From Fimbriimonadaceae bacterium (GTDB lineage: Bacteria > Armatimonadota > Fimbriimonadia > Fimbriimonadales > Fimbriimonadaceae): a stretch of 64,000 nucleotides of DNA. Below the pieces are notes generated by a model. That model ran no database searches, was not told the origin of the DNA, and was given only the letters and a program-made list of their open reading frames with translations. Within the stretch, counting starts at the first letter, position 1. Every line of letters starts with the position of its first letter. Position numbers and translations under genes: made by a program. Below are positions 1 to 64,000 of the stretch, one piece after another. The DNA is taken from assembly GCA_025455775.1 (NCBI GenBank), contig JALOLT010000001.1, positions 4,444 through 68,443 of the forward strand, written 5' to 3'.

Positions 1-708
1 GGAGACCATTTCTCCCAAAGAACGACAAGGAGGGGAGCCAGGGCCAAGGCGGGAAGAAAGAGTTCGACCGGTAGCTTTTTGATGTCGGCAAGCCCGAGCC
101 CGATGGCTACCATCATGACTCCTCCCACCGCTGAGGCCTCGGCAAGGAGGCTCGGCTTTTTGGCGAGGGGACTGAGGGGCTTGGCAGCCAGGGTGAGGAG
201 CCCCTGAAAAATCAAAACGACGAGGGCAGAAACCAGAACGCCGCTCCCCAGGGTCGCGGCGAGAAAGAATGAAGCTATCCCGTCGAGCAATGACTTGAGA
301 GAGAGAAGCTCGATCTTGTTTTCGATCCCGTCTTGGATGCAGCCAAGCAACGTCATGGGCCCGATGCAATAAAGAACAGCTGCAGTAATGAGTCCTTCGG
401 TAAATCGTCCTCCCCCAGAGAACAACGTCCTTGCACCTTCTGCCAGCCCGGTCACTCCTTGATCAATCGTCAAGATGGATCCGAGTACGATTCCGATGGC
501 GATGCTGGCGACGACAACCAGGATGTTTTTTGTCTGTAGGAACATCTTGATTCCCAGGCAGAGAGTTACGAGTCCCATGGCGTGGATCACGATCTCTTGG
601 AGGTTTTCTGGGAGAGCCGTGCCGATCGCCATCCCCAGGAGCGAGCCCACAATGATCGTGGTGGTGTTGAGGAGGGTGCCGCGAAGGGGAAGTTTCGACC
701 AGTTCATG
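1..708 (-). CDS. DUF554-family multi-pass membrane protein (YqgA/YdfK-like); C-terminus cut by window edge
   Basis: Not in the ORF track because it is open at the window edge. Hand translation of the minus strand from ATG (708-706) runs uninterrupted to position 1: MNWSKLPLRGTLLNTTTIIVGSLLGMAIGTALPENLQEIVIHAMGLVTLCLGIKMF...LKSLLDGIASFFLAATLGSGV...SAVGGVMMVAIGLGLADIKKLPVELFLPALALAP. The helix pattern and these motifs match DUF554 (E. coli YqgA) as I remember it. Confidence 0.7.
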
Positions 709-743
709 GGTGGGCGGCACCTGGAGATTTCGGAGGGTGAATT

Positions 744-829
744 TGGTGCCGGGAGTGGGACTCGAACCCACACTGGTTTTATCCAAACGGTGTTTGAGAC
801 CGCCGCGTCTACCATTCCGCCATCCCGGC
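744..829 (-). tRNA. tRNA-Leu (anticodon CAA), type II with long variable arm, CCA encoded
   Basis: Reverse complement reads GCCGGGA-TG-GCGG-AATGGTAGA-CGC-G-GCGGT-CTCAAAC-ACCGT-TTGGATAAAACCAGT-GTGGG-TTCGAGT-CCCAC-TCCCGGC-ACCA. This gives a 7-bp acceptor stem, T-loop TTCGAGT, anticodon loop CT-CAA-AC and a 15-nt variable arm. Confidence 0.93.
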
Positions 830-932
830 TTGGATTGAAGAGGATACCTGAGGGATTTGGAGTGGTGCACCGCAGACTTAGTGAGTGCTGACTTTTGGGA
901 GCGCCTATGTAATTGCCGTCTGGGAAAGTATG

Positions 933-1006
933 TCGCCGCGCCGGCCCAAAGCCACGCCCTCCTCGGTTCTCGCTGCGCTCAAACCTCGTCTGCCCCGTCG
1001 CGGCGA
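933..1006 (+). repeat. GC-rich hairpin repeat, GCCACGCCC family (copy F)
   Basis: Arms tcgccgcg (933-940) and cgcggcga (999-1006) are perfect complements. The inner module is ccggcccaaaGCCACGCCCtc. It lies 10 nt past the stop of the 1017..1319 ORF. Confidence 0.7.
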
Positions 1007-1016
1007 AGAGCGGACG

Positions 1017-1319
1017 TCAGTCCGCTCCTTCTCCACCAGAAACCTCGGAGACACGCTCGAGATCCTTGGAGTACACGAACTCCATGAACCTCCACATGAA
1101 CTCACCCCAAAGGAATCCGCCTGGCAGGAAAATCAAGAGAAACCACCAAGTCGCCGGCGAAACAAACTTCATAATGCTGCCAACCAAAAACATTAACCCC
1201 CCGGTGCCAAGCCCCCACCCCAAGACGCCGTACACGAAGACGAAGTACCACCTTCCCCTTTGGCGAATTTTCTCCCACTTTTCAAATCTCGTTTTTTGAA
1301 CCACGGATCGCTCCACCAA
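1017..1319 (-). CDS. small two-helix membrane protein, unknown function
   Basis: 100-aa ORF with a TTG start as placed by the track. Two hydrophobic segments: WYFVFVYGVLGWGLGTGGLMFLVGSI and WWFLLIFLPGGFLWGEF. No family recognised. Confidence 0.45.
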   Translation of the reverse strand: MVERSVVQKTRFEKWEKIRQRGRWYFVFVYGVLGWGLGTGGLMFLVGSIMKFVSPATWWFLLIFLPGGFLWGEFMWRFMEFVYSKDLERVSEVSGGEGAD

Positions 1320-1526
1320 CCCTTATGATACTCTCGGGGCCGAGTCTGAGGGAACTAAGTTCAAAGTGAGCCATTTTTTCCCAAAGGTCGGGACGGAGAG
1401 CCATCTCAACAGGGTGGTTTTGGTGACATGGCCTTCGGGAGTGCTTTACACCAGGTTGGCTTGACAAGCCGATCCGATGAGGCTCACTTCACCAAAACGT
1501 GAAAGGTCAAGAGTAGCTGATCAGCC

Positions 1527-2087
1527 TCAAAATGGAATAAGAGACTTGTCTACAATGCTCAGTTCTGGGCCGGCAGGGAGGGGAGTCCAAGAGATGACAG
1601 TATCAGCTAAGAGCCCAGCCACACCTGAAACGCTGTCCACTTTTGCGACTTCTTCGCCACTCGGGCTATAGCGAGTGCCATCTTCCTCTCTCGTGAGAGA
1701 CCCTTTTAGTCCGGCCGCTGCTGCTGCCTGGTTAAAGGTCGTCCCTCTTGCAAAGCGAAAAGTGACCGAAATGATCTTTACCTTCTTGCCATACTGAAGA
1801 TTATCGAAGGGTCTGGGATCTTTCCCCATTACCTCTAATGTGCGGACGGTTCCCGAGCGAAAGGCGAAGTTCTTAATAATAGTGCCCTCTTTCTCCTCTG
1901 CATCAGGTTTGCCTTTCCCAATTTTTGCCTCCACTTCCTCAATGGTCTTGCCAAAGATGGCATCCGCTTTGAGCGTCAACGTCCCGGGCTGCGTCGAACT
2001 TGAGGCTCTTTGTCGAGACTGAGCAGATAAGACAAGTGGTAAAGCAAGGAGAACAGTAAGGCCGATTCCAAAGGACAGTCGTCTCAT
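1527..2087 (-). CDS. secreted hypothetical protein
   Basis: 186-aa ORF with signal peptide MRRLSFGIGLTVLLALPLVLSAQS. No family recognised. Confidence 0.6.
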   Translation of the reverse strand: MRRLSFGIGLTVLLALPLVLSAQSRQRASSSTQPGTLTLKADAIFGKTIEEVEAKIGKGKPDAEEKEGTIIKNFAFRSGTVRTLEVMGKDPRPFDNLQYGKKVKIISVTFRFARGTTFNQAAAAAGLKGSLTREEDGTRYSPSGEEVAKVDSVSGVAGLLADTVISWTPLPAGPELSIVDKSLIPF

Positions 2088-2120
2088 TTTTCAAAGTGTG
2101 ATTGGTACGGTAAATTAGTT

Positions 2121-3518
2121 CTAGGACTTCTGGCTGAAACGGTTTTTGAACCACTGAACAACCGTTTCCTTCAACCTCTCGTCAACCCATGGCGAACCTC
2201 TTAAGTTACAGTTTGAAAGAATGACTAAGCAATACTTGCGTTGATGTGAGTCTCCAAGATTGGCCGGCCCAAAATAGGCCCCAGCATGCTGCAACATCCC
2301 CCCGTGGGCAATCTGGGGCACCCCCCGAAAGAGTTCCACCCCAAAGCCTTTGCTGTAGAAATGAAGGTTATTAGGAAAGGTGTTTGACTGATGAGCTGCG
2401 TAAGGAGGAGGGGTCAAGATTTCTGACATTGATTGACGGGATAAAATCGTCCTACTCGAGTATAGGTTTGAAACGAATTTAGTTAAACCCACGAGAGAAC
2501 ATGAGATAGCGCCATAAGGGGCGGCGATCTCCGTATCGAATCCGCCAAATGACTCCGAAACCCTTTTACCACGTTCAAAGATCGAGTCATGCTTCACATT
2601 GTTTTGCTGGTAATGGGCTGCCTCGTTTGCTCCCCGACCGGGACTATTGTGGTCTCTTTGAACCAACGAGATGTGAACTTCTGCCGGAGTAATCCCCATC
2701 GGAGACAATACAAGCTCTTGAAGAACTGATCCGTAAGGCTTTCCGGTTTTGATCTTTATAATCTCACCCAAAACTAGGAAGTTGAGATTTGCATACTCAT
2801 GTTGCTCACCAGGGTCAAATACCAGCTTCTCACGGCCAAGCGCACATCTTATTACATCGGCTGACGTTGGATGTTCCACTTTTCCAACCCAATCCGAGAC
2901 GAACCAGTTTGCCAAGTACACGGAGGCACGTCGAAAGCCAGCCGTATGATCTAAAAGGTGTCGCACTGTGATTTGAGATAATCGATCATCGGCACTCGAA
3001 CCATGTCGTGTCCTTGGCTCAATCCCGCCAGCCTTAAGACTTGGAAGGCTTGGTTCGTCTAAGCGAAGAATCCCTCGTTCGGATAACTCCAGGATGACGC
3101 AGCCAGTAAACGATTTTGAAATCGACCCAGATCGGATCGTAGTGTTAACGGTCATTCGTTTTCGTGAGGCAAGGTCCTGGAAGCCAAACGCACCCTGAAA
3201 AACAAGGCGACCTGTATCAGTATCGACTATCCCTACAGAACAACCAACGATCCCTGCTTCCCTCATGGTGAGAACGATTGCATCTGCCAGGCTTCTTAAC
3301 TCAGGAAGACTTTGTAAGGAGGCAGGTATCTCCTCGTCACCCCAAGTAAAATCAGTGAGAAAACCGGGAAGGGATTCCGTATATTTGATTCCATCAGCCG
3401 TTTCTACTGACGCTTGACCTGCAGCCGATATATTCCCCCCGAGGCTCGGGTGAAATGATGGATGATAGCCTCGAAAAGGAGAAAGAAGCATGAGTGCAAC
3501 CATCGATCCACATATCAT
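2121..3518 (-). CDS. serine hydrolase, beta-lactamase / DD-peptidase family
   Basis: 465-aa ORF. S-x-x-K (SISK) followed by Y-x-N (YANLN) in the expected order. AAGGAG Shine-Dalgarno a few nt upstream of the ATG at 3518. Confidence 0.8.
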   Translation of the reverse strand: MICGSMVALMLLSPFRGYHPSFHPSLGGNISAAGQASVETADGIKYTESLPGFLTDFTWGDEEIPASLQSLPELRSLADAIVLTMREAGIVGCSVGIVDTDTGRLVFQGAFGFQDLASRKRMTVNTTIRSGSISKSFTGCVILELSERGILRLDEPSLPSLKAGGIEPRTRHGSSADDRLSQITVRHLLDHTAGFRRASVYLANWFVSDWVGKVEHPTSADVIRCALGREKLVFDPGEQHEYANLNFLVLGEIIKIKTGKPYGSVLQELVLSPMGITPAEVHISLVQRDHNSPGRGANEAAHYQQNNVKHDSIFERGKRVSESFGGFDTEIAAPYGAISCSLVGLTKFVSNLYSSRTILSRQSMSEILTPPPYAAHQSNTFPNNLHFYSKGFGVELFRGVPQIAHGGMLQHAGAYFGPANLGDSHQRKYCLVILSNCNLRGSPWVDERLKETVVQWFKNRFSQKS

Positions 3519-3841
3519 GACTCCTTGAGACTACCTTGTTACGGAACAAACCCGCAAGTTTGCACCAAAACGCGTAAGGCGTGGCCCCCAAAACAGTTAA
3601 GTCAGGCAAGACCGAGTCATTTCACTTGATGACTATTGTTCTAAGCTGACTAGACGATATTTAACCGCGGATCAACGTGCTTAGTGGCATATCTTGCACA
3701 CATCTTACAGCCGATAGGCTGCTTACCCCCTGCATCCTGCCACAGAAGACCATCCAGGCCAGCCACGTCGCAAGACATCCTCTCATGGCAAAAATGACAA
3801 TGTCGAGAAACCACCTCCCGACTCTTGCCATAATCCACCCT

Positions 3842-4384
3842 ATGGGCTATGTCCTCTTGGATTCAGAAGCGATGCGCCGGACTCTTGGCAGAATGGCTCA
3901 CGAAGTTCTCGATGCGAATCGGGGAGCCGAGCATCTGGTCGTCGTAGGAGTCATGAGGCGGGGCTACCCTGTCGCCAAGAGGCTCGCTTTCCTGATGACT
4001 CAAAGCGAGGGGATCACGGTTCCCTGCGGCAAACTCGATGCCAGAGCCAGCCGAGATGATAAGCCTGAAGTCACGAGCGACCAGAGCGAAATCCCTTTCC
4101 AAATCACAGGCAAACGGGTGATCGTGGTTGATGAAGTCATCTTCACGGGAAGAACGATTCGAGCCTCGTTGGACGCTCTCCTGCGATTCGGCCGACCAGA
4201 AAGTGTTCAACTGGCAGTTCTCATCGATCGGGGACACCGCGAACTTCCCATCCAGCCAGACTATGTCGGGAGAGTCATAACCACCGAGAAATCCGATCGA
4301 ATTGAAGTCAAGGTCAAAGAATTTGATGGCGAAGACTCAGTTCTCCTCATTTCGGGTGACCCAAGCGAGGCGGCCAGACCATGA
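3842..4384 (+). CDS. pyrR: bifunctional pyr operon regulator / uracil phosphoribosyltransferase PyrR
   Basis: 181 aa from ATG 3842. The track ORF starts at 3677, but its first 55 aa have no PyrR counterpart. PRTase motif VIVVDEVIFTGRT. The stop overlaps the pyrB start (ATGA at 4381-4384). Confidence 0.85.
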   Translation: MGYVLLDSEAMRRTLGRMAHEVLDANRGAEHLVVVGVMRRGYPVAKRLAFLMTQSEGITVPCGKLDARASRDDKPEVTSDQSEIPFQITGKRVIVVDEVIFTGRTIRASLDALLRFGRPESVQLAVLIDRGHRELPIQPDYVGRVITTEKSDRIEVKVKEFDGEDSVLLISGDPSEAARP

Positions 4385-5310
4385 ACGGAAAAAACGTCCT
4401 CGCAATCAGAACCTTGGATAAGGGGGTCATCCAGCAACTCGTTGATATAGCTGGCGATCTCAAGAGGGAAGTTCTCACGAATGGTTGGGCACCTAGAGCC
4501 AGAAGAAGAACGATCGGACTCCTCTTTTTTGAGAACTCGACTCGGACAAGAGTCAGCTTCGAGCAAGCAGCGAATTACTTGGGCTACACGACTGTGAACT
4601 TTAGCGGGTCTGGAAGTTCACTCAGCAAAGGAGAGACTCTCAAAGACACGATCCTCACTTTGAAGCATGAAAGGCTCGAAGCCTTGGTCATTCGCCACAG
4701 CTCCAGCGGGGCAGCGAACCTCGCGGCTGAATACTTCGGAGGCCCAGTCATCAACGCGGGAGATGGCCTTCATGAACACCCCACCCAAGCTCTGGGTGAT
4801 GCCTTAACGATATTGGAGCGAAAAGGAACCTTAACCGGGCTAAAAATCGCCATCGTGGGGGACGTGAATCACAGCCGGGTCGCGCGGAGCAACGCTTGGC
4901 TCCTGAGCAAATTGGGGAACGAAGTCCGCTTCATCGGCCCTAGAACTCTCGTTCCTACCCACAGCTCGTTTCTGCCAGCCTCGACTCACCTCGACCTTCG
5001 CTCTGGCCTGGCTGGGGCAGATGTTGTAATGTGCCTCCGGCTTCAGCGAGAACGGATGGAAGACGGGATGCTCAGCTCTGTCGGAGAGTACACAAGGCTT
5101 TACCAGGTGAATCGAACCACCATCAGAGCAGCTGCCAGCGAGGCGATCGTGATGCACCCTGGCCCCCTTAACCGAGGGGTTGAAATTGATGACTTCACCG
5201 CAGATGGTCCGCAAAGTGCCATCTTGGACCAGGTCACAAACGGAATCTTTGTGAGGATGGCAGCCATGCAGTGGATTTTCGAATCGGATCAGGTTGAGGT
5301 ATTAGCATGA
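4381..5310 (+). CDS. pyrB: aspartate carbamoyltransferase catalytic subunit
   Basis: 309 aa with the ENSTRTR and HPTQ signature motifs. ATGA overlaps with the genes on both sides. Confidence 0.93.
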   Translation: MNGKNVLAIRTLDKGVIQQLVDIAGDLKREVLTNGWAPRARRRTIGLLFFENSTRTRVSFEQAANYLGYTTVNFSGSGSSLSKGETLKDTILTLKHERLEALVIRHSSSGAANLAAEYFGGPVINAGDGLHEHPTQALGDALTILERKGTLTGLKIAIVGDVNHSRVARSNAWLLSKLGNEVRFIGPRTLVPTHSSFLPASTHLDLRSGLAGADVVMCLRLQRERMEDGMLSSVGEYTRLYQVNRTTIRAAASEAIVMHPGPLNRGVEIDDFTADGPQSAILDQVTNGIFVRMAAMQWIFESDQVEVLA

Positions 5311-6632
5311 AAACATTGTTCAAAGGGGGACGAATCCTCGACCCAAGCCAAGAACTCGATATCTTTGGATCAGTGATGGTCGAAGATGGTCAGGTTGTAG
5401 AGATCGGGCCGGAAGTCGATGAACGAGGCCTGGATGAGATCTACAGTTGCAATGGCCTCTGGATTACCCCCGGGCTGGTGGATATGCACGTCCACCTCAG
5501 GGAGCCTGGCCAGGAAAAACGCGAGACAATCAAAACGGGAACACAGGCAGCAGCGGCAGGTGGCTTTACCAATATCTGTTGCATGCCCAATACCACCCCG
5601 CCCTTGGATAACTCGGCGCTGATCGACTTCATCTTAGATAAAGCAGCCTCGCCAGATGCAGGAGGTATTTTTGTCTCACCAGTCGGAGCCCTCACCCACA
5701 AAAACCAAGGCCAAACGGTGGCGGATCTCTCTTCGCTCAAACGAGCGGGAATCGTCGCTGCGAGTGACGACGGCAACCCGACTCAGAACTCCCTGGTGAT
5801 GGCCAGAGCGATGGAGTTTTGTCACCAGCTTGATCTTCCCGTCTTGGTTCACTGCGAGGATACTGCCCTGAGTGCTGGAACGAGCATGAACGACGGAGCA
5901 ACTGCCGCGATGCTCGGGCTGAAAGGGATGCCACGCAGCGCTGAAGAGATCATGGTAATGAGAAATTGCGTTCTCGCCATGAACACTGGCTGTGACATCC
6001 ACATTTTGCGCGTCAGCACGTGGGGCGGGGTCGAGATGGTGCGACAATTCAAACACCTTGGGGCTCCCGTGACCTGCGAGGTGTGTCCCCATCACTTCTT
6101 CTTCACCGATGAAGCAGTGGGAGAGTTTGATCCGAATTTCAAAACCACCCCGCCCCTCCGGACCGAGGTGGATATCGACATTATCCTCCAAGCCCTGCAA
6201 GATGGGACGATCGACTGTATCGCCAGCGACCACTCCCCCTATGCCCCCTTTGAGGTCGAGGTTCCGTTTGACCAAGCCCCCTTTGGCATGGCTGGATTGG
6301 AAAGTGCCGTCGCTGCCACCTTGACCGCTCTGACCGATAAAGGGATCCTTTCGCCTCTCGAAACGGTCAGAAAACTGAGTACAAGACCAGCAGAGATTCT
6401 GCGCCTCGACGCAGGCACCCTCAAGCCAGGAGGCACCCCCGTCGCTCAAGTCACCTTGATCGATCCCCATGTCGAATGGACATACGATGTGCAAAGAACA
6501 TTTTCGAAAGGGAAGAATTCGCCCTTCCATGGGATCAATTTCCAAGGAAAAGCCGTTCTCACATACTGTGGGAACGAAGTCTATCGAGATCCCCGCTTTA
6601 GCAATGAACGCTTTGAAACCCCTTCTTTCTAG
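5307..6632 (+). CDS. pyrC: dihydroorotase
   Basis: 441 aa. DMHVHLREPG (HxH metal site) and ASDHSP motifs. Third gene of the pyrR-pyrB-pyrC unit. Confidence 0.9.
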   Translation: MKTLFKGGRILDPSQELDIFGSVMVEDGQVVEIGPEVDERGLDEIYSCNGLWITPGLVDMHVHLREPGQEKRETIKTGTQAAAAGGFTNICCMPNTTPPLDNSALIDFILDKAASPDAGGIFVSPVGALTHKNQGQTVADLSSLKRAGIVAASDDGNPTQNSLVMARAMEFCHQLDLPVLVHCEDTALSAGTSMNDGATAAMLGLKGMPRSAEEIMVMRNCVLAMNTGCDIHILRVSTWGGVEMVRQFKHLGAPVTCEVCPHHFFFTDEAVGEFDPNFKTTPPLRTEVDIDIILQALQDGTIDCIASDHSPYAPFEVEVPFDQAPFGMAGLESAVAATLTALTDKGILSPLETVRKLSTRPAEILRLDAGTLKPGGTPVAQVTLIDPHVEWTYDVQRTFSKGKNSPFHGINFQGKAVLTYCGNEVYRDPRFSNERFETPSF

Positions 6633-7380
6633 GGCCTTGTTGGTCCTGACCTGTCTCGGCTCCCTGGCTCTGATCGGGTGTCGAAGCGACTTCCCTGACC
6701 CCAATGCAAAGGGGCCAGCGATGGATGTCTCGACGGCCCAAAGAAACATTCAGCAGGCCTATGTTGCCTTGGAAGAGCGTCTGAACCGTGGCCAGATCAC
6801 ACCAGAGCAGCGAGATGAATTCATCGTGAACTACGCGAAGAGTTTCACGGAACACCTCAATTTTGCCAACGTTTCTCCCACCAAAGCTTGGCGCTATGCA
6901 GATGTGCTCAAAGTTGCCCGCGAGTGGGAAAAATCAGCGGAGCTCTATGAGATTGCTGTTAAGGCAGCCCCTAACCCAGATCGAAGGGTCAACGACTCCC
7001 TGCAACTGGCCAGGGTTTATGCGGAACTCGGTAAAATCGACCAGGCGATTAAAACAGTTGAGTCTGTGTTTGACGTCGGGGTCAAAGACAAAGCCCCGAT
7101 TCTCATGGCGACTCTCTATGAGATCATTCCTGCAGCCGAAGGGAAGGGAAAAGAGGTTCAGCTCGCTGAGCTTTTGGAGAAGACGATTGATCAACACGCC
7201 CAGACTGTGGTTGAACCAAACTTGCCCCAAGGCCAGCTTTTCTTAAGCGCCCGCCCGCGCCACATGAGAAGAGCCTGGGAAAAGGCGATCTCTCTCTACA
7301 GCAACGCCGGGCGACCAGATCTGGCCCGTCGCGCGATTCAAAGAATGGAAGTGAGCCTCGGAAAGTTTGCAACGACCTGA
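6604..7380 (+). CDS. lipoprotein with helical (TPR-like) repeats
   Basis: The ATG at 6604 gives MNALKPLLSRALLVLTCLGSLALIGC, a lipobox L-I-G-C. The track start at 6469 lies inside pyrC. The remainder is helical-repeat-like. Confidence 0.6.
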   Translation: MNALKPLLSRALLVLTCLGSLALIGCRSDFPDPNAKGPAMDVSTAQRNIQQAYVALEERLNRGQITPEQRDEFIVNYAKSFTEHLNFANVSPTKAWRYADVLKVAREWEKSAELYEIAVKAAPNPDRRVNDSLQLARVYAELGKIDQAIKTVESVFDVGVKDKAPILMATLYEIIPAAEGKGKEVQLAELLEKTIDQHAQTVVEPNLPQGQLFLSARPRHMRRAWEKAISLYSNAGRPDLARRAIQRMEVSLGKFATT

Positions 7381-7468
7381 AGGTTTTCTGTCGGTCCCAG
7401 CTTGCCAGGGGTGAAGACAGGGTATCTTTCTTGGGCCAAACCCCCGCTCCAGGCGGATCAGGTGAAAT

Positions 7469-7720
7469 ATGAGAGTTAGAAATAAGGAACTGCGCAACCG
7501 CCGCCGCCGAAAGGAAAAGAGAGTCAAGGAGTTGATCAAGGAAGCGATTGCCGAATCAAAAGCCGGAATCAAGAAGGCCCCTAAGCCAGCCCCTGCCAAG
7601 AAGGCTCCTGCCGTGAAGCCAGAAGCTGCTGAAAAGCCGAAGAAGGCCCCTGCCAAGAAGAAGAAAGAAGCAGAAGCTCCCGCAGTCGAGGCAACCCAAG
7701 AAGCTCCCGCTGGCGAATAG
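7469..7720 (+). CDS. small basic Lys/Ala/Pro-rich protein (histone H1-tail-like low complexity)
   Basis: 83 aa. AGGTGA Shine-Dalgarno upstream of the ATG. The N-terminus is Arg/Lys-rich, followed by AKKAPAKPAPAKKAPAVKPEAAEKPKKAPAKKKK. A hairpin plus T-run follows. Confidence 0.55.
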   Translation: MRVRNKELRNRRRRKEKRVKELIKEAIAESKAGIKKAPKPAPAKKAPAVKPEAAEKPKKAPAKKKKEAEAPAVEATQEAPAGE

Positions 7721-7792
7721 GTTTTGGCCCTTGGAATTTAGCAGAGCGGTTAGAATCGCTCCAGCTGTCCTTGCTCCGGCAGGAATCTTAGA

Positions 7793-7825
7793 CCCTCTCC
7801 TTAAGAAGCTGGAGAGAGGTTTTTT
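7793..7825 (+). terminator. putative intrinsic terminator
   Basis: ccctctcc (7793-7800) pairs with ggagagagg (7811-7819) with one bulge. TTTTTT (7820-7825) follows directly. Confidence 0.5.
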
Positions 7826-8070
7826 GGTCGGAATTTGCCACCCACCATCCCTCTCACCCGAATAAATACTGGAGGGAGGGGCCCTCTGACTTGCTCTTTA
7901 ATTGACGAACCGTGATGAACGTTTGAGGCCAAGAAAGTCCCTTCTCCTCTCCTGGTCAAAGGACTTAGGGTGAGGGGCCTGGCTCACAGGCCTACAGAAT
8001 CGTTCGGTGTTCTTCTGTACGACTCAGCTTCAAGACTCGCCAGAGGCCAAGTTTCCCTTACACTGAAACC

Positions 8071-9993
8071 ATGGTCAATGTTGCCCTTGTCTGTGTCTCC
8101 GCTCTTGCGTCGCAGCCTCGCGAGATCCAAATCGTCGTTCCGCCAGGGAAGATGAGTCAAAGTCTCCGCGCTCGGGTCGACGAACAGATCTCGAATCGTG
8201 ACGGAGAGGGCAAGGTTCGAATCCTCTTTCGCCGTGGTGAGCATGTTCTCGACAACGGCCTGCAAATAAACCGGTCAGATGTCGAGCTTGTGGGTGAGGA
8301 GGGAGCAACCCTGAACGTCGGGGTAAGTCTCAAGAATTGGCGTCCTGTCACGCGTCCAGAGATACTGAACCGACTCCCGGAATCGGTTCGAACCAGGGTT
8401 CGAGTCGCAACTGTGCCAGGAGACGGGGAACTACCAGGCTTTTCCAAGCGGGGCTTTGGGAACACGACTTCGCTCGCTCATGCGGAACTCAGCCTGAACG
8501 ATGTCCCTTCCCAGCCAGCCCGCTACCCAAACGTGACAGGCACTGGATCATTCGAAAAGGAGGGGTGGCTCCTGACGGCAGAAGCAGCGAACGGCAAAAT
8601 CACCGTCCCAAACGACCGGCCTTCTAAATGGGAGAACCTCAGTGACGTCTGGACTTATGGTTACTGGCAGTTTGATTGGGCCGACTCATACGAGCCAGTA
8701 GCATCCTACGACCCTCAGTCGAGAGTTCTGGCCTTTTCCGGTGAGCCATCGCAACCAATCCAAGAGTTTGGCATTGCAAAGTCTCGAAGGTTTTTCTTCT
8801 TACACGTTCTGGAAGAACTGGATCAAGTGGGAGAGTATTGGATGGATCGTTCGAGAAGAGAAGTCTACGCGATTCTGCCAACCGGAAACGTAAGGGCTGA
8901 GATTAGCCTGAGCAGCGACCCGGTTGTGCTCGTTCAAGGGGCCAACAATGTAACGATCCGAAATCTGCGCTTTGTTGGAACAAGGGGAGTGGGAGTCTCG
9001 TTTCTCGAAGCCACCGATTCGTCCCTTCGTGATAGTGTCGTCCTAAACTCCGGCATGATGGGAGTTTCGATCAAGGGGGGCAAGAATGTTCAGATTGTCG
9101 GGTGTCAGGTCAAAGGGGCTGGCCAGTCTGGAGTTGATGTCTCCGGGGGGGATCGGCGCACTTTGACTCCCAGCAACCATCTGATTGAAAACTGCGTCAT
9201 CGAGAAAGTTTCCCGATGGAATCGCACCTACAACCCTGCTGTTCTGGTGAATGGTGTCGGACAGATCGTGCGGGGATGCACCCTCCAGGATCTGCCCCAT
9301 ACGGCAATTCTCTTTGGCGGAAACGATCACTTGTTTGAGAAAAACCTAGTTCAGCGAGTTTGCAAAGAAACTTCAGACGCAGGGGCTTTTTACATCGGGC
9401 GCAACTTTACGACTCGGGGCACCATGATTCGCTGGAATCATTTTCGCGACTTCGAGCTGCGTGTCACAACCGAAGGCAACTGGCACATGGTTGTGGCAGT
9501 TTATCTGGACGATTGTCAGGCAGGAATCTCTATCGAAGGGAACATCTTCGAAGCCAAAGCTCGCAGTGTCTTGATTGGCGGAGGCCGTGACAACCGTGTC
9601 ATTGGCAATATCTTCCTGGACTCAGACCCTGCGATTGAGTTTGATGCCAGGGCCAGGGGTTGGGCCGAGAGGCACTTCCGCCAGGAGTGGGACTACCACA
9701 GAGACATTCGCGAGCTCCCAGTGCTCGAGTCACCTTGGAAAGAACGCTATCCCGCTCTGGCAGCGGCCCTCCTGGCGAAGGAAGACCTCACCTACCCTGC
9801 CGGGAACGAGATTTCACACAACGTTTCTGCGGGAGGGAAGTGGCTCGCACTCCATAACGGACTCACAGAAAAGGACGCGAAAATGGAAGGCAACGTCGTT
9901 CTTCCGACCAGGATTTCTTTGGCAGAGGCCCTCGCAAAGCGTCCGAAGACCCTCGCCCCGATCCCAGTCGGTCAGATTGGCGCGAAGAGGTGA
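8071..9993 (+). CDS. right-handed parallel beta-helix repeat protein (pectate-lyase fold)
   Basis: 640 aa. Repeated PbH1-like coils, e.g. NVTIRNLRFVGTRGVGVSF..DSVVLNSGMMGVSIKGGKNVQIVGCQVKGAGQSGVDVSGG. Hydrophobic N-terminus. Confidence 0.7.
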   Translation: MVNVALVCVSALASQPREIQIVVPPGKMSQSLRARVDEQISNRDGEGKVRILFRRGEHVLDNGLQINRSDVELVGEEGATLNVGVSLKNWRPVTRPEILNRLPESVRTRVRVATVPGDGELPGFSKRGFGNTTSLAHAELSLNDVPSQPARYPNVTGTGSFEKEGWLLTAEAANGKITVPNDRPSKWENLSDVWTYGYWQFDWADSYEPVASYDPQSRVLAFSGEPSQPIQEFGIAKSRRFFFLHVLEELDQVGEYWMDRSRREVYAILPTGNVRAEISLSSDPVVLVQGANNVTIRNLRFVGTRGVGVSFLEATDSSLRDSVVLNSGMMGVSIKGGKNVQIVGCQVKGAGQSGVDVSGGDRRTLTPSNHLIENCVIEKVSRWNRTYNPAVLVNGVGQIVRGCTLQDLPHTAILFGGNDHLFEKNLVQRVCKETSDAGAFYIGRNFTTRGTMIRWNHFRDFELRVTTEGNWHMVVAVYLDDCQAGISIEGNIFEAKARSVLIGGGRDNRVIGNIFLDSDPAIEFDARARGWAERHFRQEWDYHRDIRELPVLESPWKERYPALAAALLAKEDLTYPAGNEISHNVSAGGKWLALHNGLTEKDAKMEGNVVLPTRISLAEALAKRPKTLAPIPVGQIGAKR

Positions 9994-9999
9994 AAACCC

Positions 10000-10446
10000 T
10001 CAGGGCTTTGGCTTGCGGTAGCGTCTTGGCTCGGGAACGACCTTGTTGGCATAGACCTTAAAGGCGAAAGCTCCCATGATGCCAAGTGTCAAAACGAAGG
10101 CTCCTAGGATGACAGGCCAAGTCGACGGTTTGTCCTTTGATTCAAGCTCTTTGCCGACTTGTGCCACCGTTGAGGCAGCACTGGCGGTCGGATCTGCCTT
10201 CTGCGCGACGGCTTTCTCGCCTTGTGCCTTGCTCTCTTCTTGCTTTACCTCGGTTTCAAGCTTTTCTGGTTGAATCTGGACTCCACTCGCAGGGGCCACA
10301 GTCGCGTCACTGGATCCTTGCATCTGCTGAAGCTGTTGCTCAGAAAGCTCTCCGTGAAACTTCGCCCCTGTTGGTCTGTCTTCGATGGGAGCAAAGCTGA
10401 GGCAGGCGAGTGCCAGGACTGAGATGCACGCAAAAAGTTTTTTCAT
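10000..10446 (-). CDS. secreted low-complexity protein with C-terminal membrane anchor
   Basis: 148 aa. Signal peptide MKKLFACISVLALACLSFA, then an acidic, Gln-rich middle, then C-terminal TM WPVILGAFVLTLGIMGAFAF with a basic tail. ATGA overlap with the upstream gene. Confidence 0.6.
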   Translation of the reverse strand: MKKLFACISVLALACLSFAPIEDRPTGAKFHGELSEQQLQQMQGSSDATVAPASGVQIQPEKLETEVKQEESKAQGEKAVAQKADPTASAASTVAQVGKELESKDKPSTWPVILGAFVLTLGIMGAFAFKVYANKVVPEPRRYRKPKP

Positions 10447-12401
10447 GGTGTTATTCGGAATCCTCGGTCTTGCCAGAGCCGCTTCGAAAAGCGAGGGCCT
10501 CTCGGAAGCTCAATATCGATGAGCGGACCCCCGGTTCCACGGTCGCGAATTCGCTGGTCGTAGTTCATGATGACTGGGTGACTCCAGGCAGTGATTGCTT
10601 CGTCTTTGGCGATAACGCTTCCATTCACAGTGAATCCGTTGTAGTCCCAACCGACTTCACCCCCAAACATGTTGTTGGTGTAGACGACGCCATCAATTCT
10701 GCTCACTCCGTTTGCTGCAAGGGCGGCATAGGTTGCTGCGGTCGCTGGGTCGTGTTGGAGCAACGACTCATACTTTCTTATTCCATACCCATCGAGGTCG
10801 CTCCCATCAAAAGCAGGAAGAATTGTGCCATCTGGTAGTTTCCTCGCCTTGGTGAAGGGTGGCTTCATATGATTGATCGTGTCTGGATCAAAGTCGGTTG
10901 ACTTTCCAACCATCACGGACCCCCTTGCGCAAAGACCAAGGGCATCGGCTCTTTCACCCTGGGCCTCGATGGCGTCGATGTTGTTCCCCCTGAAGTCAGG
11001 GGCGTTTTTGTAAGTCACGTCGGCAAGAATGTGGACGGTTCTGGTGGTGTAGAGCGTGCCCTGGCCTTCGACAACTCCCGCAATGGCGACATCTCCTTCA
11101 ATCGTCACTGGTCCGTGCACACGAATCGGATGACTAGACGTACCAACGAGCAAGGCACTATTGGGAACGACTCCATTGCTCGAAACGCGCCGGTACTGGT
11201 TTGTGGTGGTGTCCCATACGTCAACAAAGGCACCGGAATAGTTTGGATTGGGAACTCCAGGGGACAGGAACTCGTTCGCACTGGTCGGACTTCCACTGTA
11301 GTTTGGGTTCGGTGTCCCATCCAGGAAAGTTGCCTTTTCATTCCGCCAGGCTTTGCTCTTGGCAAACTGTTGGCCAGCCTCATTGGCTGGATCGGTCGGA
11401 GAGCCAAAGTCTCGAAGATCTGGCATTTCGATTTTCGAAGTAGAAGCAGTGTCAAGAACGCGGTGGCTGACCCGATCCCACTGAGTGATACGACCCTTTA
11501 CGCCATTGGAGTCCCCTAAGACCGCTCCGAAAGTGCGACCATTGACCACGGTCGCCTCGGTAAAGAACAAAAGATCGCGCCACCGTTCGAACTCGGGAGT
11601 GCCGTAGGCACCGTGGATGGCAGGATCATACTGCTGCCTCATGCGAGAACCGTACGAAGCCCCTGTCACTTTGCTGTTGTAGTTCCAGTTGTCGTCTTTC
11701 CAGGGGTAGCTACTGATCGTTCCGGCAGAGGGGGGATCCAAGTCTGTATTGGGAGCCGCGTAAAGCGACCCGTTCAGAGTCAGCTCTCCATTCAGAATGT
11801 CAAAGTCTCCATTCACGCGCCAGTCGCCATTCACAATCATGTTCCATCGGTTAAACCCCTTCACCCAGGAGTAATTGTTGATGAACCTGGCATAGTCGAA
11901 CACTTGTGATCGAGCGAGTTCGATTTTGACAACATAGTCAATCGTCTTTTGGGGATCGCCAGAGTTCAAGGTGCCGCTCTTATCCTGGTCGATCCAACCA
12001 ACGGTTCGAATCGTGACAATCCTGGCGTTTTGTTGGCTTGGGGGAGTGACGATCCCAATCACTCCGGTGGAGTAGTTGCCAACGTCATCCATCATGCCAG
12101 CGACTGTGCCCCTTGGCGACGTCGGGCTTGCTCCAAAGAAGGCACTATCGATTGTGGTCAGGCTCTGACTGGCAGCGAAGTTCCCGTAGTGAACGTGCAT
12201 GAGATGCTGGTAGCCAGACTCACACAGTTGCATTGCTCGCGCCTCTGCGTTGCTGTGTCTTGCCTGGCGGATCGCAGAAGTGGATTGGTCAATGAACGAT
12301 GTCACGGACAAAATCACTAAGCCCATCACTCCCATCGACATGACGAGAGTGAATGCCTTCCTCTTGGGGATCCTCTTTCTTTGGAGTACGTTCTTTTTCA
12401 C
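10443..12401 (-). CDS. large pseudopilin-like protein lacking Glu5 (GspK/PilX-like N-terminus)
   Basis: 652 aa. The N-terminus KRKAFTLVMSMGVMGLVILSV resembles a prepilin leader plus hydrophobic helix, but has no Glu at +5. It lies directly downstream of two pseudopilin genes. Confidence 0.55.
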   Translation of the reverse strand: MKKNVLQRKRIPKRKAFTLVMSMGVMGLVILSVTSFIDQSTSAIRQARHSNAEARAMQLCESGYQHLMHVHYGNFAASQSLTTIDSAFFGASPTSPRGTVAGMMDDVGNYSTGVIGIVTPPSQQNARIVTIRTVGWIDQDKSGTLNSGDPQKTIDYVVKIELARSQVFDYARFINNYSWVKGFNRWNMIVNGDWRVNGDFDILNGELTLNGSLYAAPNTDLDPPSAGTISSYPWKDDNWNYNSKVTGASYGSRMRQQYDPAIHGAYGTPEFERWRDLLFFTEATVVNGRTFGAVLGDSNGVKGRITQWDRVSHRVLDTASTSKIEMPDLRDFGSPTDPANEAGQQFAKSKAWRNEKATFLDGTPNPNYSGSPTSANEFLSPGVPNPNYSGAFVDVWDTTTNQYRRVSSNGVVPNSALLVGTSSHPIRVHGPVTIEGDVAIAGVVEGQGTLYTTRTVHILADVTYKNAPDFRGNNIDAIEAQGERADALGLCARGSVMVGKSTDFDPDTINHMKPPFTKARKLPDGTILPAFDGSDLDGYGIRKYESLLQHDPATAATYAALAANGVSRIDGVVYTNNMFGGEVGWDYNGFTVNGSVIAKDEAITAWSHPVIMNYDQRIRDRGTGGPLIDIELPRGPRFSKRLWQDRGFRITP

Positions 12402-12463
12402 TGGTTCAGGGCACCATGGTCTGGGAGTTCCCCCAGGGGTGATTTCCCTAGGGTGGACTCAAA

Positions 12464-13297
12464 CTAAAACGCTGAAACTGGTCTCCTCGGCGGTGGCGGG
12501 GGTGGCGGCGGAGGCGGTGGTGGCGGTGGCGGTGGTTCAGGTGGAATCACCGGTGGTGGAGGAGGAGGTGGTGGTGGAGGCGGAGGCGGTTCCTCATGCG
12601 TTGGCGGAGGAGGGGGAGGTGGGGGAACATAAACCCAATCATCTACCCAGGGGCCGGGATCCTCGAGTCCTGCATCCGACTGTCCAGTGTGGTTTCGGAG
12701 CTCGATCAGCAGCCTCTTGCGGCCAAAGATCGCATCCTGACCGCTCGAGCGAGTGGCTGTGACAAGGGTCACGTAAAATTGTTTTCCACTCCCCCCGTGT
12801 GACTCAAAGATCTTGTAGGCCGGCGACCCACTCACCATGGTCGGGAGGCTGACCCCTGTGTGGAAAGTCTTCCCACTACCGGCAGCCAGGTAAGGATCGC
12901 GACTCATGACATTGCGAGCCAAAACCCTGGTCGCAGCTCCCTCAATGAGCAAAAGATCGGTTCCCGAGAGTTGAATTCTGCGATTTACTCCGTCCCAGGT
13001 GAGAGGCAGAGTGTATCCGCCACTGGCATCTGTCTGAGGGAGGCGATAGGTGAGGCCCTGTCCGTCCGCATCCAGCACAACACTCAGGGACGAACGCAGA
13101 AGACTTGCCACTTTACGGGTGGCGAGATCACTGTCCCCTTCGGTCACGACCCAGGCACTGCCTTTCTTCCAAGATGCTGCACTCGTGAGCATAGCTGTGC
13201 TGGCAGCATAAATCACAAGGACGGCTGTCCCCCCTGCCGCGAGCATCTCGATGAGAGTGTGTCCTTTCTTTAACTTTGAGCAAGGTTTTTTGATCAT
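12464..13297 (-). CDS. pseudopilin with prepilin-type N-terminal motif and polyproline C-terminal tail
   Basis: The start chosen at ATG 13297 forms an ATGA overlap with the upstream stop. The motif KKGHTLIEMLAAGG matches G-x-T-L-I-E. The C-terminus is PPPPPPPPTHEE-P13-VIPPE-P16-RRPVSAF. Confidence 0.75.
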   Translation of the reverse strand: MIKKPCSKLKKGHTLIEMLAAGGTAVLVIYAASTAMLTSAASWKKGSAWVVTEGDSDLATRKVASLLRSSLSVVLDADGQGLTYRLPQTDASGGYTLPLTWDGVNRRIQLSGTDLLLIEGAATRVLARNVMSRDPYLAAGSGKTFHTGVSLPTMVSGSPAYKIFESHGGSGKQFYVTLVTATRSSGQDAIFGRKRLLIELRNHTGQSDAGLEDPGPWVDDWVYVPPPPPPPPTHEEPPPPPPPPPPPPPVIPPEPPPPPPPPPPPPPPPPRRPVSAF

Positions 13298-13806
13298 AAG
13301 TTTGCCAGTAAGGCCCCGAGCTTTACAAATCTGGTGGTGCTCCCCTCTTGCCAAAAGACGATAACTTCAACCGCTCTGAGGTTTGGGTTAATCTCGCTAA
13401 AGGTTAGAAACGAGCGTCCATAGGGAAGGAGCTTTCCCGCCGAATCCACCTGAGGGTCATCGACCCATGTAGACTCATAAGCTGGATAGCTCGCTGTTCC
13501 AAAAAGCATTGCGCTATGGAGATCGACGACCGTCAGGGAGTCGAGCATTCCGTTGTCAAAGGCTCGCGCCGCGGTCGCGTTCGGGAACCCAAGCGACTTG
13601 GCTTTTTCGATCTGCTTTTGTGCCAGTGCAAGGGCAATATTTGCCTTTTCTGCCTTCGAACGGGAGCCGTTCGCGATCGGCATTGCACCAGAAACGATCA
13701 GACAGCACGCGAGAGCGATGAAGCACCCGATCATCGCTTCGAGGAGCGAAAACGCCTTTGTTCCTTTCCTTCTACCAGCAACTTGCCGTAAGGCCATCTT
13801 TTCCAA
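13294..13806 (-). CDS. pseudopilin (prepilin-type N-terminal cleavage/methylation domain)
   Basis: 170 aa with a TTG start. The motif TKAFSLLEAMIGCFIALACCLIV has Glu at +5, followed by a hydrophobic helix. Confidence 0.7.
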   Translation of the reverse strand: MEKMALRQVAGRRKGTKAFSLLEAMIGCFIALACCLIVSGAMPIANGSRSKAEKANIALALAQKQIEKAKSLGFPNATAARAFDNGMLDSLTVVDLHSAMLFGTASYPAYESTWVDDPQVDSAGKLLPYGRSFLTFSEINPNLRAVEVIVFWQEGSTTRFVKLGALLANL

Positions 13807-13897
13807 CCGATTCTGACCCTGTGTTTGGGGCCAGTCCTAAGGTTCATTATCGGGAGGCGTACCTCTGTTTCTTCACCGACAAAATGCTGGAGCGAAG

Positions 13898-14317
13898 TTA
13901 TTGAAACCTTCTGCCGGGAGTGATTTGTCGGTCTGCCCAGCGACGTAAGGCAAACATCGATCCAAGCCCGATGCCGAGAGCAGCAAGGCCAAAAAGGACA
14001 GGCGCAACCAGGTTCGGACGATCTTCGACCTGTGCCAGAGCCATCAAGTCAGAATCCGAGACAGGCTTAATGGCGACACTGGATCTGCCGACGCGCGCAG
14101 GATCTCTCTGCGAGGGTGGTGAACCTTGTTCAAGTGGCTTTCGCCACTCCTTGCTCGGAGTCAAAGCCTCAGGCTCGGGAATCGTGAGAGCCCTTGCAGA
14201 CTCACTCTTGCGCGTTGGCCTGTCCTCAGCACGGGAAACCTGGCCAAGGCTCGAACAGGCCAGACCCAGGCAACAAAGGACAGCGATCGCAAGCTTCACA
14301 CCATGGATCATTGGCAT
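13898..14317 (-). CDS. secreted low-complexity protein with C-terminal membrane anchor
   Basis: Start taken at the internal ATG 14317, giving MPMIHGVKLAIAVLCCLGLACSS (signal peptide). C-terminal TM VAPVLFGLAALGIGLGSMFAL with a basic tail. The competing plus-strand ORF 13920..14495 is Arg/Ser-rich and looks out of frame. Confidence 0.5.
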   Translation of the reverse strand: MPMIHGVKLAIAVLCCLGLACSSLGQVSRAEDRPTRKSESARALTIPEPEALTPSKEWRKPLEQGSPPSQRDPARVGRSSVAIKPVSDSDLMALAQVEDRPNLVAPVLFGLAALGIGLGSMFALRRWADRQITPGRRFQ

Positions 14318-14439
14318 GCCATCAACTAAATCCCAGGGGGGCAGTTGCAGTGAGCCCCTTCCAACCAGTAAAAATCCTGGGGGGAAGGGGCTGGGCAACT
14401 CGCGAATGAGTTCCGGCTACTTGGCTGGGAGATGGGCGA

Positions 14440-15786
14440 TCAGTTCAGAGTCCACATTTGCGGCCGAGAGATCGTTGGGTGCTCGATCCGAATGACACGA
14501 GTCGTCCGGTTAAAAGCAAGAGGCTTTCTTGTGTAGGGGTCGATGGGAATCGCTTTCAGGATTCCCGATGACTGCAGGTCGTCGAGTCCTTTCGGAATCT
14601 GGTTGAATCGCGCCTGATACAGCCTGACGGCCAAGAGAGTCTTCGCCCCGGTCAGAGTTGCTTCAGCCCGAAAACCTGGATCGGAAATCTTCCCATAGTT
14701 CGGCAGGAAAGAGAGGACGAGGTACTTGCCGTAGGGATTCTTAATCTTGGAGAGCTTTTCTCGGATAGCACTCTTTTGCTTGTCCGTGGTTTGTCCATCC
14801 ACCGAGAAGACCTCTGCCGGAAATGGTCCGATCAGTTCCGGGATTTCGGCGAGTGCCTTTTCAATTGCAAAGTAGTCTTTCGTCAGAGCATCAACGAGCC
14901 GCGTGTAGGTGCTTCGCGCAAGGTCAAGTGTCTCAGCGACGTTCAAGGGCTCGGGATGTCCTGCGAGAAGGGGTCTCCAAAACTCTTCCTCAGGGTGATC
15001 CGTAGGATCAATGGCTTCACCGTCGAGAGCAGCATTGATCGGCATCTTTGCTGGGAAACCCTGGGCGAGGCCACGTGTCACGAAGCGATCATCAAGCTCT
15101 CTTCGAACCGTATCTGCGAGAGTCTGTCTCAGCGATACACGGGCTTCGACCAAGCGCAAGAGTTTTTGGCTGTCTTCTGCAGAAAGTTGCTGCGTGGCTG
15201 CCATTTCCGCAAGTGTGTTGGCATATTGCCGAGTGGCGATGACGCCATCCATCCATTCTGGCAAGGTTCTGGCTGAGGCTAACATCTGATCCGTGAGACC
15301 AGCGATGCGGCTTGCCTCATCATAGACAGCCTGCATATCGCCTTGGCGGACGACAGTTTCGAGGCGGGCCTGGAGCACTCTCGTGTAGGTTTTTGCCAGG
15401 GATCGCGCAGCCCGCGGATCCTTTCCTGGCTGATCTACGCTCCTGTGCCACGTAGGCTTTGCAATGGCCTGATCTATGATCTGGGCGATTGGAGCACTGT
15501 CTGCCAAGAACGTTGCACGCGATCCACGGAGCGTAAAACTAGGCCCAGAGGCCAAGACAGCCCAACCATTCTCGCCTGCCTGCGGTTGTTCATCAGCGAT
15601 TGTGAGCTTGGGGCCAAGGGTTTGACGGATGGTGTCAACCTCTACCGGCTCAACCGTAACTAAAGGTTGGTTCCCGACAGATCTCGCCCACACGATGATT
15701 GCTGTCGCTGCAAGCAACGACACAACTGAAACTCGTCCCACATGTATTTTTCCTGTTTGCATCCTAGAATCCCATCCAACCCCCAT
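14440..15786 (-). CDS. membrane-anchored hypothetical protein
   Basis: 448 aa with N-terminal TM VSVVSLLAATAIIVWA. The C-terminal IPIDPYTRKPLAF recalls the DPWG-type strand of GspG-like pseudopilins, but the resemblance is weak. Confidence 0.6.
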   Translation of the reverse strand: MGVGWDSRMQTGKIHVGRVSVVSLLAATAIIVWARSVGNQPLVTVEPVEVDTIRQTLGPKLTIADEQPQAGENGWAVLASGPSFTLRGSRATFLADSAPIAQIIDQAIAKPTWHRSVDQPGKDPRAARSLAKTYTRVLQARLETVVRQGDMQAVYDEASRIAGLTDQMLASARTLPEWMDGVIATRQYANTLAEMAATQQLSAEDSQKLLRLVEARVSLRQTLADTVRRELDDRFVTRGLAQGFPAKMPINAALDGEAIDPTDHPEEEFWRPLLAGHPEPLNVAETLDLARSTYTRLVDALTKDYFAIEKALAEIPELIGPFPAEVFSVDGQTTDKQKSAIREKLSKIKNPYGKYLVLSFLPNYGKISDPGFRAEATLTGAKTLLAVRLYQARFNQIPKGLDDLQSSGILKAIPIDPYTRKPLAFNRTTRVIRIEHPTISRPQMWTLN

Positions 15787-15957
15787 CGGTAGGCATAGCG
15801 CGTACTACGTGCTCGGTTTGTAAAAGGTTCGGCCTAAACAGGGTAAATCTTCCTAAAAATATGGGGAAAATTCGCTCCCCATTCAATCAATGAATGTTCA
15901 GACCTCGCCACGATTGGCACCAGAGGTAAGCGGGCCAGGGGGAGTAATATCCCTGCG

Positions 15958-16467
15958 ATGTCTTTGATCAACCTCCCCGTGGGAGTCAATGCTCCTCATT
16001 CTGTGAATGTGGTGATCGAAATCCCAAAACACAGTACGAATAAGTACGAGTACGACCCTGAACTGGGAGCAATGAGACTAGATCGCGTGCTCTTTTCCCC
16101 CCTCTTCTACCCGTGGGACTATGGCTTTATTCCTTCGACCAAGTACCTGGATGGCGACCCAGTCGATTGTCTCGTCCTGTGCTCACACCCGACCTTTCCC
16201 GGGGTAGTGGTCGAAGCGAAACCAATCGGAGTTCTGGAGATGGTGGATGGCGGGCTCAGAGACGAGAAACTCCTGTGCGTTGCTGCTAAAGATCCTCGCT
16301 TTGGGAATCGAGCAGGAATGCATGAGGTCAACCCCCACACGCTCGATGAGATCGTCCACTTCTTCGAAGTCTATAAGCAGCTCGAAAACAAAGCGGTGGA
16401 TGTAAGGGGCTGGCTCCCAAAAGAAACAGCGATCGAGATCATCGAGAAGTTCCGCCTGGATCGCTAA
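15958..16467 (+). CDS. ppa: inorganic pyrophosphatase (family I)
   Basis: 169 aa. Typical family I pattern: KYEYD, DGDPVDCLVL, and DEKL..V near the active-site region. Confidence 0.93.
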   Translation: MSLINLPVGVNAPHSVNVVIEIPKHSTNKYEYDPELGAMRLDRVLFSPLFYPWDYGFIPSTKYLDGDPVDCLVLCSHPTFPGVVVEAKPIGVLEMVDGGLRDEKLLCVAAKDPRFGNRAGMHEVNPHTLDEIVHFFEVYKQLENKAVDVRGWLPKETAIEIIEKFRLDR

Positions 16468-16498
16468 GTTGATCCGGCAACCACCGATTCGGCAAAGA

Positions 16499-17281
16499 CT
16501 ACTTCGCTGTGACGCGCACGTCAATCCTGCGATTCTTCTGACGCCCTTCCTCGGTGGCGTTATCCGCTTTTGGGAATTGGGGGCCGTAGCCCTCTGCCTC
16601 AAGCCTTGTGCCATCGATTCCGAGTGTGATCAGGGCGTCGCGGGTGGCATTGGCTCGATCCGTTGAGAGTTTTTGGTTTGTCTCGGCATTTCCCGTATTG
16701 TCTGTGTAGCCGCCGATTTTGAGTTTCACGTCTGGGAAGGCCCGCAATATGGTTGCGATGTTTTCGAGCTGCTTTTGACTCGATGGCCGAATCGTGGCCC
16801 TTCCACTCTCAAACTCGAGGGAGTCAAAGGTAAACCAGGTGGTTCGATCGACTGGCTTGTTCTCGTCTCGGATAAAGGCGATCAACTGGCCTTCGATGCC
16901 ATTGGCGTTGAAGGTGATGTTTGCCCCACCAGGCAAATCCGCATTTGTCTCTTGGGCTGGGGATTTGGTTGGCTCTTCGCTCCTCCGGGCGCTCGTTTCG
17001 CCTGGCCTACCTGCGGCCAGATCTAGCGCGGCGGGAGATGCGAGACCCTTTTTCTTGGGAGCGATGGCGACAGCCTGGAAATCCGAACTATGGCTACTCG
17101 AGGCGTGGCCCTTGTCGCTCTTCTTCTCACCAGCCTTGGCTGATTCTGTGATGACGTAAGCCAAGCCAGCAAAAACGAAAACCAGAAGCGGGATCGCCCA
17201 AAGCCATCTTGACTTTTGGTCGTAGTCCTTGGAGGCAGGAGAGACAGAAGGAGGGTTTTGCTGGATTTCACTCATGGTCAA
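16499..17281 (-). CDS. OmpA/MotB C-terminal domain protein, membrane anchored
   Basis: 260 aa. N-terminal TM WLWAIPLLVFVFAGLAYVI and a disordered linker. The C-terminus GGYTDNTGNAETNQKLSTDRANATRDAL...RRIDVRV is the OmpA_C signature. Confidence 0.85.
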   Translation of the reverse strand: MTMSEIQQNPPSVSPASKDYDQKSRWLWAIPLLVFVFAGLAYVITESAKAGEKKSDKGHASSSHSSDFQAVAIAPKKKGLASPAALDLAAGRPGETSARRSEEPTKSPAQETNADLPGGANITFNANGIEGQLIAFIRDENKPVDRTTWFTFDSLEFESGRATIRPSSQKQLENIATILRAFPDVKLKIGGYTDNTGNAETNQKLSTDRANATRDALITLGIDGTRLEAEGYGPQFPKADNATEEGRQKNRRIDVRVTAK

Positions 17282-17330
17282 GCGCTCAGGTCTTTCGTTC
17301 TCTCATGATACTGAATGAATCCATTCAATC

Positions 17331-18323
17331 CTAGCCGAAGGTTTGTCTGGCAAAAACCGCTGCACCCCTTGCCCCCGCCATGTCACCGTCTGGGATGATC
17401 ACGATTGGCAGATCGGCCTGTTCTTCTCGAAGGTTCAGGGCAGCCTGAATCCCCTTTAGATACCACGCTCGAAACTCGTCTGTGGCCTCGACTCCTCCCC
17501 CACCGATGAAGATCGCGTCTGGGTCGAGGGTGTCTACCATCTGATCGATGTGGCCTGCCAGGGCGTAGGTCTGAACTCGAAAGATCTTGAGTGCCATTTC
17601 GTCTCCCTGTTCAGCAAGGCTCCTCAGCTTCTTTGCCGCAGTTTTTTTATCGTAGCCGTGGAGTTCGTGATCCGGATATTGGGGCAGATATTTCGGCAAA
17701 AGGTTTAGTTCGATAGCGGTCAGACTTGCGACCGATTCTAAGTCAGCGATCTTTCCGCAATTGCAGCGGGTTGGGAACCACCCTTCTGGGTTCCAGTTGT
17801 AGGGCAGGTAAACGTGGCCAAGTTCCGCCGCAAAACCGACTCTGCCTCGCAGGATTTGACCATTCGCCACAATGCCGCCTCCCAGTCCCGTCCCGATGAT
17901 GAGCGATACGCTCGTCTTCTTCTCCGGGGACTCAAGGTTTGCGTAATGGGCGTAGAGAGCGGCAGCATTTCCGTCGTTTAGGTAGCTGACCGGCAGGCCA
18001 AGCTTTTCAGATAAGGCAGAGCGAATGTTGAAGCTCCTAAATCCATCGTGGCGAAAATTTGTCGTTCCCTTGCTGCTAATTACACCATCGGCACTGGCTG
18101 GGCCTGGCGTATCAAGCCCAACGGCAAGGACTTCCGTCTTCGATTTCCCCGACTTTTCGAGAGCAAGCTCAAAGCCCTTTTGGAGCTGATCCAGACAAAT
18201 CTCTGGCCCCTGGGTGACGTGGGCCGGAATTTCGACCATCTCGTTGATCAGCCACTCGCCGTCTTCGAGTGCCGTCACGTTGATTGAGTTGCCGCCGAGA
18301 TCGATTCCAATTGTCAGTGACAT
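17331..18323 (-). CDS. ROK-family sugar kinase (glucokinase-like)
   Basis: 330 aa. N-terminal IGIDLGGNSI, the GTGLGGGIV glycine motif, and Cys cluster CNCGK. Confidence 0.85.
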   Translation of the reverse strand: MSLTIGIDLGGNSINVTALEDGEWLINEMVEIPAHVTQGPEICLDQLQKGFELALEKSGKSKTEVLAVGLDTPGPASADGVISSKGTTNFRHDGFRSFNIRSALSEKLGLPVSYLNDGNAAALYAHYANLESPEKKTSVSLIIGTGLGGGIVANGQILRGRVGFAAELGHVYLPYNWNPEGWFPTRCNCGKIADLESVASLTAIELNLLPKYLPQYPDHELHGYDKKTAAKKLRSLAEQGDEMALKIFRVQTYALAGHIDQMVDTLDPDAIFIGGGGVEATDEFRAWYLKGIQAALNLREEQADLPIVIIPDGDMAGARGAAVFARQTFG

Positions 18324-18420
18324 AGCTGTGTAGCCAGGAGCTTACAGGATAACCAGGGTGAGAATCAGAAAACCAGGATTCCATCAGGGTCAGAAGCTAA
18401 GGTAATGCTATAATAAGCCT

Positions 18421-20757
18421 ATGCCCAAGGAAGGGCCCAGGCTCAAAGACTCTCAGGACGAGACGCGGGTGCCGGTTCGACGGAGCCGTGCTGCCGTGAC
18501 TCCCGAACGTCCCCATCACCTGCCAGATGTTGTGGGGATCATCACTATTGCTACTGGTGTCATTCTCCTCGCCGTACTCGCTCTGGGGAATGGCGGCTTG
18601 CTCGGAAACTCTCTCGTCAACTTTTTTCAAATCCTTTTTGGCAAAGGGGCCTGGGTGGTGGGGGCTCTCCTTCTCTTTGCCGGCTGGGCGATTCTGGCCG
18701 GGAAGAGTGTGGTTGGGGTTTCTCGCGTTGCGTGGGGATCTGCCCTCATCTTCATCGGGGCTCTGGCTCTCTTTGCACGCTCATCTCCATCAGGCGACTT
18801 CTTTGACCCTGCCGTGATTACTGGCTCTGGTGGCTACCTTGGGGCCATCGCGGGATGGGCTCTCACCAGCCTTTTGGGAGTTGTCACGCCGGTGGGAATC
18901 GCAGCGCTCCTCTTGGTCGGGATCGTTCTGTGTTTAGATCAGCCGGTTCGTGAGTGGATGGCAAGCCTCAAAAGGCAGGCTCAACGCCCCGTTGCTGCCA
19001 TTCGAGATACGGCTGGCAAAATACGGGAGAAAACGAACAAGCACTCAACGCAAGGTCTTGCGACAGAGGCAGATGCGGACCTGCGGCGAAAAGCAGCGGT
19101 CAAAGTGCTGGAAAATGGCCACCGAAGCCCCTTGGGGGATTCAGACGACGATGACGAGGCGTTGCCAGACTCTCAGTCCACTGCACCTGCTGGCAAAGTG
19201 AAGAAGCCGTTCACTCTCTCCCCAGCCACTCAATCCTCCCAACAAACTGTGAGCTTGGACACAACGGTCAGTGAACCAAAAGAAGGCTACAGCTTGCCTC
19301 CTCTGAATTTGTTGGTGGAACCCCAAGCGAGGGCAAAGAGGGATCCCAAGGAAGTCCAACGAAACATCGCTACTCTGGAGAACACCTTAGAGCAGTTTGG
19401 GATCGAGGCAAATGTTGTCGAGGTGGCAAATGGCCCTACGATCACCCGGTACGAGGTTCAGCTTGGTCCAGGAATTCGCGTCGGGCGTATCACGGCTCTT
19501 GCCGACAACATCGCCATGAACCTGGCTGCCAGCCATGTCCGAGTTGAAGCCCCGATTCCTGGGAAGAATGCGATCGGGGTTGAGGTTCCGACCGGAACCC
19601 GTGCCATGGTTTCTCTGCGCGAGATGGTGGAGAGCCTGGAGTTTCACGATAAGTCGCAGAAGCTCACGATCGCCCTTGGCAAGGATGTCAGCGGAACCTG
19701 CAAATACACAGACCTCACCAGAATGCCTCACCTCTTGGTAGGTGGCGCAACGAATAGCGGAAAGTCGATCTGCCTTTCGGCTCTCGTGATGAGTCTGATC
19801 CTGAAGATGACTCCCAAGGAATTGCGCCTTGTGATGATCGACCCGAAACGAGTTGAGATGGCCTTTTTTGAAGGGCTCCCTCACCTCATGTGCCCAGTGG
19901 TGAAGGACGTGAAGGAAGCTCCCGGCGTTCTGCGGGCTGTGGTACGCGAAATGGATCGACGTTACGATCGATTCAGCGAGGCAGGGGTTCGCAATATCGA
20001 TGGCTGGAACCAGAAGGCGAGCTTCCAGGACAAGCTGCCCTACATCGTCGTCATCATCGATGAGCTCGCTGACCTCATGATCCAGGCTGCTGCCGAAGTC
20101 GAGACCTCAATCTGTCGTTTGGCTCAGCTGGCCCGCGCGACAGGAATCCACCTGGTTATCGCCACCCAGCGCCCCTCGGTGGATGTCATCACTGGAACGA
20201 TTAAGAACAATATCTCCAGTCGAATTGCCTTCGCTGTGTCAAGCCAGATCGACTCGCGCACGATCTTGGATCAGGCAGGCGCAGACAAACTGATCGGCAA
20301 GGGCGACATGCTCTTCCTGCCCATTGACGCCCTCAAACCAGTTCGAATTCAAGGTTGCTACATTAGCGAAAAAGAAATCGAGGACGTCTGTGATTTTTGG
20401 CGCGAACAAGAAAAGCCTCACTACGTTTTGAATCCGGTTCAGATCGCTGTCGAAGAGCGGGAAGCAGAGATGAGGGAACAGGAGGATGATCCCTTCTGGG
20501 AAGATGCAGTTCGTTTTGTAGTTGAGCGGGGTGAGGCGTCCACCTCGATGCTTCAACGCAAATTCTCAATCGGCTTTCAGAGGGCCTCGCGGCTGCTCGA
20601 CATGATGGAGGAGCGAGGGATTGTCGGGCGGCGAGATGGCCCCCGACCCCGCCAGGTCACGATGGATCCGATCCAAATGGAGCAGCTCTTTGGCCGCCGG
20701 GACTATATGGCACCAATGGATCCGAGCGAGTACATCGACGACCAAGATGAGCGATAA
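18421..20757 (+). CDS. ftsK: DNA translocase FtsK/SpoIIIE
   Basis: 778 aa. N-terminal TM helices, a linker, Walker A GGATNSGKS, and the C-terminal gamma domain ASTSMLQRKFSIGFQRASRLLDMME. Confidence 0.93.
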   Translation: MPKEGPRLKDSQDETRVPVRRSRAAVTPERPHHLPDVVGIITIATGVILLAVLALGNGGLLGNSLVNFFQILFGKGAWVVGALLLFAGWAILAGKSVVGVSRVAWGSALIFIGALALFARSSPSGDFFDPAVITGSGGYLGAIAGWALTSLLGVVTPVGIAALLLVGIVLCLDQPVREWMASLKRQAQRPVAAIRDTAGKIREKTNKHSTQGLATEADADLRRKAAVKVLENGHRSPLGDSDDDDEALPDSQSTAPAGKVKKPFTLSPATQSSQQTVSLDTTVSEPKEGYSLPPLNLLVEPQARAKRDPKEVQRNIATLENTLEQFGIEANVVEVANGPTITRYEVQLGPGIRVGRITALADNIAMNLAASHVRVEAPIPGKNAIGVEVPTGTRAMVSLREMVESLEFHDKSQKLTIALGKDVSGTCKYTDLTRMPHLLVGGATNSGKSICLSALVMSLILKMTPKELRLVMIDPKRVEMAFFEGLPHLMCPVVKDVKEAPGVLRAVVREMDRRYDRFSEAGVRNIDGWNQKASFQDKLPYIVVIIDELADLMIQAAAEVETSICRLAQLARATGIHLVIATQRPSVDVITGTIKNNISSRIAFAVSSQIDSRTILDQAGADKLIGKGDMLFLPIDALKPVRIQGCYISEKEIEDVCDFWREQEKPHYVLNPVQIAVEEREAEMREQEDDPFWEDAVRFVVERGEASTSMLQRKFSIGFQRASRLLDMMEERGIVGRRDGPRPRQVTMDPIQMEQLFGRRDYMAPMDPSEYIDDQDER

Positions 20758-20777
20758 GACCTCGCAAATTTGCTATC

Positions 20778-20796
20778 CCTTCATGTGAAGGTTTTT
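20778..20796 (+). terminator. weak putative terminator after ftsK
   Basis: ccttc-atgt-gaagg followed by TTTTT. The stem is only 5 bp. Confidence 0.35.
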
Positions 20797-20922
20797 GGGG
20801 CAGAGTTCGCCCATTCTACAGAATGATTTGGTGCGCGGACTCAGTATTTGATTTTGTGGTCTCAGCTATGGGGATCCTTGCTGGTTTTGGATTCCGGTGG
20901 TGTCTTGCACTATACTGGGATC

Positions 20923-22401
20923 ATGAAACCAGTGGCTTTAGCGGTGGTTACTGTCTTGAGCGCTTCCACAATGGCTCAGCTGAGACTTCCAGGGGGAGGA
21001 GACTTGCCAGACATAAATCTGCCAGGGCTGGAAGACCTCCTTTTCAAGAAGGAAAAGCCCCTCACGACTCGTCTGGAAGATGCCTGGCAAGGAGTGCCTC
21101 ATTTAGATGGCTGGGCTCCCTTTCAACCGACCGTTCTCACGAACGGAAATCGGAACGCGGAGGGCATTTGGAACGTTCAGCCTGGCGCCTATTCGATAGA
21201 ACTGAAGAGTTTCTGCCTCAGAGGCTACACCTATGGCCCTTCTCCAGGAATGGGTTATGCCATCGGGCCATGGAAGGGGCCCCACGCCGAGATTTTACAG
21301 AACGTGATCCGGCGCTGGTCCCTCACCGATATCCCTCAGCAGCAGGCACAAGCCCTTTTGTGGTCGTTGCTCGCCAGGACCAAACCCAGCAAGCTTAATC
21401 GGGAGCTGAAGGTGGTGGCGGGGGTTCTTCTCAAACCGGAAGAGATTGCGACCCTGGAAGGCTTTAGTCTGGATGGCTTGAGTAACAGGGTGGTTGGACA
21501 ATTGACGCGAAACGTCAGCCGGGAACTGCGTCCTCTGTACGAAGCAGAGAACAAGATTCGCCGAATGGCCACCCAGGCCAATCACTCTTATCGTGATATG
21601 CAGCGATTGATGGTCTTAGAGGCTCCGGCCAACCTTCCGACTACCTTGCCCCGGGGTCGGTGGCTTTGGGATCCGAAAGGCTACTTCTTCCGGGTGAGGA
21701 TCGGAGGTTACAGCCGCACCTTCTTTGAGGCAGTCGTTCCGCGAAAGCCGCTGATCAACCGGGACAGTCTTGGACGGATCACCCGTCTCGAGTGCCCACC
21801 GGGGGTCGTCAGCGAGGTTGTGTATGATGATGCCGAGCCGGCGAAGCCCTTTCCGCAAGATCCCGGCTTGACCGTGTATCCGATCAAGGGCGTGAAACTC
21901 TCGATGCCTGATCCAGAAAATCCAACGGTGAACCTCACCTTCGAAAAAGAGGTTTCTGGCTTCATTTTCAAGGGGATTCCCAAACCAAAACCCAAATCAG
22001 ATCGACAAGCCCTGGTCCTCCGAGTCTTAAGCCCCTACGGTGCCAGCCCCCTGGTCTTCCAGAATTGGGGTCGCAGATACGAGCAAGCTCAAGATGCCTA
22101 CGATCGGTACAACACCTACCGTGACTATGCTGACCGGGCTGGCAGGATTCAAGATGGAACAGCTTCGCCCGATGCCTTCCTTGACCCATCCCACTACCGG
22201 GAGGGACTCTGGGAGGCACTCACTGGCGGTGGTCTAGGTTGGCTTGCTGACCACTATTCACGTCAAGCCGAGGCGGTGGCCTACGCGACTCAGCAAATCG
22301 ACCAACTCGGCCGAGATACCCCAGTGGATCCGAGTGGAGGAATCTTCACTCCTGGCAATCGAGGCAGTCAACTCATCGGCGGCTCCCGCGCGTCGTTTTG
22401 A
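20923..22401 (+). CDS. secreted hypothetical protein
   Basis: The start at ATG 20923 gives signal peptide MKPVALAVVTVLSASTMAQ. 492 aa. No family recognised. Confidence 0.65.
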   Translation: MKPVALAVVTVLSASTMAQLRLPGGGDLPDINLPGLEDLLFKKEKPLTTRLEDAWQGVPHLDGWAPFQPTVLTNGNRNAEGIWNVQPGAYSIELKSFCLRGYTYGPSPGMGYAIGPWKGPHAEILQNVIRRWSLTDIPQQQAQALLWSLLARTKPSKLNRELKVVAGVLLKPEEIATLEGFSLDGLSNRVVGQLTRNVSRELRPLYEAENKIRRMATQANHSYRDMQRLMVLEAPANLPTTLPRGRWLWDPKGYFFRVRIGGYSRTFFEAVVPRKPLINRDSLGRITRLECPPGVVSEVVYDDAEPAKPFPQDPGLTVYPIKGVKLSMPDPENPTVNLTFEKEVSGFIFKGIPKPKPKSDRQALVLRVLSPYGASPLVFQNWGRRYEQAQDAYDRYNTYRDYADRAGRIQDGTASPDAFLDPSHYREGLWEALTGGGLGWLADHYSRQAEAVAYATQQIDQLGRDTPVDPSGGIFTPGNRGSQLIGGSRASF

Positions 22402-22443
22402 CCATGTGAGTCGTCTGTAATCGGCTGGCACTCGCGCTTCGTG

Positions 22444-23922
22444 TCACGAGTCTGTGCCGTTCCTCGCCGCTGGCTCCAGACGGGTGAGTTGACGCGGAAC
22501 AAACTCTAGGTTTGGAACCTCAGAGAGCTTCTTGGTTGCTGTAACACCAGAGTTGCGGAGTTTGATGGTCGCATGAAAGACGCTGGAATCGAGCCGTGAT
22601 CCAAAGTCATTAAAGGCCACCCCTGCTCTGCGCAGAGCGTCGCCTAGTTTGGAATATTGCTCGCTCATGGAGCAGAGGCGATCATAGAGTTCGGCGGCTG
22701 TTTTCTGGATTTCCTGAATTTCCCTCACCAGGACTTCCTGACGCCAGCCGTGGGCAACACTCCGCAGAAGGGCGAAGAGGGTACTGGGGCAAGCGAGAAC
22801 GACATTGACCTGGATCGCCTCATCCATGATCTCAGGCCTCGCTTCAATCGCGGCTCGGAAGGCCCCTTCACTTCCCACGAAGAGCACGACAAACTCTGGG
22901 CTGTCCTCAGATCGACGGAGGTAGTTTTTCTTGCTTAAGCTCTGGGCATGGCGTAGCAGTGTGGAGGCATGTTCGGAGAATTTCTTCTTGCGAGCGATCG
23001 GGTCTGTCTCATTCAGGGCATCCAAGTAGGATCCGAGAGAGGCCTTCGAGTCGATGATGATGTTCTTTCCCCCGGCAAACGACACGACCACATCTGGCCG
23101 AGTCATTCCATCGGCGCTGCTTTCCGTGACCTGCTTTCGATAGCCCCAGTGCTCGTCCAAGCCAGACATTTCCAGAACCTTTTCCAGGACTTTTTCTCCC
23201 CACGCACCAGCGGCATTTGGGTTTTTGAGGGCCTCAGTGAGTCTGATCGTCTCGTCCTTGAGAGTCGCACTCTGTCGTAGAATCTCGCTGGCACTTGCCT
23301 TGAGTTCCTCGTACGCGCCGATTCTCTGCTTATCAAGGGAAGCGTTATGCTCCTCTAGTTGTTGGAGCTTCTCGCGGAAGGGGGCAAGCAGAGCTTCGAG
23401 GGAGTGCTTGTGGTTTTGGCTTGTTTTTTCAACAGTCGTTTGGTATGCCTCGAAAATCGCTTGGGTCTGTTTTGTCAGCTCAGCCTGAGAGGCTTTGAGG
23501 GCCTCGCTGCTCAGAGATGCAAAGGCATTTTTGAGCTGCTCTTCTGCGCGAGTCAGGTCACTAAGCCTCTCGGCAAAGGCCAGGTCTCGCTCCTCCTGCC
23601 TTGCCTCAAGGCTGGAAACCTGCATCTTCGTTTCGGCAAGCTCGCTTGATTTCTGTTCAAGCTCTTCCAGGAGTGGATCTAGTCGTTTAGCCCTCTCTTG
23701 AACAGTAGCAAGTTCAATTTGGGCGGCTCTGTAAGTCTCATCAAGTTCCTGCCTTTCTAACCTAGCTCTTTCAAGCGAGGCTTCAAGTCCCTGCAACTTC
23801 CCAGACAAGTTGGAGATGTCGGATTGGAACAAGAGCACTCTTTGCCTTGTTACCCACCACCCGATGAGAAATCCGCACCCTAGGCCAACGACCCCAACCA
23901 GAAGTATCAAAAACTCGCCCAT
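22444..23922 (-). CDS. rmuC: DNA recombination protein RmuC
   Basis: N-terminal TM, a long coiled-coil and a conserved C-terminal domain, as in RmuC. ATG 23922 (MGEFLILLVG..) is preferred over the track's TTG at 23934. Confidence 0.85.
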   Translation of the reverse strand: MGEFLILLVGVVGLGCGFLIGWWVTRQRVLLFQSDISNLSGKLQGLEASLERARLERQELDETYRAAQIELATVQERAKRLDPLLEELEQKSSELAETKMQVSSLEARQEERDLAFAERLSDLTRAEEQLKNAFASLSSEALKASQAELTKQTQAIFEAYQTTVEKTSQNHKHSLEALLAPFREKLQQLEEHNASLDKQRIGAYEELKASASEILRQSATLKDETIRLTEALKNPNAAGAWGEKVLEKVLEMSGLDEHWGYRKQVTESSADGMTRPDVVVSFAGGKNIIIDSKASLGSYLDALNETDPIARKKKFSEHASTLLRHAQSLSKKNYLRRSEDSPEFVVLFVGSEGAFRAAIEARPEIMDEAIQVNVVLACPSTLFALLRSVAHGWRQEVLVREIQEIQKTAAELYDRLCSMSEQYSKLGDALRRAGVAFNDFGSRLDSSVFHATIKLRNSGVTATKKLSEVPNLEFVPRQLTRLEPAARNGTDS

Positions 23923-23995
23923 TTCTGCTATCAAAAGTATAACTGTGTCTACTCACCTTTTGCAAGGGCCCATTTTAGAAAGGTATCGTATTCTT

Positions 23996-24874
23996 ATGAT
24001 TCGACCTCCTCTCGATCGCCCAGGATTAGTTCTTCGTCAGATGTGGTCTGAGGGCATCGTTGTGATGCCAGGTGCTTTTTCTGCCCTGACTGCTCTCTCA
24101 GCCTACAAGCAGGGAGCGAAGGCCGTTTATCTGAGTGGGGGGGCCATCACGAACTCAGTGGTCGGAGTTCCTGATATTGCCCTGATCACGTTGGCGGAAA
24201 TGTCCGGTGTGGCGGCGCGGGCTTGTCAGGTCGCTCCTGTGCCGATTCTTTGCGATTCTGATACTGGGTTTGGCGAGGCTTGGAACGTGGCGCGCACCGT
24301 GATCGAAATGGAAAGGGCTGGTTTGGCTGGCATCCATTTGGAAGATCAAGTCTCCCCCAAGAGATGCGGACATCTGGACGGCAAAGAGGTTATCGCGACC
24401 TCTCAGATGCAAAGCAAAATCAGGGCGGCAGTTTCTGCAAAGCGGGATGGATCCTTCGTGATCATCGCCCGAACCGATGCCAGAGGAGTAGAAGGACTCG
24501 GGGCAGCCATCGACCGAGCGAAGGCCTATAGGGACGTGGGAGCCGATGCAATCTTCCCCGAGGGCCTAATTTCAATGGAAGAGTTTGCCGAGTTTAGAGC
24601 CGCCTTGCCTGGTGTTCCGCTGCTTGCGAACATGACTGAATTTGGCAAGACTCCTCTCATTTCAGCTTCAGAGTTCGAGAGTCTCGGATACCAAATGGTG
24701 ATTTTCCCTGTGACCGCACTTCGGGTGATGCTGAAAGCAGTGGAGGAGTTCTATCGAGATTTGCTGGAGACGGGAAGTCAGGCTGGTTGGATCGACAGGA
24801 TGAGGACTCGCGCCGAGTTGTACGAGACCATTGACTACGACGACTTCACGCGATTGGACCAAGAGTGGAGCTAA
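23996..24874 (+). CDS. prpB: methylisocitrate lyase-like (isocitrate lyase / PEP mutase family)
   Basis: 292 aa from ATG 23996. EDQVSPKRCGH catalytic loop, ARTDA, and collinear similarity to E. coli PrpB as remembered. No prpC or prpD nearby. Confidence 0.8.
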   Translation: MIRPPLDRPGLVLRQMWSEGIVVMPGAFSALTALSAYKQGAKAVYLSGGAITNSVVGVPDIALITLAEMSGVAARACQVAPVPILCDSDTGFGEAWNVARTVIEMERAGLAGIHLEDQVSPKRCGHLDGKEVIATSQMQSKIRAAVSAKRDGSFVIIARTDARGVEGLGAAIDRAKAYRDVGADAIFPEGLISMEEFAEFRAALPGVPLLANMTEFGKTPLISASEFESLGYQMVIFPVTALRVMLKAVEEFYRDLLETGSQAGWIDRMRTRAELYETIDYDDFTRLDQEWS

Positions 24875-24884
24875 GCATTTTTCT

Positions 24885-24982
24885 GGTTTGCGCGCCCCGG
24901 CCCGCGGCCACGCCCGCCCGGAACCTCACTTGGGTGTCAAGTTCAAAGCTTGGTCTCCGGGCCGCCCCGGTGCACGCAAACC
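24885..24982 (+). repeat. GC-rich hairpin repeat, GCCACGCCC family, 98-nt long form (copy C)
   Basis: Arms ggtttgcgcgccccgg (24885-24900) and ccggtgcacgcaaacc (24967-24982) pair at 14 of 16 positions. Inner ccggcccgcgGCCACGCCCgcccgga ... tccgggccgccccgg. It starts 10 nt after the prpB-like stop. Confidence 0.8.
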
Positions 24983-25115
24983 ACTCGGGAACGCGTTCAT
25001 GAGTCGTAACCAAAGAGGGGAAGGGAAAGCAGCAGATCATTCAGATCCTGCCAATAGTTTCCCTTCGCTGGTGATGGAGGGGGATGGCACAAGGAGTGCA
25101 CCCCCCCCCAAGATC

Positions 25116-27701
25116 TCACGGACGGAAGAGAACCGTAGCCGAAAGGGGCGCCAAAGGCAAGGTTCCAGAGACCTGCCTCAGAGCTTTCGTTCCCGCCTGA
25201 TCTCCTTCGACTGCGACCGACCAACTCCCCGAAGGCAAGGTCATTTTGCTTGCCTGCAATCCTCCGTGCAAAACGACCAGAATCTCTCGCCAGCCACTCC
25301 CCACCTTGGCTCCATCCACCAAGTATGCGATCGTTTGGCGAGGGACTTGGCTCTCTGAGAGGAACGTCATCTTCGTCGTCACTGCCTCAGTGGTTGCCAG
25401 CCGCAAACCTGGTTGGGAGCGGCGGAGCTGGATCAACCCCTGGGTGTAGCGGAATAGGCCCTGATGTTTTTTGGCAAGTTCCCAATCGTATTGGTTCGCC
25501 TCGTCTCCCGCGTTGTAGGAGTTGTTGTTCATGTTCTTGGTTCGCCCCAACTCAACCCCCCCTTCCAAGAAGGGCATTCCCTGGGCGAGCAAGACAGCTG
25601 CAGTTCCTAAGCGCACGCCTGACTCTCTGAGGGGGTTGTTCGAACCGAGTGAGAGAGCAACGCGGTCCCACCAAGTGAGGTTATCGTGGGCGCTCACATA
25701 GTTAACCGTCTCTTGCGGGGAGTTTGTGAAGTCCTTCACGGACCCCATGAGGGCGGAGATCAAGCCATTGCGATCCACGACTCCACCCAGAGCAAAGCCT
25801 GGTCCAGCGGCATCGAGTTCGCCGCGAAAAGCCCCACGAAAACGATCATTAAAGACGGCAACGCCAGTGCCGCGCTGGTCACCTTTGCCAAATCGGGTGG
25901 GGCCGCCTCCTGTCCAGGGCTCGCCATAGATGACAGCTGCTGGGTTGATTCTGCGGATGGCTCTGGCAAAATCTGCGTTCGAATCTCTGGTGAACATCCC
26001 GATGAGGTCGAATCTATATCCATCCAGGCGGTACTCCCTTGTCCAGAACTCGAGACTCTCGCGGATGAACTTTCGCACCATGGGTCGTTCGTCGTGAAGC
26101 GCATTCCCGACTCCCGATTCGTTGAGGACAAATCCGCGGTCATCGGTGCGGAAGTAGAAGTAGGGAACCAGTTCCCAGAATGCAGAGAGGGGTCCCTCGC
26201 TCGGCACTGAGTGGTTATAGACGACGTCCAAGACGACTCCAATTCCTGCCTGTTGCATGGCCAACACCATCTCCTTCACTTCGCGAATTCTGGCAGCAGG
26301 GTCGGTTTTGTTCACCGCATACTGTTCCTCCGGAACGTTGAAAAGAGTGGTTTCGTAGCCCCAGTTGTACATGTTGCTGTGCTGGGGATTGAAGTCTTGG
26401 AATGGCAAGATGTGGACGTGGGTGACCCCGAGCGACTTGAGGTAATCGAGCCCCGTCGGGAAGTTTGTGCCGGGGATTTTGGTTCCTCTCTGAGTTAAGC
26501 CCAGATACTTGCCGCGCCATTCCGGGCGAACCCCACTCATGGGATGAATCGTGAAATCTCGCACGTGGATTTCGTACAAGACTGCGTCTGTGTGGTTCTT
26601 TCCCTGGAAAAGCCGAGGATGTGGCCATCCTCGAGGATTCGTTCTGGCGAGATTCAAGACGACAGAGCGGCTTGAGTCGGCAGAGGCAGCTTTTGCGTAA
26701 ATGTCCGCTGCATATCGAGTTTTGCCGTAGGAGTTTAGGCGGTACTGGTAGTAGGTGCCGTCTAGGTTGCCGGGAACGGTAGCGACCCAGGTTCCGCGGG
26801 GTCCGCGTCTCATGGGAATCGACCGCTGCACCCCCGAAGTTGCGCTTTTGAAGAGAAGGAGATCGACTTTGGTGGCAATTGGCGACCAAACCTTGAAGGT
26901 TGTCTGTCTGGGAGTCCAGGTCGGCCCTAAATCTCGCCCGGTGTAGACAGAGGCTGGCTCGTCGAGCACTCCTCGGCTGATCACAATCCGTTCCGGGCCG
27001 TTCGCGACTCTCACTTTGATCTGGCGGGAAAGTTCTGAGAGAGTCAAGGGCTTGGCCAGTCGGGCGATGACTGACTGGTACTTCCCTTCGGTTTCATCCG
27101 AAGGGAAGGTGGGGGTGGGAGGCAGGACGTTTGGTGCTTGAATAAGGCTCGGCTGGTTCACAGAGTCGCGAATCCATCTCTCCTTAAAATTCACGACGAA
27201 CTTCACAATTTTGGGGCTTTCGAGGACGAGGTCAATGTTATTCCCGTTTGGTGTGAAGTTTTGTCCGTAGTTTTCACCCCAGCTTGCGCCTCTGGCAACT
27301 TTGTACTGGTAGCGTCCAGCTGGAAGCTTCACCGTGAGTTCAAAGAGGTCTGGGGTTACCCTGACCATCCGGGTGATGGTTCCTGCTGGATCCCAAGGAT
27401 TCGCGCCGAGAGCAGATTGGATTGTTCCAGCCAGAACGACGAAGTTCGGATTCCCAGTTTGGCTGAGTCTGGCTCCGCCTGAGACAGAGCGAATCTCTCT
27501 GACTTTGCCGTCGATGGTGAGTCGGATTTTTCCCTTGACGGTCTCTGGCTTGACGGCATCTGGAAGCCAGATTCTCACCTCGTCAAACCGATCCAGAAAG
27601 GCAGGAGCCAGCTCGGCAGAGCTTTGTCCCCAAGCAACTGTGCCGAGGGTCAAGAGGCAGACTCCGCTGGCTATCCTCTTGAGAATACGTATACACGCCA
27701 T
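25116..27701 (-). CDS. pulA: type I pullulanase (GH13) with N-terminal carbohydrate-binding modules
   Basis: 861 aa with a signal peptide. YNWGYE, VVLDVVYNHS, GYRFDLIG, YGEPW and YVSAHDN conserved regions in order. Confidence 0.88.
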   Translation of the reverse strand: MACIRILKRIASGVCLLTLGTVAWGQSSAELAPAFLDRFDEVRIWLPDAVKPETVKGKIRLTIDGKVREIRSVSGGARLSQTGNPNFVVLAGTIQSALGANPWDPAGTITRMVRVTPDLFELTVKLPAGRYQYKVARGASWGENYGQNFTPNGNNIDLVLESPKIVKFVVNFKERWIRDSVNQPSLIQAPNVLPPTPTFPSDETEGKYQSVIARLAKPLTLSELSRQIKVRVANGPERIVISRGVLDEPASVYTGRDLGPTWTPRQTTFKVWSPIATKVDLLLFKSATSGVQRSIPMRRGPRGTWVATVPGNLDGTYYQYRLNSYGKTRYAADIYAKAASADSSRSVVLNLARTNPRGWPHPRLFQGKNHTDAVLYEIHVRDFTIHPMSGVRPEWRGKYLGLTQRGTKIPGTNFPTGLDYLKSLGVTHVHILPFQDFNPQHSNMYNWGYETTLFNVPEEQYAVNKTDPAARIREVKEMVLAMQQAGIGVVLDVVYNHSVPSEGPLSAFWELVPYFYFRTDDRGFVLNESGVGNALHDERPMVRKFIRESLEFWTREYRLDGYRFDLIGMFTRDSNADFARAIRRINPAAVIYGEPWTGGGPTRFGKGDQRGTGVAVFNDRFRGAFRGELDAAGPGFALGGVVDRNGLISALMGSVKDFTNSPQETVNYVSAHDNLTWWDRVALSLGSNNPLRESGVRLGTAAVLLAQGMPFLEGGVELGRTKNMNNNSYNAGDEANQYDWELAKKHQGLFRYTQGLIQLRRSQPGLRLATTEAVTTKMTFLSESQVPRQTIAYLVDGAKVGSGWREILVVLHGGLQASKMTLPSGSWSVAVEGDQAGTKALRQVSGTLPLAPLSATVLFRP

Positions 27702-27833
27702 GTCTTATCGTGTCACTGGTGGCCTGCGGAAAGAAAGAGAAGGAGCCAGCAATGAGCACTTTTTCGGGGAGGTTGGGCCTGAAGATAGGAGCTGCGCGAG
27801 TTCTGAAACGTCTAAAATTGAGTGTTGGCAGTC

Positions 27834-27862
27834 TTGACGTTCGTCGTGAAAAAGGATAGAAT
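27834..27862 (+). promoter_or_regulatory. sigma70-type promoter candidate (TTGACG-17 nt-TAGAAT)
   Basis: -35 TTGACG at 27834-27839, a 17-nt spacer, -10 TAGAAT at 27857-27862. A GGAG Shine-Dalgarno at 27878-27881 precedes ATG 27890. Confidence 0.5.
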
Positions 27863-27889
27863 TATCGATAAACCAACGGAGTTTTTAGT

Positions 27890-28618
27890 ATGATTGGATT
27901 CGAAGCCCCCCTGAACACCCGACTCAAAGAGATCTGGGAAGACATGACCTTGCCCCACGTTGCGCCTCCTTCTGGACTGCCTAGTCAGGTTGACTGGAGA
28001 TTAAAGCCGCGACCAGGGATGATGAACGACCCTGGTACTTGGCAAGCGTTGACGGCTTGGGGACAGGTCTACCTTGCCGACGGCACCGCAATGCCCAGTA
28101 ACACGAGAATTCAGGTTGCCGACGTCCAGGCCTGGATGCTGAACAAGAAGACCAGCAAGTGGATTATGGTTCAACACTCGGAGGTTCCTAGTGGGGCCTT
28201 CTATCGGGAAGACTTTGCCGAAGACAAGAATGTCCCGAGCGATGCCAAGCCTGAAAAGGGCGGAGGCGTTTCTATCCAGCTCAAGAAGGGTTACAACTAT
28301 CACTTCTGGCCAACTGGTGATCGCTACGTATTCAAAAAAGAGGAGATCGGGGGTTGGTACTTCACAGTTCGCACCCGCCTCATCGTAGCTGATCCCAGCC
28401 AGCCGGACGATCGAAGCAAGGCGAAGGTGATGATGGGGGTGGGAGCTGATTACTGGTCTACCCCAACTGCTGGCTGGGATAACTTCAAGACGAATGCGGA
28501 TCTTGCCATCGGTCGCTTAAGGTGGATCACCAATAACTGGACTTGGCACCACATGACAACTATCACGCGGGACGAACTGGCGAAGAATCCTCCGCCAATG
28601 CCGAAGCAGACTAAGTAG
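27890..28618 (+). CDS. hypothetical protein
   Basis: 242-aa ORF with a good promoter and Shine-Dalgarno context. No family recognised. Confidence 0.7.
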   Translation: MIGFEAPLNTRLKEIWEDMTLPHVAPPSGLPSQVDWRLKPRPGMMNDPGTWQALTAWGQVYLADGTAMPSNTRIQVADVQAWMLNKKTSKWIMVQHSEVPSGAFYREDFAEDKNVPSDAKPEKGGGVSIQLKKGYNYHFWPTGDRYVFKKEEIGGWYFTVRTRLIVADPSQPDDRSKAKVMMGVGADYWSTPTAGWDNFKTNADLAIGRLRWITNNWTWHHMTTITRDELAKNPPPMPKQTK

Positions 28619-28621
28619 TCC

Positions 28622-28719
28622 TGACTGGCTCCCCTCCGCCCGCGGCCAAACCCGCCCGGTTCACCATGGGTCGCCATGATCCGAACACTCGTCCGGGCCG
28701 CCCGGCGGGGAGCCAGTCA
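28622..28719 (+). repeat. GC-rich hairpin repeat, same family, 98-nt long form (copy E)
   Basis: Arms tgactggctcccc (28622-28634) and ggggagccagtca (28707-28719) pair at 13 of 13 positions. Inner tccgcccgcgGCCAAACCCgcccgg ... tccgggccgcccgg. It starts 3 nt after the stop at 28618. Confidence 0.8.
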
Positions 28720-28883
28720 CCCGGCAGCACCTTCTCCAAGTCTTCACAGTGCCAGCCACCCCAGAAGGGGGTCGGATCGCCTCGGCCGGCGACCCCAGGT
28801 CAGGCCTCTCCCAAAATTCTTCTGCCAATCCTCGGCCAATCGGACTCACATCTTGTACGAGCGTCAAGCTCGCGAGAAGCAAG

Positions 28884-29048
28884 ATGAAACACTCCGAAAC
28901 AACAGAAAAAACCGCCGAAACTCTCACCCCCAAGAGTCATTCTCGACTCGTCGCCCTGGCCAGGCTCCTGAAAGACAGAGCCGAAACAGCCGAGCGAAAA
29001 CGACTCGCCGAAGAAGAGGCAAAACGGCAGAGAGCCTTTCTTGACTAG
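28884..29048 (+). CDS. possible 54-aa highly charged helical peptide
   Basis: ATG 28884 is preceded by GAGAAG. Translation: MKHSETTEKTAETLTPKSHSRLVALARLLKDRAETAERKRLAEEEAKRQRAFLD. It ends 25 nt before the E1-like ATG. No independent support. Confidence 0.3.
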   Translation: MKHSETTEKTAETLTPKSHSRLVALARLLKDRAETAERKRLAEEEAKRQRAFLD

Positions 29049-29073
29049 CCCGGCAGGACGTGGAGTGAACCCC

Positions 29074-30186
29074 ATGACGATGATTCGACTTCCTGCCCTC
29101 TCCTTGATAGAGGCTCTTAGGGGCCAGAGAGAAAGCATCCTCCCATGGCGGATGGGCTGCACAACTCGCGCCGACGGGATCCTGTATCTCGCTGCCCCCC
29201 TGTCAAACAGAACCCTTCTGAGCCGGGAGCCATCCTCCAGGTCGGAGCAACAACACATCCAAGTGACATTTGATCCCGTCGAACAGAGATTCTCAGCCAA
29301 AGTCCCTGATGGCTCTGAGGCGGAGGTTGAGCTTCGACCTGACTGGTCAGATGGGGCGATCGTGTCCTCAGCTTTGCAAGGGTGGGAGGAGTTAGTTCCT
29401 CCTACTCGGATTCGAATGACAGGAGCACTAGGTCTGGAGGGTTGGCTGCTCACTGGCTCACTGAAGGTCGGTGTGATAGGGGCAGGGGGGCTTGGCTCTC
29501 AGCTCCTCGTCCAAATGGTCGCAGATGGCTATCGAGATTTTGTCATCTGTGACCCAGATGTCTACGATCTCTCGAATCTTGGACGAATGCCACCAGGATT
29601 CGGGGAAGAAATCGTGGGACTCCCAAAGGCAGAGGCTCTTTCCCAAAAGCTAAAGGAAATCGAACCGCTCGTCAGGGTCGTGCCGATTCAGGCAGAGTTT
29701 GAAGGCTGGGATGCTTTCTCAAACTTCATCGACTGCGACATCGTCGTTTGTTGTTGTGATTCTGCAAGGACGCGTCGCGCTGCTGCCAGGTTTGGCTGTC
29801 GCTACCTGGTTCCCCTGATCCATATTGGCACTGGCATCTTTGCTGGTTCTGATACTCCCGTGATGGTCTGGGAGGGAGCGGTTTGGAATCCGGGCGACGG
29901 CACCTGTCTCTCTTGCCTTTTGAATCTGGATCGCTCGGCGGCAGAGAGATCCGACCTGGAGCGAGAGGTCGCGGAGAGGCGCCTTGGTTCTTTGCGGTCT
30001 CTCAACCTCGCCCCGATCTCGTGGGCGATGAGAAGCATCGAAGATCTCTTCACAGCTCGACTCCTCGAATCGACCTACGTCCAAGGGGCTTGGATTGAAG
30101 GTCACGCTCAGTTAGTTCGGGGCTCCGCCCAAAGGATCCCCGACTGTGCCTGTTCTCTGCTGGCAGCGGGAGATTACGGTCTGTGA
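29074..30186 (+). CDS. ThiF/MoeB-family E1-like adenylyltransferase with unrecognised ~110-aa N-terminal domain
   Basis: ATG 29074 with GGAG 7 nt upstream; the track start is a TTG at 29041. Motifs VGVIGAGGLGS, DLSNLGRM, GLPKAEAL, VVCCCDSARTR and the Cys pairs CLSC and CAC are collinear with MoeB/ThiF as remembered. Confidence 0.85.
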   Translation: MTMIRLPALSLIEALRGQRESILPWRMGCTTRADGILYLAAPLSNRTLLSREPSSRSEQQHIQVTFDPVEQRFSAKVPDGSEAEVELRPDWSDGAIVSSALQGWEELVPPTRIRMTGALGLEGWLLTGSLKVGVIGAGGLGSQLLVQMVADGYRDFVICDPDVYDLSNLGRMPPGFGEEIVGLPKAEALSQKLKEIEPLVRVVPIQAEFEGWDAFSNFIDCDIVVCCCDSARTRRAAARFGCRYLVPLIHIGTGIFAGSDTPVMVWEGAVWNPGDGTCLSCLLNLDRSAAERSDLEREVAERRLGSLRSLNLAPISWAMRSIEDLFTARLLESTYVQGAWIEGHAQLVRGSAQRIPDCACSLLAAGDYGL

Positions 30187-30281
30187 TGGCCCTCAGTGAA
30201 ATCTTCTGCCACCAGCCCTGCGATTCTGCTCTGATACGAGTGTCCGACCTTTGTTTCTGACCTTTGCTGGAGAAAAACACG

Positions 30282-31124
30282 ATGGCAACGACCGCCTTCA
30301 CCCCGAATCAATCTTCTGCCATGGCTCTTACCCTAGACGCTGGCCACTACCTCGCTCTGGATGAACTGATCCTGTCGAATCGAGACTTTACGAGGCCCTA
30401 TGAGCCTGCCGCCTGTGCCCCTTTTTGCCAGCTTAAAGAGGATCTGGTGGATCGCTTGCTCTTGATGCAAGCTCAAAGACTCCGAGTCTCGTATGACGTG
30501 AACTGGGAGCGGAAGGAGACGATCCTGCCAGAACTCTTCGCGACGCTCGTCTACTTAAATCGACAAGGTTGCGAAACGGGCATGGTGCTTCGACTCTTGA
30601 CGCCAACCGATCATCATTCCCGCCTGCTCCGTGCTCTCGCCCTCGCCCCCCTCGGCTATCCAGAGGTAAACCGAATTCAATCCGTCCAGGACTATCTTCT
30701 TGGCGGCTTGGCCGTTCGCTCCGCTCCCTCTGCGCAGCTTCGTTCGACCTATGACGCTATGGTTGATGAGCAGCTCGACACTCTTGCCCTTGTAGAGAAC
30801 ATGCTCGGGCAGGCGAAGGCCGAAGGCTTTGACCTCGCAGTAGAGTTCAAGCCCGAGTATGATCCGCCTTCCATGGCAGTTTGGCGAGAGGATCGTTTTG
30901 GTGGTTGTGCCCATGAGGTCCTGGTAGGGTTGCGGGGCAGCGCCTTGACGATCGACGACGAGATGGCCTGCTCGTGCAGCTCCTCGCGAGTTCTGGCGAC
31001 CCTCGAAGCGCGCTTGAACAGCCCCCTCTTCCCACCGGTTCAGGCACGGGAGGTTCTCTCTTCGCTCAAGTCCGGCCTCGCGCGCGAAATGGTTGCCGCA
31101 TTCGGCCAGATCCAAGCGGCCTAG
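30282..31124 (+). CDS. hypothetical protein
   Basis: 280 aa from ATG 30282 with GGAG 9 nt upstream; the track start is a TTG at 30264. No family recognised. Confidence 0.65.
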   Translation: MATTAFTPNQSSAMALTLDAGHYLALDELILSNRDFTRPYEPAACAPFCQLKEDLVDRLLLMQAQRLRVSYDVNWERKETILPELFATLVYLNRQGCETGMVLRLLTPTDHHSRLLRALALAPLGYPEVNRIQSVQDYLLGGLAVRSAPSAQLRSTYDAMVDEQLDTLALVENMLGQAKAEGFDLAVEFKPEYDPPSMAVWREDRFGGCAHEVLVGLRGSALTIDDEMACSCSSSRVLATLEARLNSPLFPPVQAREVLSSLKSGLAREMVAAFGQIQAA

Positions 31125-31132
31125 ACGCAGAC

Positions 31133-31166
31133 GAGCCCCCTTCTCAAAAAGGGGGCTCACCTTTTC
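31133..31166 (+). terminator. intrinsic terminator
   Basis: Perfect 10-bp stem gagccccctt / aagggggctc with loop ctcaaa, followed by accTTTTcc. It starts 9 nt after the stop at 31124. Confidence 0.75.
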
Positions 31167-31193
31167 CTCTGTGCCGGATGACAAATTTGAACT

Positions 31194-32684
31194 CTAGCGC
31201 AGCACGCCAGCAATGATCGAACGAGGGCGAACGGTGATAGAGAGTCTTCCACCCTTGGTGCCGAGCGACTGCTCTGGTTCGTCAGGAAGAGGAAAGGGAA
31301 CTCCTCCCATGGGGTGTCCGCGATGTCGGTTCCAGACCACTCTCCTGGTTTCCCAAGTGTTGGGTGGGGAGCCAGTCACTTCGTCAAAGTGGAACTGCTT
31401 TCGGTTGGTTCGAAAGGCGACTTGTTTCGCCACACCGCCAATATTCACAAGTAATAGACCCTGTGAACCGTCGCTGCGCTCGCTCACAAAGACCTGGACA
31501 GAGTCGTCTCGCCTTGTGAGACGGGTCAGACGCTCTCCAATAAATCGCTGGTGGAGGACATAGGCAGCGTAGGGGGCGTATGGAGTGCCTTCCGGCATCG
31601 GACTTTCCCTACCGCTTGCCAATATCCCGTGTTCGCCTTGGCCTCCTTCTTCTCGGGGCTTGTTATCCCAACCGTTCTTCCAATCCCAGTAGTTCGCCAT
31701 AAAGAACCCTTGTTCGTGGAGTTCACAAAGAAGGAGGGTGGTAAAAGCAGTGTTTGTAAACTCGACTGTGGGGCCAGAGTTTCCGAGAACGATGTTAAAC
31801 TCTGTCAGAGCAATCGGGTAGGTTTTGCCAGCATATTTTCGACAGGCAGTATCAACCAGCCTCCTTATTTCGCTGATCCTCTTCAGCCGAGCAAAGCACA
31901 TTTCCGGGGTTTGCGGGATGAACTTCTCTTTTGCGTCGTAGGGCCAGGCAAAGTAGTCGTGCACGATCATAAAATCGGCATGATCTTTGACCACAGGGAG
32001 CATCCGCCTTGTCCAAAAGTCGTATCCGCCAGATGTGTAAGTTCCCTTTGCGTCTTCTGGCACGATGCAGGCTCCCACTTTGATCGTTGGATCAACCTCC
32101 TTCATCGCTTTAGCAATTTCGATAAAGTGGGCTCCATACAATTCGCCAGTAGTGACTGTCTCACCAACCTTGAATCCAGCTTCCCAGGAGGCAAAAACCT
32201 CGTTTCCGATCTCCCAATAGCGGACATTCGCCTTTTGTTCGATGTTAACTTTTCGAACCCATTCTGCTGCTAGCTTTTTTGCTTTCTCGATCCCGTGCTG
32301 CCTGGCGATACCGTAGTTGATCGTGATCAGCCCAGTGGCCCCCTTGGCCTTGATCATCTTTAGGAAAGCGTCTGTATCCAGGGTCCAGGGATCCAGGATG
32401 CCAGGAATTCGCGTGGGAAACTCGTCAAATTTACGGTTCCAAACGTATTCATTGCTGGCACTGCCACCGGGGAATCGCCAAACGCTCAAGCCTGCGGCTT
32501 TGCTCTTTGCGATCTGGTCAGGATGGAGACTCCAGTCTTTACCAGCCCACCAGGCGGTGTTCATTCCGTAATTTAGGTTTTGAACTGCCGCGCCCTTTGG
32601 GACTCGATTCAGGTCTAAGCGGAGGACAGAGTTTGATGGCTGGTTAAGGAGCAGGCAGGCTGCAAGTCCAAGTGATGTAATCAT
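31194..32684 (-). CDS. clan GH-A (TIM-barrel) glycoside hydrolase, family not resolved
   Basis: 496 aa. RFPGGSASNEYVW, the acid/base-type motif YWEIGNE and the nucleophile-type LTEFN. Signal-like N-terminus. Confidence 0.75.
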   Translation of the reverse strand: MITSLGLAACLLLNQPSNSVLRLDLNRVPKGAAVQNLNYGMNTAWWAGKDWSLHPDQIAKSKAAGLSVWRFPGGSASNEYVWNRKFDEFPTRIPGILDPWTLDTDAFLKMIKAKGATGLITINYGIARQHGIEKAKKLAAEWVRKVNIEQKANVRYWEIGNEVFASWEAGFKVGETVTTGELYGAHFIEIAKAMKEVDPTIKVGACIVPEDAKGTYTSGGYDFWTRRMLPVVKDHADFMIVHDYFAWPYDAKEKFIPQTPEMCFARLKRISEIRRLVDTACRKYAGKTYPIALTEFNIVLGNSGPTVEFTNTAFTTLLLCELHEQGFFMANYWDWKNGWDNKPREEGGQGEHGILASGRESPMPEGTPYAPYAAYVLHQRFIGERLTRLTRRDDSVQVFVSERSDGSQGLLLVNIGGVAKQVAFRTNRKQFHFDEVTGSPPNTWETRRVVWNRHRGHPMGGVPFPLPDEPEQSLGTKGGRLSITVRPRSIIAGVLR

Positions 32685-32700
32685 TGCAATAGTTCGTTTT

Positions 32701-32741
32701 TTAGCTCAAAGAGAAAGGAGCCCCAAAGGTGTCAGGGCTCC
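32701..32741 (-). terminator. putative intrinsic terminator (minus strand)
   Basis: ggagccc (32717-32723) pairs with gggctcc (32735-32741). On the minus strand, UUUCUCUUU follows the hairpin. Confidence 0.5.
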
Positions 32742-32759
32742 CTCTCTGCTCTCGCCTTG

Positions 32760-32960
32760 TTATTGACCAGGTGTTGAACCTTTGTCTTGAGTGGCTCCTT
32801 GTTGTCTTGCCTCGTTCACCTTATCCATGTAATCGGCAGGGGGAGGAGACCCTTTAAAGTCCTTCGCGTCGGTGGGGCTTGTCTTTTCGAGCGGAGCCTC
32901 ACAACCAGCCAAGAAGAGACCAATCAGGGCCAGGACGCACAAGAAGAGAAGCTTTCTCAT
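32760..32960 (-). CDS. small lipoprotein
   Basis: 66 aa starting [20 protein letters not shown] (lipobox). ATGA overlap with the DUF1559 gene. Confidence 0.6.
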
Positions 32961-33763
32961 CCTTCTCGCTTACCGTCCCACATGTTTCGTTCTGGCTGAG
33001 CCGTCTTGTTCGGGTTGGTTTGAACAGGCTTCATGGCCTTGGCGTGGCTATCGATAAAGACAAAGACAGAAGACTCATTGAACTTGGCGCTGACTGCCCC
33101 AGCTCTTCCGTTCGGATAGGCGGCAGTGGCAGGAAGAGTGCCATCAGGGATAGAAGCTGGTCCCCACACGTTAAAGTTGTGGCCAAAGAACATGCTGCTT
33201 GGCCAGAAGCTACTCATATTCCCAATCCAGTAGACCTTCTTCAGATCTTCGTTGTGCTTCTCAGCCAGAAGGATCGTATCCGCCGGGCGAGACATCACGC
33301 TAAAGGAGTTTTCTCCCACTCCGCCGTTGAGCCATCCTTCACCAGTGATCCCCATGGGACCGCGGAGTTGGAATCCAATTGGGTCGGTCCAGAAGTCCAT
33401 GTAGCCGTTGGCGGCAAAGGAAATTCCGACACCCATCCAGTCGTCTGCTGCGCCTCCATGCTTTTGGTAGGCCCGACCATCACCTGGGCTCGTAAAGATC
33501 CCTAAGTTCTTGGTGTATGGAGCAAGCTTTTGTTGCCAAAGAGCATCACCGTACCAGCCTGTCCCGACGCCGGATGGGAAGACGTCGTCGTTGTCGGCGA
33601 GGTAAATGTGCATCGAAGTTCCCAGTTGCTTCACATTGCTCAGAGCTTGAGTTTTCTTAGCAGCTTGCTTTGCTTGAGCAAAGACAGGGAAAAGGATCGC
33701 GGCAAGGATCGCAATTATAGCGATCACGACGAGTAGTTCAATAAGCGTAAACGCGCGTTTCAT
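32957..33763 (-). CDS. DUF1559-type protein with prepilin-like N-terminal methylation motif
   Basis: 268 aa. Starts [33 protein letters not shown]-terminal FIDSHAKAM lies at the position of the H-X9-DG motif. Confidence 0.85.
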
Positions 33764-33778
33764 GATTTTTCTCTTACT

Positions 33779-34849
33779 TCATTGTGAGGTCTTGCCCCCT
33801 GATTTCTTTGGAGGAGGGGCAGTTGAGTTACGGGTGACAATTCTTGATGGGACGGTCACTTCGATCGGTTGCTGAGGTCTTTCGCGAACGATCTGCATCA
33901 GCAAGTCCGCACCCTGAATTCCGAACTCAACCAAGGGTTGCTCGACGGTCGTCAGGGGGTAATTATCAAAATCTTGTGGGGTGTTGTCGAAGCCAGTGAT
34001 CGAAAGATCTCGAGGGACGCTGAGGCCAAACTCGATCGCTGCCTTCCAGGCTCCCATCGCCATATCGTCATTTGCAGCGACCAGGGCAGTGGGAGGATTG
34101 TCTTTGGTTTCAAGGAATAAGGAAACGGTCCTTTCGTAACCAGTTTGGAAATGGAAGTTTCCGACCTTGACGAAGTCTTCATCGATCAAGATTTCGTACT
34201 GACGATGAGCCCTTTCAAAGCCTGTCCATCGCTCTTGCGCGGTAGTTGACTCCGGCGGACCAGCGAGAAATGCAATCCTCTTATGGCCAAGCTCGATGAG
34301 ATGGCAAGTGAGACTATAGAGGCACTCCTCGTTGTTCGTATCGACAGAAGAGAGTAGAGGATAGCGGGCATTGATCAACACCAGAGGAATCCCCCGAGAA
34401 TGGATGGCGAGCATCCGCTCCAAACCGTTAGAAGCTCCAATAACGACGTGGCCCTCAGTTCTTCCGTCAACGTAGGGACTAAAATCAAAGGCTTCGTCCA
34501 TCCAGGTTGCCCCAGTGAAGAGCATCGCGTTTTTATGATCGCGGCGGGCCACGCGGAGGACGCCGTCCAGGATCGGGCCGAAGTAAGGGCTCCCAATGAC
34601 TGACTCGACTTCGTGAGGAAGAACAACTCCAAAAGCATGAGCTGGGAGTCCCTTCATTTGCCGCGCTGCGCTCGAAGGAGAGTATTGCAGCCGGTGAATG
34701 ACATCCAAAACTTTTCGCTTTGTGTCGGGCCTCACATCGCGCGGGCCATTGTTGATGACATACGAAACTGTGGCGGTGGAGACACCTGCCTCGCGGGCGA
34801 TGTCCTGGAGGGTCGGGCGACGTTTATCTGCCATGAGTCCAGTCATCAT
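33779..34849 (-). CDS. LacI-family transcriptional regulator
   Basis: HTH PTLQDIAREAGVSTATVSYVINN followed by a periplasmic-binding-protein-type domain. The start was moved to ATG 34849 (34846 and 34834 are also possible) because the track start at 35041 overlaps the upstream gene. Confidence 0.88.
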   Translation of the reverse strand: MMTGLMADKRRPTLQDIAREAGVSTATVSYVINNGPRDVRPDTKRKVLDVIHRLQYSPSSAARQMKGLPAHAFGVVLPHEVESVIGSPYFGPILDGVLRVARRDHKNAMLFTGATWMDEAFDFSPYVDGRTEGHVVIGASNGLERMLAIHSRGIPLVLINARYPLLSSVDTNNEECLYSLTCHLIELGHKRIAFLAGPPESTTAQERWTGFERAHRQYEILIDEDFVKVGNFHFQTGYERTVSLFLETKDNPPTALVAANDDMAMGAWKAAIEFGLSVPRDLSITGFDNTPQDFDNYPLTTVEQPLVEFGIQGADLLMQIVRERPQQPIEVTVPSRIVTRNSTAPPPKKSGGKTSQ

Positions 34850-34886
34850 TTTGTGTCTCCACCAATCCTGTTTGCGCTCTTTCCGA

Positions 34887-35519
34887 CTATCGTTTGGCTT
34901 TTCTTCGCCGTGCGGCAACCGCAGCACCAAGAGCCAAGATCCCCATCGTAAAGGGCTCAGGCACAGGCGTGAAGCGCATGTTGTCAATGTAAACAAGACC
35001 AGTTCCCTGGGTATAGGCGCCAAACTGAGTTCCGTCGGCAATGTTCAAGCCGACGAGCAGTCCCAAGTTCGGGAAGGCACCAACAGCAGGAATGGCGAAG
35101 GAAACAGACTGTGTTGAACCCATCGTGATCGGGGTCGTAACGCTTGTCCAATCATCCCAAACCTTGTGGTGAACCACGAGAGCCTCAAAATATCCAGGCC
35201 CATCAACGGGATGAACGTTGAATGAGTCGGTGGGAACCGTGATGTCGAAACTGAGCGTCCCGCCAAGAGCCATCAAGGTTTTCAGACTTGGATCTGTGGA
35301 ATTGATGAACAGCTTATAACCTGGCTCCACCTTCGCCATCAGACTATGAGTCCCTTCCGTGACTCCGATCGTGGTCGAATACTGAAGTGATCCCAGCTGG
35401 TTGCTGGAATCGGGAGACCAGACTCCTCCCGAGTTGTTGAATCCCTCCACGAGAACTTGAGAATTTGCTGCCGCAGCGAGGGCAACAGTAATTAAGCTTA
35501 TTGCAAAGAACTTGGTCAT
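34887..35519 (-). CDS. PEP-CTERM sorting-domain protein
   Basis: C-terminus FTPVPEPFTMGILALGAAVAARRRKAKR. Signal peptide MTKFFAISLITVALAAAANSQ from ATG 35519, with AGGTG Shine-Dalgarno. The track uses a GTG at 35528. Confidence 0.8.
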   Translation of the reverse strand: MTKFFAISLITVALAAAANSQVLVEGFNNSGGVWSPDSSNQLGSLQYSTTIGVTEGTHSLMAKVEPGYKLFINSTDPSLKTLMALGGTLSFDITVPTDSFNVHPVDGPGYFEALVVHHKVWDDWTSVTTPITMGSTQSVSFAIPAVGAFPNLGLLVGLNIADGTQFGAYTQGTGLVYIDNMRFTPVPEPFTMGILALGAAVAARRRKAKR

Positions 35520-35545
35520 AGTAAACACCTATGTTTCCGACTCCA

Positions 35546-35571
35546 AGAAAATCTAATCGTTTAGATTTTCT
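35546..35571. promoter_or_regulatory. AT-rich perfect palindrome, operator candidate
   Basis: agaaaatctaa-tcgt-ttagattttct: 11-bp perfect arms with a 4-nt centre containing CG. It lies 27 nt upstream of the PEP-CTERM gene ATG, and the next gene in that unit is the LacI regulator. Confidence 0.4.
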
Positions 35572-35789
35572 ATCGGCAATGATACAACCAATATTGAACC
35601 AATTGGGCCTAAATCGCAGAAAACTAGTATTTTTACTTGGTGATTCGGCGAAATCTTCCTGCTGCTGTCGCGGTGCGGCACTCCCCAAAGGGATCAAGAG
35701 GCGGCAGCTATTGCCGCCGCGGTTGTCTCAAGAGAGGTAGCGGCATATCTGGCTTGCGAGGACGTAATCCGATCGAGTGTTGGATACAC

Positions 35790-35861
35790 ACCTGCCACGC
35801 CGAGGCGCAGCCCCGGAGCGAAGCGGAGGGGAGGGCGTGGCCTCGGGGAGGCGGGGCAGGT
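35790..35861 (-). repeat. GC-rich hairpin repeat, GCCACGCCC family (copy A)
   Basis: Arms acctgcc / ggcaggt. The core 35800-35850 is the reverse complement of 58107-58157, 51 of 51 nt by eye. Confidence 0.8.
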
Positions 35862-36166
35862 ATCTCGATGAAGTTCAATGATCGATGAGGCAGACCTACT
35901 TTTCAGCCACCCCAGCGATCGTCTGGTTCGGGAGCAAAGGAAATGGATCCCAAAACACGGCTCAGACCAAACCCAGTGCAACGCTAGTTTCTTGCTCCTT
36001 GCTGCACCGCAATCAAAAAACTAGGCACTGGGTGGCCTGCAAATCAGTGAGACCAGAACTGGACGCTTAGGAAGGCAAGCCGGTTAAGAGAAAAAACTTC
36101 TGCCACAACGCTGCCGAAAAGGATCTCATCTTGTAAAGGGGACAACCTCCCTCACCAAGGAAGAAC

Positions 36167-36538
36167 ATGAGCAAGAGAGCCGAATTTTTCGAACTGATCC
36201 TGGCAAACTTTGGGCCAGAGTTTCTCCGTGACCTCCTCGTAAAGCTGTCGGAAATCAGGGATTGCGAAGAGCACTTCTTTCGCGCCCTCCTGACCCAAGC
36301 AGAATTCCCCCTCTCGCTGGATTGGACTCTCGCCCAAGCCAGGAAAGCTTCAGCTCAGAAGGAGGGACTGATTCTTCTCGCAGATGCTGGAAAGACAGGG
36401 CTGGCGACGACCTGGCATCGATCCCAGGCAGAGCGTCTTGCCGCAGTCGTGGCAGTCTGGGGAATCACCCACCAGATGGAATCTGGGCAGCAGCAGGATC
36501 TTCATCCAGACTCAATGCCCTTCACCTTCATTGGCTAG
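36167..36538 (+). CDS. hypothetical protein
   Basis: 123-aa ORF with AAGGAAG Shine-Dalgarno before the ATG. No family recognised. Confidence 0.5.
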   Translation: MSKRAEFFELILANFGPEFLRDLLVKLSEIRDCEEHFFRALLTQAEFPLSLDWTLAQARKASAQKEGLILLADAGKTGLATTWHRSQAERLAAVVAVWGITHQMESGQQQDLHPDSMPFTFIG

Positions 36539-36659
36539 AAGCTCATGCTTTCAGACGAATCACCGCTCAAGGCAGAGCCGGAGAAAATACGGGAAAACTC
36601 GTGACTAAGTAGTATATTGCGATATATGAGGAGTATGATGTGATTGTGAAGCCTGTGAC

Positions 36660-37526
36660 ATGGCTCGCACAGAACACGAAGAGAACCTGATGTCGATTTC
36701 TAAAGTAAGCTCTTGCAGACTCGTGGTCTTGGCTCTATGCCTTGGGGTTTTGGCTCTGCCAGTGGCTGCCCAGACCCTCTACAAGACTGGATTCGAAGCT
36801 TCAGAAGGATTCACCCCAGGTTCAATTCAGAATCAGAATGGCTGGAAGATCAGTGGAAACGATGTTTGGGCAGTTAACAGCTCGGCCGGAAAGGCAGGGG
36901 GAGCTGGGTTGGAGATCACAGGGATCGGGACGACCTGGGCTTGGCCAAGTGCTGGTCTGGCTACATCCAGCGGAGTTGTCACATTCTCGGTTGATGCCTT
37001 TCTCAATCCGAACCAGCCAAGCACGAACCTGCAGACATCCATCGGTCTGGACGTCTTTGCCCCAAGTTCGCTGGTCGGCTACAACAGTGGATTGATCGCC
37101 AGTCTCCGAGTCGCCCCTTTGACCCCTCCGGTCAATCCAGGCGGCTTTGGTCAAGGCGCTTTCGCCCAACTCTACGGAAACTGGAACAACAGCAGCCTGC
37201 CCTTCTGGTTAATGCCAAACACTGTGCCGTCCTCGGGAGTCATTCCCGTCGGATCTTGGTTCAATCTCGCTTTGGAACTCAACTTCGATACTGGCACCTA
37301 TCGTGGCCTAATCAACGGGCAAAATTACGGCCTCGCCTCAGCCATTCCGTTCTGGGTGCCAGGCCTCACGATTTCAGATTTCGATCTCTACGCTAGAAAG
37401 GAAGCCCAGTCAACTGTTCGGTTCGACAACCTCGAGATCACTGCCGTACCAGAGCCAGCAACTATCATCGCTCTTGCCATCGGTACCACGATTTTCATCA
37501 GAAAAAAGAAACGCAGCAGTAAGTGA
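36660..37526 (+). CDS. PEP-CTERM sorting-domain protein
   Basis: C-terminus ITAVPEPATIIALAIGTTIFIRKKKRSSK. The signal peptide begins at the internal ATG 36690 (MSISKVSSCRLVVLALCLGVLALPVAAQ), which may be the true start. Confidence 0.8.
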   Translation: MARTEHEENLMSISKVSSCRLVVLALCLGVLALPVAAQTLYKTGFEASEGFTPGSIQNQNGWKISGNDVWAVNSSAGKAGGAGLEITGIGTTWAWPSAGLATSSGVVTFSVDAFLNPNQPSTNLQTSIGLDVFAPSSLVGYNSGLIASLRVAPLTPPVNPGGFGQGAFAQLYGNWNNSSLPFWLMPNTVPSSGVIPVGSWFNLALELNFDTGTYRGLINGQNYGLASAIPFWVPGLTISDFDLYARKEAQSTVRFDNLEITAVPEPATIIALAIGTTIFIRKKKRSSK

Positions 37527-37549
37527 AGCAAGCATTAGAGGATTTCCTC

Positions 37550-37578
37550 CCCCGGCGTTCAACCGGGGATTTTTTTTA
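37550..37578 (+). terminator. intrinsic terminator
   Basis: ccccgg-cgttcaa-ccgggg followed by aTTTTTTTTT, 24 nt after the stop at 37526. Confidence 0.8.
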
Positions 37579-38589
37579 TGCCAGCAGGATGCCAGCGATA
37601 AGGGCTTCTTCGCCCCCCTCGGGATGAGCTTGAATCGAAAGGCAAAGATTGATCTCGCGGGCTCTTAGATTTTTTTGGAGAAATCTCGGAGCAAGCCTTT
37701 CGAAAGTTTGGGAATAGGAGTCCCAAAGGGGATAGCTGTTCGCTGAACCCCGATCTGTCGCGATCAGCGTGCCGGAGCGCCTCGTCACCCAAACCAGTAA
37801 GCCTAAACAACTGAGCGAGCCATGCAATTTGAACTTGGGATGATCGGGACTCAGGTGCCAGGCAGAAGAGTAGAGTGGATGAGAGATAGACTCGATTGGT
37901 GCCTTTATCAGGTGAGGGTGGCTAGTGGGAGTGATGAGTCGGGGGTTTTGCAACCACTTTCCCCCGGTAGCCGAGGCCACTGGCTGGCTCTCCCTCTTTA
38001 CCATCTGGCATACGATGGGGGAAAGACAATCGGAGTAGAGACGATATCCCGCGTCATTGGGATGGACTCCGTCTGGCAAGAAGACTCCCCAGCCCAGGCC
38101 AGAGGCCTCGACTGCTGCCTGGATCGCTTCGTGGCCAGCAACACAGGGAACTCCAAAGTGACGAAAAAGTTCTAGGTGATCCTTTTGCGAGGATCTCACT
38201 TCAGGAATCGAGTTGCCGCTCGCGTCGCGTCGCTCAGTTACTAATCCGATGACTTGGGAGTGGGGGAGCTCACGGCGCAAGAGATTGAGCAGACTCCCCA
38301 AAGCGAGCCTTCGCCACCTTGGGCTCAAATCAGTGTCATTGATGGCAAACTCCACGACGACGACGTCTGGGGAATGGGCGATCACCTCACTTCGAACGCG
38401 AAACAGGCCAAGGTCGGAACCAGTCCCCCCGAGGCCACAGTTCAAACCAATGACTTCATGTTCTGGGCAGGATTCTCTGACTGCCTCAACAACGAGGGCG
38501 CGGTAGCTGGACTTTTCTTTCTGGCTCGCTCCGTACCCGTCGGTAATCGAGCCTCCGAGGAAAGCGACCTTCAAAGGAGTCTGTCTCAT
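37576..38589 (-). CDS. SGNH/GDSL-family hydrolase (esterase) with extra C-terminal domain
   Basis: Block I FLGGSITDG, block II GLGGTGS, block III FAINDT, block V DGVHPND. The start at ATG 38589 forms an ATGA overlap with the upstream stop. Confidence 0.8.
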   Translation of the reverse strand: MRQTPLKVAFLGGSITDGYGASQKEKSSYRALVVEAVRESCPEHEVIGLNCGLGGTGSDLGLFRVRSEVIAHSPDVVVVEFAINDTDLSPRWRRLALGSLLNLLRRELPHSQVIGLVTERRDASGNSIPEVRSSQKDHLELFRHFGVPCVAGHEAIQAAVEASGLGWGVFLPDGVHPNDAGYRLYSDCLSPIVCQMVKRESQPVASATGGKWLQNPRLITPTSHPHLIKAPIESISHPLYSSAWHLSPDHPKFKLHGSLSCLGLLVWVTRRSGTLIATDRGSANSYPLWDSYSQTFERLAPRFLQKNLRAREINLCLSIQAHPEGGEEALIAGILLA

Positions 38590-41459
38590 GGATAGTTCAC
38601 AACCTGGGCGATTCCCCATCGATTGTTGTCGTGGCCAATCGCTCCCCCGAAAAGGCTCGTGCGAACATAGTCAGAGTCGTGGTGGAGGGCAGATTTAACC
38701 TGTGCTTCGAAAAGAAACTCTCCGGCTGATTCGGAAAGCCGGATGAGGGTGAGTGGGAGCCTTGCCCAAATCCGATACCCAAGGGGGGTGAGGGCAAAGT
38801 CCACCTCTGCCTCATCACTTGCGACAAGATCAGAGGCGAAGGGAATCGCTTTCGCCTTTTGGCTGTCTGTGCCTGGTATCAGGAAGATCTGCGAATTGTG
38901 GTTCCGTCCATTCCCACCCAGGTCAGCAGTGAAAACTTCGACCGCCGCGCCATCCCAAGGCATCCCTTTCACCACGCGGAAACGATCTCTGACATCTGCC
39001 AAAACCACCATCGAATCTGGCGTGACTGCGACCCATAGTTCGAACCGCTCTGTCTCACCCCTGAAGGGTTCAAGAGATCCCAGGAGATCCGGAATCTCGT
39101 CAAGAGAAACAGAATTCTGGAGCTTGGCGATCTGAGTGGATCCTCGGCGAGGCAGCAAGAGTGCAGAACCTGGGTCACCAGGTTGGCCAAGCGAGGCAAC
39201 GATCCACCCTTCTCCTTGATCCGCGGCAAGAACTGCTTCCCCATCAAAAATCTGCACTTCGCCCGGAACCAGGGTCACCTTTTGGGGGAGATTTAAGTGG
39301 ATTTCCCCTGCCGCGTCACCCCTTCGTGAAGAGAGGACAACCTGGGGGATCGCTGTATGCTCTTCGGAACTGATGTTCCTGACAACGAGCGAAAAAGGTA
39401 CCGGCTCCCGGGAGTCGATCGAAGGCTCGGGCGGTGAACCTGGTTTCGTGCGTTCTTGCCACGCTCCGCCGTGTCCAAATTCGAGTCGCGCAAAAACGAC
39501 TTGCTCCTCGTTCCCATGTGGTAAGGGCAAACTCCTTTCTCCAGGCGATCGAGGGCCAACCGCCTGTGGGTGAGGCATTGGTTCTCCCATGACCGTCGCA
39601 TCAGGTTCGAATTCCTTTGTCCAAGTTGAAAAATCAAGGGTGCCGAAGAGCGGCTCTTGGGGAAAGGAGTAATGGTTCCCACTGAACCAAGCAGTACCTG
39701 GAGAGGCCCGAAAGAGGGACTCCTTTCCCGCAAAAGTATTCTGCCGGAATGTGACAGTGCGGAAGGGTTCTGGCCGGCTTGGGTAGACGACGGTCTTCGT
39801 CGTCCCTTCGAAGGAGTTGTTTCTCACCAGAACGTCCCGGCCGTAATGCATGGCAAAGGCGTCGCTCCCACAATCGGTGACGTGATTGAACTCTATCACA
39901 ACGCCACTTGTTCCTTCGTCAGGATAGATTCCGACTCCGCCATACCCGAAGGCTGTAACTCTCTGAACGACGTTCGACCGGACGATTGTGCCAGGCTGAT
40001 CCCCGAGTAGGTAGATGGCTCCCATATCGCTCAGGGCTCCTTGCCCGATCTCGCTGATCTTGTTATGGGCGACGAGATTCTTACCGCAGTGGGTGTGTCG
40101 GTAACCCCACGTCCACCCGATTGAAATGGCTGTATAGAACGTATGGTGAATCGAGTTGTGGACAATCTTGTTTCCCCAAGAATCTCCTACCCAGATCGCA
40201 GGGGCACTGGGGTAGATCAGGCCAACGTCGTGAATTTCACAGTCTGAGATGACAGTGCAACTTTGCAAAACAGACTCCTTTTCAACCATCGGGTCAGGAA
40301 ACTCCCACCCCATTTCAACCCTGTCCAAATCTACAAAAGCGTCCGGGCCGACGCTCCCCCAAGGGGCGAGAGGGCCATCGTGATTGATCTTTATTGCGGA
40401 TGAACCGCAGAACGACACCTCGCACCCGATGATTTCGTTTTCGGTACTGCCTCGCAGAACCTCGATGCCAGCCCCGCAGACAACACTCACAAGGCAGTTT
40501 TGCAAACGGCAGTGCTTCGCTCCCTTCAGCTGGATTGCACCTGGGAAGAAGAATTGCGCCTGACCAGCCCCCCAGTTCGTTTTTGGGAGAGCCCAGTGAC
40601 AGTGGGAAAACGAAATGTTTTCGATGAGAACCCCCTCGGCCTTCTCTCCTGTGGCAGTTTGGTCACCCTGGATTGAGAGGAGAAGGGGAAGACTTGGGGC
40701 GATAATCTCGATATCTTGAAAACCCTTGCCCGCCGGGGGAACAAAGATCAGCTCCCCAGTTTTTGGGTTCATATACCAGTCAAAAGGATGCTCTAGCCTT
40801 CCCAAATCATTCTCGATAAAGAACCTGGCTCCTTCCGCGTTTTCGTCTGAGAGGCTCGGGAAATCTTCTGGCCAGAAGCAGACTGTTTTGAGGTCGTCGC
40901 TGAGGGATTTAACCGGAAGGTGAAGGTCGACCCAATAACGCAGGACGTTTATTTTTGAGAATAGTGCAGCTGACTGGCTGGAGAACTCATTTCCGTTAAG
41001 TGTCCATTCCTTCCCTGAATGTTTCCGGAAAGGATCTTGGATCGGAAATTTGAAGAAACCTTCTCGCGGGGTTCGGACTCGTCCGATTCGCGATCCATCA
41101 ATGAAGAGGCTGTCGATCTCGCGTAGAGACGAGGGCAGAATTGTGCGCCAAGCGGTCAAGGTTCCGAGCCTGATTTCCTCCCATTCCGTGATTCTCTTTC
41201 CGCCGCTGATCTGGGTATTACCGTTTGCCGCGCCCCTGAGAGTTAGGTTCCCAACTCTTTTCCCTGTTTCGTCGAAGCAGAAGGCGAGGTGTTCTGGCGT
41301 TAGGATGAGTGGCTCTGCTAGTTCGTAAACACCTTCGGCAAGAGCGATTTCCACCGACTGGATGGTGTCTTCTCGCGGCCCAGACCGGAGCCATTCGATT
41401 GCCTGAACAAGCCCTATTGAATCAGAGGGCGGAATTTCAAAGCGGTAGGGAGGAGTCAT
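38586..41459 (-). CDS. large right-handed beta-helix protein (candidate polysaccharide lyase/hydrolase)
   Basis: 957 aa with PbH1-like coils, e.g. CRLQNCLVSVVCGAGIEVLRGSTENEIIGCEVSFCGSSAIKIN and LSDMGAIYLLGDQPGTIVRSNVV. Confidence 0.75.
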   Translation of the reverse strand: MTPPYRFEIPPSDSIGLVQAIEWLRSGPREDTIQSVEIALAEGVYELAEPLILTPEHLAFCFDETGKRVGNLTLRGAANGNTQISGGKRITEWEEIRLGTLTAWRTILPSSLREIDSLFIDGSRIGRVRTPREGFFKFPIQDPFRKHSGKEWTLNGNEFSSQSAALFSKINVLRYWVDLHLPVKSLSDDLKTVCFWPEDFPSLSDENAEGARFFIENDLGRLEHPFDWYMNPKTGELIFVPPAGKGFQDIEIIAPSLPLLLSIQGDQTATGEKAEGVLIENISFSHCHWALPKTNWGAGQAQFFFPGAIQLKGAKHCRLQNCLVSVVCGAGIEVLRGSTENEIIGCEVSFCGSSAIKINHDGPLAPWGSVGPDAFVDLDRVEMGWEFPDPMVEKESVLQSCTVISDCEIHDVGLIYPSAPAIWVGDSWGNKIVHNSIHHTFYTAISIGWTWGYRHTHCGKNLVAHNKISEIGQGALSDMGAIYLLGDQPGTIVRSNVVQRVTAFGYGGVGIYPDEGTSGVVIEFNHVTDCGSDAFAMHYGRDVLVRNNSFEGTTKTVVYPSRPEPFRTVTFRQNTFAGKESLFRASPGTAWFSGNHYSFPQEPLFGTLDFSTWTKEFEPDATVMGEPMPHPQAVGPRSPGERSLPLPHGNEEQVVFARLEFGHGGAWQERTKPGSPPEPSIDSREPVPFSLVVRNISSEEHTAIPQVVLSSRRGDAAGEIHLNLPQKVTLVPGEVQIFDGEAVLAADQGEGWIVASLGQPGDPGSALLLPRRGSTQIAKLQNSVSLDEIPDLLGSLEPFRGETERFELWVAVTPDSMVVLADVRDRFRVVKGMPWDGAAVEVFTADLGGNGRNHNSQIFLIPGTDSQKAKAIPFASDLVASDEAEVDFALTPLGYRIWARLPLTLIRLSESAGEFLFEAQVKSALHHDSDYVRTSLFGGAIGHDNNRWGIAQVVNYP

Positions 41460-43363
41460 GTCGTCGGGATGACCGGGGTTCGGTAGGCTCTCTCCAAGAC
41501 GAGAAGGTAAGCGGCGATTCCCCAGTTGTAGTTCAGATAGCCTGGCTTACCTGGATTGCTCGCCTGAGTCGAGAGGTTTTCGGCGAAGCCTGGAAGATCC
41601 TCCCAGATGTGAAGCAGGCGATCCGCAATCAAATCCGCCTCTGCTGTCCTACCTGTTTGCCAAAGAGTCTCGAGGAGCCAAAACGAGATGTGGGGCCATG
41701 CCCTGCCGCGCCAATATCCGTTCCCATCGTAGGTTGGTTCGTCGTAAGCTACCGAAGGGAAGGGGATCTGGGAGCAAAACTGATGAGGGTCGAGGAGCAC
41801 CTTGTCAACCATGTGGTTGATAAGGTGCTCCTCCACAGGAACGTTTGCCCAAATAGGCCAGAACATAAAGAATGTTTTGATCTTGGTGTGGCGACCTGTG
41901 TGGTGGTTGTAGTCCCAGAACCATCTTGTCTCATCATCCCAGCACCATGTTTGCAAGGATTGAATGAGTTGTTTTCGCCTGTCGCGCCACTTTGTTGCTT
42001 TTTCTAGCAAGTCCAGGCGGTCGCACAGAAAGGCGAGGTGAGCCGCGTCCCTTATCAGAAAACAGTTGAGGTGAACTGATGCGACTGGGGGAAGCCAGAT
42101 ACAGCCGCCAAAGCCGGTCAAGCCAGACCCATAGTCATCCCACAGGGGCGAGTTATCTCCTGCTTGGCCGCTCCATCGAAACTCTGCAAGACCATCATTG
42201 TCCACGTCGCTAAAGTTCTGCCAAAAGGTGTGATTTGCTTCGAGTTTCGGCAGAATTCTTCCCGCGAAGGTTTTGTCGCCCGTTTGATCCCAGACGTCGA
42301 TGACTGCTTCTGTGGCGATGGGAGGCTGGGGGCTGTGTTGCAGCATTCTGTGAGGAACCGACATTAGCCAACCCCTTTCTGGCGAGGATCCATCCCGCGC
42401 CAGTTGCTTCGCCAAAACTGCCTCGATCGCTCCCTTGGCTGCCTCAGGGTGAAATCTTGCCAGAGCTCGAGCCGAGAACAAACTGTCCCAGAAGAAAGTG
42501 CAAGAGAAATCGGATGCATCTGACGTACAAAGATTCGCGACGACGTCCCCAAGATCAGTATTCGTACCCCGTGCGCTGCACCTGAGAAGGGCAAATCTTG
42601 CCCGCGACTCATGAGGATGGTCTGTTTGGATGGAATTTGTGAGTTCCTGTCCCTGGGAGATGATCTCGTCGAAGGTCAGGCAAGGCTGGCGAAAGGGATG
42701 ATCGCGGTGGGTGAGGGTGAGAGTGAGAGCAAGTCTTCCGGATTCTCCGGATACGATAGGTGAGAGCTTTCGGAGTTGATAGTGATGGGAACCTTCTTCG
42801 CAGGCGAAGGCCCAGCCGTGGGAAGTGACCAGCAATCTCGCCAAAATGGAGGGTAAGTCGCCTGAGGTTTGAAGGTAGCCAAAAGTAAGGGATCGACCGT
42901 CCGGGCCGATTTCGAGGAGGCTTCTGCGGAGGTCTGACGACGTGCCAGGGAAGGCTTGTAACATTCCATGAACCTGGTCTGGCAAGAAAACTCCGTCCAG
43001 AGCGAGGGTGGCTTCAGTATCACGGCGGTTGTGGAAATCCACGACCACGTGCAGAATCTGTTCATTCTCAAAAGCGAACTTCAACTGGAGGTTGAGCCCG
43101 TTTTGGCTTCCTTCTTGCGTGACAAGGTGGGGTTGGGCGGAGGAGCGACCGCAAATTTCAGCCCCGTCGATCGTCGGTCTGAGGACTGGATTTGCTATGA
43201 CTGCCGTTCCCAAGCAAGCTCTCGGGTGGAGAGCACCTAGCCCGAGTTTCCCGCCCTCGAGCAATTGCACGGAGAACTGTGAAAATCGATCCACAAAGGG
43301 GCTGAAGGCCAGGGAATAATCCGCAACGAAAGGGGCGGTCAGATCAAAGTGCCTTTCAATCAT
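41456..43363 (-). CDS. (alpha/alpha)6-barrel glycoside hydrolase, GH63/GH37-like
   Basis: 635 aa. The motifs GYWRGRAWPHISFWL and FFWDSLFSA are typical of the six-hairpin GH63/trehalase clan as remembered. ATGA overlap with the downstream gene. Confidence 0.65.
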   Translation of the reverse strand: MIERHFDLTAPFVADYSLAFSPFVDRFSQFSVQLLEGGKLGLGALHPRACLGTAVIANPVLRPTIDGAEICGRSSAQPHLVTQEGSQNGLNLQLKFAFENEQILHVVVDFHNRRDTEATLALDGVFLPDQVHGMLQAFPGTSSDLRRSLLEIGPDGRSLTFGYLQTSGDLPSILARLLVTSHGWAFACEEGSHHYQLRKLSPIVSGESGRLALTLTLTHRDHPFRQPCLTFDEIISQGQELTNSIQTDHPHESRARFALLRCSARGTNTDLGDVVANLCTSDASDFSCTFFWDSLFSARALARFHPEAAKGAIEAVLAKQLARDGSSPERGWLMSVPHRMLQHSPQPPIATEAVIDVWDQTGDKTFAGRILPKLEANHTFWQNFSDVDNDGLAEFRWSGQAGDNSPLWDDYGSGLTGFGGCIWLPPVASVHLNCFLIRDAAHLAFLCDRLDLLEKATKWRDRRKQLIQSLQTWCWDDETRWFWDYNHHTGRHTKIKTFFMFWPIWANVPVEEHLINHMVDKVLLDPHQFCSQIPFPSVAYDEPTYDGNGYWRGRAWPHISFWLLETLWQTGRTAEADLIADRLLHIWEDLPGFAENLSTQASNPGKPGYLNYNWGIAAYLLVLERAYRTPVIPTT

Positions 43364-43586
43364 CGCTCGCAGCCAGCTCCCCCCGTGGAGCCTGTCACTT
43401 GGTTTTTGCAGCCTGACATCTTTTCTCCTTCTATTTTCTGATAGATTATGGCTGCTTCGGACTGACTTTCGATGTTTCCGAGAGGATCATCTTATGAATC
43501 CTCGCCATTCTCACTGGCCGTGCTCTCATCATAATATGTCACAATATATCGCAATGATGGCAGGAAATACACCCTGCGCGAGGCAA

Positions 43587-46556
43587 ATGTTGGGCAAGGT
43601 AGCCAAACTCGTCTTTCTCTTTTTTCTGATTGGAATTTCGATCACAGTCGTCGCCCAGACGGAATCAGTCGAGTTGCGCCTTTGGAACATTCCTCCCAAG
43701 ACCTCAACCGAGCCTCTCCACATTGCTCAGCGTCGAGTCTTCGAGGCATTTGTAAGGAATCATCCTGAGATTCGGGTTCGGGCGATCGTGCCTCTGAATA
43801 TCCAAGGCCCTGCGGCAGAAGGGAACGAGTTTTTGGCTGTGGCGGGCGGCGTTGCGCCAGACGTCTTTTTCTTGTACGGTCGAAAGGTTGGGGACTATCG
43901 CGACCAAGGCTTTCTTGCTCCCCTGAACACCTACTTGGACGAGTATCGAGCCGATTCCGGTCGGCTCTTTGCCGGGATTGAGGCCCCTGATTCTGTGTGG
44001 GAACTTTGTGTGGATCAGGGCAAGGTCTATGCCCTCCCGATCGCCTACTATTCAATGGCCCTTCGTCTTCGCCGATCGTCGCTAGAGCGGGCAGGTTTGA
44101 CGAATCAGGTACCTCAAAACTGGGATCAACTCTACGAGTTTGCTCGGCGTATGACTTGGGATCCTGCGAAGGAACCAGGTTCGCGACCAAACGACCCAAT
44201 TCGATACGGCATATCAATGCAGACCGACATCAACGCCGGATGGACTTTTCACCAGTATGTGTGGGCGGCTGGCGGTGAGGTTCTCAGTCCCTTTTTGAGA
44301 ACAAGTAAAGGACTGGAGCAAGTCCCTCCCCCTCTTGTTGACTACGAAAAGATCGGGATTCAAATTGCGAATCAGCAGAGCCATTCCGAGAGAGTCGCCA
44401 GGCAAAGAGCGGATTTGTCGTCACGAGGTTTGCCACTCGATTATGGCGCGGCAGATCTTGAATGGCGCTTGATGACAGATCAGCCAAAGGCACTGCAAGC
44501 CTTACTCTTTTATCGAAAGCTTGTTCATCAACCTTGGATTCGAAACAAGGGTAAGGAATTCGATATTACTCCTGAGATGTTTGCTTCTGGTGTTGCCACT
44601 GATCCTTTCACGGGAGATCAGTTTAGGATCGCTGATCCTGGTGTACAAAGGCGGATTTATTGGGGAGTCACGAACGCTGGAACCCAGGCACAAGGCCCGA
44701 GTGGGGTGCAGCGTTCGATCAACTCTATGGAGATCGGGGTACTCAACGAAGCCTCGATGGACAATCCTCTTGAGTGGGTGCTTGCCCCCTTTCCTTCGAT
44801 TGACGGGAGTCCGGCTCCCGCCTTTATCGCTGGTTCCTACATTGGACTTAACGCCACAATTCAATCCGAGAGTGCCCCCGGTCGGGGTGATGCTAATGGG
44901 ATAAGGCAAGCTGCCTGGCGTTATATGTCATTTATGACTAGCCCAGAAGCCCAGAGGATTATGGTCAATACTCTTGTCGAATATGGTTTGGCAGAACATG
45001 TCCGGCCTGCCATGCTTCGACAAGCAGGGCTGGCAGACGAAATTTTGCGAATCCCAGAGAATAGACGTGCTCTGTGGGAAGGATTAGAAGAACGAGCCAA
45101 ACCTGAACCCTATTCTAAAGGATATAGCCATGTCATGACGCGGGAGCTGAGCATGGCACTTGGGCCAGTTTTTACCGATAAGCCAGATCGTCTGACCGGC
45201 AAGTTTTCTCGCGATCCTGTCCCTATTATGAAAGCGGTTGTCGACAACACCAATCGGGTTGTCTTGGGTGAAATGCCAGCCGAGGAAGTGCAGCGTCGAT
45301 CCGGCATTGGGATCGTCATCTTCGGCGTTGCTTTGCTTGCTCTCATCATCGGGGCGAGGGCAGTCATCATGCGCATGATGCAAGCCGATAAGACTGGTTC
45401 AGACGAGGGATTCGGCGTGGGAAGTGATCGCGGAAAGCGTCGCGTGACTGCTTGGATATTTCTGATTCCTGCTGTCGGAACGATCCTCTTGTGGAACTAC
45501 CTTCCTCTTGCAAAAGGCCTCCTTATGGCTTTTCAAGACTTTAGAATCGTAGGGGAATCGCAGTGGGTTGGTCTGAGAAACTTCATCGAAGCAGTAGCGG
45601 AGCCAAAGTTTTGGAAATACATGTTTCAAACCTTCGTCTACGTTGTTCTATCCATCGGCCTTGGCTTCATGGCCCCGATTCTCTTGGCGATTCTGCTCCA
45701 TGAGGTCCCCAAAGGAAAAGTTGTCTTTCGGGTTCTCTATTACCTCCCTGCCGTCACGACTGGTCTCGTCACCTTGTTCTTATGGCGTGGTCTCTTGTAC
45801 GAACCATCCAATAGCGGGATTCTTAATCAGATTATTTTGGGAATGAATTCTTTGCCTGGGCCTCTGGCAACGTTGGTAAAGGTTGGAACAGTCTTAGCTC
45901 TTATCGGTCTAGCCGGATACGGAGTTTTGGCGTTCCTTCTCAAGATTGGCAGCCAGTTTGCCCAACGAATGTCTCTCGGAGTTGGAATCCTATCCTTAAT
46001 CGCTTGTGTCCTTTTGATTCGGTCTTTAGGTGAGGCAGGAGTCGGGGCTCTGATCGGACCCTTTAACTTCCAAGCCCAAGGATTCTTGAATGATCCGACT
46101 CTTGCCCTGCTTTGGGTTGTCCTACCCACCATTTGGGCTGGCGCAGGGCCGGGATGTCTCATCTTTCTGGCTGCTCTAAAAGGGATTCCGAGCGAGCAAT
46201 ATGAGGCAGCTGACTTGGATGGAGCAGGAGTTTGGGAAAAACTGACGAATGTGACCTATCCCAATTTGCGTGCCCTGATCGCTATCAGTTTTGTCGGAGC
46301 AGTCATTGGGGGTTTCAAAGAGTCGGGAAACATATTTGTCATGACAGGGGGAGGGCCAGAGGACGCTACGATGACCATAGGACTCCATATTTGGTACAGC
46401 GCATTCATGTTCCTCAACTTTGGTCTTGCCACAGCCATGGCCTGGATCATGGGAGCTCTTCTCATTGGGTTCACTCTTAAGCAATTGCAGATCTTGAATA
46501 AGGTCAGTTTCCGAAATAGCGCAGTCGAAGCAGAGACTAAAGGAGGTCAGGCCTAA
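43587..46556 (+). CDS. fusion of extracellular solute-binding protein and ABC sugar permease (MalF/UgpA-like)
   Basis: Single ORF; the track start is 43494, and ATG 43587 gives signal anchor MLGKVAKLVFLFFLIGISITVVAQ. About 550 aa of SBP-like sequence is followed by TM GIGIVIFGVALLALIIGARAVIM. The permease core then has RRVTAWIFLIPAVGTILLWNYLPL and the EAA loop EAADLDGAGVWEKLTNVTYPNLR. Confidence 0.8.
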   Translation: MLGKVAKLVFLFFLIGISITVVAQTESVELRLWNIPPKTSTEPLHIAQRRVFEAFVRNHPEIRVRAIVPLNIQGPAAEGNEFLAVAGGVAPDVFFLYGRKVGDYRDQGFLAPLNTYLDEYRADSGRLFAGIEAPDSVWELCVDQGKVYALPIAYYSMALRLRRSSLERAGLTNQVPQNWDQLYEFARRMTWDPAKEPGSRPNDPIRYGISMQTDINAGWTFHQYVWAAGGEVLSPFLRTSKGLEQVPPPLVDYEKIGIQIANQQSHSERVARQRADLSSRGLPLDYGAADLEWRLMTDQPKALQALLFYRKLVHQPWIRNKGKEFDITPEMFASGVATDPFTGDQFRIADPGVQRRIYWGVTNAGTQAQGPSGVQRSINSMEIGVLNEASMDNPLEWVLAPFPSIDGSPAPAFIAGSYIGLNATIQSESAPGRGDANGIRQAAWRYMSFMTSPEAQRIMVNTLVEYGLAEHVRPAMLRQAGLADEILRIPENRRALWEGLEERAKPEPYSKGYSHVMTRELSMALGPVFTDKPDRLTGKFSRDPVPIMKAVVDNTNRVVLGEMPAEEVQRRSGIGIVIFGVALLALIIGARAVIMRMMQADKTGSDEGFGVGSDRGKRRVTAWIFLIPAVGTILLWNYLPLAKGLLMAFQDFRIVGESQWVGLRNFIEAVAEPKFWKYMFQTFVYVVLSIGLGFMAPILLAILLHEVPKGKVVFRVLYYLPAVTTGLVTLFLWRGLLYEPSNSGILNQIILGMNSLPGPLATLVKVGTVLALIGLAGYGVLAFLLKIGSQFAQRMSLGVGILSLIACVLLIRSLGEAGVGALIGPFNFQAQGFLNDPTLALLWVVLPTIWAGAGPGCLIFLAALKGIPSEQYEAADLDGAGVWEKLTNVTYPNLRALIAISFVGAVIGGFKESGNIFVMTGGGPEDATMTIGLHIWYSAFMFLNFGLATAMAWIMGALLIGFTLKQLQILNKVSFRNSAVEAETKGGQA

Positions 46557-46557
46557 A

Positions 46558-48555
46558 ATGTCACTGATACCCCAGGTTGGGAGAAAGAACTTCCGGAGCC
46601 GCATCCTGATCGCCTCGATCTATTTGCTCCTCTCGATTGGCGCCTTGACGATGGTGATCCCCTTCGCTCTGATGGCAACGATGTCGACCACAAGTGAAGG
46701 TGACTTCCGAGACTTTCGCTTGATTCCTGAGTATTGGTTCAACAAAAACGCCCTTTTCAGAAAAGTTGCTGTTGATGCGGCTCGGCTAGACGCTTCTGCC
46801 ACGTGGATTGGGAGAGATGATTGGTTCTCCCCCACCGACGTAAGACCAGAACACTTTGAAACTCTCTCGAGCAAAGACCCATCGAAACTAGCTCAACTTT
46901 CAAAAGACTTCGAGGAGTTTTGGAACTCGTCCCTGGATAAAAGGTTCAAAATTCCCTTGTTTATCCCTAACCCAGATAGCCCCTTCTCGGCGAGGGATAG
47001 CTATCGGGAGTTCTTACGGAATAAATATGGGACGATCCAGGCAGTAAATCAAGCCCATGGAGACAGTGCCCTGACGTGGCAAGAGTTTGAGATGCCCCAG
47101 GAGGTTATGAACCGCCTGCCAGATCAGTCTCAGAGGGTAAAAGATTATCGGGAATGGGTTGAAAGCCTTGCAGCGGGTAAGGCTACCGTCTACGATGCTA
47201 ATGGAGATGTCAACGCCTTTCTTAAGACAATTCTTGTTCCAGCAGATGCACGCTTACCAAGCGATTCAGATGGCAAGGTCATTAATTCCCAAGTCACATA
47301 CGATGACCTCATGAGCTCTATCTTCACAAAGGAACAACAGAGACAATTCTTTACTGAAAGGGCTGCCTTACGGTTTACAAGAGTTGATCCAACTTTAGCC
47401 CAAGATCAATGGCTTGCGTTTCTTGAAAAAGCACGAGAAGGTGAAAGGCCCCTTTCTCCTACTATGCCAAAATCTCTCAGTGAGGCTTCGACTTGGGCGA
47501 GATTTGTCCAAATGGACGCGCCAATCGAAGCCCTCAGCCAGGATCGACCCGAAACAGCTTGGCGAGAGTTCCTGCTAACCAAGTACGGATCTTGGGAAAG
47601 GGCAGGGGAAGCCCATGGGAAAACTTACCAAGATCCAGCAGACGTACAGATCCCGAGATTAGAAATCCTCTATCACGAGTTTAAGAAGAATGAAGCTGCT
47701 ACCAGGTATGCCTACTTCTCACACAACTTCAAAACTGTAATTGCCTTTATCACAGTTCACGGAAGTGCGCTGCTCAATACTATCATCTTTATCCTGCTCA
47801 CGATCGTCGGAGCTCTGACGGTAAACCCAATGGCAGCTTATGCCCTGTCTCGCTTCCGACTCAAGGAATCTCATCAAATCCTCGTCTTCCTCTTGGCGAC
47901 GATGGCATTTCCAGGCGAGGTCTTGATGATCCCAGGCTTTCTTCAGATTAAAGAGTTTCCCCTGGCTTCCGTTTTGGCAACCTTCGTGGTGGTTCTGCTT
48001 TTCTTCTTAGTGAGTAATGCCTTCAAACAAATACCGATCGTGCTCCGATCCACAGCTGCCTTGGTTGTGGTGGGTGTCACAGTTTTCTTTGTAGCACCGG
48101 AGATCCTAAAAGGTCTCGGAATTGTCCCGAACGTAAGTCTCATGAACTCCTTCTGGGCTCTTGTCTTACCAGGGCTAGCAAGTGGCTATGGAATCTTTCT
48201 CTTGAAAGGATTTTTCGACTCCTTGCCACCAGAACTCTACGAAGCAGGTCTGATGGATGGAGCCAGTGAGTGGAAGATGTTCTACGCGATTACTCTTCCC
48301 ATGTGCAAGCCCATTTTGGCAGTTATGGCTTTGGGATCTTTTACTGCCGCCTACGGAGCCTTCATGCACGCCTTCTTGGTGACTCAGGATCCCAGGATGT
48401 GGACACTGATGGTCTTCCTTTACGAGTTTCAGCAATCCCGAAGTTTGCCAATGGTGATGGCATCTTTGGTAATTGCTGCAATCCCAACGCTCATCGTCTT
48501 CCTCCTGGCCCAGAGAGTCATTCTGAGAGGAATCGTAATCCCAACCTACAAGTAA
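46558..48555 (+). CDS. ABC sugar permease (MalG-like) with ~350-aa extracytoplasmic insertion after TM1
   Basis: 665 aa. TM1 is ILIASIYLLLSIGALTMVIPFAL, followed by a long soluble segment. Five TMs follow, with the EAA loop EAGLMDGASEWKMFYAITLPMCKP. It starts 1 nt after the upstream stop. Confidence 0.85.
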   Translation: MSLIPQVGRKNFRSRILIASIYLLLSIGALTMVIPFALMATMSTTSEGDFRDFRLIPEYWFNKNALFRKVAVDAARLDASATWIGRDDWFSPTDVRPEHFETLSSKDPSKLAQLSKDFEEFWNSSLDKRFKIPLFIPNPDSPFSARDSYREFLRNKYGTIQAVNQAHGDSALTWQEFEMPQEVMNRLPDQSQRVKDYREWVESLAAGKATVYDANGDVNAFLKTILVPADARLPSDSDGKVINSQVTYDDLMSSIFTKEQQRQFFTERAALRFTRVDPTLAQDQWLAFLEKAREGERPLSPTMPKSLSEASTWARFVQMDAPIEALSQDRPETAWREFLLTKYGSWERAGEAHGKTYQDPADVQIPRLEILYHEFKKNEAATRYAYFSHNFKTVIAFITVHGSALLNTIIFILLTIVGALTVNPMAAYALSRFRLKESHQILVFLLATMAFPGEVLMIPGFLQIKEFPLASVLATFVVVLLFFLVSNAFKQIPIVLRSTAALVVVGVTVFFVAPEILKGLGIVPNVSLMNSFWALVLPGLASGYGIFLLKGFFDSLPPELYEAGLMDGASEWKMFYAITLPMCKPILAVMALGSFTAAYGAFMHAFLVTQDPRMWTLMVFLYEFQQSRSLPMVMASLVIAAIPTLIVFLLAQRVILRGIVIPTYK

Positions 48556-48559
48556 ACTC

Positions 48560-49582
48560 TTAAACAGGTCCTCGTGCAAGCCGTGAACGAAGAATCGGTT
48601 GCGGAGAAATCACCTGGTGAATCGTCGATCCGGTCGGATCGGCGATTCGCTTTTGAATGATACGAAGAGTCGCTTCTGCGACCTCAGACCAAGGAACAGC
48701 AATAGAGCTAAAGTTAAGATGCTCGCTCACCGGGGCACCGTCGAAACCGATCAGATCTGGAACCGACAACCCTTGACTTTGGCTATAAAGGATAAGGCCC
48801 TCGGCAATGCGATCATTTCCGCAGAAGACAGCCACAGGATGGAGATCAAATACCGATGGAGCACAACGCAATCCGTCTTCGACATGCCAGCCAGCAGATT
48901 CGATGACCTTGGCACCAGTAACAGACAAAAAACCAGCAACTCTTGGTGCACTGCGGTGGTCCGCAGATGGGCCGGAAAGGATCACAAAGGGTCGTGAGGA
49001 ACCGTGGCGTTCCCGCAAGATCTGGGCTGCCATTACACCCCCTGAAAAGTCATCCACCGAAACACTATCAACGAGCAGGGATTCCAATCCTTGCGCTGGT
49101 CTATCATAGAGCAACAGGCAACGGCGTTGCTGATCTAATAGAGCTCGATAAAGCTCTGGGCATTCCCAAACGAGTGGAAAGAAACCTTGGTCAGGAAAAG
49201 GGATAGGAGAAGACGCCTGGAGCACCTCTGCTCGAAAAACCAACCTGGCACGGCGGAGCTTTTTCGTCAATTCACGATGAAGCAATGAACCCAGACTGCC
49301 AGGCCGATTCGCCCTCTGAGGCAAGTACACTGCCACTCCCTGAAGCCCCTCGCGATCCCCAGCAACGTAAGTCCCTGATCCCCGACGCCGAACCACCAAG
49401 CCCAATTCGACAAGCTCGCCAACCAAGCGATCAGCCGTCTGGAGGCTGATTTGATAGTGTTGAGCCACGGAGCGTGAAGAGGGGAAGCGATCCCCGACCG
49501 CCAGCCGCCCATCCCGCAATCGAGCCAGGAGAAGTTGGCGTACTTCGTCAATTCTCTGTGTGGTTCTCACATCGAATATCAT
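48560..49582 (-). CDS. AraR-type regulator: GntR winged-helix N-terminus fused to a LacI/GalR-type sugar-binding domain
   Basis: The N-terminus RFPSSRSVAQHYQISLQTADRLVGELVELGLVVRRRGSGTYV is a GntR HTH. The C-terminus has PBP1 features (CGNDRIAEGL, GFDG). Confidence 0.85.
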   Translation of the reverse strand: MIFDVRTTQRIDEVRQLLLARLRDGRLAVGDRFPSSRSVAQHYQISLQTADRLVGELVELGLVVRRRGSGTYVAGDREGLQGVAVYLPQRANRPGSLGSLLHRELTKKLRRARLVFRAEVLQASSPIPFPDQGFFPLVWECPELYRALLDQQRRCLLLYDRPAQGLESLLVDSVSVDDFSGGVMAAQILRERHGSSRPFVILSGPSADHRSAPRVAGFLSVTGAKVIESAGWHVEDGLRCAPSVFDLHPVAVFCGNDRIAEGLILYSQSQGLSVPDLIGFDGAPVSEHLNFSSIAVPWSEVAEATLRIIQKRIADPTGSTIHQVISPQPILRSRLARGPV

Positions 49583-49610
49583 AACACTTAGAAAAGCAAA
49601 GTGTTATGAT
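49578..49610. promoter_or_regulatory. 33-bp palindrome, operator candidate in the divergent regulator/operon spacer
   Basis: ATCATAACACTT (49578-49589), a 9-nt spacer, then AAGTGTTATGAT (49599-49610); the arms pair at 12 of 12 positions. It overlaps the regulator ATG (49582-49580) and lies 46 nt upstream of the SDR ATG at 49656. Confidence 0.5.
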
Positions 49611-49655
49611 TAAAAGCTGGAAAGACTCGGTAGAAGGTATACCGGCCAGTGACAA

Positions 49656-50450
49656 ATGAGTGGTCAGGCACTGAAAGACAAAGTCGTCGTGGTGATCGGG
49701 GGAACCTCCGGACTCGGCCTCAGTGGAACCATAGCCTGCTTTGAAGCTGGCGCCAAAGTCGTCACCCTTGGCCGCGACCAAGATCAGGTCGCCAAAACAC
49801 AGGAGATCCTCGGCGAAAACGGCTTCGCTTTCGCGGCTGATGCGACTGATCCGGAAACTCCAACCAGGGCCGTTCAAGAAGCGATCCGCAGATTTGGCAA
49901 GCTCGACGCTCTCTATCACGTCGCAGGCGGCAGCGGAAGGAGGTTCGGGGATGGCCCATTGCACGAAGTCACTGATCTGGGGATCGAGAAGACGATCGAG
50001 CTAAACCTGAACCCTGTGATCCGGTCAAACAGGGCTGCCGTCCAAGCCTTTCGAGCCCAAGGCACAGGGGGCACCATCCTTAACATGGGATCGGTACTCG
50101 GTCATTCACCCTCAAAAACATACTTTTCCACCGCTGTCTATGCAGCGACAAAGGCAGCGGTCGAAGGCTTCACCCTCTCTTGTTCTGCCTATTACGCAAA
50201 AGAGGACATCCGCTTTAATGTCATCTGCCCAGCTCTGGTTCTCACCGATATGGCAACAAGAGCGGCAGAAGACGAGAACATCCTCAAGTTCATTAAGACC
50301 AAGCAACCGCTAGACGGGGGGCGTCCTTCTCTCCCCGATGACTTGAACCAAGCAGTGATCTTCTTGCTTTCATCTGACTCAAAACTCGTCACAGGTCAAG
50401 TGCTCAACGTGGACGGGGGATGGTGCGTCTCGGAGGGACAGATTTCTTGA
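49656..50450 (+). CDS. SDR-family oxidoreductase
   Basis: 264 aa with the GGTSGLG cofactor loop and the YAATKAAV catalytic Y-x-x-x-K. Confidence 0.88.
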   Translation: MSGQALKDKVVVVIGGTSGLGLSGTIACFEAGAKVVTLGRDQDQVAKTQEILGENGFAFAADATDPETPTRAVQEAIRRFGKLDALYHVAGGSGRRFGDGPLHEVTDLGIEKTIELNLNPVIRSNRAAVQAFRAQGTGGTILNMGSVLGHSPSKTYFSTAVYAATKAAVEGFTLSCSAYYAKEDIRFNVICPALVLTDMATRAAEDENILKFIKTKQPLDGGRPSLPDDLNQAVIFLLSSDSKLVTGQVLNVDGGWCVSEGQIS

Positions 50451-51328
50451 ACCAGCCGAGCTTTGGATTCGATCTTGGGGGAACTGGGATCAAAGCTGTA
50501 GTTCTCGGGCTGAACAACGAGGTCGTCCATCGCGAATCCATCACCTTCTCCGAGGATCGTTGGGAAGAACCGGTTCGAGACACTTTCGAAAAGCTCGTGG
50601 AAAGCCACGGTCACCCAAGTGCCGTCGGGGTCGCTTGCCCAGGCATTGCTCACCCGAGTGGCGATTCCACCTGGTGGATGGAAGGGAGGCAGGCAAACGT
50701 TCAGGGCTTCGATTGGGCAAGGCATTTTTCTTTGGCCTTTCGAGTCCCTGTTTTGAATGATGCTCAATCAGCCTTGGTCGCGGAGTGGCTGGTTGGTGCA
50801 GGCAAGGGGTCGTCAAACGTGCTGCTTCTTACCCTGGGAACAGGCGTAGGAGGTGCGGTTGTCTCTGACGGTCGTCTGCTCAAGGGCCACCTCGGTCGGG
50901 CTGGCCATGTGGGCCATATCTCGCTAGATGGCTATGGCAAACCGGATCTAGTAGGCACGCCTGGCAGCTTAGAAAACGAAATCGGTGACGCTTCTCTGGC
51001 CGAAAGGAGTCGAGGCATGTTCACTACCACCCAAGATCTGATCCAGGCTTGTCAGGCAGGAAACGAAGAAGCTAAAAGCGTTTGGCAAAGGTCTGTTCAT
51101 CTGCTCGCCGTTGGCATCACAGGGCTTATCAACGTCTTCGACCCTGAACTCATCCTCCTGGGCGGGGGCATCTCCCAAGCGGGGGAACTCCTTTTCGACC
51201 CCCTTCGGGAGCATCTCTCTTCTTTAGAATGGCGGCCACACGGCTGCACCGTCACCCTCAAGCCGGCTCAATTAGGATCCTATTCGGGAGCGATCGGAGC
51301 CGCACTCAACGCGCAAGGATTGAAATGA
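50420..51328 (+). CDS. ROK-family sugar kinase
   Basis: FGFDLGGTGIK and TLGTGVGGAV motifs. An alternative TTG start at 50447 would give a TTGA overlap with the SDR stop. Confidence 0.85.
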   Translation: MVRLGGTDFLNQPSFGFDLGGTGIKAVVLGLNNEVVHRESITFSEDRWEEPVRDTFEKLVESHGHPSAVGVACPGIAHPSGDSTWWMEGRQANVQGFDWARHFSLAFRVPVLNDAQSALVAEWLVGAGKGSSNVLLLTLGTGVGGAVVSDGRLLKGHLGRAGHVGHISLDGYGKPDLVGTPGSLENEIGDASLAERSRGMFTTTQDLIQACQAGNEEAKSVWQRSVHLLAVGITGLINVFDPELILLGGGISQAGELLFDPLREHLSSLEWRPHGCTVTLKPAQLGSYSGAIGAALNAQGLK

Positions 51329-52110
51329 CACCCTCAGAAGATTATCTCGCACAGGCAATAAGGATCACAGAAGTTGCCAGGTCTCAGATCCCCCAGATCC
51401 AACAGGTGGCGGCTCGGTTTGCAGAAACGATTCTGGCCGGGAGGATGGTTCATGTCTTTGCCTCTGGTCACAGCCGCATCATGACGGAGGAAATGTGGCC
51501 CAGGTACGGTTCATTTCCAGGATTCAATCCGATTGTCGAGCTCTCCTTGACTTTTCACAATCTCGTCGTTGGCGCGAATGGCCAAAGGCAGGCGATGTTT
51601 CTCGAAAATGTCTCAGGTCTTGCCCCTCGCATCCTTCGGAACTTTGCCTTGAATCCAAAAGACTCCGCCTTGGTGATTTCGAGTAGTGGGTGCAATGTTG
51701 TCCCCATCGAAATGGCAGAAGAGTTCCAGAAGCGGGAGATTCCAGTCGTGGGACTGGTGAGCAAATCTCACGCAGAAGCATCTGTGAGTAACCACCCCAG
51801 CGGCAAAAAACTTAGCGATTATTGCGAAATTGTGCTCGACACTGGTGCCCCGGTGGGAGATGCTATGGTTCAGATCCCTGGCCTCGAAACCCCAGTCTCT
51901 CCTGGCTCAACCGTGGGAGGTTGTTTGATCGTAAACATGATCAAGGCTGAGGTGGCCCAACGGCTTTGTGAGGCTGGTCAACCGCCCTTAGTCCTCACAG
52001 CTGGAGCGATTGTCGGGAAGGAAAAGGCAACGTCGCTCTTCGAAGCAGCTTATGACGAACATGCCCACCGGCTGGCGAAGCTCTATGAGACAGTGGGGAG
52101 GGATTTGTGA
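51325..52110 (+). CDS. SIS-domain protein (UPF0309-like)
   Basis: 261 aa from ATG 51325, in an ATGA overlap. VHVFASGHSRIMTEE and ALVISSSGCNVVPIE are typical of the UPF0309 SIS group as remembered. Confidence 0.8.
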   Translation: MTPSEDYLAQAIRITEVARSQIPQIQQVAARFAETILAGRMVHVFASGHSRIMTEEMWPRYGSFPGFNPIVELSLTFHNLVVGANGQRQAMFLENVSGLAPRILRNFALNPKDSALVISSSGCNVVPIEMAEEFQKREIPVVGLVSKSHAEASVSNHPSGKKLSDYCEIVLDTGAPVGDAMVQIPGLETPVSPGSTVGGCLIVNMIKAEVAQRLCEAGQPPLVLTAGAIVGKEKATSLFEAAYDEHAHRLAKLYETVGRDL

Positions 52111-53483
52111 ATCCAGCCCTAAATCATTCGGCCATCCCTCTTCTCAAGTCGGTGGACCTCCTGGTGGTCGGTGCGGGATCAGCTGGGTGCTGCGCAGCAC
52201 TTGCGGCGAAGGGTGCCGGGGTCAAGAGTGTGCTCCTCGTCGAAAGGTACGGATTCCTGGGGGGAATCTCAACTGGCGTCCTCGATACCTTCTACGGGTT
52301 CTTCACCCCTGGCGATCAGCCAAGAAAAGTCGTGGGAGGAATCCCAGATCAAGTGGTGGACTTACTCGATGCAGCCCAAAGTGCTTTTCTTAGGCCCAAC
52401 ACTTATGGGGCTGGCACTGGCATTACCTATAACCCAGAACATCTCAAGGCAGTGTGGGATCGTCTTTGCCTTGCGGCTGGGGTCGAAGTTTTGAACTACT
52501 CATTTTTGGTCGATGCCATCGCAGATTCTTCCGGACGAATCACCCAGGTTGTTCTCTGCACCCGTAACGGCTTCGTGCGAATCGAGGCAAAGAGATTTAT
52601 CGATTCGAGTGGAGATGCCGACTTCTGCCACTGGGCCGGTTTGCCGTTGGAAGTCGCTGGCGAGCTCGAACCAGCCCAGACCATGACCACGACCTTTCGC
52701 TTGGCAGGGGTCGATCTGGATCGCTTTCAACAGGCAGGCGGCAAAAAGATGCTGATGGAGCGGATGAAGAATGATGACACCTTGCCTCGCAAGGCTGGTT
52801 CTGCCCATGCGATGCCTATTCCAAACTGCGTCTCAACCGTCGCAGTTCGGGTCGGTGACCTAAGTGGTCTCGATTCCTGGAGCTTAACCAGCGCGGAACG
52901 AGAAGGCAGGCGACAAGCTCTGGTCTACGAAAATTTCTTTCGAAAGAACGTTCCCGGCTACGAGGAGGCCAGGCTGATCGGCCTCTCGGTTGGGATCGGG
53001 GTGAGAGAGTCGCGCAGAGTTTTTGGAGACTATCGCCTCACGCGGGAGGATTGCCTTTCGGCAGCCAGATTCGAAGACAGAGTCTTCCTGTGCGGGGCAC
53101 CCATCGAAGATCACCGCCTCGGTCAAGATGGACAAGAGGAAACAGCTTGGGCCTACATCCCAGACTCCGGTGTCTACGACGTCCCCTATCGAACGCTGGT
53201 GCCTGCCGGACGGGATGAGTGCTGGGTCGCTGGCCGTTGCTTTAGCGCGACCCACGACGCCCACGCTTCCTGTCGTTCCATGGGACAAACCATGTCCATG
53301 GGTCAGGCCGCCGGGATCGCTGCAGCCCTCTCCCTGGAACTCGATTGCTCAGCGCGTGCCGTTCCTATTTCTCTATTTCAAGATCATCTGCGTCGCTTGG
53401 GAGTGCCTTTGGAACCTCCCCAGGAGGTCGCAAACACTGCTGCCAAAGCCTGGAAAGAAAATCGGAAAACAAACCTCTTATGA
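52107..53483 (+). CDS. FAD-dependent oxidoreductase
   Basis: 458 aa with a GTG start in a GTGA overlap. N-terminal dinucleotide fold VDLLVVGAGSAGCCAALAAKGAG. Confidence 0.8.
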   Translation: MNPALNHSAIPLLKSVDLLVVGAGSAGCCAALAAKGAGVKSVLLVERYGFLGGISTGVLDTFYGFFTPGDQPRKVVGGIPDQVVDLLDAAQSAFLRPNTYGAGTGITYNPEHLKAVWDRLCLAAGVEVLNYSFLVDAIADSSGRITQVVLCTRNGFVRIEAKRFIDSSGDADFCHWAGLPLEVAGELEPAQTMTTTFRLAGVDLDRFQQAGGKKMLMERMKNDDTLPRKAGSAHAMPIPNCVSTVAVRVGDLSGLDSWSLTSAEREGRRQALVYENFFRKNVPGYEEARLIGLSVGIGVRESRRVFGDYRLTREDCLSAARFEDRVFLCGAPIEDHRLGQDGQEETAWAYIPDSGVYDVPYRTLVPAGRDECWVAGRCFSATHDAHASCRSMGQTMSMGQAAGIAAALSLELDCSARAVPISLFQDHLRRLGVPLEPPQEVANTAAKAWKENRKTNLL

Positions 53484-54244
53484 AAATCGCCTTCAATAGT
53501 GCAAACCTCGTGGGCCGTGCCAACGGCTACCAATTTAGTCTCTCCCGGTGGATGGATTTCCACCATATGACAGTCGAAAAAACTGACGAAGCCGAGTGGG
53601 ATGCGATCTGTCAGGAGATCGCGAGCAACGGGTACACAGCGGTCGAGATTTGGGCTGCTCACCTGGATCCATCCACGGTTGATCTGAAGTCGGCCCAGAG
53701 AAGATTGCGGATCATGCATGACCATGGTATCTCCGCGATTGGCTACGCAGGATCAGTTAGTCGAGAGAATGCTGAACTCCTGTGCACCTTTGGAATCTCG
53801 ACCGCCAGCGCTGGGTTCGGCCAGGATCGCTTGGAAGAAATTCACTCGCTCTGCGAGGAGTTTGACCTTTACCAAAACTACGAGAACCACCCAGAAAAGA
53901 CGGTGGAGGAGATCCTCGCCAGAATCGATGGAGGAAGCGAGAGAATCGGAGTGGCGATTGACTCAGGTTGGTGCGGCACCCAGAACATGAATGCACCCGA
54001 CGCGATTTCCCAGCTTGGCGACCTTGTCAGACATGTCCATGTCAAAGACGTTTTGGCACCGGGGGCTCACGAAACCTGTATCCTGGGGGACGGAATTGTG
54101 GATCTCGAAGGCATGATTACGATCCTCAAGCAGAGGGGTTATTCTGGCTGGTATTCATGGGAAGACGAACCAGAAAACCGAAACCCCTTTGATTCTGCCA
54201 GGCAAAACCGCCTCTGGCTCGAGTCTCAAGTCTCCAGCACATGA
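53480..54244 (+). CDS. sugar phosphate isomerase/epimerase (xylose-isomerase-like TIM barrel)
   Basis: 254 aa from ATG 53480, in an ATGA overlap. The pattern is typical of the family (YTAVEIW..., HVHVKD, GWYSWE). Confidence 0.8.
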   Translation: MKIAFNSANLVGRANGYQFSLSRWMDFHHMTVEKTDEAEWDAICQEIASNGYTAVEIWAAHLDPSTVDLKSAQRRLRIMHDHGISAIGYAGSVSRENAELLCTFGISTASAGFGQDRLEEIHSLCEEFDLYQNYENHPEKTVEEILARIDGGSERIGVAIDSGWCGTQNMNAPDAISQLGDLVRHVHVKDVLAPGAHETCILGDGIVDLEGMITILKQRGYSGWYSWEDEPENRNPFDSARQNRLWLESQVSST

Positions 54245-55206
54245 GCTTTTTCCGCTCCGTCCTCGGGGATATCCCCCACAGTCTCATGGGAGTGACCTAC
54301 TCCCATGAGCACCTCTGGCTGAATAGCCCGCGCCTGGCCAGCCACTACCCAGAGTTGCTTCTCCGGGATTTTGATCTGATTCTGGCGGAGCTCGACTCAC
54401 TCTTCCAACTAGGGGTTCAGACCTGCGTCGATGCCATGCCTGGCAGGAGTGGGAGAGATACTGAGAAGCTCAAGCAACTCTCAAAGCAAAGCCAGGTCTC
54501 GATTATCGCCTCAACCGGTGTCCATCTTGAAGCCTACTACCAGCCAGATGATCCTGTTCTTGCCTGGAATCGGGACGACTTGGCGAGATACTTTCTGGGA
54601 GAAATCGAAGTCCAAACCGAAGAGTCGCCTGCCGTGAGGGCTGGCTGTATAAAGTTGGCCAGTTCTGGATCCAGGCTCACGGATCAGGAGCGAGAGAGGT
54701 TCATCGCTGGTGCCATCGCCCAGGCTAAGACTGGGTGCCCGATCCTGACCCACACAGAAAAAGGCGAGGCTGCCCTCGAACAAGTCGAAATTCTGCTCGC
54801 CCATGGTGCTGTGCCAGAGGGGATCATTCTCTCCCACCTTGACCGGCGCCCTGATCCTGGTTACCACCGGGAAGTCCTATCGACCGGGGTGACGCTTGAA
54901 TATGACTCCTGTTTCCGCTGGAGCAAAGATAAGTCTGATCCTCAGAGCTTCGGCCCAGAGCCTGGAAAAAACCCGACGCTTGATCTTCTGGTCGAGCTTC
55001 TTCCCGAATACCCAGTTCAGTTTGTGATCGGAATGGATGCTGCCAAATCCAGTCTTTGGGAGAGCTATGGCGGCACCCCCGGTCACCTCTTTCTCATCAC
55101 TAAATTCAAAGAGCTGCTCCATGAGAGGGGGCTTCTCTCTGACCTTATCGACGGGCTCTTTATCTTAAACCCGGCCCGGGCTTACCGTTTTCATCGCTCT
55201 CTCTAA
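54241..55206 (+). CDS. phosphotriesterase-related protein (amidohydrolase fold, lactonase-like)
   Basis: 321 aa with N-terminal GVTYSHEHL, the HxH metal site of the PTE/Php family. ATGA overlap. Confidence 0.8.
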   Translation: MSFFRSVLGDIPHSLMGVTYSHEHLWLNSPRLASHYPELLLRDFDLILAELDSLFQLGVQTCVDAMPGRSGRDTEKLKQLSKQSQVSIIASTGVHLEAYYQPDDPVLAWNRDDLARYFLGEIEVQTEESPAVRAGCIKLASSGSRLTDQERERFIAGAIAQAKTGCPILTHTEKGEAALEQVEILLAHGAVPEGIILSHLDRRPDPGYHREVLSTGVTLEYDSCFRWSKDKSDPQSFGPEPGKNPTLDLLVELLPEYPVQFVIGMDAAKSSLWESYGGTPGHLFLITKFKELLHERGLLSDLIDGLFILNPARAYRFHRSL

Positions 55207-55218
55207 GGAAGAACTACC

Positions 55219-56307
55219 ATGAGCAAACGCTGGAAAATCGCTGCGATCAACTTTGACCATATGCATATGGGTGACCTTTTGCGCATGGCTACCAACCACC
55301 CGGAAGTGGACATTGTCGGGGTGAGTGACCTCGAGCCTCCCCGCGCCGCTCCAGTGCTAGAACGGCTTGGAATTGACCAGGCTCTCCTCACAGAAGACTA
55401 TCGGGCCTGCCTCGAAAGATCAAAACCAGATTTGGTGATCCTCTGCCCCGCCACCTCCCACCATGCCGAGTGGGTGGAAAAAGTCGCTCCCTATTGTGCT
55501 CACGTCTTCGTGGAGAAGCCCTTTGCAAGTAGCCTGGCGGAAGCCCATCGGATGATCAATGCCCTTGAGGCTACCGGCAAGCAGCTGGTCATCAACTGGC
55601 CATTGCGCTGGTATCCGTCCCACATGACGGCCAAGCGGCTCCTGGATGAAGGACTCATTGGAGATCTCAAGGAGGTCCACTTCTATGACGGAAATCGTGG
55701 CCCTCTCCGCCATATCATGGATAAGATCGAAATGCCGGAGACCGATCCTGTTACGAAAAACAAGACTTGGTGGTATCAGAAGAGTCATGGTGGCGGGTCA
55801 CTCCAGGATTACCTTGGCTACGGAGTCACTCTTGGCACATGGTTCCACGGCGGCCGTGAACCCATCGAAGTCACGGCAGTCGTCGATATTCCTCCAGGGC
55901 TCGAAGTTGACGAGCACTCATTGGTGGTTTGCCGCTATGACACAGGCCTGAGCAAATATGAAACTCGATGGGGCACCTTTAGCGACCCCTGGATTCATCA
56001 ACCTCAGCCAAAGTGCGGATTTGTCCTCGTTGGCTCAAGGGGCACGATCGCTAGTTACGACTTGGAACCTTCGATCCGAGTCCAGACTCTCGATCGTCCC
56101 GAGGGGTTTGAGATTGCTTCCGATACCCCGCAACATCCCTTCCGAAATCCTATCGAGTATGTGTTGGACTGCCTTGCAAAGGATGAAAAGGTAAGTGGTC
56201 CTCTTTCTGTTGAGATCTCTCTGGTCGGCCAGAAGATCGTTGATAGTGCCGTTCTCAGCGCCACCGAAAAGCGCACCGTCCCCCTCATTACCCACCCCCA
56301 ATCATGA
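55219..56307 (+). CDS. Gfo/Idh/MocA-family oxidoreductase
   Basis: 362 aa with an N-terminal Rossmann fold and the EKP motif (VFVEKPFA). AAGGAAG Shine-Dalgarno. Confidence 0.85.
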   Translation: MSKRWKIAAINFDHMHMGDLLRMATNHPEVDIVGVSDLEPPRAAPVLERLGIDQALLTEDYRACLERSKPDLVILCPATSHHAEWVEKVAPYCAHVFVEKPFASSLAEAHRMINALEATGKQLVINWPLRWYPSHMTAKRLLDEGLIGDLKEVHFYDGNRGPLRHIMDKIEMPETDPVTKNKTWWYQKSHGGGSLQDYLGYGVTLGTWFHGGREPIEVTAVVDIPPGLEVDEHSLVVCRYDTGLSKYETRWGTFSDPWIHQPQPKCGFVLVGSRGTIASYDLEPSIRVQTLDRPEGFEIASDTPQHPFRNPIEYVLDCLAKDEKVSGPLSVEISLVGQKIVDSAVLSATEKRTVPLITHPQS

Positions 56308-57401
56308 GCGATCTGAATTACGACCTTGCAACCGAAGCAGGAGGATTTATTCCGTCCCCTGAAATCAATTATCAGCCGAAGACTCTGAAGACCAAACCAC
56401 CTAAGATTGGCCTAGTCGGGGCGGGCGGCATCACCTCGCACCATCTGAACGCCTATCGCACTGCCGGCTACGAAGTTCTCGCGATTTGCGACCTGGACTT
56501 AGAGCGGGCGATCAGCAAGAGGGACGAGTTCTACCCTGAGGCCATCGCAACCAAAGATATCTCCGACGTCTTGGATAACCCAGATATTGGAGTCGTTGAT
56601 ATCGCTACGCACCCGCCTGAGCGACCTCCGCTGATCGAGGCTGCTCTGAGAAGTGGTAAGCATGTCCTGAGCCAGAAACCCTTTGTGATTGACTTAGATG
56701 AGGGAGAGAGGCTCGTGGCTTTGGCGGAAGAAAATGGCCTTCTGCTTGCTGTGAATCAGAATGGCCGTTGGGCCCCCCATGTCAGTGCGATGCGAGAAAT
56801 CGTCAGTCAGGGTCTGATCGGAGAGGTGATCGGGGTTCACGTTGGCTTACACTGGAATCACGGATGGACGGTCGGCACACCTTTTGACGAAATTCACCAC
56901 TTGGTGCTCTATGATTTCGCGATCCACTGGTTTGACATGCTCCACTGTTACGTCGGGGAGAAAGTTGCGACTAAGACTTATGCTTCCCTCACCAGGGCAT
57001 CAGAGCAAAAGGCAAAACCTCCCTTGTTGGGTCAAGCGTTGGTGGAGTTTGAGGGGGCCCAGGCTACTCTCGTTTTTGATGGCTACACCACCGTTGGCTC
57101 CTTGGATACGACTATTCTGGTTGGCACAAAAGGCATGGTTCGAAGTGAAGGCCCGAACCTGAATGAGCAAACTGTGACCTTGACTACCGAAGCGGGAGTC
57201 GCGAGGCTCGAACTGGAAGGGACGTGGTTCCCAGATGGCTTCCGAGGGACGATGGCTGAGCTTTTATCCGCCCTTGAGGAGGGTCGCGAACCGAGTCACA
57301 GTGGTAGGAACAATCTCCGCGGCTTGGCAACTTGTTTTGCTGCTCTGAAAAGTGCAGACACAGGCCAACCCCAGGTTCCTGGCCAGGTTCGCAAGCTATG
57401 A
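56304..57401 (+). CDS. Gfo/Idh/MocA-family oxidoreductase
   Basis: 365 aa with IGLVGAGGIT and the HVLSQKPF motif. ATGA overlaps on both sides. Confidence 0.85.
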   Translation: MSDLNYDLATEAGGFIPSPEINYQPKTLKTKPPKIGLVGAGGITSHHLNAYRTAGYEVLAICDLDLERAISKRDEFYPEAIATKDISDVLDNPDIGVVDIATHPPERPPLIEAALRSGKHVLSQKPFVIDLDEGERLVALAEENGLLLAVNQNGRWAPHVSAMREIVSQGLIGEVIGVHVGLHWNHGWTVGTPFDEIHHLVLYDFAIHWFDMLHCYVGEKVATKTYASLTRASEQKAKPPLLGQALVEFEGAQATLVFDGYTTVGSLDTTILVGTKGMVRSEGPNLNEQTVTLTTEAGVARLELEGTWFPDGFRGTMAELLSALEEGREPSHSGRNNLRGLATCFAALKSADTGQPQVPGQVRKL

Positions 57402-58033
57402 GTGCCGAGCTTTCGACTCTTGATCAGCTCGGCAAACTTCGCCTAGTGGCAGTGATTCGCGCTCCGGGAAAGGCAAGCCTCCACCAAACGGTGAAAGCTC
57501 TGGTGGCTGGAGGGATTTATGGAATCGAGGTGACACTGACGACCCCCGACGCAATCGAGGGAATCGCCGAGCTGAAATCTTGGGTTCCCCCCGAGGTGCT
57601 GCTGGGTGTGGGAACGGTGCTCGATGGAGAGACAGCCAAAGTAGCGATCCAGGCAGGGGCCTCCTTTGTTGTATCTCCGGTTCTGGAACCAGAGGTGATT
57701 CGAGCGACCAAAGACGCAGGAGCTGTGATGATGGCAGGAGCCTTTACGCCAACCGAGATCTTTCAAGCCTGGCGACTTGGTTCAGATGTCGTGAAAGTCT
57801 TTCCCGCAGCGAGTCTGGGGCCGGACTACTTCCGAGGCGTATTGGCTCCCTTACCCTTCTTGCGCCTGATGCCGACGGGAGGCGTCGACCAGACGAACGT
57901 CGGGGATTGGCTTTCTGCTGGCGCTTTTGCCCTTGGGGTTGGGTCTCAACTAGCGTCGCCTCGGCTCATGAAAGAGGAGAGGTGGGCAGAGATTACGGAG
58001 CTCGCGAAAGGGTTTGTTCAGGCTTTGCCCTGA
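57398..58033 (+). CDS. eda: KDPG/KHG aldolase
   Basis: 211 aa from ATG 57398. GVGTV and the Schiff-base region VKVFPA. Last gene of the operon. Confidence 0.88.
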   Translation: MSAELSTLDQLGKLRLVAVIRAPGKASLHQTVKALVAGGIYGIEVTLTTPDAIEGIAELKSWVPPEVLLGVGTVLDGETAKVAIQAGASFVVSPVLEPEVIRATKDAGAVMMAGAFTPTEIFQAWRLGSDVVKVFPAASLGPDYFRGVLAPLPFLRLMPTGGVDQTNVGDWLSAGAFALGVGSQLASPRLMKEERWAEITELAKGFVQALP

Positions 58034-58069
58034 GGGGGGGCAGGCTATTGGAGGTTATCTCGTGAAGAT

Positions 58070-58094
58070 AAACGACGCTTGAAGTCGTTTTTTT
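58070..58094 (+). terminator. intrinsic terminator after eda
   Basis: aaacgac-gcttgaa-gtcgttt (7-bp stem) running into a T-tract that extends to 58094. Confidence 0.7.
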
Positions 58095-58096
58095 GA

Positions 58097-58166
58097 GTCT
58101 GCCGACCTCCCCGAGGCCACGCCCTCCCCTCCGCTTCGCTCCGGGGCTGCGCCTCGGTCGGCAGAC
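58097..58166 (+). repeat. GC-rich hairpin repeat, GCCACGCCC family (copy B)
   Basis: Arms gtctgccgacc (58097-58107) and ggtcggcagac (58156-58166) pair at 11 of 11 positions. The core is identical to the reverse complement of copy A. Confidence 0.85.
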
Positions 58167-58338
58167 TTTCTGGGGTTTACCCGTGATAACGGAAAGCCCT
58201 GAAAGCCAGTTCAGTTTGCTGGACTTGTAAAGTGCTCTCCGGGTGAGCCCCGAGTAACTCGTGAAATCGCCATGCACCAACAGGAAAGAATCTAGTTATC
58301 TTGACTCCAGCTTCCTTCGGTTGAAACTTCGTCGCAAA

Positions 58339-58410
58339 GTCTGCGCATCCAGGGGCGGAGACCCGACGAAGTCGGGTCGAGGGCGTGGCATCGGGCCGGG
58401 ATGCGCAGAC
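58339..58410 (-). repeat. GC-rich hairpin repeat, GCCACGCCC family (copy D)
   Basis: Arms gtctgcgcatcc (58339-58350) and ggatgcgcagac (58399-58410) pair at 12 of 12 positions. Inner hairpin gacccgac-gaa-gtcgggtc. GGGCGTGGC is on the plus strand. It lies 25 nt past the GH2 stop. Confidence 0.85.
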
Positions 58411-58435
58411 CAAAAATGAGACCCGATGAACCAGC

Positions 58436-61090
58436 CTAACTCATCAAGTACCGGAGCAACCTGCCGCGAAGACTCTGGCTCGCAGGATCTGGCGAATCAA
58501 GGTTCAGAGTGGTCACCAACATCCGACCTTTGCCCACCTGAATTTCTCCGACTGCACAGAGAGGCCGCGAGGTGAACCAGTCGTCGACGACCCGGACAAT
58601 CGGATGAATCCCCGCAACAGACCTCAGGTCAAAGGCCTGGGCCTCCCTCATCAAGCCCCACCACTGCCAGTCCTGGTAAGCCTCGGTCGGAAACCCATCA
58701 AGACCCTCATGATTCTTGGCGATCAGCAGACCTAGGGTATGGGGAGCCTGGCGCTCTGTCCAAGCCGTGTTCCAAAAGATCGGCGTGAAGCCGATCTCTA
58801 AGTCAGGTACGGTAAAGTTTCGATCCTGGCGCAAGTCAGCCCAGATCCGCTCCCCCCTGGACGCTCGCTCCCATAGATCATCGCTCCATTTCGTCACATG
58901 GCTGAACCTCTCAACCTCAGGAGAAAATCCCGAAGGGGGAAACACCCAAATCTTCCACCTATTGGTTGACTCACCCTTCAAAGTCACAACGATCTCATAG
59001 CAAGCTGGTGAAGCCAAGCTCGGCAAATTGAAGACGAACTCTTCCAGACGAGTCAATCCTCCGGTTGGAATTTTGGCGATACGACGAGCCTCAGAGACTG
59101 TCTCGCCTTCCCGAACGAGTGACCAAATCACCTCCCCTTCCCAGTCGCAGGAACCATAGGAATAGATATCCGTCAAGAAATCAAGCGATTCGCCCCCCTG
59201 AAAAACCCTGCGAGGGAGGCGCACAAGAGGAACGAGCGGCGAGCAAAATTCCCGGAACATTGCCCCAGTCAAAGGCTCTTTAGGCTGCCAAAAGTGATCT
59301 AAAACCCCCACCGGAGCAGTTCCCTGGCCAGGGAAATCCTGGAGACCAAGGAGTTGAAAACCGGCAAGACCCTCGGTTCGAAGGCTCGATTCTATCTCCT
59401 CTTTCCAAACGATAGCCTGCAACCCAGCCGAGGCAGCCACCAACTCCTGAGAAATTGAACTCAGCCCGTTCTGGTTCATCCGGTCTTCCATGATCTCCAA
59501 TAGTGTTGGGCGGAGAACACCTGTGTAGTCACTCGCCCGACTTACGTCTGGAAGAACACACCATTGCCCGATTTCATGGGCGATCACTGGCTGGTCGAGC
59601 CTAGCAACCATTTCTTCATAGTCGGCGGTTGTGTTTGGACTCAGGGAATTCAGCCGAGAATCAAGCCCCTCTAACCAAGCGTGACAACGTGGGTCAGGGA
59701 TGACAAGGAAGTCACTCTCTGGGATCGCTGGCCAGCCAGAACCAGCCGTAACGAGAATTGATCCAACGAAGGACTGCATCGTCTGAACCCAAGTTGCCAG
59801 AAAATGCTCCCGCCCCTCAATCGCAGGCTCGTTTCCGTGAGCAAAGAGCAAAAACGAAGGATGGTGTCCGTACTCCTGAAGGATCGAAAGAGATTCGCGA
59901 TAGATCCAATCGTCAACGAGCCCCCCGTGACCCAACCGGCTTATGTCCTTTTCTCTCACCCACGCCGACGCCTCAACCTGGAGATAGATCCCTGCCTCAT
60001 CAGCCGCCACAAAGGCAGCTTCTGGCGGACAGTAACTATGAAAACGGATATGATTCAGGCCGTAGCTCTTGCAAACCTCCATGATTTTATCCCACGGCTC
60101 TCGAACAGTTGGGGGATAGCCTGTGAGAGGAAAGATGCAACAGTCGAGTGTCCCGCGCAAAGACCGAGGCTTGCCGTTGACGAATATTTTCTTGTCTTTA
60201 GTGGCCACAGAACGAATGCCCAACCTTTTGGTTAAGATCGCTTCACCGCTGCTCGCAAGACTGAGCGAAAGGTCATAGAGCTTTGGGTCAAACTCATCCC
60301 ACGGCAAGAAGGGGCTCTCGAAGATAAGGGGGACAGAAAATTGTCCCGTCGTCTTCACGTTGGCCGAAGCGATCTTTGTTTGGTCATCCCAGAGCTGGGC
60401 GATCAAGTGGCAATCAGCAGCGGCATGCCCTGCCAATGTCGGTGAAGACTTCCCATCCCATTCGATCCTGACTCCAGTGATCTCGACAGAAGGTGCAATT
60501 GCCAGGGTAAGGCTTCCAACAATGCCATTCCAGTTGGTTTGTGTGTGGTCACTGATCGAGTGGGCATCTTCGCCAACAAATAAAAGGGCCTCATTGTCAA
60601 CGCAGATCGTGACCCGATGGGTACCAGCTTTCAAAGGATCGAGCCGAAACCTGTGAGGACACCCAAGAGATTCATCCTGGCCCTGAAGCTCGCCATCAAC
60701 CCAAAGGTTAGTTATCCCGTGAGGTCTTTCAAAAGTGAGGATCAGGGGTCTTTCGGCGAGGTCACCAATGATATCAAAGCAGCGCGTATACCAGGCTTTG
60801 CCGCGATAAATCGTCTTCGGTTGGAGCCAGAAAGGCACTCGAAAAGACTCTGGTTCACGATGCCTTGCATAGTCCTCTTTGCTGAAAAACGAGCGATCCA
60901 CGATGCCTCCCGTCCAAGGGGAGTCCACCCCCGGCTGATCACCCAGTCCATGTTCTGCCAAGGATCCAGGCAAAGAAATCCTTGTTTCAAACTCACTGTT
61001 GAACCACTCGTTCTTTTCGCCCACCGACTCCGGATCGAGGCGAACCGTCCACTCACCAGCTAAGTTCACCAGTCCTTCCTTTCGCGGCAA
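58436..61090 (-). CDS. glycoside hydrolase family 2-like
   Basis: 884 aa. N-terminal sugar-binding jelly-roll region, then TIM-barrel motifs NHIRFHSYCPPEAAFVAADEAGIYLQVE and FAHGNEP. Confidence 0.75.
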   Translation of the reverse strand: MPRKEGLVNLAGEWTVRLDPESVGEKNEWFNSEFETRISLPGSLAEHGLGDQPGVDSPWTGGIVDRSFFSKEDYARHREPESFRVPFWLQPKTIYRGKAWYTRCFDIIGDLAERPLILTFERPHGITNLWVDGELQGQDESLGCPHRFRLDPLKAGTHRVTICVDNEALLFVGEDAHSISDHTQTNWNGIVGSLTLAIAPSVEITGVRIEWDGKSSPTLAGHAAADCHLIAQLWDDQTKIASANVKTTGQFSVPLIFESPFLPWDEFDPKLYDLSLSLASSGEAILTKRLGIRSVATKDKKIFVNGKPRSLRGTLDCCIFPLTGYPPTVREPWDKIMEVCKSYGLNHIRFHSYCPPEAAFVAADEAGIYLQVEASAWVREKDISRLGHGGLVDDWIYRESLSILQEYGHHPSFLLFAHGNEPAIEGREHFLATWVQTMQSFVGSILVTAGSGWPAIPESDFLVIPDPRCHAWLEGLDSRLNSLSPNTTADYEEMVARLDQPVIAHEIGQWCVLPDVSRASDYTGVLRPTLLEIMEDRMNQNGLSSISQELVAASAGLQAIVWKEEIESSLRTEGLAGFQLLGLQDFPGQGTAPVGVLDHFWQPKEPLTGAMFREFCSPLVPLVRLPRRVFQGGESLDFLTDIYSYGSCDWEGEVIWSLVREGETVSEARRIAKIPTGGLTRLEEFVFNLPSLASPACYEIVVTLKGESTNRWKIWVFPPSGFSPEVERFSHVTKWSDDLWERASRGERIWADLRQDRNFTVPDLEIGFTPIFWNTAWTERQAPHTLGLLIAKNHEGLDGFPTEAYQDWQWWGLMREAQAFDLRSVAGIHPIVRVVDDWFTSRPLCAVGEIQVGKGRMLVTTLNLDSPDPASQSLRGRLLRYLMS

Positions 61091-62952
61091 TTCTTGGTCT
61101 CAAAAAAGGCTGAAATGAAACCCATGTTGGCATCAAGCTGCATAACTTCATGATCTCCTTCGTGGGAGACGAGCCTGGCAATCTCGGCTGACCCCCACGA
61201 AATGTAGGCACCGCGACAACCTCCCGCACTAAGCGATTTTCCTTCATTCAAAGTTGAGTCAAGCAAGAACCGAAGCCATGATTCCGCCCCCTTCTTCCAG
61301 CCTGCTCTTGCCATAATGCAGATCGCCCAACAGACCCCCCAGGCACTCCATTCTCCGCCGCCTTTGTACGCCCAGTGTTGAAGGGTCTGCTGCATAACCT
61401 TTTGGTCGAAGTCACCCAAGACCCCGAAAGGATAGATTCCAGCTAGGTGACTATGGTGTCTGTGGCTGTGATCTAAGTCTTGACCCTCCCAAAGTCCGAT
61501 GCGATAACGGGGTTTTGTGCGATCTGCGTAAGGGTGATCCGGACAACGAATCAGAGTCGCTTTGGGGAGCTTGCTTGCCACTTCTTGCCACCTCTGATCT
61601 TGTTCTGGCGAGGCTTCGACCAGGCTCTCCACCAAACAGTGGACAGCCGCCAGAGAGAAGCTTGAGTTCTTGCCCCACGTGCCAGAACCTCCTTCACCAT
61701 ATTCTGGGCTTACCGTTAAAGGAAGCTGGAGTCCATCTCCATCTGGTTCCAGCATAGCCCACCATCCTTCAAAAGCGCCTTTCATCAAGGGTAATGCGAG
61801 CCCATTTCGGAGAGACTCGTCGCCAGAACCCTTTGCTGCGCGCCAGGTGAGAATCGCCATCCATGTGGTGGAAACGTGATCCACTGTGCCATGCCAGAAA
61901 GACCCAATCGGCATGAAGCGATCGTCCGTAGCGTGAGGCAACATTAAGGCCCCCTTTCGCTCGAAGAATGCCTCCCCAAGCCGCTCCAACACGTTCCATC
62001 GACTCAAAATCAGATTCCAAACCGGTGTGAGATGATCCCAGAGTTCAAGATCCAGGCAAGGCTGGATAATCATCTGAAGATTGATGTTGAAGTGGTAATC
62101 GTTGCTCCAGAGGGGAGGCCTGTGATCTTCCATCCAAGCACCCTGAAGTGTGCATGCAACCCCTTTCGGATGGTTGAGAATATGGAGTTTCCACAAGCAG
62201 TATCGAAGAGTCTCCTCAACCTTGGCGTCTTCCGGGCTGAGATCGGGAATTCTCTGCCAGAACTCTCCCCAATCAGAGGTAGATTGCGAAAAGGACTCCA
62301 GCCAGGTGCGGCTCGTCAGACCTTCGCCAGATGACCCGACAAAACTGGCAAGCTGAAGCGAAGATGCACCCAGGGTCACCAGGGCAAAGAAAGAATCGTC
62401 GGCAGGGGTGGATTGCCTAAACTGAAAGGGGCCCTCTCGCTCGGCTGGCATCAATCCCTTTTCCAAAAAGACCTTTGGATTGATTTCGCTTGATGCGTCA
62501 AGCTGGATCTTTGGTTCGACACCTGAGTCCCGATCCCATTCAACGTGAAGCAAATCCAGATCCATGTCGTGCAGGATTTGCACTCGTCTCCCACTTGCAA
62601 GAGAAACGACTAGAATTCCTGTCGCGAGGTCAAGCTCTGCAGATTTTGGCGCCTCGTCAAAATCAAGCGTTAACCTCCCTCCTGGGAGCTGGGTCATAGA
62701 TCCAGACTGGCCGGAAAAGGCAGAGGAAACTCCTTCTTCATCGCCAGCCAATAGCTTTTCCCTGAGCTCAGAGTAGGTGAGGGCAAGAGTAAGGCCCCCT
62801 GCTCCCCGTCGATCCCAAAAACCGTTCTGAGCAAACGTAATCTTGATTGTGTCTTCACCCCAAACGAGAACACCCATCCGACCGTTGCCAAGGGCTACCC
62901 CTGTATGAGCTCGCGGGAGAGGAAAATTGAAGGAGATACTGCCTGGTTTCAT
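61066..62952 (-). CDS. six-hairpin glycoside hydrolase, GH95-like N-terminus
   Basis: 628 aa. N-terminal ALGNGRMGVLVWGED...NGFWDRRG resembles the GH95 N-terminal domain motif as remembered. Family assignment is tentative. Confidence 0.55.
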   Translation of the reverse strand: MKPGSISFNFPLPRAHTGVALGNGRMGVLVWGEDTIKITFAQNGFWDRRGAGGLTLALTYSELREKLLAGDEEGVSSAFSGQSGSMTQLPGGRLTLDFDEAPKSAELDLATGILVVSLASGRRVQILHDMDLDLLHVEWDRDSGVEPKIQLDASSEINPKVFLEKGLMPAEREGPFQFRQSTPADDSFFALVTLGASSLQLASFVGSSGEGLTSRTWLESFSQSTSDWGEFWQRIPDLSPEDAKVEETLRYCLWKLHILNHPKGVACTLQGAWMEDHRPPLWSNDYHFNINLQMIIQPCLDLELWDHLTPVWNLILSRWNVLERLGEAFFERKGALMLPHATDDRFMPIGSFWHGTVDHVSTTWMAILTWRAAKGSGDESLRNGLALPLMKGAFEGWWAMLEPDGDGLQLPLTVSPEYGEGGSGTWGKNSSFSLAAVHCLVESLVEASPEQDQRWQEVASKLPKATLIRCPDHPYADRTKPRYRIGLWEGQDLDHSHRHHSHLAGIYPFGVLGDFDQKVMQQTLQHWAYKGGGEWSAWGVCWAICIMARAGWKKGAESWLRFLLDSTLNEGKSLSAGGCRGAYISWGSAEIARLVSHEGDHEVMQLDANMGFISAFFETKNCRERKDW

Positions 62953-63986
62953 CTGAGTTTGAGTCGGAAGGCGACGGCGTTCGGCTTATAAAAGGGTCGT
63001 GTTGGGTCAGCCGGAGGATTGTAGTTACCACTCGTCAGGATCCAGCCCCCCAATCCATCCGAATCCATCCACTTCAAGGGGAGTCTAGGGCAATAAGGGG
63101 CGACTTCACGAGCGAGCCACTCCCGATCGTATTGCACAAAGTTGAAGGGTCCCCAGGGAAACTCCGACTCATAGACGATCAAGTCCCCGCCCCAGACTGT
63201 ATCGAACTCTACGGGAAAGGCCCAAGTCAGGAGCAAGTACCTTTGGATCGCTGGCAAATAAACCATCTCTGGCAATCCCAGACAGTTTGGCAAGCTCAGA
63301 ATCGGAACAGCTGCATGGAGCCAAGGCTCCCAGAGAGGCTGGCCGTTTGGTTGATAGCCAGTAAAGAACGACCAAGATTTGATATCCAAGATCGACTCTG
63401 CCGGGGCCCGCCCAAGTCTAAGATGGCAGCCATTATCCCACTGATCCCCCGAGATGGCGTAGACGAAACCGTCTTTGATGTTTTCGTCCCCTTTCCCATA
63501 CTGGATAAAGCTCGGGCCACCAAAACGAGAGCCAGGGAAGTGAGGCTTGGCAGGTAGGTCTGACCAGGTGATCCCTCCATCTTTAGAGGAAATCAAACTG
63601 GCATCACTTCCGTGTTGACAGTCGCGACCCCAGGCGGGAGGCTGATAGCCCAGAGTGTTTTGAACCGCCAGGATCAGCTGTCCCCCCAGGGCCAGAATGC
63701 CGGATGGCTTTGCCCCCTGACCTCCTGAGCCAATGAGGTGAGGCATGGGGTTGATTTGTTCAATCGTTGCGTTCGGAGGGAGTCCGTGCAAGATCGAAAC
63801 GTCCAACCCGTCATAAGAGGGGCCGTAGTTCGGATCACCTGCCGAAGTGAACAGAGTGTCGTCTGGTGCCCAACTTGTAGGGTAAGTGTCCCCCATGATT
63901 CCTGGATCGTCCAGTGTCCAGAGGTCGCTGGTCCACTCGATCGAATGGATGATGGGGCTCGGTTTGCCAGGGAAGGGAAGTGCCAT
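62949..63986 (-). CDS. BNR/Asp-box beta-propeller-like protein (sialidase fold?)
   Basis: 345 aa with one clear Asp-box, SKDGGITW. ATGA overlap with the downstream gene. Function is tentative. Confidence 0.5.
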   Translation of the reverse strand: MALPFPGKPSPIIHSIEWTSDLWTLDDPGIMGDTYPTSWAPDDTLFTSAGDPNYGPSYDGLDVSILHGLPPNATIEQINPMPHLIGSGGQGAKPSGILALGGQLILAVQNTLGYQPPAWGRDCQHGSDASLISSKDGGITWSDLPAKPHFPGSRFGGPSFIQYGKGDENIKDGFVYAISGDQWDNGCHLRLGRAPAESILDIKSWSFFTGYQPNGQPLWEPWLHAAVPILSLPNCLGLPEMVYLPAIQRYLLLTWAFPVEFDTVWGGDLIVYESEFPWGPFNFVQYDREWLAREVAPYCPRLPLKWMDSDGLGGWILTSGNYNPPADPTRPFYKPNAVAFRLKLR

Positions 63987-64000
63987 GATCTCTTGCCTCT

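Follow-up and report, generated by a model that had tools for sequence, protein, structure and literature searches.

The locus lies in the window, the whole 64-kb stretch of DNA analyzed here, between two genes on the minus strand, pulA (25116-27701; identity confirmed with Pfam) and the gene of a 496-aa hydrolase (31194-32684). The four plus-strand genes between them carry the NCBI locus tags MUC92_00145-00160 and belong to a Fimbriimonadaceae MAG; three of the four are labelled "hypothetical" (Table 1). The 54-aa ORF is nested in a longer ORF with a GTG start (28749-29048). The E1 has 370 aa (29074-30186) with a TTG-extended start at 29041, and the 280-aa ORF has one at 30264.

Table 1. Features of the locus, in positions of the window
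Feature	Position	Strand	Remark
Promoter, sigma-70-like (TTGACG-17-TAGAAT), putative	27834..27862	+	upstream of the 242-aa gene; 10/12 consensus positions
242-aa protein, MUC92_00145	27890..28618	+	outside the conserved cassette
Spacer, 265 bp, GC-rich, 17-nt inverted repeat	28619..28883	+	without T-tract
54-aa charged protein, MUC92_00150, MKHSE...LAEEEAKRQRAFLD (stop)	28884..29048	+	candidate E1 substrate; C-terminal half conserved, Asp end
E1 N-terminal domain, about residues 1-105	29074..29388	+	predicted JAB/MPN-like fold
E1 adenylation domain (ThiF fold)	29389..30186	+	Pfam ThiF 1.4e-27
280-aa protein, MUC92_00160	30282..31124	+	tiny orphan family
GC-rich 10-bp hairpin with T-rich tail ACCTTTTCCT	31133..31168	+	280-aa gene and hydrolase gene convergent around the hairpin

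All features of the original prediction were present where it had placed them. The near-consensus promoter it described proved to be the best sigma-70-like site in 26500-32500, a region with seven such sites against 1.9 +/- 1.4 expected. The hairpin it reported (31133-31158) has 10 pairs, 7/10 of them G-C, and a loop of 6, and is followed by the T-rich tail; terminator-like sites as a class were not enriched (6 observed vs 6.9 expected). Judged from sequence, one transcript across the 242-aa gene, the spacer and the remaining genes is plausible. The GC content of the cassette is the same as that of its flanks. A second assembly was 99.975% identical to the window and is therefore silent on selection.

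The adenylation domain of the E1 matched the Pfam domain PF00899 and displayed the motifs GAGGLGS, DLSNLGRM, CDSARTR, CLSC and CAC, together with the family-specific GSLRSLN. The ThiF/MoeB hallmarks predicted for it were borne out. GAGGLG occupies E1 residues 136-141 (29479-29496), as had been assigned, the adenylation core (G136, A137, D160, D162, K185 and D229) was invariant in 28 aligned E1s, and the cysteines of CLSC and CAC, which form the structural Zn site, were invariant within the E1 family. Neither a Cys nor a Tyr was present in the crossover loop of this domain in the window E1. In the motif comparison, the Arg of GSLRSLN was restricted to E1s that have an Asp-ended peptide as partner, while PSVITLN replaces GSLRSLN in JAB-active relatives and in BubCD (RGY...APSVITLN). 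In branch 2 (P0006 and L073) the ATP-binding motifs are partly degenerate, with NLGE for NLGR and with GASRGN in L073; therefore, adenylation is perhaps not family-wide.

BubCD is the JAB peptidase-E1 fusion of the type I Bub pathway of Citrobacter (PDB 9ea4/9eav; bioRxiv 10.1101/2024.11.21.623953). In the AF2 model of the window E1 (pLDDT 79, pTM 0.85; N-terminal pLDDT 48-89), the predicted N-terminal fold was beta-alpha-beta-beta...beta-beta-beta. The best PDB match found by Foldseek was BubCD, over both domains (TMq 0.60, 415 columns, E 3e-14) and with a loose superposition (rmsd ~8 A), and the matches to ThiF, MoeB, MccB and UBA5 gave TMq 0.47-0.49 over 212-309 columns. It is the N-terminal domain that makes BubCD the closest PDB structure to the whole-E1 model. 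The hhalign probability of this domain being a JAB was under 1% and not significant, and BubCD ranked no higher than other E1s with a profile built from the E1 family alone. The nearest relatives outside the family, which are metagenomic, are active JAB-E1 fusions with an HxHx7SxxD motif. When the window E1 was aligned with the active JAB-E1 relatives P0004 and P0007, the HSHP...S..D motif was found to be replaced, and the JAB catalytic Glu, HxH and Asp are absent from the domain. Judged from its predicted fold and its nearest relatives, this is probably a JAB domain like that of BubCD, but catalytically dead, rather than the substrate clamp of MccB/PaaA type that had been considered before.

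A small ORF is located directly upstream of the E1 gene in six loci from four or five lineages, and every one encodes a C-terminal Asp. These ORFs, homologous or analogous, were compared from the window and from L001, L004, L062, L003/L007 and L073. Their products end in ...RQRAFLD (window), ...RQRALLD, ...KRRASAD (twice), ...TRYRYD and ...VRYAAD, the last two being alignable with the others nowhere else. The proteins are 49-67 residues long (54 in the window), with a hypervariable N-terminal half and a conserved C-terminal half. The conserved halves of L004 and L062 differ by eight synonymous and three non-synonymous changes, and these synonymous changes show translation of the small ORF. The 54-aa protein is a candidate substrate of the E1 because of its gene position beside the E1 gene and its invariant C-terminal Asp.

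The 280-aa family comprised only seven cluster representatives among 1.84 billion proteins. The window protein showed 29% identity to the neighbor in L001 (E 7e-23) and gave a poor AF2 model (pLDDT 41). Neither Pfam nor the PDB yielded a match, and no fold or known family could be recognized. Members of this family are encoded downstream of the E1 in one branch, and elsewhere they are paired with NACHT proteins without an E1.

The conservation of the gene set around E1 homologues, which had been proposed as a check, was confirmed in that the 54-aa ORF, the E1 gene and the 280-aa gene recur together. Locus L001 contains the peptide gene, the E1 gene (52% identity) and a 280-aa homologue, L062 has all three as well, with an integrase gene after them, and L004, on a short contig, contains the peptide and E1 genes. 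No counterpart of the 242-aa gene was found in L001, L004 or L062. Thus, the E1 has dedicated neighbors as predicted in the 54-aa ORF and the 280-aa gene but not in the 242-aa gene, and the proposed four-gene unit is reduced to a core of three genes. These three constitute a rare, undescribed cassette encoding a highly charged, Asp-ended 54-aa protein, a two-domain BubCD-like E1 and a member of the orphan 280-aa family. In agreement with the earlier failure to name the system, no name for the cassette turned up in Pfam, NCBIfam, PADLOC, PHROGs or the literature searched.

A NACHT/STAND NTPase adjoins the cassette in all other lineages with readable flanks, the family being sampled in about six lineages only. 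In L001, a 1523-aa NACHT protein is encoded immediately 5' of the cassette, and the C-terminus of this protein could be recognized 5' of the peptide gene in L004 and L062. The L001 locus is part of a defence island that also includes HATPase_c, Z1, DUF4420 and AIPR genes. The NACHT protein of L063 is homologous to that of L001 (3e-51) and is paired with a 280-aa homologue, and the same pairing occurs in L064 and L070. In L073 and L003, the peptide-E1 pair is accompanied by a sigma factor as well as by a NACHT-FGE-sulfatase protein or the N-terminal homologue of that protein. Large NACHT/STAND NTPases neighbor the peptide-E1 pair and, likewise, members of the 280-aa family, and the setting is frequently a defence or mobile one. 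These NLR-like, immune-type gene neighbors in other bacteria suggest a new form of bacterial protein or peptide tagging. The 64-kb window contained no NACHT gene and is the only lineage without one; therefore, the cassette may serve another function here or have only a vestigial one.

Among the known systems, Bub is similar in that a JAB-fold domain (predicted here) is docked onto a single ThiF-type adenylation domain, in that the crossover-loop catalytic Cys is lacking, and in its mobile or defence-type genomic contexts. However, the window E1 has neither the JAB residues nor an equivalent of Tyr370 of BubCD, and it has a four-cysteine Zn site whereas BubCD lacks the first CxxC. The cassette encodes neither a Ubl-E2 fusion (BubAB) nor the DUF6527 protein BubE, its partners being the NACHT protein and the 280-aa family, and the substrate proposed for its E1 is a charged, helical peptide of 54 residues with an Asp end instead of a beta-grasp domain with a Gly end. 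Pup/PafA (and UBact) offer an analogy in a small, largely disordered or helical tag, not of the beta-grasp type, with a C-terminal acidic residue as the would-be attachment point. Pup is attached via its Glu side chain, and its ligase resembles glutamine synthetase, whereas the cassette has an E1 as candidate activating enzyme and a peptide ending in Asp. Genes for PafA, Dop or a proteasome were not detected with Pfam. Because the JAB residues, crossover Tyr, Ubl, E2 and BubE are all missing, the cassette does not belong to the Bub, Bil, CBASS, PRTRC, MccB or ThiF-MoeB systems.

We tentatively favor a model, quite possible at present, in which the E1 is accessory to an NLR-like system and adenylates the C-terminal Asp of the peptide, which would then be transferred to a target or cyclized. 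The E1 would bind the small protein, with the dead JAB domain serving as a docking surface instead of a protease, and would adenylate the alpha-carboxylate of the terminal Asp. As the crossover-loop Cys and Tyr are lacking, no E1-bound intermediate would form, and the acyl-adenylate would be attacked directly by a nucleophile on the target. Alternatively, the Asp side chain might attack the acyl-adenylate first, giving a cyclic anhydride by which the target would be acylated. Likely targets would be the 280-aa partner, the NACHT protein or an invader protein, and where a NACHT protein is present the tag may switch or mark the NLR-like system. The related Bub systems themselves have no known defence phenotype. 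Such chemistry of an E1 on an Asp-ended peptide could be new.

The E1 might instead have a substrate other than the small protein, such as the C-terminus of the 280-aa or NACHT protein, in the manner of Cap2, which primes its CD-NTase in CBASS, with the 54-aa protein as a regulator, adaptor or inhibitor of the E1 or NACHT protein. In type II CBASS (Cap2/Cap3), too, an E1-family enzyme is an accessory with a regulatory role in an immune sensor/effector module, and the PADLOC E1-E2 (Cap2-type) models match the E1 core (1e-12). Moreover, the 280-aa family and the peptide-E1 pair are NACHT-associated independently of each other, and several 280-aa members have a common aromatic tail, P-x-W-x-F. 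This is nevertheless unlikely. The C-termini of the 280-aa and NACHT proteins vary, the window copy ending in ...GQIQAA; within the locus, only the peptide has an invariant C-terminus. The PADLOC matches cover residues 141-250 only, and an E2 domain, a CD-NTase and an active JAB that could reverse conjugates are missing. It is improbable, too, that the E1 modifies a precursor peptide as in microcin C or other RiPPs, by nucleotidylation, cyclic imide or anhydride formation or other tailoring of the C-terminal Asp, to yield a bioactive peptide with the 280-aa protein as tailoring or immunity factor. MccB and PaaA were among the structural and sequence matches of the E1. MccB is likewise an E1-like adenylating enzyme with an additional, substrate-binding N-terminal domain; it activates the C-terminal Asn of MccA. 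Both enzymes are encoded beside a small peptide gene, which in the cassette lies directly 5' of the E1 gene. The last residue in both cases has a carboxamide or carboxylate side chain able to join the chemistry, and side-chain participation is established for the terminal Asn of MccA. However, the N-terminal fold of MccB differs (TMq only 0.47 vs 0.60 for BubCD), and the cassette peptide, at 49-67 residues, ends in Asp rather than Asn. Its hypervariable N-terminal half and conserved, helical C-terminal half are the opposite of the usual leader/core pattern, exporter, peptidase, immunity and tailoring genes are missing from the loci, and the recurring neighbor is a NACHT NTPase.

In the window itself, the cassette could be a non-functional remnant, acquired horizontally, that lost its NACHT gene and persists between glycan genes. 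The missing NACHT gene would fit, as would the unrelated 242-aa gene and structured spacer standing where NACHT sits elsewhere and the integrase adjoining the cassette in L062. We consider this rather unlikely, since the three ORFs are intact with all catalytic and Zn residues kept, the GC content is like that of the flanks, a promoter-like site and a terminator-like hairpin bound the unit, and a NACHT gene could be located beyond the 64 kb. An ordinary ThiF/MoeB paralogue of sulfur-carrier or cofactor biosynthesis, displaced from its operon, is highly improbable. The ThiF domain and the MoeB-like four-cysteine Zn site would agree with it, but the E1 fell far under every NCBIfam equivalog cut-off (66 bits vs 275 for ThiF, 53 vs 266 for MoeB) and has the additional N-terminal domain, and its full-length matches were confined to two other 90%-identity clusters (P0002 and P0003) among 5.8 billion clusters. 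No full-length homologue adjoins thiS, moaD, thiG or moaE. The only GG-terminated ORF near the E1 was a spurious antisense ORF within pulA, so the reported lack of a GG-ended, beta-grasp ThiS/MoaD-like gene holds. The scores, extra domain and gene contexts contradict a displaced paralogue, in line with the original prediction.

The 242-aa protein had no match in Pfam, NCBIfam, PADLOC, PHROGs or PDB sequences, and its gene is unrelated to the 242-aa gene of L064. The spacer parting this gene from the three cassette genes contained no promoter-like site. Its inverted repeat (28622-28638/28703-28719) is 94% complementary, and the predicted RNA fold of the spacer had a free energy of -111.8 kcal/mol (z = -3.4).

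The plus-strand unit that the original prediction had placed between two minus-strand genes proved to be real, and the ORF listing returned the same four products. Its proposed promoter was the top promoter-like match in the region, and the 10-bp hairpin at its other end was also recovered. The source is a Fimbriimonadaceae MAG, in which the island genes are MUC92_00145-00160 and the 54-aa ORF had already been called by PGAP. A second assembly (L074) displayed identical synteny and was uninformative, since its sequence was 99.975% identical to that of the window. The 242-aa, 54-aa and 280-aa proteins gave zero matches in Pfam, NCBIfam, PADLOC and PHROGs scans. The window surroundings consist of glycan-utilisation and housekeeping genes. 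The possibility that the island is a compositional anomaly or is bounded by repeats was rejected, as its GC content was the same as that of its flanks and a search for enclosing repeats found none.

Features of the island and its surroundings (positions in the window)
Feature	Position	Strand	Remark
pulA	25116-27701	-	left flank of island
Promoter-like site	27834-27862		TTGACG-17-TAGAAT
242-aa protein gene	27890-28618	+	ORF listing
Spacer	28615-28885		predicted long hairpin
Hairpin arms in spacer	28622-28638 / 28703-28719		17 nt each
54-aa ORF	28884-29048	+	ATG start; nested in a longer GTG ORF
E1	29074-30186	+	ORF listing
280-aa protein gene	30282-31124	+	ORF listing
10-bp hairpin	31133-31158
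496-aa hydrolase	31194-32684	-	right flank of island
Second copy of one hairpin arm	31363-31379		17 nt
Protein gene beside regulator	32957-33763	-
LacI-family regulator	33779-35041
Protein gene beside regulator	34887-35528	-

Only two other full-length matches to the E1 were detected among 5.8 billion protein clusters, P0002 (52%) and P0003 (47%). On the contig of P0002 (locus L001), a small ORF that ends in ...EEARRQRALLD before the stop codon lies 5' of the E1, and the gene 3' of the E1 encodes a 292-aa protein, which was 29% identical to the 280-aa protein of the window (E 7e-23). The contig of P0003 (L004) carries a 55-aa ORF with the end ...EEEAAKRRASAD before its stop codon. A further locus, L062, was found via the 280-aa family and displayed the order peptide-E1-partner as in the window, followed by an integrase. 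The gene set around the E1 is thus conserved in part: the peptide, the E1 and the 280-aa homologue recur in L001 and L062, while the 242-aa gene, which had been counted as a member, has no counterpart in L001, L004 or L062. L004 also retains the peptide-E1 pair. The core was taken to consist of the peptide, the E1 and the 280-aa protein, a cassette of about 2.3 kb. The 242-aa gene was also compared with a 242-aa neighbour in L064, a locus with a member of the 280-aa family, and with a 265-aa neighbour in L001, and no similarity was found.

A 265-bp GC-rich spacer parts the 242-aa gene from the peptide gene in the window. It was predicted to fold into a long RNA hairpin (MFE -111.8 kcal/mol, z = -3.4), which lacks a T-tract and therefore could act as an attenuator or processing site or be left over from a repeat element. 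One of the hairpin arms was found again 3' of the island.

The E1s of L004 and L062 were 96% identical, and the C-terminal halves of their peptide genes differed by eight synonymous and three non-synonymous changes, which indicates that the small ORF is a translated gene under purifying selection. The peptide's N-terminal half and the intergenic DNA 5' of it were 30-65% identical at the nucleotide level, against 90-100% for the adjoining E1. The alignment of L004 1-490 with L062 showed a third spot of 30-65% identity in the NACHT gene, just 5' of its last ~47 codons. This local hypervariability suggests either diversifying selection or cassette exchange.

More distant E1s sharing the family motif GSLRSLN were P0006 (loci L003 and L007, whose sequences are the same) and P0029 (L073), which share 38% identity in a full-length comparison. 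The true ORF of P0029 is 462 aa, as about 170 residues at the N-terminus are left out of the JGI call (293 aa). The small ORFs before these two E1s end in ...HTRYRYD (L003/L007) and ...QRVRYAAD (L073) and could not be aligned with the other peptides. A terminal Asp was nevertheless present in the peptides of all six loci, which represent four or five lineages, usually with basic residues three to six positions upstream. No other conserved C-terminus was detected in these loci. Scans of metagenome, genome and viral contigs with the E1 alignment returned almost solely generic ThiF relatives. The cassette family is extremely rare, with very few lineages, and the case for it is purely comparative.

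Pfam ThiF covers residues 139-299 of the E1 (E 1.4e-27), and the ThiF/MoeB-type motifs quoted in the original prediction are all present. The residues of the adenylation core were invariant in an alignment of 28 E1 sequences, and the window E1 keeps GxGxxG, D160, D162, K185 and D229 together with the Zn cysteines C279/C282/C359/C361. The adenylation site is intact. The crossover-loop Cys or Tyr is absent, including an equivalent of Tyr370 of BubCD, the Citrobacter JAB peptidase-E1 fusion of the Type I Bub pathway; the window E1 reads ...EREVAERRLGSLRSLN where BubCD has ...ERGYITGVEEEAPSVITLN (the RGY...APSVITLN region with Tyr370). In the distant branch, the E1s at L073 7494-8882 and L003 8001-9377 still carry GSLRSLN and the Zn cysteines, but GAGGLG is replaced by GASRGN or GAGRTG, and NLGR by NLGE or HLGE. 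Because their nucleotide-binding motifs are partly degenerate, these proteins may be adenylases with altered or lost activity.

The original prediction left the N-terminal domain of the E1 unassigned. In an AF2 model (pLDDT 79, pTM 0.85), the first ~100 residues make up a separate domain, beta-alpha-beta-beta...beta-beta-beta, that packs onto the ThiF fold. Foldseek against the PDB ranked the BubCD structures (9ea4/9eav) first, with both domains aligned over 415 columns (E 3e-14, TMq 0.60), whereas ThiF, MoeB, UBA5 and MccB aligned over just 212-309 columns (TMq 0.44-0.49). The next-nearest relatives by sequence (P0004, P0007, P0043, P0051 and P0114) are JAB-E1 fusions of 450-495 aa with an intact HxHx7SxxD motif, and their Prok-JAB Pfam matches ranged from weak to threshold. 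The window family lacks the JAB Glu, His-x-His and Asp; the motif positions read LYLAAPL.... Comparison of the family N-domains with active JAB N-domains by hhalign was not significant, and a profile built from the window family did not rank BubCD above other E1s. The assignment therefore draws on the fold of the model and on the domain make-up of the nearest relatives, which together point to a JAB-like domain without catalytic residues.

The cassette was compared with five known E1-based systems, and it fails the defining tests for each. With ThiF/MoeB cofactor enzymes the window E1 shares the ATP-binding and adenylation residues and the four-cysteine Zn site. Its matches to TIGR02356 (66.4 bits; curated equivalog cut-off 275) and to PRK05690 MoeB (53.2; cut-off 266) were limited to the core, residues 139-300. 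In agreement with the original prediction, neither a GG-terminated ThiS/MoaD-like gene nor cofactor genes were found nearby; the sole GG-ended ORF is spurious and antisense, and none occurs in the homologous loci L001, L004 and L062. The expected absence of PRTRC also held, with 24.6 bits for TIGR03736 against a cut-off of 144.75 and without ParB-related or PRTRC A-E neighbours. CBASS could likewise be set aside: PADLOC matches were confined to residues 137-261 of the E1 core, and the E2-E1 fusion, separate JAB and CD-NTase/cyclase gene of type II CBASS/Pycsar systems do not describe a locus in which cyclase and E2 are absent.

Type I Bub is closest to the cassette in architecture. In that pathway an active JAB (Glu, HxH, Asp) processes a Ubl-E2 precursor, and an invariant crossover-loop Tyr of BubCD (Y370) forms an oxyester intermediate (bioRxiv 10.1101/2024.11.21.623953). 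The JAB residues are missing from the window E1, a beta-grasp Ubl-E2 fusion and a DUF6527 serine protease gene were not found, and the neighbours match no Pfam, PADLOC or NCBIfam model. In substrate logic the cassette is closest to MccB-MccA or Pup. Microcin C-type synthetases are defined by an N-terminal peptide-clamp domain, a precursor ending in Asn and genes for export or immunity. In structure the window E1 matches BubCD better than MccB, Asp is the last residue of the cassette peptides in every lineage, and no transporter gene was found in the window locus, L001 or L062.

A word-index homology search with the 280-aa protein, even as a two-sequence profile, retrieved only the protein itself. 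Five further representatives, giving seven members in all, emerged when 1.84 billion representative proteins were searched exhaustively with a profile. Against PDB sequences and Pfam, the family profile gave no match above noise. An AF2 model from the two-sequence alignment reached a pLDDT of 41, and its top fold match, MITD1 (E 0.03), was discarded on this account. Three members, those of the window, L001 and L062, come after a peptide-E1 pair. Another three (L063, L064-68 and L070) lie divergently beside NACHT proteins of 975-994 aa without an E1, the L070 protein being a 372-aa fragment only, and the member in L069 is followed by an ECF sigma factor. A 332-aa gene in L064 was considered as a cryptic E1 and ruled out on testing. 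For the partial gene 3' of the E1 in L003, similarity to the 280-aa protein was not detected. The aromatic tail P-x-W-x-F ends three of the seven members (P0122, P0123 and P0127), and the ends of P0124 and P0126 are aromatic-rich in other ways (...WTWGPGD, ...RFFFS). The window protein has no such tail and ends in ...FGQIQAA.

NACHT proteins or fragments were found in L001, L004, L062, L063, L064, L070 and L073. In L001, a 1523-aa NACHT/STAND protein is encoded directly before the peptide; it is homologous to the L063 NACHT protein (28% identity over 725 aa, E 3e-51), and its last ~50 residues match gene fragments located 5' of the peptide in L004 and L062 (39% identity). Directly 3' of the L001 cassette (10126-17107), there is a four-gene HATPase_c/Z1/DUF4420/AIPR cluster of the kind typical of defence islands. 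The left end of this locus encodes a second large NACHT/HEAT protein. The peptide-E1 pair of L073 is divergent from an operon encoding an ECF sigma factor, a zf-HC2 anti-sigma factor and a 1252-aa NACHT-FGE-sulfatase protein; L003 encodes a homologue of the N-terminal region of the latter and a sigma-like protein. L064 contains a TraG-like gene and a TPR-CHAT protein. No NACHT gene occurs across the 64 kb of the window. The window copy was therefore regarded as a cassette of a NACHT-linked family and not as a complete NACHT system. The NACHT partners had no entry in PADLOC, and no experimental protection against phage or other invaders by them was found in the literature.

To our knowledge, every E1-family enzyme studied activates either a Gly-ended beta-grasp protein or, in the case of MccB and PaaA, an antibiotic-destined peptide. 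Here, a small protein with an invariant C-terminal Asp and an orphan partner are co-inherited with the E1, and the related loci are associated with NACHT proteins. We propose that the E1 would adenylate the terminal Asp of the small protein, which the dead JAB domain might help to hold. Arg309 in the family-specific GSLRSLN motif is the candidate residue that might recognise the side chain of this Asp. With no covalent intermediate open to the E1, the target nucleophile would attack the adenylate directly. Alternatively, and more speculatively, the Asp side chain might attack first to give a cyclic anhydride; the model for this step is the established Asn succinimide chemistry of MccB. By either route, the most economical guess is that the 280-aa partner or the NACHT protein is modified or regulated.

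A published description of a system combining NACHT, E1 and an Asp-ended peptide was not found in the papers searched, and we rate the cassette as a new form of bacterial E1-based system without earlier description. A more far-reaching and rather unlikely reading is that it represents a third kind of prokaryotic protein tag beside beta-grasp Ubls and Pup. The tag, a short helical protein hypervariable in its N-terminal half, would be activated at its invariant C-terminal Asp by an E1 whose fused JAB has turned into a docking domain. Its attachment would involve no covalent intermediate with an E1 or E2, might proceed via an Asp anhydride, and would control or execute NLR-like (NACHT) immunity. 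An E1 serving a non-beta-grasp, Asp-ended protein would extend what is known of the chemistry of the superfamily, and the chemistry would be categorically new if the Asp-ended helical protein is the activated species. It would also mean that a JAB peptidase has been reused as a pseudo-enzyme and that E1 enzymes are linked to bacterial NLR-like proteins.

In the surroundings of the island, the right-flanking gene had been named a clan GH-A hydrolase. Its sole Pfam match was sub-threshold (Glyco_hydro_44, E 0.13), and this family assignment is therefore unconfirmed. Of the proteins encoded on either side of the LacI-family regulator, one displays a prepilin-type N-terminal methylation motif and another a C-terminal PEP-CTERM-like sorting signal, ...VPEPFTMGILALGAAVAARRRKAKR; together with the regulator they fit a secreted glycan-utilisation neighbourhood. 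The single Rfam match within the window was a tRNA gene at 747-829 on the minus strand (59 bits).

Follow-up and report, generated by a model that had tools for sequence, protein, structure and literature searches.

Few parts of bacterial genomes are as poorly understood as short hairpin repeats, and to our knowledge the mechanism by which these repeats spread has been explained only for REPs with a RAYT. ERIC (IRU), the Correia elements of Neisseria, pneumococcal BOX and RUP and the SMAG elements of Stenotrophomonas are short, non-coding intergenic hairpins, often co-transcribed and lineage-specific, which are defined by conserved terminal repeats or boxes; some leave TA or other duplications. 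In integron attC sites it is the outer boxes, RYYYAAC and GTTRRRY, that are conserved, and the sites are found in cassette arrays beside an integrase. REP, BIME and REPIN elements, together with RAYT transposases, have been described in E. coli and Pseudomonas (PMC3116915, PMC3479197, PMC3686654).

Here, we analysed a 64,000-nt stretch of DNA (the window) from a Fimbriimonadaceae MAG of 2.99 Mb in 170 contigs (98% complete), in which an earlier note had picked out six intergenic hairpins with a conserved module just inside the left arm. All six are present at the positions and with the arms described there, and a scan of the 64-kb window with the full model found no further copies. They are given below by subfamily, P1 being the outer stem and P2 the inner hairpin, together with one neighbouring hairpin.

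35790-35861, minus strand: the flagged copy, subfamily A; arms ACCTGCC/GGCAGGT, extendable to 12 bp with one mismatch, giving P1 ACCTGCCCCGCC / GGCGTGGCAGGT with one C-T mismatch; inner stem CCGAGGC / GCCTCGG, core GCCACGCCC, then an interior rich in C and T.
58097-58166, plus strand: solo subfamily A copy; arms paired at 11 of 11 positions, P1 GTCTGCCGACC / GGTCGGCAGAC.
58339-58410, minus strand: subfamily D in its canonical short form, 76.1 bits; arms 12 of 12; in order P1 GTCTGCGCATCC, CCCGAT-GCCACGCCC, P2 GACCCGAC/GTCGGGTC, CTCCGCC and P1'.
24885-24982, plus strand: subfamily C in its long form (about 98 nt); arms paired at 14 of 16 positions; P2 branched, with GCCCGG/CCGGGC as its closing pairs.
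28622-28719, plus strand: C-like long form; perfect arms (13 of 13, 13 bp); fold z = -4.97; variant core GCCAAACCC with the blocks CCC-GCG-GCC-AAA-CCC.
933-1006, plus strand: subfamily E, 30.8 bits; arms TCGCCGCG/CGCGGCGA, P1 TCGCCGCG(C)CGG.
58070-58094, plus strand: a terminator-like hairpin of ordinary type, AACGAC-gcttgaa-GTCGTT and then T7, which separates eda from the A copy and lies outside the repeat.

The core of the flagged copy (35800-35850) is, as had been read by eye, the exact reverse complement of 58107-58157 (51 of 51 nt), the two A copies sharing their interior and differing in P1. The excess of the 9-mer GCCACGCCC is equally real, with five occurrences in the window against 0.59 expected, a number reached in 0 of 100 shuffles. 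When folded as single strands, five of the six copies beat their shuffled counterparts (z from -2.65 to -6.05); the copy at 933, with its pyrimidine-rich interior (TCCTCGGTTCTCGCTGCGCTC...) and no clear P2, folds no better than shuffles (z = -0.18) because that interior is unstructured. A tRNA gene at 747-829 on the minus strand (Rfam, 59.4 bits) lies about 100 nt from this E-type copy.

Four of the copies do lie 3-63 nt past the stop codon of a co-oriented gene, as had been claimed: the copy at 28622 is 3 nt past the stop of a 242-aa ORF, that at 24885 is 10 nt past a PEP-mutase/ICL-family gene, that at 58339 starts 25 nt past GH2, and that at 58097 starts 63 nt downstream of the eda stop. 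Such placement favours an explanation in which the hairpins are a cis-acting structured RNA motif of 3' UTRs, transcribed with the upstream gene and present in many copies through function rather than selfish spread; the motif would bind a protein (e.g. a poly-C-reading KH-type or Rho-like protein), block 3' exonucleases or terminate transcription. We consider this motif a possible but unlikely account of the family. Against it counts that the element has no match in Rfam, a comparison that the earlier note had proposed: at the gathering threshold only a tRNA was matched in the whole window, and permissive scans of two element regions returned chance-level matches (E > 1).

Genome-wide, the 9-mer GCCACGCCC occurs 139 times, and CCCN{2,3}GCCACGCCC is matched 113 times against 0 in a backwards control. 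A descriptor combining the core (up to one mismatch), the outer stem and a GCC-type 3' junction gave 139 candidates, against 9 in the reversed genome; with 9 false or duplicate candidates taken out, 130 elements remain, which sum to 10.9 kb or 0.36% of the genome. The family is therefore considerably larger than the window had suggested. Its approximate composition is as follows.

Subfamily A: 46-48 copies of about 70 nt; in the window, 35790 and 58097.
Subfamily B: 26-28 copies of about 97 nt.
Subfamily C: 18-26 copies of about 100 nt; the window copies at 24885 and 28622 are C-like.
Subfamily D: 21-26 copies of about 70 nt; in the window, 58339.
Subfamily E: 6 copies, short and with no clear P2; in the window, 933.
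A small cluster with the core GCCTCGCCC (provisionally F): 4 copies of long form.

Subfamilies A to E and the GCCTCGCCC cluster follow one common plan. A unit of 60-108 nt opens with the outer stem P1 (8-17 bp), continues with the 5' joining strand CCC-nnn-GCC-nnn-CCC, usually followed by TCG, then with a variable inner part (usually the hairpin P2) and a 3' joining strand, CTCCGCC or YGCC, and closes with P1'. The module of the earlier note is the 5' joining strand of this plan, in which fixed three-letter blocks are spaced by three free letters each. The form of the inner part depends on the subfamily: D has a simple hairpin, B and C have a longer, branched one with GNCCGG/CCGGNC closing it, and in E and A the inner part is pyrimidine-rich and contains TCGCTTCGCT. 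P1 and the inner part together enclose an asymmetric C-rich internal loop that is conserved across genera. The CCC-nnn-GCC-nnn-CCC and CTCCGCC pattern amounts to G blocks on the complementary strand, and could conceivably be read as a G-quadruplex or i-motif. We rate that as no more than a low-odds reading: most G runs have a length of 2-3, one tract spans P2, and under the usual energy rules a two-layer quadruplex would be unstable.

The arms had been described as unrelated between copies, and here the description needs to be corrected. Most derive from GCGCCGCCnGG, CTGCCnnnCC or GTCTGCGCA, which indicates common descent within subfamilies, and they differ by compensated changes. Between copies with interiors averaging 93% identity, the arms are only 71-77% identical; subfamily A alone has 16 different 5' arms, which pair with their own partner at 90% of positions and with the partners of other copies at 62%. 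The observation that arms change while their pairing stays thus holds for the repeat family. The stems are free to change provided pairing persists. Insertion of the module into pre-existing palindromes was considered and rejected: a listing of every perfect intergenic hairpin (stem 9 bp or longer, loop 3-8 nt) contains no P1-type arms, such as GCGCCGCCnGG or GTCTGCGCA, that lack the module, and the arms are therefore part of the element.

Fimbriimonadaceae MAGs in Armatimonadota have FtsK proteins that share 54-64% identity with the one encoded in the window, an exact-protein look-up for the same locus returned only identical contigs, and in a metagenome scan the nearest relatives were at most 53% identical in Eda. 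A covariance model of 18 D-type units (R1) recovers 82 elements in the source genome (E <= 1) and places the family in 22 of 175 Fimbriimonadaceae genomes, belonging to 9 of 50 genera (E <= 0.001); with no more than 30 candidates scored in each genome, there were at least 26 matches in genome G033, at least 18 in each of G179 and G195, at least 15 in G036 and at least 12 in G197. A second model (R2), made of 25 elements from other genera, was run on 401 Armatimonadota genomes drawn evenly over the phylum (208 genera); it matched ten of them, all Fimbriimonadaceae, and found no element outside that family in this sample. Among species of genus g34, coding DNA round a G033 element is only about 72% identical, and no element was found in the orthologous stretches.

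Pairing of the arms stands well above shuffled controls across genera. In the cross-genus alignment, which was fitted to the model and so favours structure, though the margin is large, the fraction of paired cells is 94.9%; it falls to 66.5% on shuffling and to 36-50% once partners are displaced by one to three columns. Double changes are found in 17 of 18 pairs, in both stems. That both helices covary and unpaired bases are conserved over nine genera supports the RNA motif of 3' UTRs. The make-up of the pairs points the other way: of 411 cells 388 are Watson-Crick, 10 A-C, 11 other and only 2 G-U, which is unusual for an RNA family. As wobble pairs that might bear on which strand folds, isolated G-T mismatches number 21 in the source genome, and A-C mismatches 22.

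The setting of the elements was examined on a gene map from our own rough gene calling (2,652 genes, 89% coding), on which 122 of the 130 elements are intergenic. Among the 106 elements with two neighbouring genes, 43 lie in convergent spacers, compared to 21% of spacers overall, and 17 in divergent spacers, compared to 27%; this scarcity in divergent, promoter-containing spacers would suit a 3' UTR motif. Within convergent spacers the element is nearer its co-oriented gene in 33 cases and further from it in 10 (p = 0.0006; median distances 59 and 187 nt), which is real support for the RNA motif. Also in its favour, close pairs are nearly always ordered plus then minus (about 20 pairs, about 9 of them independent, against about one in the reverse order), an order in which each element faces its own gene; the partners are often of different subfamilies, and the window pair 58097/58339 is among them. 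In tandem spacers, however, the C-rich strand is antisense to the genes as commonly as it is sense (25 against 21, stable after small ORFs are filtered out), contrary to what a transcribed motif would lead one to expect. Orientation relative to genes is biased, weakly, and in this genome no link was found between orientation and gene-strand bias or the local GC skew. For G186, a complete genome (contig C1), orientation follows the genome half in 6 of 7 copies, which is not significant, with copies on the minus strand at 41, 84 and 222 kb, on the plus strand at 1.89, 2.20 and 2.50 Mb, and a weak plus-strand match at 448 kb.

A run of T residues marks one side of many elements. Of the 130 elements, 39 (30%) have TTTT in the 10 nt upstream of the C-rich strand and 3 have it in the 10 nt downstream, the corresponding figures for AAAA being 4 upstream and 3 downstream. 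The run, TTTT(T)C directly 5' of the C-rich strand, is seen here in all subfamilies, and in the window at 24875-24884 (TTTTTC, directly before the copy at 24885) and at 58411-58420 (TTTTT, on the 5' flank of the copy at 58339); the 25 elements from other genera do not show it. The T-run before the copy at 58097 belongs to a separate terminator, the hairpin at 58070-58094 with its T7. Position before the hairpin, and after it in only 3 of 130, counts against the RNA motif, and on the same grounds an intrinsic (Rho-independent) terminator was rejected.

Some elements stand alone, others form tail-to-tail pairs in convergent spacers (the copies at 58097 and 58339 are such a pair), and others again are embedded in larger repeats. 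A repeat of about 200 nt with 18-bp inverted ends, GGGGCTGTCTCAAAAGTG / CACTTTTGAGACAGCCCC, houses most of the A copies that have CCTGCCCCGCC arms; it is present in about 25 copies, always with an A-type hairpin (full copies e.g. at C150:1687-1955), and the flagged copy itself sits inside a degenerate copy of this composite, at roughly 35690-35925 on the minus strand. At C8:2995-3260 the P2 position of a D element holds a whole A-containing composite in the opposite orientation, GTCTGCGCA arms mostly enclose a D interior but on contig C48 a C interior, and at C7:37085-37280 at least four 54-nt A half-units (5' arm and core as far as GGGG) follow one another in tandem and are closed by a single 3' arm. 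Such nesting, swapping of arms and interiors and tandem stacking show that modules are shuffled and nested, as in BIME-type mosaics, and the near-identity of copies at unrelated loci, with their nesting and stacking, fits poorly with a 3' UTR motif.

Pairs of a C copy (plus) and a B copy (minus), about 140-220 nt apart, are found upstream of repeated orphan RHS-core cassettes. These RHS-core/toxin-tip cassettes are present at C62:10499-11450, at C139:12372-13120 and at about seven other loci, each preceded by a conserved leader of about 400 nt that carries the inverted C and B hairpins. The end hairpin of the composite, GGGGCTGTCTC-aaaa-GAGACAGCCCC, is also found alone at about ten loci. A second hairpin family, CCCCTCTCCCCCAGTA-tttt-TACTGGGGGAGAGGGG, comprises about 12 near-identical perfect palindromes, likewise intergenic and outside the window (e.g. 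C37:3220, C151:16442, C139:2942 and C32:22171).

The term REP-like, which the earlier note had chosen, is apt for the habit of these elements and fails for REP in the proper sense, as they have neither a GTAG head nor a RAYT. High copy number, extragenic location and inverted pairs are all seen, as in REPs. A true REP/REPIN system would require the hairpins to be substrates of a RAYT (a Y1 HUH transposase) missing from the assembly, the premise being that repeat-flanked genes are easily lost from short-read MAGs. Y1 genes are indeed common in the family (119 of 175 genomes), and in the complete genome G186 an IS200-like Y1 gene of 136 aa (locus L066:1438-1929; G186:C1, about 447.8-448.25 kb) has a clear short-form member 26 nt upstream of its start, an adjacency with a chance probability of roughly 1%, since that genome has only about seven elements. 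Against this, the RAYT search that had been proposed found no Y1 domain (PF01797) in the 98%-complete source genome, nor, at E <= 0.01, in G033, G036, G179, G197, G002 or G188, six other element-bearing genomes of which five have at most 50 contigs. Y1 genes are present in 5 of 22 element-bearing genomes as opposed to 114 of 153 others, and the other 11 Y1 loci of such element-bearing genomes all lack an adjoining element (1 of 12 overall has one). GTAG within 8 nt upstream or in the first 10 nt was found in 0 of 130 elements and CTAC downstream in 1, there is no CGTC head, and units are modules with two stems and a length of 60-100 nt rather than palindromes of 20-40 nt. A RAYT was thus rejected as the cognate enzyme, with Y1 missing in seven element-bearing genomes, apart from the one adjacency in G186; for the source genome a REP/REPIN system is largely refuted, and we regard it as very unlikely.

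The outer arms resemble terminal inverted repeats, and together with the 18-bp inverted ends of the composite that holds most subfamily A copies, they bring to mind a classical MITE, that is, a deletion derivative of an insertion sequence, mobilised by a DDE transposase and flanked by target-site duplications. Direct repeats flanking the 130 elements are, however, not longer than in re-paired controls, in agreement with the earlier note, which had seen no consistent ones. It had likewise seen no transposase, and we found none linked to the elements: a paralogue screen of the genome contained almost no transposases, the exceptions being an IS3-like rve gene and a second, partial copy, and no multi-copy transposase. 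The arms differ where the interiors are near-identical, the opposite of a terminal repeat bound by a transposase, and the conserved part is internal and asymmetric. With variable ends, no target duplications and no multi-copy transposase, a DDE-type MITE was rejected and strikes us as scarcely credible. The genes between inverted elements are, from reading their sequences, ordinary (Amt, ParA-like, Crp-like, cytochrome c assembly), and no DNA-mobility enzymes were found among them; the ORFs round the G036 cluster gave no lead either.

At its safest, the family can be described as a clade-specific, structurally constrained, high-copy intergenic repeat with a REP/BIME-like habit, a different architecture and no RAYT. 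Going further, we think it on balance probable that these are lineage-restricted non-coding, non-autonomous REP/BIME-like elements, of which a folded single strand, of DNA, would be recognised by a putative factor that copies or maintains them. Free stems, a conserved loop, pairs that are nearly all Watson-Crick, near-random orientation and near-identical interiors at unrelated loci are together best fitted by recognition of a folded single strand. The two stems would serve to display the loop as the recognition site of a trans-acting factor; the strand recognised is more likely to be DNA during copying, and possibly RNA. The putative factor would not be a RAYT. If only copies that still fold were propagated or retained, compensated stems with almost exclusively Watson-Crick pairs would be the outcome. 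The gathering of elements at gene 3' ends would reflect tolerance of insertions at these sites, where they may secondarily serve as orientation-independent 3' hairpins; the definition or stabilisation of 3' ends, put forward in the earlier note, is a possible role. Movement, too, is inferred, from copy number and near-identity. Several observations weigh against recognition of a folded single strand by such a factor: no cognate protein was found, the genome has almost no transposases in the paralogue screen, covarying stems with conserved unpaired bases over nine genera are also expected of a functional RNA, and nearness to the co-oriented gene in convergent spacers hints at a sense-strand, transcript-level role. 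More speculatively, and with considerable doubt, the elements may represent a RAYT-independent class of interspersed repeat, defined by a structured module rather than by a terminal repeat or head tag, and perhaps co-opted as an orientation-independent 3'-end module. The module would be read on a single strand by a putative protein confined to one Fimbriimonadaceae sub-clade, or alternatively might form a C-tract or G-tract junction.

A structurally constrained family has thus been kept over at least nine genera and reaches about 130 copies, although the richest genomes have no RAYT, which makes it a testable question what else copies or maintains such elements. The 22 positive and 153 negative genomes of a single family provide a clean comparative set for nominating the factor. 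The repeats also have a practical bearing, as they break short-read assemblies of the lineage and can be mistaken for regulatory RNAs.

Compared to known systems, the elements share most with REP/BIME/REPIN: they are high-copy, GC-rich, extragenic hairpins with a preference for convergent spacers and gene 3' ends, a genome carries several subfamilies, copies form inverted pairs as well as nested or mosaic clusters, target-site duplications are lacking, and inheritance is vertical and restricted to a lineage. They differ from REPs, which are imperfect palindromes of 20-40 nt, in being 60-100 nt long with two stems and an asymmetric C-rich internal loop, in lacking a GTAG/CGTC head, in the lack of a RAYT in the source and six other element-bearing genomes, and in stems that vary with compensation even where interiors are near-identical. 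With ERIC/IRU, Correia, BOX/RUP and SMAG they have in common that they are short, non-coding, hairpin-forming, intergenic and lineage-specific; unlike in those families, it is an internal loop with C blocks of period 3 that serves as the signature, and the ends are variable. attC sites are similar in that the fold is conserved and not the sequence of the stems, and in that a folded single strand would be the expected target of recognition; the elements differ from them in their variable outer ends and scattered copies, and an integrase context was not seen.
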